From: Macrostomum lignano
Lineage: Eukaryota
NCBI GenBank assembly: GCA_002269645.1
Contig: NIVC01003875.1
Span: 1 to 36,671 of the forward strand
Length of the DNA: 36,671 nt
Reading direction: 5' to 3'
In this document: piece after piece, positions 1 through 36,671 of the stretch
Layout: each line of letters opens with the position of its first letter
How positions within the stretch are numbered: the stretch's first letter is position 1
The notes under the pieces: generated by a model
Seen by the model: only the letters and a program-made list of their open reading frames with translations
Database searches by the model: none
Told to the model about the DNA's origin: nothing
Program-made: the position numbers and the translations under genes

Positions 1-120
1 GAACAACAGGTACCGTCGAAAAGCTTGCGATAAGATGAAATGTCCGTTTTACTTTATTTGCATGTTTCCTTTGCAAAACTGCAGACGTGTACGATACGTG
101 CACACGCATCGTTTTCTGTC
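1..120 (+). repeat. 3' tail of an upstream array unit (long-junction form)
   Basis: Matches 31070-31189, part of the segment missing from the unit 1/2 junction. Confidence 0.93.
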
Positions 121-162
121 GTCTAGAAGCAACAATTTACCATACGGTAATTTAAAGGCTGC

Positions 163-290
163 GTGCATCCAACCCTGGCGCACTTTGGGCGTTTAAGCGA
201 CATTGTCACTTAAGCGACTCCCCTGGGCAGGCATACACACGAGCAGACCCCCACACAGGAGTGTACAGCGGCTTTGACTGTATTTATTTC
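163..290 (-). mobile_element. 5'-truncated, inverted copy of the tRNA-derived SINE (3' part only)
   Basis: Its reverse complement (…GCCGCTGTACACTCCTGTGTG…TATGCCTGCCCAGGGGAGTCG…ATGTCGCTTAAA…AAAGTGCGCCAGGGT) aligns with 560-695. Repeated at ~15319-15446 and ~31232-31359. Confidence 0.75.
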
Positions 291-364
291 TTTATAAAAT
301 TCGAAAAATTAGTTTTCAGGTAAATTTTCCTGTTTATAATCGAAGTTTATAAGCCGTGATGTTA

Positions 365-705
365 GGGGGGGGGGGCGTAGTCCAGCGGTCTAGCGCAGGC
401 TCTGGTGTGAGAGCAACCCAGGCTCGATTCCAAGTGCAGTCACATTAATTTGGGGCTGAATTGGAATTTCGGCTTGGCTCGCTTGTGCAATTAACGGCCT
501 TGAGAGCCAACCCCCAAGGCGCAGTGAAGTGTACATGCCTAACAATTGATAAAGTTAGGGCCGCTGTACAGTCCTGTGTGAGTGTGTGCCTGCGTAACGT
601 ATCCGCGCGTTGTATGCCTGCTCAGGGGAGTCGGCGGAATGGGCAGTAATGCCTCTCGCCGGTTGTGTGCCTATGTCGCTTAAAGTGCGCCAGGGTGCAC
701 ACAAC
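365..705 (+). mobile_element. tRNA-derived SINE, copy A
   Basis: G-run start. Pol III A-box-like TAGTCCAGCGG at 378-388 and B-box-like GGCTCGATTCC at 421-431. The body is not tRNA-like and is shared with a diverged copy at 10247-10636. Confidence 0.75.
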
Positions 706-2813
706 CCCCCTGTTTCTAATAAAAAAGCCGTGATGTTCCCTTTTTTTCAAATAATATAGATGAACCAAAGTTTTGCTGGAAAAACAAAAGACACGCAGAA
801 TTTTTATGCACTAGTTTGGTGTTAATTTGTAACTAGATTGTTTTAGCTGCAGAACCTGAAGTTTTTAAAAGGCCATACATGTATTGTCGGTTAAACTAAT
901 CAGCTGATGCATTTCACTAAAAAAATAATATTACGATTTCTGTATAACAATCTAAATAACTGTTACAGTGTATCTATTCGTTAACGAAATTTATAAACTC
1001 AATTTACTAGACTCATCCTAAACGCTGACTTCGAATAGTAGAAGTTATTTAGGGTTAGGCGAAGTGACGAAGACTGTTATTATAGCATAACGTGAAAGAC
1101 AGCGAGTATAAATGAACGAGGCCAGCAGACATAGACCGAAGAGCCGCTAGGTTCTGACCTTCGCTAGGTTACCGGCACTGCCATCAGAGATGTACCGCGA
1201 AATCGCCGAGCTGCGCCAATCTCCGAGCATTGAAAGCAGATGTCGCTCCACCACGGCGGAGCGAGTGCGTAGAGAAGCTGAAAGTTTCTGATGTGTCCCT
1301 TATTACCCGACTTATGGTAATCAAAGAACACTCACTTCTAGCTCAATAGCTAGGCAGCCCAGTAAGTCAATTAAAGGTACTTCTTACGTTGACGTCGCTT
1401 GGAGATATCTCTTCTGTAGTCTTCGAGTAGATCTCGCTTGTCTCTATGTGATCTCGTAGATCAGGCGCCTTGATTCTTCAGTTGCTCTGGTCCTGGTTCC
1501 TCTTGTACTTCCGATAAGTTCCTCCGGCCGGTATCTTCAGTCAGGACCAATCAGAGGCCTCGTATCAACAATGGGTACCCTGCGCCGAACAGCGGTTTGA
1601 ATTAAGCCTCCTTCTTCTAGCAGTGCCTTTATGCACTCTAGGTATGGCTCCGGAAACCACTGATAGTCCTCTAAGATCTATCAGGGGCAGTCCTTCTGGA
1701 GACTGCAACCAATGGAGTCTAAACAGACTCAAGAGTCTCAACAGACTCAAATAGACTCAAGTCTCAATAGACTTGAGCGAGACGTCTCTAACACAACGGG
1801 CGCAAATAAGGAAGGCTTACCGCAACAACTCGACCGAGTCTCGATTGACTTGGTGATCAGGAAGTCCTCCTAAGGCTTCCTCTTCGGAGCTTCTCCTCTC
1901 GTCGGGAGTTGGCTCCTGGTCCGCTTCGGACCGCTTGTATTTATAGGCAACTTTTTGATCCAAAATAGCATCATTACAAACCACGTGTTGCGCTAAAAGG
2001 GGAAAATGGCTCATGGCGTATCATTTTGGTAACATCTTTTCCTGGTAGCGTGATTCATTCAAAGCTTAGGCGCACATGCGTGTACTTACTTACTTATAGT
2101 AGCATTATACGATTATCTTCTTTTAACCTTTTTTAACGGGAGGTAGAACACTCTACATTTCCATTCCGGTCTTGCGAAACAAACGCTGCAGGCGGTGGCG
2201 AACCTCCACTGAGTCAGAAGGCCACCAAAATGGCGGCTCTGACGGACTAAGAATACGGGAAAGCTCTGAGACGTATCGAGAATTAGATTCAGCTGCCAGA
2301 GATGTCGGGGCGCAATTTGAGAGCGGCTGCTGAGCTCGGACCCATGACCGGGAGCTGGAGCTGGTGTGGATGCGCTCACCGATCAGCACTGTCTTTGAAC
2401 GAGCTACATAGATGGCCCGATTTCGGGTCATCCCGCCAGCCCCGAAGCGAACGGCCCGCGTTTGCAAAAGTCTATGGCAAATCAACCATCATCTCAGCAC
2501 ACCCGTTGCCGACGGGAATGGCCCGATTTCGGGTCAGCGTCTAACAATGTTGCAAAGAGTAGATTACGCAAAAAAATATTATTAGCTTAGAGATGTCATA
2601 CCTGTAATTATAATAACTCGTTTATAATAAAAATACTGCGGCAGTTTTCAACAAAACTGTAAAAATTGCTTTTACGAAGTAAGCTTGTTCCCAATGAAGC
2701 CGGAATAGTCTAATTACATGATTTATTAGGGACATTTTTAAAGAGGGAAATGATTTACAGACTGGAGCATCTGCAAGATACGAAAAAGTAAGCTGGTACA
2801 ATGGGTAGGTATT

Positions 2814-2909
2814 TAGGTAGGTAGGTAGGTAGGTAGGTAGGTAGGTAGGTAGGTAGGTAGGTAGGTAGGTAGGTAGGTAGGTTAGGTTAGGGTTAGGGTT
2901 AGGGTTAGG
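2814..2909 (+). repeat. (TAGG)17 followed by TTAGG(TTAGGG)3TTAGG
   Basis: Read directly. 17 units at 17971-18038 and 18 units at 33884-33955. Confidence 0.97.
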
Positions 2910-3131
2910 CTGAAAATTATTTGGCTTTTTTTACGCTATCACCTTGATTGCTGAGTGTACAGGCTGAAGTTTGAAGGCAACGAAAATGGAATAAAAAGGT
3001 AGACGAGAAGAATAAACAGACGATGCTGTCATATGTCATGCATGCATAAATTTTCCATCCTAACTTTTTTATGCGTAGCGTTTCTGTGAAGACACTTATA
3101 TACGAGTAACAATACAACAGCTTCAGCTTAT
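2907..3131 (+). repeat. ~225-bp interspersed repeat, unclassified
   Basis: A diverged inverted copy (roughly 90% identity by eye) lies at 30698-30923 with unrelated flanks. Array copies at 18064-18288 and 33981-34205. Confidence 0.85.
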
Positions 3132-3926
3132 AGGTTCAAATTTGTAAATTCTGTCCTACTCAAAGCTAAAAAACACGTATGATCATTGTATGAGCATTAT
3201 GTCGTGTTCCATTTTAATTAACTAAAAATAAGTTGTTTTGCAGTTGGAAGACATGTGATGTGTTTTAGGAAAAAACGACTCCACAGATTCATTAAACATT
3301 CTATCTGTTCTAAAATTAGCAAAGCATTCGACTTAAGCGACAGAAGTCCTCGTACACTGTCTTAACAAGTTTTCATTGCTTTCCATAAAGCACCATCCAA
3401 CCCAGTCAATAGTTTTAGTTTTCACCTGAGATTTCTTGTAAGACCATTATAGTTTAAATGTACTACACTTCGCTATGCTTTGATAGCAAATTATGAAGAT
3501 ATGAAATCAATTCTCTATATTGATATGACCAAAACACCAGAAATACTTCAGGGGGTGATTTCTGAAATGAAGTGTTGAGATACGGCACACTTTTACCTTC
3601 AAGGCATTCTGTATTACAATATTTATGATTTATTACGTTCTATATGGATAAACTCGAAACCAAAATCAGCGAAAATTGGAAGTCTTGTGTCAAAATTAGC
3701 CTCGAAATTAGTGGAAGAGTTGCCTAGATATTGCCAGATTTGGTTTTATATACTTTAATTAAAAGCTGTCTAAATTTGATGTTCGGCCTGTTTACTGGAA
3801 GTTGATTTAATTTAGTGGAAAGAAGATTAACGGGCATAAATACGAACAGGAACACTGAAACAGCAGTTTTCCGCTTACTAGCTCGTATGCCATGCCCGCA
3901 GCGCCCTGCAGCTGAACCAGACTGCG

Positions 3927-6900
3927 ATGAAAACATGCACCAGATTTTTTCGTTACTTTCAACTCATTGTGTTTGGCTTGTTATTTTGGTTTTCTCCATC
4001 CGGTACGTTTATTCTGTTTTGATTAGAGTCAGAAAAAACCAGTTTGCTCTTGCTAAAACGTGGGTTACTAAAAACGCAGAGTGCTGTTCCGGTAGGACGC
4101 TTTACTCGTCATCTGGAACGATCGCGTGCCCCTCCTCTGGAGGCCAGTATTCAAACAATTTGGATGTTTCCTGGTCTATTCGACCACGTGGTGTCAGCCG
4201 AATCCGATTCAGCAAGCTGGATGTGGATTCGTGCTGCGACAAAGTTTTAATTTATGAAAGCGCAATCTACGCATCAAGCAGCTCAGAGAAGTTTCGACTT
4301 GTGCATGCAAACGCGACTGAGTCTGAGTTCTGGGTGAATTCGCCCTTTGTTGTGCGGTTTCGAAGTGACGGGTTTCACACGAGATCCGGATTTCGGCTTT
4401 CTTACGAACGCCAGTGGGAATCGATTCCAGGTGAATTTTATGCCTTACGTTTATAACAGCACTCTGGTTGACTTTTGCTGATTTATTTGATCTCGGATGA
4501 AAATGGAATTTCAGCTGCTACTGAGGTCATTCGGCAGAGAAGCGGTGTCAGACGGAGCCATCCAGATGTCGGGTCCTACCGCAATAACTACAAAAAAGCT
4601 TGGAGTATTTACGTGCCCAGAAATTCCCGTGTTTTCATTCGATTCACAAAGTTCAACACGGAATCTGGCCGCGACTATCTTAGGATATATTCAGGACTTG
4701 TTCCGCGATATCAACACACGGCTCTGCAAGCGATTTCAGGCAATCATAGAATTCTTCATCCGTCATACACGTTTTCGCATAGCGTTACCCTAATTTTCAC
4801 TACTGACGGCTCTGTTGTCCGTGAAGGGTTCGAATTTGAGTTCAATGTCCGTGAGTGATACAAGACGTCAACAGTATCTGGCAGTTTTTTCAGTTTTATT
4901 CAATTCAGAAGTTAAACTGTTCAGTGCAGAAAATATAAGTTAAAAGTTATGCAATCTTATGTTTATAGTTTCTTTTCTCGGCCAGATACGGACAGAGAAG
5001 CAACATAGTTTCCATAGTTACTCGTAGTTACATAAATCTGAATAAGTCTCAACATTGTTTATGTTGATGCAGGTTATTTGTACTACGGATTATGCGCCAT
5101 CGGCCTATCGATTATAATGGATAATTAGTTTTAAGCAATGAGAAGAGAACTCTTATAAATTCTCTTTAGATTACATAAATATTATCAACTTCCACAAAAA
5201 ATCTTAACGCTGCTACATTTACTCAGTTTGATACTCTTTACAGATGATCATGAATTACTGTGGATCTTTTCAAAATGGACCAGAATGGCCATAGGTGGCT
5301 CGAAATTCAGTTTTTCACTGCTTTCTATGGATCGAAATGTATCAGCTAGGTGTTACTTAGATCTTGAATGTGGAAGGCAAACTTCGGAGATCGCAATGAA
5401 TTCCGTAAGCCGGGCATTTATCTGCATTAAATTTTCGAAAAAAGTGCTATATACGAGCGTAATTACTGGTTTAAGTTTTTCTTATAACTTTGCATAGTGA
5501 AGGTAATATCTCTTGACCTTTCAAGTTTGCATTCAAAAGCTTGGACAAATTTAAAGAGCCTCAGATTATATATGAATTGTTTTTGCAATTCCTCCAGACG
5601 ATCTACTCACAATGAAGATCAGTTAAAAAATTGTACCTGTTTTCTGGAATCATCTCAGACACTGCTGTCTGCATTCGAAACATCACGTGCAGATTCCGTG
5701 GCAGCGGTATCAATGAACTGATTGAATCGACTCCAGCACCTGATGGTAAACAACTTTCTTCAATCAGTTTTTGAGACTCTGCATAGATGTTTTTGAAGAA
5801 GCGAAGTGTCTGTATTGCAATATTAGCAAAGCGGTTCAGTAACTGTAGCAGATTTTGATTATCCTGCTCTAGTTTCCTTCATACATATGAATAACTTTCA
5901 GTTAAGCCAGCTTCACTTGAAATCAGCCTGATAAAGCCTGAGCTGTGGAGCCTCTCAGATAGTTTGATTCGGTTTCGAGCTGTGTCTCAAGCCGAGTGTC
6001 GGCGAGTGAGGCATCGCTGCGAGCTGAGGCTTTTCAATGGAAGCGCAGTCACTGCTGTGCAAGTGAAGCGGGTAAGAATAATGTAACAATGCGTAGTTAA
6101 AATATTTAGCATAATATAATATACTTAGAGTAATTGCTATGATAGGCGTGTACAACTAAACGATGTACACTGTAGGCCCGTACTGATATGCAGATATACG
6201 CAATTGTATTTTCCTTCAATTTACAATACCCAGCTAGCGTATTTTTATTCTGATACAATTGCTACGTCAAAACTTCAGCAAGCATCACAGCCACGTATTT
6301 CTCAGTGTGTGAGCAGAGTTCAAACAGATTTTACTCTGCTGGCTGAGCTCATCGACACAGTCAATTCTACGATAATTTGTTACAAGCAAGCCGGAACAGT
6401 CAACTATTCTCTGCCGGCTATGCAACTGCGTGAGTTGAGTTAAGATTATGAAGTTAATGCATAAATATATGCGTATAATATAAATAATGTATATAGAGCT
6501 CATTAAAAACAGGAATTTTATGTATGCGCATAAAATCACTACGTTAGAATATATAACAGTATATAGCTATATAAATATACATAAAAATATATATATATAA
6601 TATATATATATATAAATATAATATATTAGAATATATAATATATATAACTATAGAATCTTCATACGAGCGTAGAAGCATGATTAGCGATATAGAAAAAAAG
6701 CGAGAACGATTACGAAAGATTTTAACTGATTTATTTTTGTGATTAATTTCATTAATTTTTAATCAAATAATTAACTTATTTGACTCTGTTTTTAAATGAA
6801 GTAAAAAGGTGACATTTGCGAGAGTAGGTTTGCAGAGTTTAAATCATTTGTTCAACGTATGTCATATGTACCAGCTGATTTATTCAATGTTTGGAATGTC

Positions 6901-8291
6901 GAATAAAGAAAGGTATTATTATGATCGGCTCCTTACAATGGTCATTTCCTTATATCAGCTGTTCGAGAAATTCAATGGAGATTCCCAGAGTCTACTGAGA
7001 TCGCTGCGGGTGCTCCAATGCGCATTTTATTAACAACAGCTGCAAGCATCCGAGGCCTGTCAGCGAAATGTCGGCTGCACCAGGAGTGCGAGAATGGAAC
7101 CATCGAAGTCCCGATCCGTGTTGTAAGATATAATCAAAATATTTGATACTTAATGAAGGCAAAAAGAAATAATAATTTTGGCTAAACATATTTGGCATCC
7201 GATTAATGTCTATTAAGGTTGATACTATTTGATATATACTTCTTGTGCGAAGTACTAGCCATATTTCCCACAATATGCATACACCATCAATTATGAAGTT
7301 CACTCGTCGTTTTACCTGCTACCACAGGATCGAATCGTCTCGACATCTTCGGGAAAAGTATTCCAGTTTTTTGGACGATGGCAGCGTCAAGTGTGCAGCC
7401 GCAATGTGTCTTGCGCATTCTCTGTGCCAGGAATGCTCGGTTCGATTGAATTCAGCCAATTACCTCCAGGTATTGCTGTTGACCTCTCTTGTGATTCATT
7501 TATTTCATAACAGCTCATAAAAACATGCGTTCTTAATGCATTTACAACCGTTTCTCCGTTTTATTGATTTCAGTTGAACCAAATGACTTACAGCTTAAGT
7601 TGATTGATCCTGAGCTGTGGCTACTCAACGGAGCAATTCAGTTCCGTGCGGTTTCCGAACACGCCTGTCCCAGTGTGAGGCACCGCTGTGAGCTGAGGAC
7701 GGCTACTAACTATTCGATTCCCGCGACGCTAATAAAGAAGGTTGTTTTTGTCTGTTGGCAGCATTATGTAGCTCGCTATTTGTGCAAGATAGTATGCTTT
7801 GCTTAACTTCAGGATGTCTCGAAGCCCATCGGGCCGCAGTGCTTCAGCTCGGTGATGTCGCAGTTCTTGGCGTTCGCTCAGCCATCAGACGTAGCGGGTT
7901 CCACCGTGAGGTGCCGCCTGCTCAACGGCAGCTCTGCGCTGCTCGTGCTTCCCGAAAAGGGTTTTGGTGAGTTTCGCAGCTGATTTCAGATGTTATACAC
8001 GAGAAAGCAGCCCTGCTTTAAATATCGCCTCCATCAACAGGAGAGACGAGGCTGGCCGAAGTCTGGGAGCGGCCACTGCTAGCAGCTTCATCAACTACGG
8101 CTGTTCTCGCCATCATTGCACTGGTAGCAGTGGTGGCCTGCTTTGTGCTGATGAGATCTGGTCGGTGGCCACCTTGGAAAAAATCTCCGGATGCGTCAGT
8201 AGTGAATGAGTCAATGAAGATGCAAATGACAGTCAGTAACCAATATTATGGCGAATCAGCAGGCATTGTAAGCAGCTTTAATGTGATTTGA
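3927..8291 (+). CDS. 12-exon type I membrane protein gene, copy 1: signal peptide-CUB-CUB-X1-Y1-X2-Y2-TM-cytoplasmic tail, with in-frame TGA in exon 5
   Basis: Exons 3927-4002, 4080-4430, 4515-4850, 5244-5404, 5598-5745, 5902-6071, 6279-6429, 6959-7122, 7328-7469, 7574-7740, 7813-7966, 8041-8291. All 11 introns are GT-AG (72-529 nt) with compatible phases. Signal peptide MKTCTRFFRYFQLIVFGLLFWFSPSEC. CUB motifs YSNNLDVSWSI...FRSDG...GFRLSY and YRNN...WSI...FNTE..RDYLRIY...FTTDGS...GF. Internal homology exon 4~8, 5~9, 6~10, 7~11. TM LLAASSTTAVLAIIALVAVVACFVLM. Stop TGA at 8289-8291. Confidence 0.88.
6540..6655. repeat. AT-rich low-complexity (TA)n-like tract in intron 7
   Basis: Almost pure A/T with TATA iterations. 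Also at ~21697-21812. Confidence 0.85.
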
Positions 8292-8588
8292 GGCACCAGA
8301 CTTCATCATATTTTCAGCAATGTCAAATTATTAATCATGCTTGCATCCGACTTTCAGCCTGATGACTCAACCGGAGTTTACGTCACGTGAAAGAGCCACC
8401 AAAAATGACTAATTACTACATACAGAAGACGATCGATACGAGCTAAAAAACCTAAAAATCTAGGGCAGTAGCTTTTTCTAAAATTTTTAACCTAGGTCTA
8501 TTGCTGCTATAGTTTTACTTTGCTTAAAAGTCAGTAATTACTTTCAACATTAGGTGTATATGTATCTGATAAATTCGGCAACATTTGA

Positions 8589-9210
8589 CTCAGCAACAGT
8601 CAAAAGTTCTACCCTCCAAATTGCAAAAACTTCACACTCACAATTCAACCCTCAAGTTACGCAACTAAGCCGCCGCGAGGAAGGGAAAGTTGATTGAATA
8701 TCAATACTCGTAGTAAAATCATAATTTTTTATGCAATATTTAGTTAGAATCGCGATGCGTGTGGGATCCCCTCGCACGCAGTAAGTGCGACGACTCTGCG
8801 GGGCATCCCAATGATGAGGCGGCGCAGAAAGTCCTGGGGAAGCCGCTCCGAAGCGTTTTCAATGGCATGACGCAGAGCTCTCCGCAACATTCTGTGGTGG
8901 ATTCTCTTTTCGAATGCTACGTTTTAGGAAGTCCCAGACATGCTCGATGGGATTCATGTCTGGGGACCGGGAAGGCCAGCGCAGAGTGCGCAGCTGTAGC
9001 TGTTCCTTCAGTTGACTAACAGCATCGGCTTGGTGTGGCGGGGCGTTGTTCCTGAGCTAGGTCTGCTTAATGTCCAGGCCTGGACCATTAAGCAGACCCA
9101 AGCCACCCCCAAGCGGCAATAAGCTTTGCGCGTGCCGTAGGTTGCGTCACTCGCAATAAGTTAAAAAAATCATCACGCTTAGTGGGGTGGAACTTTTGAC
9201 TGTTGCTGAG
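8589..9210 (-). mobile_element. Internally deleted Tc1/mariner (Tc1, DD34E) element, 622 bp
   Basis: 26-bp TIRs CTCAGCAACAGTCAAAAGTTC(T/C)ACCC (8589-8614 and 9185-9210, 25/26 identical), with TA after the right end. The minus strand (8744-9054, two frameshifts) encodes Q[D]NAPPHQADAVSQLKEQLQLRTLRWPSRSPDMNPIEHVWDFLKRSIR…LPQDFLRRLIIGMPRRV. This is the Tc1 DNAxxH/WPxxSPDxNPIE signature, with 34 residues between D and E. Confidence 0.9.
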
Positions 9211-10246
9211 TATATCAATATTAACCCGATGTAATAGCCTCTCCTGTACTCCTGATGGTCCTGATGCTTTATATAGTATAAAGTAAAACCAATTATCTTG
9301 TCATTTACTCAAGGTAGGTAATGCTCAACTGTAGAGCACTAATTAAAACAACATTGATCATCAATAAATAACTTTGCAATCCAATAGATAAAATGATTGA
9401 TTAAATTCTGTGTTTTTGACCTTGATGAAATTTGAAATTGCGAATCGACGGTTTTAAAATATTTGATAAGAAGTATAATCACGCCAATTTATTTCTACTG
9501 AAGTTTTTCGTCTGTTTGGTTTGGTGTTTAAAGTTATTGCGAGATTATTGCAATTGAAATTTAGATTTAAAATTAATAAGTCTGTAAATTTCATCAATCT
9601 TTAGCATCAAGTCTTTAGCAACATGTATATCCGTTTGCTATTATAAGTTATTTTATTTATAGATGTTTCTTGTCCTTACAGAAGTGACAGCCTACTAGAA
9701 GATAGTATAGTAGCTCTAGCTTAGAAAAAGTATTAGCTTAGTTCGCTTGGACTCGGGTATTCATTAAAACCGCATGAAATTCTAAGATTCGGTGTCAGCG
9801 TTTGGGTGGAGTCTAGTGACGAAGTTTATTAATATATTATATAATATATTCAATACCGAATAGAAACGCTGTAACAATTATACAGACTGTACTATAAGAG
9901 TTATACTACAAGCTATTAAAGTTCTTTACTGAAATACATCAACCGATTAATTTATTGATAATATGGCTTTCTAAAACGTTTAGGCTCTGCAGTTTATTCG
10001 CAAACAGTCTAGCTGTACATGAACGCCAAAGCTTATGCATAAAAATGCTGCGCATCTCATTGTTGCCAACAGAATTTTGGCCAATTTTTATCATGTGAAA
10101 CATTAAATTCTTCCTTGCCGCAGTGCAAGGGGTGCAAGGGCTTATAAACTTCAAATATAAACCGGAAAATGTAATGTACGCTCGTACCTGACACTAGGCA
10201 TTCGCATTTCGCTTGATGGCTCAAGCAATAAAAATTTAATTACACC

Positions 10247-10636
10247 GGGCCGTAGCCCAGTGATCTATAGTGAGGTAGTGTCTGCGGCCCAGGCTCGAGT
10301 CAAAGTGCAGTCACATTTATTGAAGTCCTAATTGGAATCTCAGCTTGGCTCTGCTCATGCAATTAGCAGCCTTGAGGGCCAATCACAAGGCGCAGTGAAG
10401 TGTGCATTCTAGACGATAATTAAATAAAGTTAGGGTTGCTGTACACTCCTGTGTGAGAGGATAATTAAATAAAGTTAGGGCTGCTGTACACTCCTGTGTG
10501 AGAGGATAATTAAATAAAGTTAGGGATGCTGTACACTCCTGTGTGAGAGTATGCCTGTGCGTATGACTGCGTACGTATCCGTGCGATTGTGCTCAGGGAG
10601 TCGTGGGAATGGGCAGTAATGTCTCTCGCTGGTTTT
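10247..10636 (+). mobile_element. tRNA-derived SINE, diverged copy B with internal 3x45-bp duplication
   Basis: A-box-like TAGCCCAGTGA at 10253 and B-box-like GGCTCGAGTC at 10292. Shares AAGTGCAGTCACATT, AATTGGAAT, CAAGGCGCAGTGAAGTGT and GGAATGGGCAGTAATG with copy A. Unit 2 copy at 25400-25790. Confidence 0.75.
10415..10549 (+). repeat. 3 x 45-bp tandem repeat GATAATTAAATAAAGTTAGGG(T/C/A)TGCTGTACACTCCTGTGTGAGAG
   Basis: Units at 10415, 10460 and 10505 differ at one position. Also at 25568-25702. Confidence 0.97.
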
Positions 10637-11306
10637 GTGACGAAACTTTTTTCTTACTTTTTTATCTTACCCGTATTGCACACATGTATTAGTAGCTGAT
10701 CTCTGTTAGCATACCATTTGTACAAGCTTACTATAAAAAAACAGAAACGACAGCGAGACAGCTTGCTTATCAGGGCATACCTGCAGATATCTCAGATCCT
10801 GTAAGCGTCCAAGTTAAATTGCAACCATGGGAGGTTATGTATACGACGAACATTCAAATGAAAAAGTGCTCCAATGGTGGCAAAAACTTTCATTGGCAGT
10901 AGATTTTGGCACGCTGAAGACACAGGCCGAGTAAAAAACTTGGCTAAGAATAAAGCATACTCAAGCTATCAAGCCTAAAGCCCTGATAAAATGAAGTACG
11001 ATCGTAGATGTGTCGTCGGATTGTCAGATCCACCGCGAGATTATTTTATCTTTCGATCAAATTAGTTTTTTTACAGTTACTTGTTCTTTAGTTTGTGCAA
11101 TTTCACTCTTGGACGTTTTTGACTCACTAAGTAATTGTTCTTGGTCACGCACCAACCCATATAATGGCTGTGCACGCTACTCTCTAGTCGTATGCACTTC
11201 AGCTAAGCCGACCACTAAGCAGCTAAAGGGCACGCTCTACTGTCTTATAAACTTGCAATCAACTTCCCTCGGTCTCCGAACCCATAAGTTCGCAATGCTA
11301 TTTGCA

Positions 11307-11580
11307 CTCAGCAACATTGAAAAGTCGCCACTCTTTGCTCCAATGAGCAATTTCTCTTGAACTTCTAGTAATTCTGAAAAAAATTACTAGAAAACTGATC
11401 GGGTAGCTTTAATCCGTCCAACCCTCGCACACCGCTCCCCCCACTTCATTCCTTAACTCAAGTCTGCCGTGGCGTAGCTGATTTGCGTCACTCGCAAAGA
11501 TTCAGAGACTTTACCTGCACTCTCAAAAGTGGCGACCTCGAAGGAATCTTCGGTGATGGAGAATTTTCGGTGTTACTGAG
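11307..11580. mobile_element. 274-bp MITE-like element with Tc1-type CTCAG termini
   Basis: Left end CTCAGCAACATTGAAAAGTCGCCACT. Right end (reverse complement) CTCAGTAACACCGAAAA[27 nt]GTCGCCACTTTTG, followed by TA. Shares the subterminal TTGCGTCACTCGCAA with the Tc1 element (9142-9156). Unit 2 copy at 26461-26734. Confidence 0.65.
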
Positions 11581-12415
11581 TATATAGGGCCCGATATATA
11601 CGATAAGATCGTTTTTAACTCCTATCTCCACAGTGTAAAAGTTCCTACGTACGATCAAACTTACGCTACGACAGCTTTAGAGTACGACCCCATAGTTTTT
11701 AAATGCGTTCTCGTCAGGACGATCAGATCGATGAAGCGGTGGGAAGCCAAGGCAGCTGACGCATTGAAATTGAACCTTACCCCGATTGTCAAGGCAACTT
11801 CGTGAGTTTTAACAAACATTAAAATTACTCCGCGAATGAATACATTTTTTACGATAATGAAATTTGAACATACCCACGCGCTTATTGTTGATCGTAATCT
11901 AGTCTCTAAAATTTAGATCTAAAAAGACACTAAAGTTTCTTGACTAACAGCGCGGTTTTAACTGATATTCATCCATCCATAGATCTTCGTTCATGCATAG
12001 AAGAAATGAAGTTTTTTCTGTTTGCAGAACAATTAACCTCAAAAGTCATCAGTTAATGAATGAACGAATATGAACAGATTGTCAACACAAAATACCATAA
12101 AATATTGATTTTTGCAAAATTCATGATATTAATTTCGAGCTGATGTGCAAAGCTTTTTATTGCATATTAACAAAATTGTATGAGTCTGTGAAATTCCAAC
12201 AGAAATTCAAATTTATCATTCTGAATTCTCCTATTTAAGTTTCTATTCATCCTTAGATACATACAGATTGTCAATTATGGTTTCTAGGTAAATTGCTCGC
12301 AAAAATAAATTAAACTGTCAATAAACTTAACTCGATCAAGAACGGTTGTTCTTTTGAAAGCAGGATCATTAAGAGCCACTCAAAATAGGCCTTCTGATGA
12401 CAAAGCGAACTGAAC

Positions 12416-12715
12416 TTATTCGGGGAGCGTTTGATCAACATGATTTACTTTGCCAACAACGGATCCCCGGGCACTCGGATCAACCCAACAACGAGATGAC
12501 CAATCACCAATTAGCCCTTTCTTTGACCCCCTGCCTGTGGCCTCCATCCCACTGCTATTGTAACCACTTGTGGGGGTGCAACGAAGCACAAGGAGAGATA
12601 ACCGCCGATAGTTCAGCTCTGCCGGCAGGATCCCCTCTTCCTCCTGCCCTCCGCAGGCCTTGCTTGGAATCAACCGCAGTCTGGCACCAAGGCGGTGACC
12701 ACGGCTATCTCAGGT
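12416..12715 (-). pseudogene. Degenerate DDE transposase fragment, probably Kolobok/Mutator-like type
   Basis: Broken minus-strand frames give AVVTALVPDCG, SKAC, GYNSSGMEATG, LIGDWSS and KVNHV. These resemble, in order, motifs I recall for Kolobok-type transposases (GVVTAI..TG, SKxCxxC, GSSxxME, GDGDSS, ECxNHV). Family assignment is from memory and has not been searched. Unit 2 copy at 27570-27869. Confidence 0.42.
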
Positions 12716-13242
12716 CATGGCTGGTCAGTTCAAGGAAGCATTTAATTTTAGAATGCCTCCTCTTTATTTAGGACAGGCTCACCGCGGCGCAAATCTGGAT
12801 TTTTTCGACAGTTTCAAGCACGGGAATTTCTGCCACCTCGTCCATGCCTAAGGGCTACCGGGCGACCGATCACTCACCTCCTGGAGGGGGACAGAACTGA
12901 GAACACCGGCACCACGGGATCTCCCTGCGCGACACAGTAGCACCAGCTGCCCGTGATCGGCAGGGGTCTGCGGAATGGACGGCAACACCTCCCTTCTGCA
13001 CCCATATTCTGGGAAGCCTTGCAGCTAATTCTAGCGGCAAGTGTGCAGTGTCCGTCATACAAAAGCTCGCAGTTGATAAATCAATCGTTTTTACAAGCCC
13101 GTACTCATGGACAAAGAAGACAAACGCTATAATATCCCTCTCGCAATACAGTTCGAAATAAACTGATACATACTTCCCCACCAACACACTGCGCGCTTTT
13201 TGCTAAAAGTAGTTGGTGAAGTCTCTTGCTAAAGTTTTCGAA

Positions 13243-13395
13243 TTCGATGTTGTGAAATTTTGACCTTGTGAAGTTTCGACCTTGTGAAAGTGGTTGCTAT
13301 TTGAGTTCTCGATGTTATGAAATTTCGACCTTGTGAAATTTCGATCGTGTGAAAGAAGGTGCTTTCGACGTTGTGAAATTTCGAGTTTGTGAAAC
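13243..13395. repeat. Degenerate 16-bp repeats (TTGTGAAATTTCGACC-like, ~7 copies) ending in GAAACCCCC; probable DNA-transposon subterminal repeats
   Basis: Read directly. Unit 2 copy at ~28396-28548. Confidence 0.75.
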
Positions 13396-14098
13396 CCCCC
13401 TTCAATGAATGGCTTCGAAAAGGAACATATTTGGCCCAGCCAGAAATTTGAATCCCTTGGGGAGTGGAGGGAGTGGGCCTGTACAATATCGAAAATATAC
13501 GATTCCCCATTCCCTTGCATTTTCTGTATCCCCTGTCACCCTTTTTCTGCGCTAACACCACTGAATAGAGGCCAGCTAAATTCCCAAAAGACACCACAGA
13601 TCCGAACCACCAAGAGCGCTTTCTTCTGAAAATAAAGTTCGTTCATTTCTTGGCATTGAGTTGGGTGTGTCAATAATTTCAGCATTAACGACAGTTAAAT
13701 TGATCAAATTTGAGTGTTGAGAACTATATGTTCGAATAATTGAACTAAATTTTTATCAATGTGTTTCATTAACTGGTTACTAACTCTTTTAAGGCTTATT
13801 AAGCCGTTATTACCCATGTGAATGTTACAGTTATTATATTTTTTACATTTTAATTACAAAGTTTAGCCTTTCAACAACGACGCCTAATCTGTTTTGCATA
13901 CTTGTCCTGTCTTACATTTACTACAATGAACAACAGTATCTGCTTGTAACTATCTATACTTCGAGATTTGTGTGTCATCTGAAACGAAAGGGTTGGTATT
14001 TTTAGCAAATATATACTTTCACAATCACATTACAGTGTGAGTTACAAACGTACAAATATTACAAACTCCATAAAAATTTACAACCGAAACAAATTCAC

Positions 14099-14217
14099 GG
14101 GGCGCTTTCATTAGGCAAAAATTTCACTTTGCCGAAAAGCACTCTCTTTCACTAGGCCGAACCTTATGGAAGAGCATACTCGGCAATGTGAAGTTTCGGC
14201 TTAGTAACCCCCCCCCC
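14099..14217. mobile_element. ~120-bp MITE-like imperfect inverted repeat
   Basis: Left arm GGGG…TTCATTAGGCAAAAATTTCACTTTGCCGA versus right arm (reverse complement) GGGGG…TTACTAAGCCGAAACTTCACATTGCCGA. Unit 2 copy at 29253-29370. Confidence 0.5.
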
Positions 14218-14330
14218 AAATTCACTAAGGTGGCTTTAAGCTACCTCAAATTTCCGAATTTCAAATCTTCAAACCCAAAAAGCAAAAAACTAAGACAGTT
14301 TTTCACTCAATCCCCCATAGCATTGCTCCA

Positions 14331-14566
14331 CTCCTCTCTACCCTCTCTCCCCTCTACCCTCTCCCCTCTCTACCCTCTCTCCTCTCTAGCCTCTCTCCCC
14401 TCTACCCTCTCTCCTCTCTACCCTCTCTCCTCTCTACCCTCTCTCCTCTCTACCCTCTCTCCTCTCTACCCTCTCTCCTCTCTACCCTCTCTCCTCTCTA
14501 CCCTCTCTCCTCTCTACCCTCTCTCCTCTCTACCCTCTCTCCTCTCTACCCTCTCTCCTCTCCCTA
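14331..14566. repeat. Polypyrimidine minisatellite, 16-bp unit CCCTCTCTCCTCTCTA
   Basis: Read directly. The unit 2 tract (29484-29700) is ~19 bp shorter. Confidence 0.95.
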
Positions 14567-15137
14567 CTTCTTTTCTAAAAGCCCGCTTTCTAAAAGCGCA
14601 AATATTTACAGGTGTAAATTTATCGTCAATTTGATGCTTTTAATCTTCTTTCGACTGCAAACAAAAAGTTGTTCTCGGGGGCTCTTAGCTCTACGCTACT
14701 AAAAGTAGTCTGATGCGCATTTAAATTTTATGAAACTTCACACATCTTTCCGAAAAAAATTATTTCACAATGTTGGCACTAGGCAACAGCAAATATAGCC
14801 CTAACGTTTATTGTAAAGAGTAACCACCTATTATTGTGATAAAAAACGGTTCTCCCGCTAGGCTGAAAGGGCAGTGCTATTAAATAAAGCTGCCTTGAAC
14901 ATGAAACACGCCAAACTTAGGTTGCCGCCTCATAGGCCGCCGGGCGATCACCGGGCGGCTTCGATTAGGATTAAAAAAATCGTCCATATTAAGGCTATAT
15001 AAAGTATTACGAGTAAAAAATCACCATTTCTCATTGAAAAATCAGATCATATTTCATTGTAAAGTGTAAATAAAAATATTTACCGACTGCCCTCACAGGC
15101 GGCCGCGAGGGCGCACACCGCCCACTGTACGCCCCAC

Positions 15138-15272
15138 TTAGTTGTCCCACTGGTCCCAGTGTCCTTCACCAGACTCTTTATTGCCAGCCTCAAAATGCAG
15201 AAAAGTCTTTGTGTCACCGGACTGTCGGTAGATCACCCACGATTTCCGCACAAGCATCGCAAGAAGATGAAA
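15138..15272 (-). pseudogene. Last 135 bp of the piggyBac remnant left at the deleted unit 1/2 junction
   Basis: Matches 30272-30406 with one substitution, then breaks off at the deletion. Confidence 0.85.
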
Positions 15273-15520
15273 AGATGTCTAGAAGCAACAATTTACCATA
15301 CGGTAATTTAAAGGCTGCGTGCATCCAACCCTGGCGCACTTTGGGCGTTTAAGCGACATTGTCACTTAAGCGACTCCCCTGGGCAGGCATACACACGAGC
15401 AGACCCCCACACAGGAGTGTACAGCGGCTTTGACTGTATTTATTTCTTTATAAAATTCGAAAAATTAGTTTTCAGGTAAATTTTCCTGTTTATAATCGAA
15501 GTTTATAAGCCGTGATGTTA

Positions 15521-15861
15521 GGGGGGGGGCGTAGTCCAGCGGTCTAGCGCAGGCTCTGGTGTGAGAGCAACCCAGGCTCGATTCCAAGTGCAGTCACATT
15601 AATTTGGGGCTGAATTGGAATTTCGGCTTGGCTCGCTTGTGCAATTAACGGCCTTGAGAGCCAACCCCCCAAGGCGCAGTGAAGTGTACATGCCTAACAA
15701 TTGATAAAGTTAGGGCCGCTGTACAGTCCTGTGTGAGTGTGTGCCTGCGTAACGTATCCGCGCGCTTGTATGCCTGCTCAGGGGAGTCGGCGGAATGGGC
15801 AGTAATGCCTCTCGCCGGTTGTGTGCCTATGTCGCTTAAAGTGCGCCAGGGTGCACACAAC
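15521..15861 (+). mobile_element. tRNA-derived SINE copy A, unit 2
   Basis: Same as 365-705 apart from homopolymer-scale indels. Confidence 0.75.
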
Positions 15862-18800
15862 CCCCCTGTTTCTAATAAAAAAGCCGTGATGTTCCCTTTT
15901 TTTCAAATAATATAGATGAACCAAAGTTTTGCTGGAAAAACAAAAGACACGCAGAATTTTTATGCACTAGTTTGGTGTTAATTTGTAACTAGATTGTTTT
16001 AGCTGCAGAACCTGAAGTTTTTAAAAGGCCATACATGTATTGTCGGTTAAACTAATCAGCTGATGCATTTCACTAAAAAAATAATATTACGATTTCTGTA
16101 TAACAATCTAAATAACTGTTACAGTGTATCTATTCGTTAACGAAATTTATAAACTCAATTTACTAGACTCATCCTAAACGCTGACTTCGAATAGTAGAAG
16201 TTATTTAGGGTTAGGCGAAGTGACGAAGACTGTTATTATAGCATAACGTGAAAGACAGCGAGTATAAATGAACGAGGCCAGCAGACATAGACCGAAGAGC
16301 CGCTAGGTTCTGACCTTCGCTAGGTTACCGGCACTGCCATCAGAGATGTACCCGCGAAATCGCCGAGCTGCGCCAATCTCCGAGCATTGAAAGCAGACGT
16401 CGCTCCACCACGGCGGAGCGAGTGCGTAGAGAAGCTGAAAGTTTCTGATGTGTCCCTTATTACCCGACTTATGGTAATCAAAGAACACTCACTTCTAGCT
16501 CAATAGCTAGGCAGCCCAGTAAGTCAATTAAAGGTACTTCTTACGTTGACGTCGCTTGGAGATATCTCTTCTGTAGTCTTCGAGTAGATCTCGCTTGTCT
16601 CTATGTGATCTCGTAGATCAGGCGCCTTGATTCTTCAGTTGCTCTGGTCCTGGTTCCTCTTGTACTTCCGATAAGTTCCTCCGGCCGGTATCTTCAGTCA
16701 GGACCAATCAGAGGCCTCGTATCAACAATGGGTACCCTGCGCCGAACAGCGGTTTGAATTAAGCCTCCTTCTTCTAGCAGTGCCTTTATGCACTCTAGGT
16801 ATGGCTCCGGAAACCACTGATAGTCCTCTAAGATCTATCAGGGGCAGTCCTTCTGGAGACTGCAACCAATGGAGTCTAAACAGACTCAAGAGTCTCAACA
16901 GACTCAAATAGACTCAAGTCTCAATAGACTTGAGCGAGACGTCTCTAACACAACGGGCGCAAATAAGGAAGGCTTACCGCAACAACTCGACCGAGTCTCG
17001 ATTGACTTGGTGATCAGGAAGTCCTCCTAAGGCTTCCTCTTCGGAGCTTCTCCTCTCGTCGGGAGTTGGCTCCTGGTCCGCTTCGGACCGCTTGTATTTA
17101 TAGGCAACTTTTTGATCCAAAATAGCATCATTACAAACCACGTGTTGCGCTAAAAGGGGAAAATGGCTCATGGCGTATCATTTTGGTAACATCTTTTCCT
17201 GGTAGCGTGATTCATTCAAAGCTTAGGCGCACATGCGTGTACTTACTTACTTATAGTAGCATTATACGATTATCTTCTTTTAACCTTTTTTAACGGGAGG
17301 TAGAACACTCTACATTTCCATTCCGGTCTTGCGAAACAAACGCTGCAGGCGGTGGCGAACCTCCACTGAGTCAGAAGGCCACCAAAATGGCGGCTCTGAC
17401 GGACTAAGAATACGGGAAAGCTCTGAGACGTATCGAGAATTAGATTCAGCTGCCAGAGATGTCGGGGCGCAATTTGAGAGCGGCTGCTGAGCTCGGACCC
17501 ATGACCGGGAGCTGGAGCTGGTGTGGATGCGCTCACCGATCAGCACTGTCTTTGAACGAGCTACATAGATGGCCCGATTTCGGGTCATCCCGCCAGCCCC
17601 GAAGCGAACGGCCCGCGTTTGCAAAAGTCTATGGCAAATCAACCATCATCTCAGCACACCCGTTGCCGACGGGAATGGCCCGATTTCGGGTCAGCGTCTA
17701 ACAATGTTGCAAAGAGTAGATTACGCAAAAAAATATTATTAGCTTAGAGATGTCATACCTGTAATTATAATAACTCGTTTATAATAAAAATACTGCGGCA
17801 GTTTTCAACAAAACTGTAAAAATTGCTTTTACGAAGTAAGCTTGTTCCCAATGAAGCCGGAATAGTCTAATTACATGATTTATTAGGGACATTTTTAAAG
17901 AGGGAAATGATTTACAGACTGGAGCATCTGCAAGATACGAAAAAGTAAGCTGGTACAATGGGTAGGTATTTAGGTAGGTAGGTAGGTAGGTAGGTAGGTA
18001 GGTAGGTAGGTAGGTAGGTAGGTAGGTAGGTAGGTAGGTTAGGTTAGGGTTAGGGTTAGGGTTAGGCTGAAAATTATTTGGCTTTTTTTACGCTATCACC
18101 TTGATTGCTGAGTGTACAGGCTGAAGTTTGAAGGCAACGAAAATGGAATAAAAAGGTAGACGAGAAGAATAAACAGACGATGCTGTCATATGTCATGCAT
18201 GCATAAATTTTCCATCCTAACTTTTTTATGCGTAGCGTTTCTGTGAAGACACTTATATACGAGTAACAATACAACAGCTTCAGCTTATAGGTTCAAATTT
18301 GTAAATTCTGTCCTACTCAAAGCTAAAAAACACGTATGATCATTGTATGAGCATTATGTCGTGTTCCATTTTAATTAACTAAAAATAAGTTGTTTTGCAG
18401 TTGGAAGACATGTGATGTGTTTTAGGAAAAAACGACTCCACAGATTCATTAAACATTCTATCTGTTCTAAAATTAGCAAAGCATTCGACTTAAGCGACAG
18501 AAGTCCTCGTACACTGTCTTAACAAGTTTTCATTGCTTTCCATAAAGCACCATCCAACCCAGTCAATAGTTTTAGTTTTCACCTGAGATTTCTTGTAAGA
18601 CCATTATAGTTTAAATGTACTACACTTCGCTATGCTTTGATAGCAAATTATGAAGATATGAAATCAATTCTCTATATTGATATGACCAAAACACCAGAAA
18701 TACTTCAGGGGGTGATTTCTGAAATGAAGTGTTGAGATACGGCACACTTTTACCTTCAAGGCATTCTGTATTACAATATTTATGATTTATTACGTTCTAT

Positions 18801-19083
18801 ATGGATAAACTCGAAACCAAAATCAGCGAAAATTGGAAGTCTTGTGTCAAAATTAGCCTCGAAATTAGTGGAAGAGTTGCCTAGATATTGCCAGATTTGG
18901 TTTTATATACTTTAATTAAAAGCTGTCTAAATTTGATGTTCGGCCTGTTTACTGGAAGTTGATTTAATTTAGTGGAAAGAAGATTAACGGGCATAAATAC
19001 GAACAGGAACACTGAAACAGCAGTTTTCCGCTTACTAGCTCGTATGCCATGCCCGCAGCGCCCTGCAGCTGAACCAGACTGCG

Positions 19084-22000
19084 ATGAAAACATGCACCAG
19101 ATTTTTTCGTTACTTTCAACTCATTGTGTTTGGCTTGTTATTTTGGTTTTCTCCATCCGGTACGTTTATTCTGTTTTGATTAGAGTCAGAAAAAACCAGT
19201 TTGCTCTTGCTAAAACGTGGGTTACTAAAAACGCAGAGTGCTGTTCCGGTAGGACGCTTTACTCGTCATCTGGAACGATCGCGTGCCCCTCCTCTGGAGG
19301 CCAGTATTCAAACAATTTGGATGTTTCCTGGTCTATTCGACCACGTGGTGTCAGCCGAATCCGATTCAGCAAGCTGGATGTGGATTCGTGCTGCGACAAA
19401 GTTTTAATTTATGAAAGCGCAATCTACGCATCAAGCAGCTCAGAGAAGTTTCGACTTGTGCATGCAAACGCGACTGAGTCTGAGTTCTGGGTGAATTCGC
19501 CCTTTGTTGTGCGGTTTCGAAGTGACGGGTTTCACACGAGATCCGGATTTCGGCTTTCTTACGAACGCCAGTGGGAATCGATTCCAGGTGAATTTTATGC
19601 CTTACGTTTATAACAGCACTCTGGTTGACTTTTGCTGATTTATTTGATCTCGGATGAAAATGGAATTTCAGCTGCTACTGAGGTCATTCGGCAGAGAAGC
19701 GGTGTCAGACGGAGCCATCCAGATGTCGGGTCCTACCGCAATAACTACAAAAAAGCTTGGAGTATTTACGTGCCCAGAAATTCCCGTGTTTTCATTCGAT
19801 TCACAAAGTTCAACACGGAATCTGGCCGCGACTATCTTAGGATATATTCAGGACTTGTTCCGCGATATCAACACACGGCTCTGCAAGCGATTTCAGGCAA
19901 TCATAGAATTCTTCATCCGTCATACACGTTTTCGCATAGCGTTACCCTAATTTTCACTACTGACGGCTCTGTTGTCCGTGAAGGGTTCGAATTTGAGTTC
20001 AATGTCCGTGAGTGATACAAGACGTCAACAGTATCTGGCAGTTTTTTCAGTTTTATTCAATTCAGAAGTTAAACTGTTCAGTGCAGAAAATATAAGTTAA
20101 AAGTTATGCAATCTTATGTTTATAGTTTCTTTTCTCGGCCAGATACGGACAGAGAAGCAACATAGTTTCCATAGTTACTCGTAGTTACATAAATCTGAAT
20201 AAGTCTCAACATTGTTTATGTTGATGCAGGTTATTTGTACTACGGATTATGCGCCATCGGCCTATCGATTATAATGGATAATTAGTTTTAAGCAATGAGA
20301 AGAGAACTCTTATAAATTCTCTTTAGATTACATAAATATTATCAACTTCCACAAAAAATCTTAACGCTGCTACATTTACTCAGTTTGATACTCTTTACAG
20401 ATGATCATGAATTACTGTGGATCTTTTCAAAATGGACCAGAATGGCCATAGGTGGCTCGAAATTCAGTTTTTCACTGCTTTCTATGGATCGAAATGTATC
20501 AGCTAGGTGTTACTTAGATCTTGAATGTGGAAGGCAAACTTCGGAGATCGCAATGAATTCCGTAAGCCGGGCATTTATCTGCATTAAATTTTCGAAAAAA
20601 GTGCTATATACGAGCGTAATTACTGGTTTAAGTTTTTCTTATAACTTTGCATAGTGAAGGTAATATCTCTTGACCTTTCAAGTTTGCATTCAAAAGCTTG
20701 GACAAATTTAAAGAGCCTCAGATTATATATGAATTGTTTTTGCAATTCCTCCAGACGATCTACTCACAATGAAGATCAGTTAAAAAATTGTACCTGTTTT
20801 CTGGAATCATCTCAGACACTGCTGTCTGCATTCGAAACATCACGTGCAGATTCCGTGGCAGCGGTATCAATGAACTGATTGAATCGACTCCAGCACCTGA
20901 TGGTAAACAACTTTCTTCAATCAGTTTTTGAGACTCTGCATAGATGTTTTTGAAGAAGCGAAGTGTCTGTATTGCAATATTAGCAAAGCGGTTCAGTAAC
21001 TGTAGCAGATTTTGATTATCCTGCTCTAGTTTCCTTCATACATATGAATAACTTTCAGTTAAGCCAGCTTCACTTGAAATCAGCCTGATAAAGCCTGAGC
21101 TGTGGAGCCTCTCAGATAGTTTGATTCGGTTTCGAGCTGTGTCTCAAGCCGAGTGTCGGCGAGTGAGGCATCGCTGCGAGCTGAGGCTTTTCAATGGAAG
21201 CGCAGTCACTGCTGTGCAAGTGAAGCGGGTAAGAATAATGTAACAATGCGTAGTTAAAATATTTAGCATAATATAATATACTTAGAGTAATTGCTATGAT
21301 AGGCGTGTACAACTAAACGATGTACACTGTAGGCCCGTACTGATATGCAGATATACGCAATTGTATTTTCCTTCAATTTACAATACCCAGCTAGCGTATT
21401 TTTATTCTGATACAATTGCTACGTCAAAACTTCAGCAAGCATCACAGCCACGTATTTCTCAGTGTGTGAGCAGAGTTCAAACAGATTTTACTCTGCTGGC
21501 TGAGCTCATCGACACAGTCAATTCTACGATAATTTGTTACAAGCAAGCCGGAACAGTCAACTATTCTCTGCCGGCTATGCAACTGCGTGAGTTGAGTTAA
21601 GATTATGAAGTTAATGCATAAATATATGCGTATAATATAAATAATGTATATAGAGCTCATTAAAAACAGGAATTTTATGTATGCGCATAAAATCACTACG
21701 TTAGAATATATAACAGTATATAGCTATATAAATATACATAAAAATATATATATATAATATATATATATATAAATATAATATATTAGAATATATAATATAT
21801 ATAACTATAGAATCTTCATACGAGCGTAGAAGCATGATTAGCGATATAGAAAAAAAGCGAGAACGATTACGAAAGATTTTAACTGATTTATTTTTGTGAT
21901 TAATTTCATTAATTTTTAATCAAATAATTAACTTATTTGACTCTGTTTTTAAATGAAGTAAAAAGGTGACATTTGCGAGAGTAGGTTTGCAGAGTTTAAA

Positions 22001-23446
22001 TCATTTGTTCAACGTATGTCATATGTACCAGCTGATTTATTCAATGTTTGGAATGTCGAATAAAGAAAGGTATTATTATGATCGGCTCCTTACAATGGTC
22101 ATTTCCTTATATCAGCTGTTCGAGAAATTCAATGGAGATTCCCAGAGTCTACTGAGATCGCTGCGGGTGCTCCAATGCGCATTTTATTAACAACAGCTGC
22201 AAGCATCCGAGGCCTGTCAGCGAAATGTCGGCTGCACCAGGAGTGCGAGAATGGAACCATCGAAGTCCCGATCCGTGTTGTAAGATATAATCAAAATATT
22301 TGATACTTAATGAAGGCAAAAAGAAATAATAATTTTGGCTAAACATATTTGGCATCCGATTAATGTCTATTAAGGTTGATACTATTTGATATATACTTCT
22401 TGTGCGAAGTACTAGCCATATTTCCCACAATATGCATACACCATCAATTATGAAGTTCACTCGTCGTTTTACCTGCTACCACAGGATCGAATCGTCTCGA
22501 CATCTTCGGGAAAAGTATTCCAGTTTTTTGGACGATGGCAGCGTCAAGTGTGCAGCCGCAATGTGTCTTGCGCATTCTCTGTGCCAGGAATGCTCGGTTC
22601 GATTGAATTCAGCCAATTACCTCCAGGTATTGCTGTTGACCTCTCTTGTGATTCATTTATTTCATAACAGCTCATAAAAACATGCGTTCTTAATGCATTT
22701 ACAACCGTTTCTCCGTTTTATTGATTTCAGTTGAACCAAATGACTTACAGCTTAAGTTGATTGATCCTGAGCTGTGGCTACTCAACGGAGCAATTCAGTT
22801 CCGTGCGGTTTCCGAACACGCCTGTCCCAGTGTGAGGCACCGCTGTGAGCTGAGGACGGCTACTAACTATTCGATTCCCGCGACGCTAATAAAGAAGGTT
22901 GTTTTTGTCTGTTGGCAGCATTATGTAGCTCGCTATTTGTGCAAGATAGTATGCTTTGCTTAACTTCAGGATGTCTCGAAGCCCACCGGGTCGCGGTGCT
23001 TCAGCTCGGTGATGTCGCAGTTCTTGGCGTTCGCTCAGCCATCAGACGTAGCGGGTTCCACTGTGAGATGCCGCCTGCTCAACGGCAGCTCTGCGCTGCT
23101 CGTGCTGCCCGAAAAGGGTTTTGGTGAGTTTCGCAGCTGATTTCAGATGTTATACACGAGGAAGCAGCCCTGCTTTAAATATCGCCTCCATCAACAGGAG
23201 AGACGAGGCTGGCGAAGTCTGGGAGCGGCCACTGCTAGCAGCTTCATCAACTACGGCTGTTCTCGCCATCATTGCATTGGTAGCAGTAGTGGCCTGCCTT
23301 GTGCTAATGAGATCTGGTCGGTGGCCACCTTGGAAAAAATCGCCGGATGCGGCAGTAGTGAATGAGTCGGTGAAATGCAACCGACAGTCAGTAACCAATA
23401 TTATGGCGAATCAGCAGGCATTGTAAGCAGCTTTAATGTGATTTGA
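19084..23446 (+). CDS. Same receptor gene, copy 2 (exon-5 TGA at 20770 plus two 1-nt deletions in exon 12; possible pseudogene or soluble variant)
   Basis: Exons 19084-19159, 19237-19587, 19672-20007, 20401-20561, 20755-20902, 21059-21228, 21436-21586, 22116-22279, 22485-22626, 22731-22897, 22970-23123, 23198-23446. I found no difference from copy 1 in exons 1-10. Exons 11-12 have 16 substitutions and deletions at ~23213 and ~23374. Confidence 0.85.
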
Positions 23447-23741
23447 GGCACCAGACTTCATCATATTTTCAGCAATGTCAAATTATTAATCATGCTTGCA
23501 TCCGACTTTCAGCCTGATGACTCAACCGGAGTTTACGTCACGTGAAAAGCCACCAAAAATGACTAATTACTACATACAGAAGACGATCGATACGAGCTAA
23601 AAAACCTAAAAATCTAGGGCAGTAACTTTTTCTAAAATTTTTAACCTAGGTCTATTGCTGCTATAGTTTTACTTTGCTTAAAAGTCAGTAATTACTTTCA
23701 ACATTAGGTGTATATGTATCTGATAATTCGGCAACTTTTGA

Positions 23742-24362
23742 CTCAGCAACAGTCAAAAGTTCTACCCTCCAAATTGCAAAACTTCACACTCACAATTCAA
23801 CCCTCAAGTTACGCAACTAAGCCGCCGCGAGGAAGGGAAAGTTGATTGAATATCAATACTCGTAGTAAAATCATAATTTTTTATGCAATATTTAGTTAGA
23901 ATCGCGATGCGTGTGGGATCCCCTCGCACGCAGTAAGTGCGACGACTCTGCGGGGCATCCCAATGATGAGGCGGCGCAGAAAGTCCTGGGGAAGCCGCTC
24001 CGAAGCGTTTTCAATGGCATGACGCAGAGCTCTCCGCAACATTCTGTGGTGGATTCTCTTTTCGAATGCTACGTTTTAGGAAGTCCCAGACATGCTCGAT
24101 GGGATTCATGTCTGGGGACCGGGAAGGCCAGCGCAGAGTGCGCAGCTGTAGCTGTTCCTTCAGTTGACTAACAGCATCGGCTTGGTGTGGCGGGGCGTTG
24201 TTCCTGAGCTAGGTCTGCTTAATGTCCAGGCCTGGACCATTAAGCAGACCCAAGCCACCCCCAAGCGGCAATAAGCTTTGCGCGTGCCGTAGGTTGCGTC
24301 ACTCGCAATAAGTTAAAAAAATCATCACGCTTAGTGGGGTGGAACTTTTGACTGTTGCTGAG
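23742..24362 (-). mobile_element. Internally deleted Tc1 element, unit 2 copy
   Basis: Same TIRs and transposase remnant as 8589-9210. Confidence 0.9.
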
Positions 24363-27300
24363 TATATCAATATTAACCCGATGTAATAGCCTCTCCTGTA
24401 CTCCTGATGGTCCTGATGCTTTATATAGTATAAAGTAAAACCAATTATCTTGTCATTTACTCAAGGTAGGTAATGCTCAACTGTAGAGCACTAATTAAAA
24501 CAACATTGATCATCAATAAATAACTTTGCAATCCAATAGATAAAATGATTGATTAAATTCTGTGTTTTTGACCTTGATGAAAATTTGAAATTGCGAATCG
24601 ACGGTTTTAAAATATTTGATAAGAAGTATAATCACGCCAATTTATTTCTACTGAAGTTTTTCGTCTGTTTGGTTTGGTGTTTAAAGTTATTGCGAGATTA
24701 TTGCAATTGAAATTTAGATTTAAAATTAATAAGTCTGTAAATTTCATCAATCTTTAGCATCAAGTCTTTAGCAACATGTATATCCGTTTGCTATTATAAG
24801 TTATTTTATTTATAGATGTTTCTTGTCCTTACAGAAGTGACAGCCTACTAGAAGATAGTATAGTAGCTCTAGCTTAGAAAAAGTATTAGCTTAGTTCGCT
24901 TGGACTCGGGTATTCATTAAAACCGCATGAAATTCTAAGATTCGGTGTCAGCGTTTGGGTGGAGTCTAGTGACGAAGTTTATTAATATATTATATAATAT
25001 ATTCAATACCGAATAGAAACGCTGTAACAATTATACAGACTGTACTATAAGAGTTATACTACAAGCTATTAAAGTTCTTTACTGAAATACATCAACCGAT
25101 TAATTTATTGATAATATGGCTTTCTAAAACGTTTAGGCTCTGCAGTTTATTCGCAAACAGTCTAGCTGTACATGAACGCCAAAGCTTATGCATAAAAATG
25201 CTGCGCATCTCATTGTTGCCAACAGAATTTTGGCCAATTTTTATCATGTGAAACATTAAATTCTTCCTTGCCGCAGTGCAAGGGGTGCAAGGGCTTATAA
25301 ACTTCAAATATAAACCGGAAAATGTAATGTACGCTCGTACCTGACACTAGGCATTCGCATTTCGCTTGATGGCTCAAGCAATAAAAATTTAATTACACCG
25401 GGCCGTAGCCCAGTGATCTATAGTGAGGTAGTGTCTGCGGCCCAGGCTCGAGTCAAAGTGCAGTCACATTTATTGAAGTCCTAATTGGAATCTCAGCTTG
25501 GCTCTGCTCATGCAATTAGCAGCCTTGAGGGCCAATCACAAGGCGCAGTGAAGTGTGCATTCTAGACGATAATTAAATAAAGTTAGGGTTGCTGTACACT
25601 CCTGTGTGAGAGGATAATTAAATAAAGTTAGGGCTGCTGTACACTCCTGTGTGAGAGGATAATTAAATAAAGTTAGGGATGCTGTACACTCCTGTGTGAG
25701 AGTATGCCTGTGCGTATGACTGCGTACGTATCCGTGCGATTGTGCTTAGGGGAGTCGTGGGAATGGGCAGTAATGTCTCTCGCTGGTTTTGTGACGAAAC
25801 TTTTTTCTTACTTTTTTATCTTACCCGTATTGCACACATGTATTAGTAGCTGATCTCTGTTAGCATACCATTTGTACAAGCTTACTATAAAAAAACAGAA
25901 ACGACAGCGAGACAGCTTGCTTATCAGGGCATACCTGCAGATATCTCAGATCCTGTAAGCGTCCAAGTTAAATTGCAACCATGGGAGGTTATGTATACGA
26001 CGAACATTCAAATGAAAAAGTGCTCCAATGGTGGCAAAAACTTTCATTGGCAGTAGATTTTGGCACGCTGAAGACACAGGCCGAGTAAAAAACTTGGCTA
26101 AGAATAAAGCATACTCAAGCTATCAAGCCTAAAGCCCTGATAAAATGAAGTACGATCGTAGATGTGTCGTCGGATTGTCAGATCCACCGCGAGATTATTT
26201 TATCTTTCGATCAAATTAGTTTTTTTACAGTTACTTGTTCTTTAGTTTGTGCAATTTCACTCTTGGACGTTTTTGACTCACTAAGTAATTGTTCTTGGTC
26301 ACGCACCAACCCATATAATGGCTGTGCACGCTACTCTCTAGTCGTATGCACTTCAGCTAAGCCGACCACTAAGCAGCTAAAGGGCACGCTCTACTGTCTT
26401 ATAAACTTGCAATCAACTTCCCTCGGTCTCCGAACCCATAAGTTCGCAATGCTATTTGCACTCAGCAACATTGAAAAGTCGCCACTCTTTGCTCCAATGA
26501 GCAATTTCTCTTGAACTTCTAGTAATTCTGAAAAAAATTACTAGAAAACTGATCGGGTAGCTTTAATCCGTCCAACCCTCGCACACCGCTCCCCCCACTT
26601 CATTCCTTAACTCAAGTCTGCCGTGGCGTAGCTGATTTGCGTCACTCGCAAAGATTCAGAGACTTTACCTGCACTCTCAAAAGTGGCGACCTCGAAGGAA
26701 TCTTCGGTGATGGAGAATTTTCGGTGTTACTGAGTATATAGGGCCCGATATATACGATAAGATCGTTTTTAACTCCTATCTCCACAGTGTAAAAGTTCCT
26801 ACGTACGATCAAACTTACGCTACGACAGCTTTAGAGTACGACCCCATAGTTTTTAAATGCGTTCTCGTCAGGACGATCAGATCGATGAAGCGGTGGGAAG
26901 CCAAGGCAGCTGACGCATTGAAATTGAACCTTACCCCGATTGTCAAGGCAACTTCGTGAGTTTTAACAAACATTAAAATTACTCCGCGAATGAATACATT
27001 TTTTACGATAATGAAATTTGAACATACCCACGCGCTTATTGTTGATCGTAATCTAGTCTCTAAAATTTAGATCTAAAAAGACACTAAAGTTTCTTGACTA
27101 ACAGCGCGGTTTTAACTGATATTCATCCATCCATAGATCTTCGTTCATGCATAGAAGAAATGAAGTTTTTTCTGTTTGCAGAACAATCAACCTCAAAAGT
27201 CATCAGTTAATGAATGAACGAATATGAACAAATTGTCAACACAAAATACCATAAAATATTGATTTTTGCAAAATTCATGATATTAATTTCGAGCTGATGT

Positions 27301-29483
27301 GCAAAGCTTTTTATTGCATATTAACAAAATTGTATGAGTCTGTGAAATTCCAACAGAAATTCAAATTTATCATTCTGAATTCTCCTATTTAAGTTTCTAT
27401 TCATCCTTAGATACATACAGATTGTCAATTATGGTTTCTAGGTAAATTGCTCGCAAAAATAAATTAAACTGTCAATAAACTTAACTCGATCAAGAACGGT
27501 TGTTCTTTTGAAAGCAGGATCATTAAGAGCCACTCAAAATAGGCCTTCTGATGACAAAGCGAACTGAACTTATTCGGGGAGCGTTTGATCAACATGATTT
27601 ACTTTGCCAACAACGGATCCCCGGGCACTCGGATCAACCCAACAACGAGATGACCAATCACCAATTAGCCCTTTCTTTGACCCCCTGCCTGTGGCCTCCA
27701 TCCCACTGCTATTGTAACCACTTGTGGGGGTGCAACGAAGCACAAGGAGAGATAACCGCCGATAGTTCAGCTCTGCCGGCAGGATCCCCTCTTCCTCCTG
27801 CCCTCCGCAGGCCTTGCTTGGAATCAACCGCAGTCTGGCACCAAGGCGGTGACCACGGCTATCTCAGGTCATGGCTGGTCAGTTCAAGGAAGCATTTAAT
27901 TTTAGAATGCCTCCTCTTTATTTAGGACAGGCTCACCGCGGCGCAAATCTGGATTTTTTCGACAGTTTCAAGCACGGGAATTTCTGCCACCTCGTCCATG
28001 CCTAAGGGCTACCGGGCGACCGATCACTCACCTCCTGGAGGGGGACAGAACTGAGAACACCGGCACCACGGGATCTCCCTGCGCGACACAGTAGCACCAG
28101 CTGCCCGTGATCGCAGGGGTCTGCGGAATGGACGGCAACACCTCCCTTCTGCACCCATATTCTGGGAAGCCTTGCAGCTAATTCTAGCGGCAAGTGTGCA
28201 GTGTCCGTCATACAAAAGCTCGCAGTTGATAAATCAATCGTTTTTACAAGCCCGTACTCATGGACAAAGAAGACAAACGCTATAATATCTCTCTCGCAAT
28301 ACAGTTCGAAATAAACTGATACATACTTCCCCACCAACACACTGCGCGCTTTTTGCTAAAATTAGTTGGTGAAGTCTCTTGCTAAAGTTTTCGAATTCGA
28401 TGTTGTGAAATTTTGACCTTGTGAAGTTTCGACCTTGTGAAAGTGGTTGCTATTTGAGTTCTCGATGTTATGAAATTTCGACCTTGTGAAATTTCGATCG
28501 TGTGAAAGAAGGTGCTTTCGACGTTGTGAAATTTCGAGTTTGTGAAACCCCCCTTCAATGAATGGCTTCGAAAAGGAACATATTTGGCCCAGCCAGAAAT
28601 TTGAATCCCTTGGGGAGTGGAGGGAGTGGGCCTGTACAATATCGAAAATATACGATTCCCCATTCCCTTGCATTTTCTGTATCCCCTGTCACCCTTTTTC
28701 TGCGCTAACACCACTGAATAGAGGCCAGCTAAATTCCCAAAAGACACCACAGATCCGAACCACCAAGAGCGCTTTCTTCTGAAAATAAAGTTCGTTCATT
28801 TCTTGGCATTGAGTTGGGTGTGTCAATAATTTCAGCATTAACGACAGTTAAATTGATCAAATTTGAGTGTTGAGAACTATATGTTCGAATAATTGAACTA
28901 AATTTTTATCAATGTTTCTTCATTAACTGGTTACTAACTCTTTTAAGGCTTATTAAGCCGTTATTACCCATGTGAATGTTACAGTTATTATATTTTTTAC
29001 ATTTTAATTACAAAGTTTAGCCTTTCAACAACGACGCCTAATCTGTTTTGCATACTTGTCCTGTCTTACATTTACTACAATGAACAACAGTATCTGCTTG
29101 TAACTATCTATACTTCGAGATTTGTGTGTCATCTGAAACGAAAGGGTTGGTATTTTTAGCAAATATATACTTTCACAATCACATTACAGTGTGAGTTACA
29201 AACGTACAAATATTACAAACTCCATAAAAATTTACAACCGAAACAAATTCACGGGGCGCTTTCATTAGGCAAAAATTTCACTTTGCCGAAAAGCACTCTC
29301 TTTCACTAGGCCGAACCTTATGGAAGAGCATACTCGGCAATGTGAAGTTTCGGCTTAGTAACCCCCCCCCAAATTCACTAAGGTGGCTTTAAGCTACCTC
29401 AAATTTCCGAATTTCAAATCTTCAAACCCAAAAAGCAAAAAACTAAGACAGTTTTTCACTCAATCCCCCATAGCATTGCTCCA

Positions 29484-29700
29484 CTCCTCTCTACCCTCTC
29501 TCCCCTCTACCCTCTCCTCTCTACCCTCTCTCCTCTCTAGCCTCTCTCCCTCTACCCTCTCTCCTCTCTACCCTCTCTCCTCTCTACCCTCTCTCCTCTC
29601 TACCCTCTCTCCTCTCTACCCTCTCTCCTCTCTACCCTCTCTCCTCTCTACCCTCTCTCCTCTCTACCCTCTCTCCTCTCTACCCTCTCTCCTCTCCCTA
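29484..29700. repeat. Polypyrimidine minisatellite, unit 2
   Basis: Same 16-bp unit. Confidence 0.95.
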
Positions 29701-30271
29701 CTTCTTTTCTAAAAGCCCGCTTTCTAAAAGCGCAAATATTTACAGGTGTAAATTTATCGTCAATTTGATGCTTTTAATCTTCTTTCGACTGCAAACAAAA
29801 AGTTGTTCTCGGGGGCTCTTAGCTCTACGCTACTAAAAGTAGTCTGATGCGCATTTAAATTTTATGAAACTTCACACATCTTTCCGAAAAAAATTATTTC
29901 ACAATGTTGGCACTAGGCAACAGCAAATATAGCCCTAACGTTTATTGTAAAGAGTAACCACCTATTATTGTGATAAAAAACGGTTCTCCCGCTAGGCTGA
30001 AAGGGCAGTGCTATTAAATAAAGCTGCCTTGAACATGAAACACGCCAAACTTAGGTTGCCGCCTCATAGGCCGCCGGGCGATCACCGGGCGGCTTCGATT
30101 AGGATTAAAAAAATCGTCCATATTAAGGCTATATAAAGTATTACGAGTAAAAAATCACCATTTCTCATTGAAAAATCAGATCATATTTCATTGTAAAGTG
30201 TAAATAAAAATATTTACCGACTGCCCTCACAGGCGGCCGCGAGGGCGCACACCGCCCACTGTACGCCCCAC

Positions 30272-30697
30272 TTAGTTGTCCCACTGGTCCCAGTGTCCTT
30301 CACCAGACTCTTTATTGCCAGCCTCAAAATGCAGAAAAGTCTTTGTGTCACCGGACTGTCGGTAGATCACCCACGAGTTCCGCACAAGCATCGCAAGAAG
30401 ATGAAATCCTAGCGTGTGGAACCAGCGCATGCTCTTTCGGTTTGCGAGATACGGGTGCATTGAGACGTCCAAATGGTTAATCCCGGCCATGCTGGAAGAG
30501 TAGGCAAGCACGCTGGCAGGCTTTTGCACCACCTGCTTTGCAACACCGCGAACCTGAACGCATTCTGCCTTGCCCGCCGTGTCCAGCAAATGCAGAGTCT
30601 TGATGCTGCTTTGCTTCCAGTCGACAAATTTACACGCCAGGAGGTCACTTGAATGTGCGAATGCAGATGAAGTTTGAAGTTTGGTGACAGCCTGCAA
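30272..30697 (-). pseudogene. piggyBac-type transposase C-terminal remnant
   Basis: …LLACKFVDWK…KPASVLAYSSSMAGINHLD…YLANRKSMRWFHTLGFHLLAMLVRNSWVIY… matches the piggyBac pattern KPxxVxxYNxxMGGVDxxD…RKSxKW..L.FxLL…NSxxIY. The third catalytic Asp position reads Asn. No N-terminal part and no TIRs were found. Confidence 0.85.
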
Positions 30698-30923
30698 ATA
30701 AGCTGAAGCTGTTGTATTGTTACTCGTATATAAGTGTCTTCACAGAAACTCTCCGTTTAAAAAAAGTTAGGATGGAAAATTTATGCATGCATGACATATG
30801 ATAGCATCGTCTGTTTATTCTTCTCGTCTACCTTTTTATTCCATTTTTGTTGCCTTCAAACTTCAGCCTGTACACTCAGCAATCAAGGTGATAGCGTAAA
30901 AAAAGTCAAATAATTTTCTGCCT
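30698..30923 (-). repeat. Inverted copy of the ~225-bp interspersed repeat, next to the piggyBac remnant
   Basis: Reverse complement AGGCAGAAAATTATTTGACTTTTTTTACGCTATCACCTTG…CAACAGCTTCAGCTTAT aligns with 2907-3131. Confidence 0.88.
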
Positions 30924-31433
30924 CGACTCTCGGTGACTGTACGCTAGAATACCATTTTTCATACTGGATATTTGTACTTGCGAAAAGTTACGAATGACAA
31001 CTTAGTTTCCTAATGCAGCAGCTCTGTGTTGCAACAGTTAGTTTTTTAATTTTAATTTCGTTGCTAACGGAACAACAGGTACCGTCGAAAAGCTTGCGAT
31101 AAGATGAAATGTCCGTTTTACTTTATTTGCATGTTTCCTTTGCAAAACTGCAGACGTGTACGATACGTGCACACGCATCGTTTTCTGTCGTCTAGAAGCA
31201 ACAATTTACCATACGGTAATTTAAAGGCTGCGTGCATCCAACCCTGGCGCACTTTGGGCGTTTAAGCGACATTGTCACTTAAGCGACTCCCCTGGGCAGG
31301 CATACACACGAGCAGACCCCCACACAGGAGTGTACAGCGGCTTTGACTGTATTTATTTCTTTATAAAATTCGAAAAATTAGTTTTCAGGTAAATTTTCCT
31401 GTTTATAATCGAAGTTTATAAGCCGTGATGTTA

Positions 31434-31776
31434 GGGGGGGGGGGCGTAGTCCAGCGGTCTAGCGCAGGCTCTGGTGTGAGAGCAACCCAGGCTCGATTCC
31501 AAGTGCAGTCACATTAATTTGGGGCTGAATTGGAATTTCGGCTTGGCTCGCTTGTGCAATTAACGGCCTTGAGAGCCAACCCCCCAAGGCGCAGTGAAGT
31601 GTACATGCCTAACAATTGATAAAGTTAGGGCCGCTGTACAGTCCTGTGTGAGTGTGTGCCTGCGTAACGTATCCGCGCGCTTGTATGCCTGCTCAGGGGA
31701 GTCGGCGGAATGGGCAGTAATGCCTCTCGCCGGTTGTGTGCCTATGTCGCTTAAAGTGCGCCAGGGTGCACACAAC
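31434..31776 (+). mobile_element. tRNA-derived SINE copy A, unit 3
   Basis: Same as 365-705 apart from homopolymer-scale indels. Confidence 0.75.
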
Positions 31777-34700
31777 CCCCCTGTTTCTAATAAAAAAGCC
31801 GTGATGTTCCCTTTTTTTCAAATAATATAGATGAACCAAAGTTTTGCTGGAAAAACAAAAGACACGCAGAATTTTTATGCACTAGTTTGGTGTTAATTTG
31901 TAACTAGATTGTTTTAGCTGCAGAACCTGAAGTTTTTAAAAGGCCATACATGTATTGTCGGTTAAACTAATCAGCTGATGCATTTCACTAAAAAATAATA
32001 TTACGATTTCTGTATAACAATCTAAATAACTGTTACAGTGTATCTATTCGTTAACGAAATTTATAAACTCAATTTACTAGACTCATCCTAAACGCTGACT
32101 TCGAATAGTAGAAGTTATTTAGGGTTAGGCGAAGTGACGAAGACTGTTATTATAGCATAACGTGAAAGACAGCGAGTATAAATGAACGAGGCCAGCAGAC
32201 ATAGACCGAAGAGCCGCTAGGTTCTGACCTTCGCTAGGTTACCGGCACTGCCATCAGAGATGTACCCGCGAAATCGCCGAGCTGCGCCAATCTCCGAGCA
32301 TTGAAAGCAGATGTCGCTCCACCACGGCGGAGCGAGTGCGTAGAGAAGCTGAAAGTTTCTGATGTGTCCCTTATTACCCGACTTATGGTAATCAAAGAAC
32401 ACTCACTTCTAGCTCAATAGCTAGGCAGCCCAGTAAGTCAATTAAAGGTACTTCTTACGTTGACGTCGCTTGGAGATATCTCTTCTGTAGTCTTCGAGTA
32501 GATCTCGCTTGTCTCTATGTGATCTCGTAGATCAGGCGCCTTGATTCTTCAGTTGCTCTGGTCCTGGTTCCTCTTGTACTTCCGATAAGTTCCTCCGGCC
32601 GGTATCTTCAGTCAGGACCAATCAGAGGCCTCGTATCAACAATGGGTACCCTGCGCCGAACAGCGGTTTGAATTAAGCCTCCTTCTTCTAGCAGTGCCTT
32701 TATGCACTCTAGGTATGGCTCCGGAAACCACTGATAGTCCTCTAAGATCTATCAGGGGCAGTCCTTCTGGAGACTGCAACCAATGGAGTCTAAACAGACT
32801 CAAGAGTCTCAACAGACTCAAATAGACTCAAGTCTCAATAGACTTGAGCGAGACGTCTCTAACACAACGGGCGCAAATAAGGAAGGCTTACCGCAACAAC
32901 TCGACCGAGTCTCGATTGACTTGGTGATCAGGAAGTCCTCCTAAGGCTTCCTCTTCGGAGCTTCTCCTCTCGTCGGGAGTTGGCTCCTGGTCCGCTTCGG
33001 ACCGCTTGTATTTATAGGCAACTTTTTGATCCAAAATAGCATCATTACAAACCACGTGTTGCGCTAAAAGGGGAAAATGGCTCATGGCGTATCATTTTGG
33101 TAACATCTTTTCCTGGTAGCGTGATTCATTCAAAGCTTAGGCGCACATGCGTGTACTTACTTACTTATAGTAGCATTATACGATTATCTTCTTTTAACCT
33201 TTTTTAACGGGAGGTAGAACACTCTACATTTCCATTCCGGTCTTGCGAAACAAACGCTGCAGGCGGTGGCGAACCTCCACTGAGTCAGAAGGCCACCAAA
33301 ATGGCGGCTCTGACGGACTAAGAATACGGGAAAGCTCTGAGACGTATCGAGAATTAGATTCAGCTGCCAGAGATGTCGGGGCGCAATTTGAGAGCGGCTG
33401 CTGAGCTCGGACCCATGACCGGGAGCTGGAGCTGGTGTGGATGCGCTCACCGATCAGCACTGTCTTTGAACGAGCTACATAGATGGCCCGATTTCGGGTC
33501 ATCCCGCCAGCCCGAAGCGAACGGCCCGCGTTTGCAAAAGTCTATGGCAAATCAACCATCATCTCAGCACACCCGTTGCCGACGGGAATGGCCCGATTTC
33601 GGGTCAGCGTCTAACAATGTTGCAAAGAGTAGATTACGCAAAAAAATATTATTAGCTTAGAGATGTCATACCTGTAATTATAATAACTCGTTTATAATAA
33701 AAATACTGCGGCAGTTTTCAACAAAACTGTAAAAATTGCTTTTACGAAGTAAGCTTGTTCCCAATGAAGCCGGAATAGTCTAATTACATGATTTATTAGG
33801 GACATTTTTAAAGAGGGAAATGATTTACAGACTGGAGCATCTGCAAGATACGAAAAAGTAAGCTGGTACAATGGGTAGGTATTTAGGTAGGTAGGTAGGT
33901 AGGTAGGTAGGTAGGTAGGTAGGTAGGTAGGTAGGTAGGTAGGTAGGTAGGTAGGTTAGGTTAGGGTTAGGGTTAGGGTTAGGCTGAAAATTATTTGGCT
34001 TTTTTTACGCTATCACCTTGATTGCTGAGTGTACAGGCTGAAGTTTGAAGGCAACGAAAATGGAATAAAAAGGTAGACGAGAAGAATAAACAGACGATGC
34101 TGTCATATGTCATGCATGCATAAATTTTCCATCCTAACTTTTTTATGCGTAGCGTTTCTGTGAAGACACTTATATACGAGTAACAATACAACAGCTTCAG
34201 CTTATAGGTTCAAATTTGTAAATTCTGTCCTACTCAAAGCTAAAAAACACGTATGATCATTGTATGAGCATTATGTCGTGTTCCATTTTAATTAACTAAA
34301 AATAAGTTGTTTTGCAGTTGGAAGACATGTGATGTGTTTTAGGAAAAAACGACTCCACAGATTCATTAAACATTCTATCTGTTCTAAAATTAGCAAAGCA
34401 TTCGACTTAAGCGACAGAAGTCCTCGTACACTGTCTTAACAAGTTTTCATTGCTTTCCATAAAGCACCATCCAACCCAGTCAATAGTTTTTTTCACCTGA
34501 GATTTCTTGTAAGACCATTATAGTTTAAATGTACTACACTTCGCTATGCTTTGATAGCAAATTATGAAGATATGAAATCAATTCTCTATATTGATATGAC
34601 CAAAACACCAGAAATACTTCAGGGGGTGATTTCTGAAATGAAGTGTTGAGATACGGCACACTTTTACCTTCAAGGCATTCTGTATTACAATATTTATGAT

Positions 34701-34997
34701 TTATTACGTTCTATATGGATAAACTCGAAACCAAAATCAGCGAAAATTGGAAGTCTTGTGTCAAAATTAGCCTCGAAATTAGTGGAAGAGTTGCCTAGAT
34801 ATTGCCAGATTTGGTTTTATATACTTTAATTAAAAGCTGTCTAAATTTGATGTTCGGCCTGTTTACTGGAAGTTGATTTAATTTAGTGGAAAGAAGATTA
34901 ACGGGCATAAATACGAACAGGAACACTGAAACAGCAGTTTTCCGCTTACTAGCTCGTATGCCATGCCCGCAGCGCCCTGCAGCTGAACCAGACTGCG

Positions 34998-36671
34998 ATG
35001 AAAACATGCACCAGATTTTTTCGTTACTTTCAACTCATTGTGTTTGGCTTGTTATTTTGGTTTTCTCCATCCGGTACGTTTATTCTGTTTTGATTAGAGT
35101 CAGAAAAAACCAGTTTGCTCTTGCTAAAACGTGGGTTACTAAAAACGCAGAGTGCTGTTCCGGTAGGACGCTTTACTCGTCATCTGGAACGATCGCGTGC
35201 CCCTCCTCTGGAGGCCAGTATTCAAACAATTTGGATGTTTCCTGGTCTATTCGACCACGTGGTGTCAGCCGAATCCGATTCAGCAAGCTGGATGTGGATT
35301 CGTGCTGCGACAAAGTTTTAATTTATGAAAGCGCAATCTACGCATCAAGCAGCTCAGAGAAGTTTCGACTTGTGCATGCAAACGCGACTGAGTCTGAGTT
35401 CTGGGTGAATTCGCCCTTTGTTGTGCGGTTTCGAAGTGACGGGTTTCACACGAGATCCGGATTTCGGCTTTCTTACGAACGCCAGTGGGAATCGATTCCA
35501 GGTGAATTTTATGCCTTACGTTTATAACAGCACTCTGGTTGACTTTTGCTGATTTATTTGATCTCGGATGAAAATGGAATTTCAGCTGCTACTGAGGTCA
35601 TTCGGCAGAGAAGCGGTGTCAGACGGAGCCATCCAGATGTCGGGTCCTACCGCAATAACTACAAAAAAGCTTGGAGTATTTACGTGCCCAGAAATTCCCG
35701 TGTTTTCATTCGATTCACAAAGTTCAACACGGAATCTGGCCGCGACTATCTTAGGATATATTCAGGACTTGTTCCGCGATATCAACACACGGCTCTGCAA
35801 GCGATTTCAGGCAATCATAGAATTCTTCATCCGTCATACACGTTTTCGCATAGCGTTACCCTAATTTTCACTACTGACGGCTCTGTTGTCCGTGAAGGGT
35901 TCGAATTTGAGTTCAATGTCCGTGAGTGATACAAGACGTCAACAGTATCTGGCAGTTTTTTCAGTTTTATTCAATTCAGAAGTTAAACTGTTCAGTGCAG
36001 AAAATATAAGTTAAAAGTTATGCAATCTTATGTTTATAGTTTCTTTTCTCGGCCAGATACGGACAGAGAAGCAACATAGTTTCCATAGTTACTCGTAGTT
36101 ACATAAATCTGAATAAGTCTCAACATTGTTTATGTTGATGCAGGTTATTTGTACTACGGATTATGCGCCATCGGCCTATCGATTATAATGGATAATTAGT
36201 TTTAAGCAATGAGAAGAGAACTCTTATAAATTCTCTTTAGATTACATAAATATTATCAACTTCCACAAAAAATCTTAACGCTGCTACATTTACTCAGTTT
36301 GATACTCTTTACAGATGATCATGAATTACTGTGGATCTTTTCAAAATGGACCAGAATGGCCATAGGTGGCTCGAAATTCAGTTTTTCACTGCTTTCTATG
36401 GATCGAAATGTATCAGCTAGGTGTTACTTAGATCTTGAATGTGGAAGGCAAACTTCGGAGATCGCAATGAATTCCGTAAGCCGGGCATTTATCTGCATTA
36501 AATTTTCGAAAAAAGTGCTATATACGAGCGTAATTACTGGTTTAAGTTTTTCTTATAACTTTGCATAGTGAAGGTAATATCTCTTGACCTTTCAAGTTTG
36601 CATTCAAAAGCTTGGACAAATTTAAAGAGCCTCAGATTATATATGAATTGTTTTTGCAATTCCTCCAGACG
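34998..36671 (+). CDS. Same receptor gene, copy 3 (partial: exons 1-4 and first codon of exon 5)
   Basis: Exons 34998-35073, 35151-35501, 35586-35921, 36315-36475, and exon 5 starting at 36669. The ORF-track translations are identical to copy 1. Confidence 0.87.

Follow-up and report, generated by a model that had tools for sequence, protein, structure and literature searches.

A predicted CUB-domain membrane protein gene with a premature stop codon on a tandemly repeated 15.15-kb segment of the Macrostomum lignano genome

The window analysed here is a stretch of 36,671 nucleotides of the Macrostomum lignano genome (contig NIVC01003875.1), in which a 15.15-kb unit carrying a gene for a CUB-domain protein is present 2.4 times in tandem. 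The exons of the first gene copy and the other features are listed in Table 1. In the first-pass annotation, twelve exons of copy 1 were joined into 2271 nt, corresponding to 756 codons and a stop codon. These joins were reproduced exactly, with canonical AG/GT borders at all junctions and consistent phases, but the frame was found to be broken by a TGA at codon 314. The 3' end is probably also in error, as the twelfth exon had been extended past its donor to a stop at 8291. In the annotated paralogue, PAA76314.1, the donor GTAAGC after 8267 is spliced to a further exon, which the three WormBase models all contain as well. The intron 8268-8357 and exon 13 are 100% identical between the window and the locus of this paralogue (L001). 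A tail does follow the transmembrane helix, but the earlier version of about 45 residues probably has the wrong end. The sequence is best explained by a gene of 13 coding exons, in which each extracellular module other than the CUB domains would be encoded by a pair of exons of phases 1-0 and 0-1.

Table 1 Features of gene copy 1, the tandem units and their surroundings (positions in the window)
Feature	Position	Strand	Description
Exon 1	3927-4002	+	Start codon, signal peptide (MKTCTRFFRYFQLIVFGLLFWFSPS); phase 1 at end
Exon 2	4080-4430	+	CUB domain 1; 90.9% identity to L001 paralogue, no indels
Exon 3	4515-4850	+	CUB domain 2; 86.6% identity to L001 paralogue, one in-frame 3-nt indel
Exon 4	5244-5404	+	M1 (type II) first half, phase 1 to 0
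Exon 5	5598-5745	+	M1 second half, phase 0 to 1, holds premature stop; 91.2% identity to paralogue
Exon 6	5902-6071	+	M2 (type I) first half; 97.6% identity to paralogue
Exon 7	6279-6429	+	M2 second half; WormBase models use alternative acceptor 6306
Exon 8	6959-7122	+	M3 (type II) first half
Exon 9	7328-7469	+	M3 second half
Exon 10	7574-7740	+	M4 (type I) first half; donor GTTGTT weak yet conserved
Exon 11	7813-7966	+	M4 second half; six copy 1/copy 2 substitutions inside
Exon 12	8041-8267	+	Juxtamembrane WERPL, transmembrane helix (AVLAIIALVAVVACFVL), most of cytoplasmic tail
Exon 13	8358-8390	+	PDDSTGVYVT and stop, conserved C-terminal VYVT motif; missed in first-pass annotation
Variant patch	7829-8227	+	19 of 64 positions differing between copies 1 and 2, over M4b and transmembrane exon
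Tc1/mariner transposase remnant	8862-9056	-	Pfam DDE_3, E=1.2e-10; intergenic stretch absent from L001
Tandem unit 1	121-15272		15.15 kb; 99.6% identical to unit 2, differences mostly 1-bp indels
Tandem unit 2	15277-30406		Gene copy 19084-23545, same TGA, two 1-bp deletions in transmembrane exon
Tandem unit 3, partial	31190-36671		ATG 34998; exons 1-4 identical to copy 1

The exon model was strongly supported by the sequence comparison with L001. Exons were 91.5% identical between the two loci with one indel event, which was in frame, as against 79.7% identity and 36 indel events in the introns (Fisher p=5e-10), and all GT-AG sites were conserved. In the exons, roughly 190 differences separate the window from NIVC01000829.1. 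The ATG of exon 1 was aligned with the annotated CDS start of PAA76314.1 (L001 position 10001). Exon 4, which is also present in PAA76314.1, showed 88.2% identity, compared with 73-74% in the adjoining introns. Another model, which bypasses the stop by means of the exons 5498-5578 and 5659-5745 (700 aa, all GT-AG), was rejected, as the paralogue shows intron-like divergence and no open frame over this pair, and its donor GTTTTT is weak.

Both of the CUB domains proposed earlier scored above the Pfam gathering cut-off of 21.4 bits for PF00431 (CUB1, 25.1 bits, E=2.3e-5; CUB2, 42.6 bits, E=8.5e-11), and the CUB match of the paralogue reached 66.7 bits. The canonical four CUB cysteines, which form two disulfides, are absent: CUB1 has an atypical CC...C...CC pattern, and CUB2 has no cysteine in the window and one in the paralogue. 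Judged by sequence, these are divergent CUB domains. The prediction of a type I membrane protein also held. The N-terminus is signal-peptide-like, with n, h and c regions judged by eye, and a single, strongly hydrophobic stretch spans approximately residues 686-712, with RSGRW after it as a positive-inside flank; in a Kyte-Doolittle scan with a 19-residue window, values above 1.6 occurred only at window starts 684-698. The reported richness of the ectodomain in N-x-S/T sequons is an enrichment over shuffled sequences (11 versus 3.9 +/- 1.75, p about 4e-4).

The remainder of the ectodomain consists of four cysteine-containing modules of about 100 residues each, M1 to M4, in the order II-I-II-I (M1 and M3, type II; M2 and M4, type I). 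M2 and M4 share 47% amino-acid identity (E=1e-11; 47.5% between exon 6 and the M4a half), and the M1 profile matched M3 at E=4e-6 with 24.4 bits, the best among 3000 shuffles being 12 bits. No homology between types I and II was detected by HMM-against-sequence searches with shuffled controls or by hhalign, and the same searches gave no support to a reading of the individual exons as repeated half-modules. The II-I-II-I order would be best explained as an internal duplication of a II-I block, which is single in two sister subfamilies. The ectodomain had been described as unrecognised, and this was upheld: the non-CUB modules of five family members had no match in Pfam at E<=10, Ig and FN3 included, and a search of PDB sequences gave no match at E<=10. 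An AlphaFold model of the II-I block, with a 4-sequence alignment as input, was all-beta and showed seven strands for the type II half, at low confidence (pLDDT 59.7, pTM 0.45). All the top Foldseek matches to this low-confidence model were chains with two Ig domains (such as butyrophilin, Fab, TCR and RAGE; probability 0.97-1.0, E about 1e-3, TM-score 0.3-0.4, identity 9-13%). A single-module model from an 8-sequence alignment reached a pLDDT of only 51 and had no Foldseek matches. The module profile also matched bacterial Ig-like repeats weakly along the FRAVS..C..VRHRCEL..NGS stretch. These results suggest, at low confidence, that M1 to M4 are probably Ig-like domains. The likeness to butyrophilins and RAGE lies at the level of fold in the low-confidence model, and the cysteine pattern of the II-I block is different from the canonical B-F strand pair of Ig chains.

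The window gene resembles most of all PAA76314.1 (A0A267FST9, BOX15_Mlig014562g1; 759 aa), with 88% of the amino acids identical across 92% of the non-CUB query. The annotation from which this paralogue comes is RNA-seq-based and genome-guided (PMC5730564). It likewise has 13 exons with all splice sites conserved and the order signal peptide, CUB, CUB, II-I-II-I, transmembrane helix and VYVT. In contrast to the tandem copies, PAA76314.1 is a paralogue of greater age (dS 0.15; intron divergence about 20%), and its locus has no tandem repeat within +/-10 kb and has CGA (Arg) instead of the TGA. By identity and collinear exons, the window gene is assigned to the Mlig014562 type, subfamily A, with an interrupted frame. 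Subfamilies B (PAA86082.1/PAA86983.1) and C (PAA75150.1, PAA48879.1 and others) also combine CUB, a II-I block and a transmembrane helix, and they share with the window gene the eight cysteines that are invariant in the II-I block over the three subfamilies, the motif WE[RL]PL and a tail ending in VY[VL][TN]. In contrast to the window gene, their II-I block occurs once, their tails are longer, and module identity is 28-40%. More CUB-like repeats were seen by eye in subfamily B, for which Pfam gives one CUB stretch only.

When the module profile was searched against 1.84 billion representative proteins, only M. lignano proteins were found, apart from the weak matches to bacterial Ig-like repeats and to one repetitive protein, and a further homologue search with the module alignment as query gave no matches. 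In agreement with the earlier proposal, the CUB/II-I family looks lineage-specific to M. lignano. Some 8-10 loci, which fall into three subfamilies, are all that is known of the family. Its novelty had been overstated, since partial models of the window locus (A0A1I8GSH8, A0A1I8GS19 and A0A1I8GTH3) and the full-length PAA76314.1 are public, so that the gene was not hidden, and full-length members of the supposed new receptor family carry the label "hypothetical / CUB domain-containing protein" in GenBank and UniProt. No description of the family was found in the literature searched. The present comparison provides a clean gene model, validated against a paralogue, for a CUB membrane family that is specific to flatworms and has so far been hypothetical in databases, and defines two module types that are recognised by no domain library.

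Several known proteins have a similar layout. CUZD1 and similar CUB-CUB-transmembrane proteins have a juxtamembrane cysteine-rich module, one transmembrane helix and a short tail. The window family has in common with them the signal peptide, the two CUB domains and an 8-cysteine module of about 200-260 residues, but by reading, the cysteine spacing is different (C-x6-C versus ZP-N/ZP-C), and Pfam gave no Zona_pellucida (PF00100) match in family members at E<=10. In neuropilins, NETO/SOL-1/LEV-10, CDCP1 and DCBLD2, N-terminal CUB domains form the binding head of a single-pass protein whose short tail bears a docking motif. The FA58C, MAM, LDLa and LCCL domains of these co-receptors are absent from the window gene, and Pfam searches showed no sequence relationship with them beyond the CUB domains.

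The in-frame TGA lies at 5613-5615 on the plus strand, as the sixth codon of exon 5, where the L001 paralogue has CGA. It recurs in copy 2 at 20770-20772, and both complete copies are interrupted; in copy 3 the window ends upstream of the TGA position, 3 nt into exon 5. Selenocysteine recoding was rejected, as there is no SECIS (an Rfam search over the whole window gave no family at gathering score, SECIS included) and the paralogue has Arg at this codon. Apart from the TGA, the exons of copy 1 showed no frameshifts and no decay relative to the paralogue, with a dN/dS of 0.48, and any inactivation would therefore be very recent. The two deletions in the transmembrane exon of copy 2, which shift the frame ahead of the helix, could be long-read assembly errors. 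The UniProt model A0A1I8GTH3 has copy-2-type substitutions with the transmembrane segment in frame. Most probably, the copies in the array represent a recently formed pseudogene or a null allele.

Since the modules are phase 1-1 units, exon 3 can be joined to exon 6 without a change of frame, and skipping of exons 4 and 5 would reopen it, so that a shorter protein might still be produced. Such a functional, expressed gene, in which M1 is skipped to give CUB-CUB-I-II-I-TM or the stop is tolerated, and in which the array raises receptor dosage, agrees with the intact state of the remaining twelve exons of copy 1 and their conserved splice sites. WormBase models of the window locus and of a paralogue also splice the CUB exons straight to M2. 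However, the reading frames of these models disagree and further conserved exons are left out of them, so that they do not amount to isoform evidence. The type II module right after the CUB domains is conserved in all three subfamilies, which suggests that M1 matters, the RNA-based GenBank annotation contains no protein matching the window locus at 100%, and the exon pair that would bypass the stop is not conserved in the paralogue. A functional gene is regarded as unlikely.

The tandem repeat noticed earlier is real in the sequence, as self-comparison matched 121-15272 to 15277-30406, and 1-5600 to 31070-36671; the segment is present at least 2.4 times. Copies 1 and 2 have no differences over 6.6 kb (1242 to 7828) and are identical in exons 1-10, and copies 1 and 3 differ by indels alone. 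Substitutions among the copies amount to about 0.07%. It has been reported that whole-genome-duplication paralogues in M. lignano differ by about 2.2% (PMC10733133), and the array copies are therefore far younger or being homogenised. Beyond the gene, the unit includes a transposon-littered flank of about 10.7 kb; a check of ten long open reading frames for additional genes in this unit gave only the mariner transposase remnant.

The M. lignano genome is neopolyploid and repeat-rich, and copy-number errors in the assembly Mlig_3_7, with 93% multi-mapping read pairs, have been published (PMC10733133); 180 Mb of this assembly lie in blocks at least 95% identical (PMC5730564). Together with the preponderance of 1-bp indels among the inter-copy differences, these facts would be expected if haplovariant expansion and long-read consensus errors had produced the tandem units, and possibly the stop and indels too. 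Such an artefact is quite improbable in view of the two unit junctions, which are unlike each other (direct at 15272/15277, with a 783-bp spacer, 30407-31189, at the second), the 17 substitutions that lie clustered in one block between the copies, and the third mosaic variant in a model from an independent assembly. The TGA, moreover, is a substitution outside a homopolymer and is present in both copies.

Sequence exchange among copies, as claimed before, was supported by two patterns. Identity to L001 is mosaic, with high values that include the introns at 4431-4514, 5902-6429 and 7574-8390, and exon 6 together with the next intron (97.1% identity) marks a putative conversion tract. In addition, the 400-bp patch of variants between copies 1 and 2 is, from its clustering, a presumptive gene-conversion or unhomogenised tract. 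L001 was rejected as the donor of the copy-2 patch, as the copy-2 alleles match it at only 5 of the 17 substitution sites; the donor would then be another paralogue.

The first-pass annotation had interpreted the locus as a diversifying receptor cluster of the immune or allorecognition type under adaptive copy-number expansion. The lineage-restricted family, the tandem copies, the gene-conversion mosaics, the heavy glycosylation potential and the Ig-like modules (a low-confidence prediction) are in line with this, as is a fairly high dN/dS overall and in M2. However, exons 1-10 that are identical among copies and share a nonsense codon are the opposite of diversification, and the variation between copies is located in M4b and the transmembrane exon. 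Among the domains compared with the paralogue, dN/dS was 0.61 for CUB1 and 0.35 for CUB2, and it reached 1.1 in M2 alone, a value from only 13 changes inside the conversion tract; adaptive diversification was thus not borne out. The small number of loci and subfamilies and the lack of literature on the family also argue against it, and nothing was found that links the family to immunity or allorecognition. This interpretation is considered highly improbable.

Since both complete copies share the nonsense codon, what was amplified together with its flank was an allele that is disabled or, at the least, non-canonical, and the view that a working receptor was amplified was not supported. The reading that we hold to be probable, with some reserve, is that of an M. 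lignano-specific type I glycoprotein gene, whose array arose by very recent amplification or concerted evolution of a null allele or young pseudogene. From the architecture of the intact members, the CUB pair may serve as a ligand-binding head, the four probably Ig-like modules as a glycosylated stalk, and the conserved C-terminal tyrosine motif in sorting or signalling. A CGA-to-TGA nonsense change in exon 5 would have disabled the gene, and the 15.15-kb segment with gene and flank would have been amplified in tandem very recently, or be evolving concertedly. On this view, the repeated units hold a null allele or a young pseudogene, which would still exchange sequence with its paralogues through gene conversion, and they would not represent an adaptive expansion of a working receptor. 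If so, the locus captures how a 15-kb segment with a freshly disabled gene can multiply in a neopolyploid genome and be patched through gene conversion. It also gives a caution, as phase-consistent exon tracing without a check for in-frame stops had overstated a pseudogene-like copy.

Only if the family has a recognition role would the locus bear on any open question of long standing. In one conceivable, though distinctly improbable, reading of this kind, Mlig014562-type proteins would be Macrostomum-specific receptors with CUB heads on an undescribed pair of cysteine-rich type II and type I beta-modules, and fast-evolving recognition would drive both rapid tandem amplification and conversion between paralogues. 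Gamete or partner recognition and pathogen sensing would be the candidate processes, and the stop-carrying array would represent one haplotype of a birth-and-death system.

Splice-phase tracing reproduced exactly the 12-exon model at 3927-8291 proposed in the first-pass annotation (2271 nt, 756 codons plus stop), with AG/GT present at all junctions. Both CUB domains it had named scored above the Pfam gathering score, and the richness in N-x-S/T sequons was borne out, with 11 in the ectodomain against 3.9 ± 1.75 in shuffles (p ~4e-4). The protein contains a single strongly hydrophobic segment, with RSGRW after it. Thus the exons, the domains and the array described below are real; however, the reading frame, which had been taken as open, is interrupted and its 3' end was incorrect. 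Codon 314, the sixth in exon 5, is a TGA (5613-5615), and the identical TGA occurs in gene copy 2 (20770-20772); for gene copy 3 the window ends three bases into exon 5, so the stop position lies outside. No SECIS element or other Rfam family was found by an Rfam search of the window. At the 3' end, the transmembrane (TM) exon stops after 8267, where the donor is GTAAGC, and is joined, as in the paralogue PAA76314.1, to a 13th exon (8358-8390) encoding PDDSTGVYVT*. A frame-preserving skip of exons 4-5 could give a shorter protein.

The gene had been described as hidden, but UniProt models and this annotated paralogue (BOX15_Mlig014562g1, 759 aa) already exist; the latter, retrieved with the non-CUB part, is 88% identical with matching architecture and carries Arg (CGA) at the TGA site. 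Since the GenBank Mlig_3_7 annotation was built from a genome-guided RNA-seq transcriptome (PMC5730564), the exon structure of PAA76314.1 is transcript-supported. Its locus, L001 (contig NIVC01000829.1), was aligned to the window for exon/intron comparison. Exons were 91.5% identical with one indel event (3 nt, in frame) over 2283 aligned columns, whereas introns were 79.7% identical with 36 indel events over 2261 aligned columns (Fisher p=5e-10 for indel events). Every GT-AG site was kept. This contrast and the conserved splice sites are strong evidence, at the level of sequence comparison, that each of the 13 exons is genuine coding sequence. Overall dS was 0.149 and dN 0.072 (dN/dS 0.48); dN/dS was lowest in the TM and M4 regions (about 0.22-0.24), and the value of 1.1 in M2 rests on 13 changes only. 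Identity to L001 rises to 94-100% at 4431-4514, 5902-6429 and 7574-8390, introns included, and the intron after 8267 and exon 13 are 100% identical; as read from the alignment, mosaic identity of this kind is a hallmark of conversion between paralogous genes.

The ectodomain modules M1-M4 (exons 4-11) are each encoded by two exons of phases 1-0 and 0-1. The type I modules, M2 and M4, share 47% identity (E=1e-11), and an M1 profile detects M3, the other type II module (E=4e-6), with a score far above those of 3000 shuffles; no relationship between the two types was detectable. Pfam and PDB sequence searches did not recognise the II-I block, which has eight invariant cysteines. Its AlphaFold model was all-beta with low confidence (pLDDT 59.7), and the top Foldseek hits of this low-confidence model were all two-Ig-domain chains (probability ~0.99, E ~1e-3). 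The modules are therefore probably, though unproven, Ig-like beta-sandwiches.

Searching 1.84 billion representative proteins with a module profile returned only M. lignano proteins, save for weak matches to one repetitive protein and to Ig-like repeats of bacteria. The M. lignano matches group into three subfamilies: A (the window gene and PAA76314.1), with two II-I blocks, and B (PAA86082.1, PAA86983.1) and C (PAA75150.1, PAA48879.1 and others), with one each. The window gene belongs to a family of single-pass membrane glycoproteins with CUB heads that is restricted to this lineage. A juxtamembrane WE[RL]PL and a C-terminal VY[VL][TN] motif, common to all three subfamilies, are candidate sorting or signalling motifs; they are kept (window 8041-8390; family proteins P0014 and P0016) despite 28-40% module identity. 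Judging from architecture, the CUB domains of intact members would serve as the binding head, followed by a glycosylated stalk and a tail with a tyrosine motif. Three WormBase ParaSite paralogue models, P0003, P0005 and P0006 (UniProt A0A1I8HLB7, A0A1I8I487, A0A1I8GS11), have M3a, M4b (the second half of M4) and the TM exon in frames unlike PAA76314.1. Either these are pseudogene copies with frameshifts or the models are poor; the name 'CST complex subunit CTC1' given to one of them is not credible. The literature searched contained no paper mentioning these genes.

When exons 1-3 were queried against UniProt, three M. lignano models matched, two of them at 100% identity to the window; the window is thus genomic DNA of M. 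lignano. Self-comparison revealed head-to-tail repeats of a 15.15-kb unit, and this array is real. Its two junctions are unlike each other: units 1 and 2 are joined directly, with motif AAGATGAAA common to both, and the spacer between units 2 and 3 consists of 663 bp and a copy of 1-120 (120 bp).

Features of the tandem array and its repeat unit
Feature	Position	Strand	Remarks
Unit 1 vs unit 2	121-15272 vs 15277-30406		99.6% identity, self-comparison
Window start vs end (unit 3 partial)	1-5600 vs 31070-36671		99.8% identity, self-comparison
Unit 1/unit 2 junction	15272-15277		
Unit 2/unit 3 spacer	30407-31189		
Inverted 226-bp copy in spacer	30698-30923		copy of 2907-3131, 96% identity
Tc1/mariner transposase remnant	8862-9056, within 8572-9205	-	Pfam DDE_3, E=1.2e-10
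16-bp tandem array	14331-14562		CTCCTCTCTACCCTCT x14.5
45-bp repeat	10411-10549		x3.1
(GGTA)n repeat	2804-2887		
AT-rich tract	6560-6647		intron between exons 7 and 8
Short ORF with HSLRRGGATSAF	1167-1343 and 16323-16499	-	resembles catalytic motif of tyrosine recombinases
Dispersed repeat (~170-250 bp)	417-669 vs 10288-10639		78-81% identity; twice per unit, same in other units

Array copies 1 and 2 do not differ over 1242-7828, and 19 differences are clustered in 7829-8227, across M4b and the TM exon; two 1-bp deletions in this patch shift the frame of copy 2 ahead of the TM helix. Elsewhere, about ten substitutions occur in 14.7 kb, the remaining differences being 1-bp indels, and copies 1 and 3 differ by indels only. 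The UniProt model A0A1I8GTH3 represents a further mosaic, the third, and keeps the TM in frame; there are therefore more variants, and assembly error may account for the copy-2 deletions. L001 was rejected as the source of the copy-2 alleles, as just 5 of the 17 substitution sites agree. Because the copies are near-identical and have a nonsense codon in common, what was amplified, along with its flank, appears to be a null allele or a young pseudogene. Nor does the array resemble a receptor expansion that is adaptive and diversifying. The earlier interpretation thus stands as to a lineage-specific family (profile search) and sequence exchange (mosaics), but its immune role and adaptive copy-number expansion are without support. 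Paralogues from the M. lignano whole-genome duplication diverge by ~2.2% (PMC10733133), which makes L001 older as a paralogue, and the copies in the array far younger or subject to homogenisation.

The older duplication reached well past the gene, since L001 9135-9815 and 14504-17780 are collinear with window 2944-3700 and 9206-13027 (73-93% identity); one upstream L001 block is inverted (6910-7611 vs window 2847-2163). A Pfam scan of ten long ORFs in the unit, which also holds short tandem repeats, detected the Tc1/mariner remnant and no further domains. The remnant sits in a ~635-bp stretch missing from L001, so the insertion is specific to the window's lineage and was repeated along with the unit. 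The short ORF with HSLRRGGATSAF gave no Pfam match and may, from its motif, be a decayed mobile element. The 16-bp array accounts for the dips in GC skew (14-15 kb and 29-30 kb), and relatives of the dispersed repeat also occur in L001 (16383-16852).

Follow-up and report, generated by a model that had tools for sequence, protein, structure and literature searches.

A probable young nonsense codon in tandem copies of a CUB/Ig-like membrane protein gene of Macrostomum lignano

The window, that is, the whole stretch of DNA analysed here, covers 36,671 nucleotides of Macrostomum lignano nuclear DNA (NCBI GenBank assembly GCA_002269645.1, contig NIVC01003875.1) and holds 2.4 tandem repeats of a unit of ~15.2 kb. 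Each unit carries one 13-exon gene, the product of which has a signal peptide, two CUB domains, four Ig-like modules, a transmembrane helix and a tail. In order to place the exons, we mapped the 13-exon model of a paralogue, P0002, onto the window. The positions obtained are listed in Table 1, together with sequences that mark the gene type found in the window (hereafter W-type) and its predicted or possible splice junctions. The third copy is truncated by the end of the window, 13 nt before the expected position of the TGA described below. The repeat unit is littered with TE fragments, and most intergenic ORFs of the window had no match in Pfam.

Table 1. Gene copies, exons and the in-frame TGA in the window, with diagnostic sequences (a slash marks an exon border or junction)
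Feature	Position	Strand	Remarks
Gene copy 1	3927..8390	+	Start codon to natural TGA terminator; mapped from P0002 model
Copy 1 exons 1-3	3927-4002, 4080-4430, 4515-4850	+	P0002 model mapping
Copy 1 exon 4	5244-5404	+	161 nt; first half of Ig-like module A1; phase-0 donor AATTCC/gtaagc
Copy 1 exon 5	5598-5745	+	148 nt; second half of Ig-like module A1; holds the premature stop
CAA TGA	5610..5615	+	CAG CGA at the aligned site of both paralogues; GC>AT dinucleotide change
Copy 1 exons 6-9	5902-6071, 6279-6429, 6959-7122, 7328-7469	+	P0002 model mapping
Copy 1 exons 10-13	7574-7740, 7813-7966, 8044-8267, 8358-8390	+	P0002 model mapping
Gene copy 2	19084..23545	+	Matches copy 1 up to copy-1 position 7828; exons 11-12 mosaic
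Copy 2 exon 5	20755..20902	+	TGA at 20770-20772
Gene copy 3, partial	34998..36671	+	Exons 1-4 and first 3 nt of exon 5
Window-type sequence across the TGA			ACTCACAATGAAGATC; CGA counterpart ACTCACAGCGAAGATC
W-type markers in exon 5			Include GTTAAAAAATTGTACCTG and ATCATCTCAGACACT
Predicted W-type-specific peptide downstream of codon 314 (example)			VKPASLEISLIKPELWSLSDSLIR
Exon 4-5 inclusion junction			GCAATGAATTCC/ACGATCTACTCACAATGA
Exon 3-6 skipping junction			GAGTTCAATGTCC/TTAAGCCAGCTTCAC
Exon 2-6 skipping junction			GAATCGATTCCAG/TTAAGCCAGCTTCAC

Copy 1 retains all 12 introns, its 24 splice sites are all canonical (GT-AG), and it has no frameshift. The conceptual CDS is 2277 nt long, and its sole internal stop, which is also the sole defect of this copy, is codon 314. 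This codon is a TGA at 5613-5615 (CDS nt 940-942), 41% of the way through the CDS, and 8 introns follow it. A premature stop so far upstream of the last exon junction would, at the level of the sequence, make the mRNA an NMD substrate. Exon 5, in which the TGA lies, is bordered by the acceptor ttcctccag/ACG and the donor GATG/gtaaac. Introns 3 and 5 are in phase 1 and intron 4 is in phase 0; exons 4 and 5, which together are homologous to exons 8 and 9, thus form a block of 161+148 = 309 nt between phase-1 introns. Downstream of the TGA, exon 5 contains AG acceptors in phase 1 (5623, 5659, 5737) and in phase 2, and none in phase 0. The first-pass annotation was therefore correct in where it placed the TGA and exon 5, in its codon count, exon numbering and intron phases, in the arithmetic of exon 4+5 skipping, and in stating that the frame after the TGA is open and homologous and that no phase-0 acceptor follows within the exon.

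As far as databases show, the gene belongs to a family of type-I membrane proteins restricted to M. lignano, with a predicted order of CUB-CUB, Ig-like modules, transmembrane helix and short tail. The nearest proteins in database comparison were all M. lignano CUB-domain proteins. The non-CUB part had only 10 relatives among 1.84 billion representatives, and those looked up or named were all from M. lignano. Against Pfam PF00431 (CUB), the 313-aa N-terminal product scored 62.8 bits in two stretches (cutoff 21.4) and the individual CUB domains 26 and 42.9 bits, while Pfam gave no match for the Ig-like modules. An AF2 model of modules A1+B1 of P0002, based on a shallow alignment (6 sequences), consisted of two beta sandwiches (pLDDT 75.5, pTM 0.68). 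Its best Foldseek matches in the PDB were antibody light chains (probability 1.0, E~1e-6), with a TM of only ~0.4 over both domains. Judged from this model, the modules match the Ig-like beta-sandwich at the level of the fold. The Ig-like module has four invariant Cys residues, none of them at the site aligned with the TGA.

The family as a whole is modular, with phase-1 cassettes and recombination between copies. The number of modules varies within it; the paralogue P0001 has 17 exons and six modules. The natural terminator of the family's ORFs is TGA. In its signal peptide, tandem extracellular CUB domains, single transmembrane helix and short tail the protein is like the neuropilins, NETO1/2, C. 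elegans LEV-10 and SOL-1, and CDCP1. It differs from them in the four (or six) membrane-proximal Ig-like modules, which have no Pfam match and have relatives only in M. lignano. We found no orthology of the gene to any named receptor, and no paper came up in a literature search on the gene IDs Mlig014562 and Mlig000815.

The origin of the TGA can be considered from the paralogues P0001 and P0002, the gene models of which come from a genome-guided RNA-seq assembly (PMC5730564). At the aligned site, both read CAG CGA in DNA and ...EIAMNS/TIYSQRRSA... in protein, and the acceptor and donor of the exon are as in the window. The presence of CGA in two intact paralogues with identical splice sites argues that the TGA is the derived state. 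That is, by sequence comparison the TGA is a nonsense substitution, CGA (Arg) to TGA, adjacent to a synonymous change of CAG to CAA. A derived disabling change relative to intact homologues, in a gene that keeps all 12 introns, is what is seen in an unprocessed pseudogene or nonsense allele.

The same TGA is found in copy 2, in each case within the 25-mer ACGATCTACTCACAATGAAGATCAG, which occurs at 5598 and 20755 (2 matches in the window vs 0 expected by chance). From the start of the unit to 7828 (~7.8 kb), copies 1 and 2 are identical base for base except within the first 1.3 kb, which holds one substitution and a few length differences of a single base or 2 nt. Because of this identity, the occurrence in both complete copies, which the first-pass annotation had reported, holds as an observation but not as independent evidence; it represents one duplicated allele and not two witnesses. 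The proposal in the same annotation that a CGA>TGA nonsense allele preceded the amplification gains support both from this identity around the TGA and from the CGA of the two paralogues.

Exons 11-12 of copy 2 carry P0001-type variants, so that this part is a mosaic resembling P0001. Two 1-nt deletions in exon 12 of copy 2 (23212, 23374) shift the frame. These frameshifts may be consistent with decay, yet they may also be errors of long-read consensus. They fall in a patch of ~0.8 kb that contains P0001-type variants as well as five deletions of one base each; the patch could reflect gene conversion, or else a consensus that is chimeric or was poorly polished, and we did not use the frameshifts as firm evidence of decay. 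At the P0001 locus (L002), the sequence from 14404 to the end is colinear with window positions 22089-33538 at 98.9% identity. The alignment takes in a junction segment of 779 bp, and downstream of the gene the identity is mostly 99-100% per 500-nt bin.

We then consider the age of the mutation from the branch specific to the window. On this branch, 0 indels were found in exons 1-7 and 14 in introns 1-6, whereas neutrality predicts 18.2 for the exons (Poisson P=1.3e-8). Substitutions per site were 0.047 in exons and 0.077 in introns. The omega value of the branch was ~0.53 on either side of the stop and significantly below 1 overall (P=0.0025), close to the value of 0.47 on the branch of the intact P0002. 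These results indicate that the W-type lineage was constrained until very recently. The signs of lost constraint, an omega near 1 and additional lesions, were not seen, which fits a very recent mutation and leaves the non-functionality of the W-type gene putative. Through recent recombination, exons 8-13 of the window share ~98% identity with the 3' part of P0001. We therefore rejected omega downstream of the stop as an independent test; gene conversion among paralogues weakens that part of the branch analysis. An intact ORF with omega below 1 is expected equally of a gene that still functions. Gene conversion among paralogues, which copy 2 and the 3' part of P0001 both show, could also keep a dead copy looking intact.

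Several other explanations of the TGA have to be weighed. The W-type gene might still work by in-frame skipping of exons 4 and 5, which would remove module A1 together with the TGA and leave a transmembrane receptor with CUB-CUB and three Ig-like modules. The 309-nt block with phase-1 introns on both sides encodes exactly one predicted beta-sandwich module, the module count is naturally variable in the family, as P0001 shows, the remaining ORF is intact with omega ~0.5, and in an automated UniProt model of the paralogue P0005 exon 6 directly follows exon 3. However, exons 4 and 5 have intact splice sites, the same as in paralogues that include both exons. The models of P0003, P0004 and P0005 are automated predictions, in which a gene finder would route around any stop, and those of P0003 and P0004 omit exon 3 as well. 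The intact ORF is explained equally well by the youth of the mutation. We thus regard functional skipping as unlikely. The related idea, to which we give a little less credence, is that the nonsense codon itself forces or selects for skipping of the 4+5 cassette, or for splicing from the exon-3 donor to the phase-1 cryptic acceptor at 5659, yielding a receptor without module A1. Such an event would resemble the nonsense-associated altered splicing of dystrophin revertant transcripts, in that the stop lies in a 309-nt two-exon cassette that has same-phase introns and encodes one module. It would differ in that the splice sites are unchanged from those of the exon-including paralogues and that skipping of exon 5 alone (148 nt) shifts the frame. 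If true, the array would be a fresh case in which nonsense-driven loss of exons changes the number of domains, within a receptor family that evolves rapidly and is lineage-specific.

An artefact of consensus or assembly, with a sense codon in reality and the near-identical copies being an expanded repeat, seems quite improbable to us. The differences between copies are mostly homopolymer-length indels, which are typical of long-read consensus, and the literature warns of haplovariants collapsed or expanded in assemblies of M. lignano (PMC10733133). Against this, the window departs from the paralogues here by substitution of two bases (GC>AT) and by no indel, and the UniProt models P0003 and P0004, identical to exons of the window, avoid exon 5, as expected if the stop was present in the predictor's assembly. 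In its 5' part, with exons and introns taken together, the gene differs from the paralogues at ~10-15% of positions, so the locus is separate from theirs rather than a mis-polished version of them. It is very unlikely that the 313-aa product serves as a functional secreted decoy, with dosage as the reason for amplifying the array. An intact signal peptide and two intact CUB domains do lie upstream of the stop, and the allele is present in at least two copies, but in the model of module A1 the stop would fall in the loop after the strand at residues 59-66. The product, which the first-pass annotation had described as a CUB-CUB decoy, would thus end in the middle of an Ig-like domain, losing 3 strands and 2 of the 4 invariant Cys residues and leaving a partial domain with unpaired Cys. 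Moreover, downstream exons are not relaxed relative to upstream ones (omega 0.53 in both), NMD is expected from a stop far upstream of 8 exon junctions, and the same type of TE-filled repeat unit also follows an intact gene. Decoding of the TGA, whether through insertion of selenocysteine, through programmed readthrough or through A-to-I editing that turns UGA into UGG, is the explanation we find hardest to accept. As in selenoprotein genes, the in-frame TGA lies within an otherwise open frame conserved among homologues. Unlike in those genes, no SECIS was found: a scan of the whole window with Rfam at the gathering score gave 0 matches, and one of 5400-10400 at E<=10, covering the gene and its 3' region, gave just three matches to snoRNAs or miRNAs, all at chance level. 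Close paralogues have Arg at the aligned site and relatives have R, a gap, E or T, never Cys, and TGA is the family's normal terminator. UGA followed by A is not known to be a leaky context, an example of which is UGA-CUAG; the context here is UGA AGA UCA, and the local fold at 5540-5700 is no more stable than shuffles (z=-0.37), with no sign of a stimulatory structure. The first-pass annotation had also ranked recoding last.

Taken comprehensively, we think it likely, from the sequences compared here, that the W-type copies are ordinary newborn unprocessed pseudogenes or null alleles with a recent CGA>TGA change, and that no recoding is involved. The nonsense substitution would have arisen, evolutionarily very recently, in the W-type lineage of the CUB/Ig-like family. 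The mutated unit would then have been copied or homogenised by unequal crossing-over or gene conversion in the ~15-16-kb tandem array, which would give both complete copies the same allele. W-type mRNA, if produced, would be an NMD substrate or the source of a fragment of 313 aa that breaks off within an Ig-like domain. Such a loss would be tolerated because of the intact paralogues P0001, which has the same type of repeat unit behind it, and P0002, which lies elsewhere, in a genome that is also a recent polyploid. M. lignano has undergone a whole-genome duplication in the recent past, with paralogous copies ~2% apart, and its genome is known for massive recent duplication. As the same type of TE-littered unit follows the intact P0001, the copying of a dead gene needs no selective reason; the amplification of an interrupted gene, which had been put forward as an open question, has an ordinary answer in this duplication-rich genome. 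No W-type protein was found in the transcript-based NCBI annotation, which is only weak negative evidence, since the first W-type unit is cut off by the end of the relevant Mlig_3_7 contig.

The locus is thus like an unprocessed (duplicated) pseudogene in a tandem family, in that the introns are kept, one derived stop stands against Arg in the paralogues, intact paralogues exist and the copies are homogenised. It differs from such a pseudogene in that copy 1 has no second lesion and the branch is still under purifying selection. Because of this continuing selection and the extreme youth of the allele, loss of function is something that we can only infer.

The locus deserves to be flagged in annotation as a nonsense-bearing tandem paralogue, and not to be "repaired" by exon-skipping models (UniProt A0A1I8GS19, A0A1I8GSH8). 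We regard the locus as ordinary and as having no bearing on a long-standing open question, while the CUB/Ig-like family is of some interest. For the biology of M. lignano, the W-type copies would offer a clean and datable instance of how pseudogenisation begins in a flatworm that is neopolyploid and in which duplication is rampant and copies evolve in concert.

A conceptual protein was joined from long plus-strand open segments of the window and then used as a database query, and it matched Macrostomum lignano proteins only, which identifies the organism as this free-living flatworm. The full-length paralogues (NCBI) were P0001 (965 aa, BOX15_Mlig000815g2) and P0002 (759 aa, BOX15_Mlig014562g1). 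Both BOX15 models are part of the Mlig_3_7 annotation. Since a transcriptome assembled from RNA-seq under guidance of the genome (StringTie/TACO/TBONE; PMC5730564) underlies that annotation, the exon junctions of the two paralogues are transcript-supported. We took the exon coordinates of P0002 from its locus L001 (NIVC01000829.1) and those of P0001 from L002 (NIVC01002005.1), and transferred the 13-exon P0002 model to the window by alignment. In copy 1, the first repeat unit, all 13 exons were found, every intron was GT-AG, and there were no frame-shifting length differences. The CDS was 2277 nt with one internal stop, at codon 314, where the first-pass annotation had placed it. The TGA was located both in copy 1 (5613-5615) and in copy 2 (20770-20772), and the projected model reproduced exon 5 with its acceptor (ttcctccag/ACG), the phase 0 of intron 4 and the phase 1 of introns 3 and 5. 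As also claimed, no phase-0 acceptor lies 3' of the TGA inside exon 5. Cryptic AG acceptors at 5623, 5659 and 5737, 3' of the TGA, are of phase 1 and in frame with the exon-3 donor; the one at 5659 has a tract of 70% pyrimidines, and those at 5659 and 5623 occur in the paralogues too and thus are not new features.

Exons of copy 1 and other features of the window
Feature	Position	Strand	Remarks
Copy 1 exons 1-5	3927-4002, 4080-4430, 4515-4850, 5244-5404, 5598-5745	plus	P0002 projection
Copy 1 exons 6-10	5902-6071, 6279-6429, 6959-7122, 7328-7469, 7574-7740	plus	P0002 projection
Copy 1 exons 11-13	7813-7966, 8044-8267, 8358-8390	plus	P0002 projection
Tc1/mariner-type transposase fragment	8862-9056, recurs in copy 2	minus	Pfam DDE_3, E=1.2e-10; directly 3' of gene
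Minisatellite, 16-nt period	14336-14715 and 29550-29849		strong C-over-G skew
piggyBac-type transposase C-terminal fragment, PF13843	ORF 30272-30697	minus	22.3 bits, just below 22.4 cutoff; in 779-bp segment/long junction
779-bp segment	30291-31069		at copy 2/3 junction, partly at window start; absent at copy 1/2 junction

Both paralogues read EIAMNS/TIYSQRRSA where the window reads EIAMNS/TIYSQ*RSV. At the DNA level, CAG CGA in P0001 and P0002 corresponds to CAA TGA in the window, and the flanking splice sites are identical; thus, the stop is a derived CGA>TGA nonsense substitution. It adjoins a synonymous G>A, and together they form a GC>AT dinucleotide change. Sense codons also stand at the aligned point in the internal repeat (exon 9) and in distant family members. 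The CGA of the paralogues and the identity of copies 1 and 2 support the earlier proposal of a nonsense allele that arose before amplification.

In the predicted protein, a signal peptide and two CUB domains are followed by four Ig-like modules, then by a TM helix and a short tail with VYVT at its end. Pfam confirmed the two CUB domains and gave no match outside them. A set of 1.84 billion representative proteins contained only ten relatives of the non-CUB part; those looked up or named were without exception from M. lignano. Exons 4-11 (5244-7966) form the pairs 4+5, 6+7, 8+9 and 10+11, of 309 (as had been stated), 321, 306 and 321 nt; each pair is flanked by phase-1 introns and codes for a single predicted Ig-like sandwich that has invariant cysteines. 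For modules A1 (exons 4+5) and B1 of P0002, an AlphaFold2 model made from a 6-sequence alignment showed two all-beta sandwiches (pLDDT 75.5, pTM 0.68). Its best PDB matches were tandem immunoglobulin domains of antibody light chains (probability 1.0, E~1e-6), with a TM of only ~0.4 owing to a different orientation of the two domains to each other. The conserved VYVT end has its own last exon of 33 nt. Codon 314 corresponds to model residue 68, in a loop of module A1 between strands 59-66 and 73-80; of the four invariant cysteines, one pair lies before it and the other after it.

In order to place changes on the window-specific branch, we compared the window with the two paralogues by parsimony, which ignores multiple hits and can be distorted by gene conversion, and window exons 8-13 are not independent of P0001. 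On this basis the branch carried 36 synonymous and 60 non-synonymous changes, giving an omega of ~0.53, which is below neutrality (P=0.0025), the same on both sides of the stop, and close to that of the intact P0002 branch (0.47). The branch had no indels in exons 1-7 and 14 in introns 1-6, against a neutral expectation of 18.2 in the exons (Poisson P=1.3e-8), and substitution rates of 0.047 in these exons and 0.077 in these introns. A coarser whole-gene comparison with L001 gave one in-frame indel in 2277 exon positions versus 46 indels in 1959 intron positions. These substitution and indel patterns indicate that the W-type lineage, that is, the lineage of the window copies, has been under purifying selection for essentially all its separate history. 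Since exon indels were absent, any neutral period would occupy at most roughly the last sixth of the branch. The sole CUB2 cysteine (codon 196, exon 3; ESGCDYL in both paralogues) became Arg on this branch, and further radical changes include G31R, S138W and G208R.

Several other explanations of the stop can be considered. The 313-aa product had been proposed as a secreted CUB-CUB decoy, but the stop lies inside module A1, so that the product would be CUB-CUB plus a broken Ig-like domain and no clean decoy; moreover, NMD is expected because the stop is at 41% of the CDS with eight introns downstream. A functional truncated product is therefore very improbable. That the TGA is decoded by recoding or editing seems hardly credible; the first-pass annotation had ranked recoding last. 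Rfam detected nothing in the whole window at gathering score and no SECIS-like element at E<=10 in 5400-10400 (the gene from exon 4 on and the 3' region). Codon 314 aligns with Arg, Glu, Thr or a gap but in no case with Cys, the base following the TGA is A, and the local RNA fold is no better than shuffled (z=-0.37). TGA is also the normal terminator of the family's ORFs.

In-frame skipping of the exon 4+5 cassette would keep the gene working, and it is arithmetically and structurally neat in a family whose module number varies. We nevertheless think it unlikely, because the splice sites are unchanged and the supporting models are automated and would dodge a stop anyway. Of these UniProt models, P0003 (A0A1I8GS19) and P0004 (A0A1I8GSH8) are identical to window exons with several exons omitted. 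They join exon 2 to exon 6, losing CUB2 and module A1, and in P0005 (A0A1I8HLB7), which models another paralogue, exon 6 follows directly on exon 3. Probably the gene finder made these joins to get past stops or gaps, and the W-type entries are likely mis-annotated. A consensus error is also quite unlikely, because the change is a double substitution and not an indel, and the models from this other annotation avoid the exon as well.

The window is eukaryotic nuclear DNA and holds 2.4 head-to-tail copies of a ~15.16-kb unit. The copy offsets are +15157 and +15914, and the absence or presence of the 779-bp segment explains these two unit lengths. Between the unit start and 7828, copies 1 and 2 differ only by one substitution and a few length differences of one or two bases, which all fall in the first 1.3 kb; thus the TGA arose before the unit was copied, or conversion spread it. 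The two copies are one allele and not two observations, and copy 3 ends with the window, three bases into exon 5. The unit is strewn with transposon debris. A short ORF (1184-1324 and 16323-16499, both minus strand) contains HSLRRGGATSAF, a motif reminiscent of tyrosine recombinases (Crypton/DIRS-like elements), and had no Pfam match at E<0.1. The minisatellite gives a spurious 148-aa ORF and lacks one 17-nt stretch in copy 2.

L002 from 14404 (P0001 intron 11) to 25858 (the end of the flank) aligns colinearly with window 22089-33538; identity is 98.9% overall and, 3' of the gene, mostly 99-100% in bins of 500 nt. It also matches window 6932-15272. Besides the P0001 3' exons, the alignment takes in the intergenic DNA downstream of them, the 779-bp segment and the beginning of the next unit. 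An intact annotated paralogue thus precedes a repeat unit of the same type. P0001 carries the CGA codon and over its 5' two-thirds shares only ~89% identity with the window copies; with 17 exons, an extra module pair and a W-type 3' end, it looks recombinant. Copy 2 has P0001-type variants in exons 11-12 at most sites differing from copy 1. The patch at 22986-23777 (copy-1 7829-8625) has ~20 substitutions, most of them P0001-type, and five single-base deletions, of which those at 23212 and 23374 break the frame of exon 12; the patch is either a tract of gene conversion that is truly decaying or a consensus that was badly polished or is chimeric. Published work on M. lignano fits this picture: the whole genome was recently duplicated, and the difference between paralogous copies is ~2%.

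The analysis shows a derived and very recent nonsense substitution in an otherwise intact tandem paralogue, present as one allele in the copies. We think it likely that the copies of W-type are either unprocessed pseudogenes that have only just arisen or null alleles; W-type transcripts would be NMD substrates, and redundancy from intact paralogues would make the loss tolerable. Unequal crossing-over and gene conversion at such a TE-littered locus, where the same type of unit also follows an intact paralogue, copy whatever is present, and the amplification needs no selective reason. Biologically the event is an ordinary one, the first nonsense hit on a gene that is redundant and was recently duplicated, and its host is a lineage-specific, recombinationally active family.

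Follow-up and report, generated by a model that had tools for sequence, protein, structure and literature searches.

In copy 2 of a tandem repeat in the genome of Macrostomum lignano (contig NIVC01003875.1, represented here by a window of 36,671 nt; all coordinates refer to positions of this window on the forward strand), a sharply bounded patch at 22986..23777 differs from its counterpart in copy 1 (7829..8625, frame intact) by 19 substitutions and five 1-bp deletions. This patch probably represents a short ectopic gene-conversion tract, an interpretation to which we would assign a probability of roughly 0.6 and which invokes an ordinary event of a known, textbook type. The duplication that yielded copies 1 and 2 would have come first, and non-allelic conversion would then have overwritten a stretch that measures no less than 397 bp (22986-23382) and probably ~0.8 kb (to 23777). 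This stretch takes in the final half-module of the extracellular part, intron 11, the exon for the transmembrane (TM) segment and the tail, and the start of the 3′ untranslated region (UTR), and its putative donor is a different gene of the same family.

The window covers part of a young array in which a ~15.15-kb unit recurs head to tail, with at least three copies visible. As delimited by self-BLAST, copy 1 (the reference version) occupies positions 121..15272 and copy 2, which bears the divergent patch, occupies positions 15277..30406; the two are separated by a unique junction, AGAT (15273-15276). Copy 3 (31070..36671) is partial, as the window ends at the equivalent of copy 1 position 5600, and its tail lies beyond that point. 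The self-BLAST alignment of copies 1 and 2 shows 99.6% identity, with 27 mismatches and 17 gap openings, and outside the patch the copies are ~99.9% identical; over the 5.6 kb that can be compared, copies 1 and 3 differ by 7 indels or gaps and by no substitutions. The possibility that the three copies are mis-joined subgenomes (S, L1, and L2) is rejected, as a divergence of 1.9-2.4% would then be expected in place of the ~99.9% identity seen outside the patch. Among the ten longest open reading frame segments outside the gene, a Pfam search detected a remnant of a piggyBac-type transposase in the spacer (30407-31189) and nothing beyond it, and Rfam, run over the entire window, gave no RNA family match.

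Every unit of the array carries a gene whose product is a lineage-specific membrane protein, predicted to be single-pass, with a pair of CUB domains at its N terminus. The spliced model of the copy 1 gene (3927..8390), guided by the protein P0001, comprises 13 exons (3927-4002, 4080-4430, 4515-4850, 5244-5404, 5598-5745, 5902-6071, 6279-6429, 6959-7122, 7328-7469, 7574-7740, 7813-7966, 8041-8267, and 8358-8390), with GT/AG at every junction except one. Its product consists of a signal peptide, two CUB domains, repeated Cys-containing modules, a predicted TM segment, and a short tail, in that order. Both CUB domains match PF00431 (24.2 and 42.6 bits, with E values of 4.5e-5 and 8.5e-11) above the Pfam cut-off of 21.4, and the second one additionally shows a sub-threshold likeness to PF23062 (the C. 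elegans M02D8.5-like third CUB domain). The predicted TM segment, TAVLAIIALVAVVACFVLM, averages 2.99 on the Kyte-Doolittle scale across 19 residues and precedes the basic sequence RSGRW. In these two features, the N-terminal pair of CUB domains above the Pfam threshold and the single predicted TM segment, the window gene resembles CUB-domain membrane proteins, but it differs from them in that the four Cys-containing modules that follow the CUB domains matched no Pfam family and in that protein searches for relatives found none outside M. lignano. The AlphaFold model of P0001, obtained from a 4-sequence alignment, is unusable (mean pLDDT of 31, pTM of 0.25). The earlier note treated exon 12 as the last exon, and its exon structure was incomplete in this respect: exon 12 ends with a GT donor after ...GESAGI (8267 in copy 1 and 23422 in copy 2) and is followed by a 33-nt exon 13 that encodes PDDSTGVYVT* (8358-8390 in copy 1 and 23513..23545 in copy 2). 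Exon 13 is identical in copy 1, copy 2, and the distant paralogue L001 and is also found in all related protein models, three of which (P0002, P0003, and P0007) show a 100% match to window exons.

No differences of any type separate copies 1 and 2 over the 6588 nt from 16398 to 22986, a stretch that includes exons 1-10. The patch begins there, and 19 of the 27 substitutions that distinguish the two copies are found within 751 nt (22986-23736); 17 of the 27 are in the patch core (22986..23382), which consists of 397 nt of exon 11, intron 11, and exon 12 with a divergence of 4.3% and would correspond to the minimal conversion tract. The substitution rate is 25.3/kb in the patch versus 0.56/kb outside it, and no cluster among 200,000 uniform simulations exceeded 10 substitutions, versus the 19 observed (scan statistic, P<5e-6). 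The sharp boundary after identical exons 1-10 that the earlier note reported is borne out by these figures, and its estimate of about ten scattered substitutions elsewhere agrees well with the 8 found outside the patch. Exon 11 of copy 2 (22970..23123), which codes for the latter half of the membrane-proximal extracellular module, has three synonymous and three non-synonymous (I>T, P>S, and Q>R) substitutions, the three amino acid changes clustering beside a conserved cysteine (I-G-P-Q to T-G-S-R). Exon 12 (23198..23422), coding for the stalk, the TM segment, and the tail, has 10 substitutions and two 1-bp deletions and is 225 nt long, versus 227 nt in copy 1. The 16 exonic substitutions of the patch are divided, as the same note had it and with exactly the codon changes that it listed, into 8 synonymous and 8 non-synonymous ones (in 7 codons), a count that holds only if the two exon 12 deletions are masked. 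This synonymous excess is modest (dN/dS of 0.34, Fisher p=0.037), and with frameshifts in copy 2 as assembled and a TGA codon in exon 5 (see below), it goes too far to say that both versions evolved apart as functional coding sequence. An A>G change (ATG>GTG, in the segment 23370..23375) creates a GT donor, TCG|GTGAAA, which is absent in copy 1 and is used by P0007.

Transitions and transversions among the patch substitutions are in the ratio of 14:5. The five 1-bp deletions (after positions 23212, 23374, 23547, 23724, and 23777) are confined to copy 2, and the patch has a 7-fold excess of indels (Poisson, 6e-4). The patch also includes changes in the 3′ UTR and a substitution in intron 11 (position 23161), where copy 2 has the same state as L001; this intronic match indicates that the tract comes from genomic DNA and is not confined to exons.

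The distant paralogue L001 (contig NIVC01000829.1) provides a third sequence and an outgroup for the comparison of the two copies. Outside the patch, all informative sites (574 of 574) group copy 1 with copy 2, leaving L001 as the third and the two other groupings with 0 sites each, whereas inside the patch 11 sites group copy 1 with copy 2, 11 group copy 1 with L001, and 5 group copy 2 with L001 (Fisher, 1e-24 versus outside). When the patch substitutions are polarized by L001, the outgroup state is found in copy 1 at 11 sites, in copy 2 at 6 sites, and in neither copy at 2 sites. As the outgroup states are split between the copies, both versions are true diverged lineages and not the result of errors stacked on one copy. 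Indeed, errors confined to copy 2 can be rejected as an explanation on the basis of these 6 sites, the 14:5 ratio of transitions to transversions, and the presence of the copy 2 alleles in other models. It is from the discrete cluster of differences, which is beyond chance, and from the phylogenetic incongruence between the tract and its flanks relative to L001 that we infer conversion as the mechanism. The change of tree support inside the patch and the copy 2 alleles common to other family members also uphold the initial description of the patch as a gene-conversion-like mosaic.

On a larger scale, the gene family is demonstrably a mosaic between paralogues. Introns 1, 3, 4, 5, 7, 8, and 9 of the window gene are 70-79% identical to those of L001; identity reaches 94-100% in intron 2, in the block from exon 6 to exon 7, and across exons 10-13 and introns 10-12; and past the stop codon it falls to 60%. 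With 97.4% identity and 6 mismatches, exon 12 of copy 1 is nearer to its L001 equivalent than to that of copy 2, from which it is separated by 10 mismatches and 2 deletions. The 3′ module (exons 10-13) forms a block of mosaic sequence when distant paralogues are compared and seems to have been exchanged repeatedly among family members, in keeping with the previously proposed shuffling of the TM/tail module and existence of other members of the family. A bolder version, which we consider unlikely, would make exons 10-13 a cassette that is moved repeatedly by gene conversion among array members, homeologues, and distant paralogues, with the evolution of the ectodomain uncoupled from that of the anchoring/signalling tail and with the copy 2 patch as the latest event. 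Such uncoupling of ectodomain and tail by module exchange happens in some immune-type receptor families.

The derived alleles of copy 2 at positions 22991, 23062, 23068, 23107, and 23277 are shared by two other M. lignano proteins, P0005 and P0004. A further relative, P0007, belongs to a set of gene models with UniProt entries of its own, separate from the GenBank annotation of Mlig_3_7, and this set presumably derives from the earlier ML2 assembly. Its exons 2 and 8 are 100% identical to those of the window, and its tail has the copy 2 states at positions 22991, 22995, 23352, and 23370 in an intact frame; its agreement with copy 2 at only 4 of 6 informative sites could reflect a further mosaic copy or, alternatively, instability in the consensus calls. 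A protein search with the frame-corrected copy 2 tail and with its out-of-frame readings added only P0006, as well as P0007 via its cluster, and none of the protein models searched equals copy 2 at all sites. At the DNA level, no donor was found, L001 being the only paralogue locus compared and the other relatives being known as proteins. L001 itself is rejected as the donor, as it is 84-88% identical overall and, in the tail, resembles copy 1 slightly more than copy 2. Because the patch departs from copy 1 by ~4% across exons 11-12 while its 3′ flank is of the window type, the sequence probably came from a diverged copy within the same array or from a homeologous copy in this neopolyploid genome, and not from a distant paralogue like L001. 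The recipient is more likely to have been copy 2; the copy 1 tail is found in the window-type models P0002 and P0003, so that the copy 1 version looks like the majority state of the array.

As assembled, copy 2 reads ...GETRLAKSGSGHC* and, owing to the 1-bp deletions in exon 12, its product ends at a TAG codon (23236-23238), short of the TM segment; apart from these deletions (after 23212 and after 23374), the sub-frames are each open. The sequence at one exon 12 deletion site is GGCTGGCGAAGTC as assembled, GGCTGGCGGAAGTC in the putative in-frame donor type, and GGCTGGCCGAAGTC in copy 1, and a second pair of sequences that bears on these deletions is GTGAAATGCAACC versus GTGAAAATGCAACC. Most likely, both deletions are long-read consensus errors at places where the donor differs from copy 1. 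Three of the five patch deletions, including both of those in exon 12, are located at points where a donor single-nucleotide change would lengthen a homopolymer (for example, GCC>GCG, as in P0004 and P0005, followed by the loss of one G), and P0007 reads in frame through the first of the exon 12 deletion sites. Should the two deletions be real, copy 2 would encode a truncated product devoid of the TM segment. In addition, exon 5 contains an in-frame TGA codon in both copies (20770..20772 in copy 2 and 5613-5615 in copy 1) where the intact paralogue L001 has CGA; P0002, P0003, and P0007 skip exons 3-5 (645 nt, in frame) and thereby avoid this codon. With the two exon 12 frameshifts in copy 2 and the exon 5 TGA in both copies, the function of copies 1 and 2 appears doubtful.

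The main alternative to gene conversion, though a less likely one, is an assembly or consensus artefact, whereby the copy 2 version of exons 11-12 would be real elsewhere in the genome (in a further array member, a homeologue, or a paralogue) and would have been put into copy 2 of the contig when read correction, consensus building, or polishing mixed reads from near-identical repeats; the physical copy 2 would then lack this version or have it in a different form. The known assemblies of M. lignano are based on PacBio CLR reads. Mlig_3_7 was built by Canu from PacBio CLR reads and polished by Pilon with Illumina and RNA-seq reads (PMC5730564), which makes such an origin conceivable; chimeric scaffolds account for 36% of the length of this assembly, collapsed or expanded haplovariants are also described for the M. 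lignano genome, and its three subgenomes are 1.9-2.4% apart (PMC10733133). The patch resembles the long-read switch and polishing artefacts reported for Mlig_3_7 (PMC10733133) in that its divergence of 2.4% matches that of the subgenomes and in that its indels are enriched. That all five are deletions in copy 2 could signal a poorly supported or mixed consensus, as could the three deletions at prospective homopolymer extensions, and the comparison of copies 1 and 3, with its 7 indels and no substitutions, shows that indel noise prevails between the copies. Also consistent with an artefact are the location of 23 of the 24 patch differences in transcribed segments (binomial, 0.03) and the mismatch between P0007 and copy 2 at 2 of 6 informative sites. 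However, long-read chimeras usually switch over kilobases, and the patch, at only 0.4-0.8 kb, is far shorter than the reads; if multi-mapping reads were assigned at random, a run of 17-19 consecutive sites would not be changed in one copy while the other stayed untouched. Two points speak against polishing with RNA-seq reads as the only cause: the intronic change at 23161 cannot stem from spliced reads, and the exon bias is no longer significant (p=0.26) once intron 12, an intron that does not vary in the family, is left out. Further, P0007, from the second gene-model set, also links a window-type body to a copy 2-like tail.

Reversing the polarity of the event seems quite improbable. The patch could then be a relic of older divergence, the rest of the 15-kb unit having been homogenized later through long-tract conversion or unequal crossing-over, or it could be copy 1 that received an L001-like tail. 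Each copy does have derived states (11 sites in copy 2, 6 in copy 1), exon 12 of copy 1 is unusually close to L001 and its tail could be the imported one, and concerted evolution is generally common in tandem arrays. Yet the copy 1 tail of the window-type P0002 and P0003 appears to be the majority state (the tail of copy 3 is outside the window), and homogenization of 14 kb on either side that spares exactly 0.8 kb would call for two events with close breakpoints. Rapid divergence in place, by local hypermutation or by positive selection on the juxtamembrane, TM, and tail exons of one copy after the duplication and with no import, is hardly credible: it could account for the packing of seven amino acid changes into two exons, with three of them beside the conserved cysteine, but not readily for the synonymous half of the exonic changes, the dN/dS of 0.34, the derived copy 2 alleles common to other family members, the accompanying changes in intron 11 and in the 3′ UTR, or the lack of any differences in the preceding 6.6 kb.

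If real, the patch would be a clean and datable case of short-tract ectopic gene conversion in M. lignano, and a literature search found no account of gene conversion in the genus Macrostomum. Given the recent whole-genome duplication and the three subgenomes of this organism, exchange between paralogues or homeologues bears on how duplicates are homogenized or diversified. The practical weight of the case is greater as a caution: with frameshifts in the patch and an in-frame stop codon in the genes, the annotation of this array, and any dN/dS value or copy number inferred from it, hinge on the correctness of the assembly consensus.

Interlocus conversion between tandem paralogues is familiar from the human gamma-globin genes, from the exon exchange between the red and green opsin genes, and from the KIR and MHC genes. 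The copy 2 patch resembles those systems in its clustered differences over a few hundred base pairs, with sharp borders in otherwise near-identical duplicates, in the shift of tree support inside the tract, and in the patchwork sharing of alleles across the family. It differs from them in that no DNA-level donor was found and in that M. lignano is a neopolyploid with three subgenomes, so that the donor could be a homeologue and not a classical paralogue. Another parallel, if the exon 12 deletions are real, could be the micro-conversion of CYP21A2 by the defective paralogue CYP21A1P, as the frameshifts of the imported patch would likewise inactivate the last large coding exon of the recipient; in contrast to that system, the deletions in copy 2 are more likely consensus errors, and the recipient, with the TGA codon in its exon 5, may already be non-functional.

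The two full-length copies of the head-to-tail repeated unit (~15.15 kb) in this 36.7-kb window, copy 1 (positions 121-15272) and copy 2 (15277-30406), are 99.6% identical (27 mismatches and 17 gap openings), and the partial copy 3 (31070-36671) differs from copy 1 by no substitutions and 7 indels in 5.6 kb. A full alignment of copies 1 and 2 revealed no differences of any kind over the 6588 nt of positions 16398-22986, exons 1-10 included, in which the earlier note had likewise seen none. The next stretch of copy 2, 22986-23777 (7829-8625 in copy 1), carries 19 substitutions (at 22986, 22991, 22995, 23062, 23068, 23107, 23161, 23277, 23288, 23298, 23306, 23342, 23352, 23369, 23370, 23381, 23382, 23625, and 23736; 14 transitions and 5 transversions) and five 1-bp deletions (after 23212, 23374, 23547, 23724, and 23777), compared with 8 substitutions and 12 indel events in the ~14.3 kb outside it. 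The substitution rate is thus 25.3/kb in the patch versus 0.56/kb elsewhere, and the largest 751-nt cluster in 200,000 uniform simulations contained 10 substitutions, against the 19 observed. The patch is real, and its distribution is clearly non-random. Its 3′ part, 23383-23777, which lies in a segment of low variation across the family, has only 2 substitutions and 3 deletions but is still above the background (P=0.02).

The window has a G+C content of ~40-46%, and no Rfam families were found in it. The junctions between the units differ: a mere 4 nt (AGAT, 15273-15276) link copies 1 and 2, whereas a 783-nt spacer (30407-31189) lies between copies 2 and 3, and its last 120 nt also form the start of the window ahead of copy 1 (1-120). 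The spacer region includes a remnant of a piggyBac-type transposase (30302-30739, minus strand; PF13843, E 7e-5) and a segment, 30698-30923, with a 96% inverted match to 2907-3131. A CT-rich 16-nt motif (CTCCTCTCTACCCTCT) is tandemly repeated 14.5 times in copy 1 (14331-14562) and 13.5 times in copy 2 (29484-29696), a length difference of 17 nt. Common to the copies are a (GGTA)n satellite (2804-2887, 17961-18044, and 33874-33961) and a 45-nt repeat (10411-10549 and 25564-25702). A ~700-nt element located 5′ of the gene (2163-2847, 17320-18004, and 33234-33917) has a 93% inverted match upstream of the paralogous gene at L001, the locus of the GenBank protein P0001 (positions 6910-7611 there), and is probably a dispersed repeat or a transposon fragment.

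The copy 1 gene was modeled with P0001 (BOX15_Mlig014562g1) as a guide and comprises 13 exons (3927-4002, 4080-4430, 4515-4850, 5244-5404, 5598-5745, 5902-6071, 6279-6429, 6959-7122, 7328-7469, 7574-7740, 7813-7966, 8041-8267, and 8358-8390). The translated exons are 100% identical to the UniRef models P0002, P0003, and P0007 of the flatworm Macrostomum lignano and 56-88% identical to P0001, from the same species, which identifies M. lignano as the origin of the window; protein searches found no relatives outside M. lignano. In the encoded protein, a signal peptide precedes two CUB domains (PF00431 at 24.2 and 42.6 bits, cut-off 21.4) and four more Cys-containing modules, for which no Pfam match was found. 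Then come the hydrophobic segment TAVLAIIALVAVVACFVLM (Kyte-Doolittle 2.99) and a short tail with PDDSTGVYVT as its last residues before the stop; structure prediction was unusable (pLDDT 31). The exon pairs 6/7 and 10/11 (5902-6429 and 7574-7966) encode similar Cys-containing modules of ~105 residues, with about 45% identity between exons 6 and 10, a duplication internal to the gene. Exon 11 supplies the latter half of the membrane-proximal module, and exon 12 supplies the stalk, the transmembrane (TM) segment, and the greater part of the tail, in line with the earlier description of these two exons. That description lacked exon 13: as in P0001, exon 12 ends at a GT donor after ...GESAGI.

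All 16 exonic substitutions previously listed for exons 11 and 12 were recovered exactly, 8 of them synonymous and 8 non-synonymous in 7 codons, a count that is valid only with two deletions in exon 12 masked. The Nei-Gojobori dN/dS of 0.34 (Fisher p=0.037) is weak evidence for the claim that the two versions diverged as functional coding sequence. The earlier interpretation finds partial support; it left out the frameshifts and a stop codon in exon 5. In exon 12, copy 2 lacks the C of CTG GCC GAA (copy 1 position 8056) and the G of AAG ATG (8219). As assembled, its reading frame runs to ...PEKGFGETRLAKSGSGHC and a TAG stop (23236-23238) ahead of the TM segment; in the other two frames, the TM and tail sequences stay open. 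If real, these frameshifts would leave a truncated product without the TM segment. They are, however, probably consensus errors, because P0007 keeps its frame through the first deletion site, no sub-frame shows other damage, and at each of these non-homopolymer deletions a donor SNP (GCC>GCG and AAG>AAA) would lengthen a homopolymer. The differences between the copies are mostly 1-2-nt changes in homopolymer length (G10, C6, C9, and others; e.g., at 365-366, 510, 609, 1194, 9427, and 14208), typical of long-read consensus noise, which bears on the trust to be placed in any single-base indel of the window. The in-frame TGA in exon 5 (CAA TGA) is present in both copies (5613-5615 and 20770-20772), whereas the intact paralogue at L001 has CAG CGA. 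In P0002, P0003, and P0007, an in-frame skip of exons 3-5 (645 nt) avoids this stop, with loss of the second CUB domain and the module after it. The members of the array may be pseudogenes or exon-skipping isoforms.

Copy-2 alleles also occur in other gene models, as judged at the protein level. The out-of-frame models P0004 and P0005 have them at 23062 and 23068 (FHCEM), and P0005 has them at 22991, 23107, and 23277 as well, with copy-1 alleles at 23288-23306. Both models read RDEAGG, which corresponds to GCC>GCG at the first deletion position; copy 2 is this version minus one G. P0007 has exons 2 and 8 of the window type (100% identity) and a tail (DVSKPIGSRCF...ACFVLM...SPDAAVVNES/PDDSTGVYVT) that is copy-2-type at 22991, 22995, 23352, and 23370 and copy-1-type at 22986 and 23298. 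Thus, a second set of gene models also joins a window-type body to a copy-2-like tail. At 23370-23375 of copy 2, an A>G change (ATG to GTG) creates the splice donor TCG/GTGAAA, which is not found in copy 1 and through which P0007 joins exon 13 in frame; splicing there would leave out the second 1-bp deletion and make the cytoplasmic tail 18 residues shorter.

L001 (contig NIVC01000829.1, GCA_002269645.1), with 84-88% overall identity to the window gene, served as the third sequence. Its state at the 19 patch sites is that of copy 1 at 11, of copy 2 at 6, and of neither at 2. Each version thus has derived states, which means that the patch is no mere accumulation of errors in copy 2. Copies 1 and 2 group together at every one of the 574 informative sites outside the patch; within it (7829-8227 in copy 1), they do so at 11 sites, 11 unite copy 1 with L001, and 5 unite copy 2 with L001 (Fisher 1e-24). 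In exon 12, copy 1 lies nearer to L001 (6 mismatches) than to copy 2 (10 mismatches and 2 deletions). The 3′ flank of copy 2 is of the window type (identical to copy 1 and unlike L001 at 73 sites); therefore, if the tract extends to 23777, its donor would be a close relative of the unit rather than an L001-like gene. Identity between copy 1 and L001 is 70-79% in introns 1, 3, 4, 5, 7, 8, and 9 but 97.6% in intron 2 (4431-4514), 94-97.6% across exons 6 and 7 with intron 6 between them (5902-6429), and 95-100% from exon 10 to exon 13 with introns 10, 11, and 12 (123 of 123 positions in intron 12 and exon 13), falling to 60% straight after the stop codon. This block pattern is the mark of earlier exchange between distant paralogues, centred, like the copy-2 patch, on the 3′ module; the blocks at intron 2 and exons 6-7 probably represent older conversion tracts of the family.

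The best reading of these data, with a probability of about 0.6, is the gene conversion suggested earlier, stripped of its claim of functional divergence: tandem duplication would have been followed by ectopic conversion of a short tract of copy 2 (at least 397 bp, probably about 0.8 kb) from a divergent array member or a homeologue. Its main rival, an assembly artefact, appears considerably less probable. M. lignano carries three subgenomes 1.9-2.4% apart, and 36% of the length of Mlig_3_7 is in chimeric scaffolds (PMC10733133); that assembly was built from PacBio CLR reads with Canu and polished by Pilon with Illumina and RNA-seq reads (PMC5730564). The homopolymer noise within the window fits an artefact, as do the 7-fold enrichment of indels in the patch, all of them copy-2 deletions (Poisson 6e-4), and the location of 23 of the 24 differences in transcribed segments (p=0.03), although this exon bias disappears once the family-invariant intron 12 is excluded (p=0.26). 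Against an artefact, the patch is far shorter than a switch at read length, affects only one copy, includes an intronic site (23161) with the L001 state, and has a counterpart in the join seen in P0007. An opposite polarity, with the patch as a relic in an otherwise homogenised unit or copy 1 as the recipient, is unlikely, and accelerated divergence in place is highly improbable given the synonymous changes, the clean flanks, and the alleles shared with other gene models.

Gene conversion is a well-known mechanism, and the value of this ectopic conversion into copy 2 would be mainly that of a documented example from a difficult neopolyploid genome and of a warning for its annotation.
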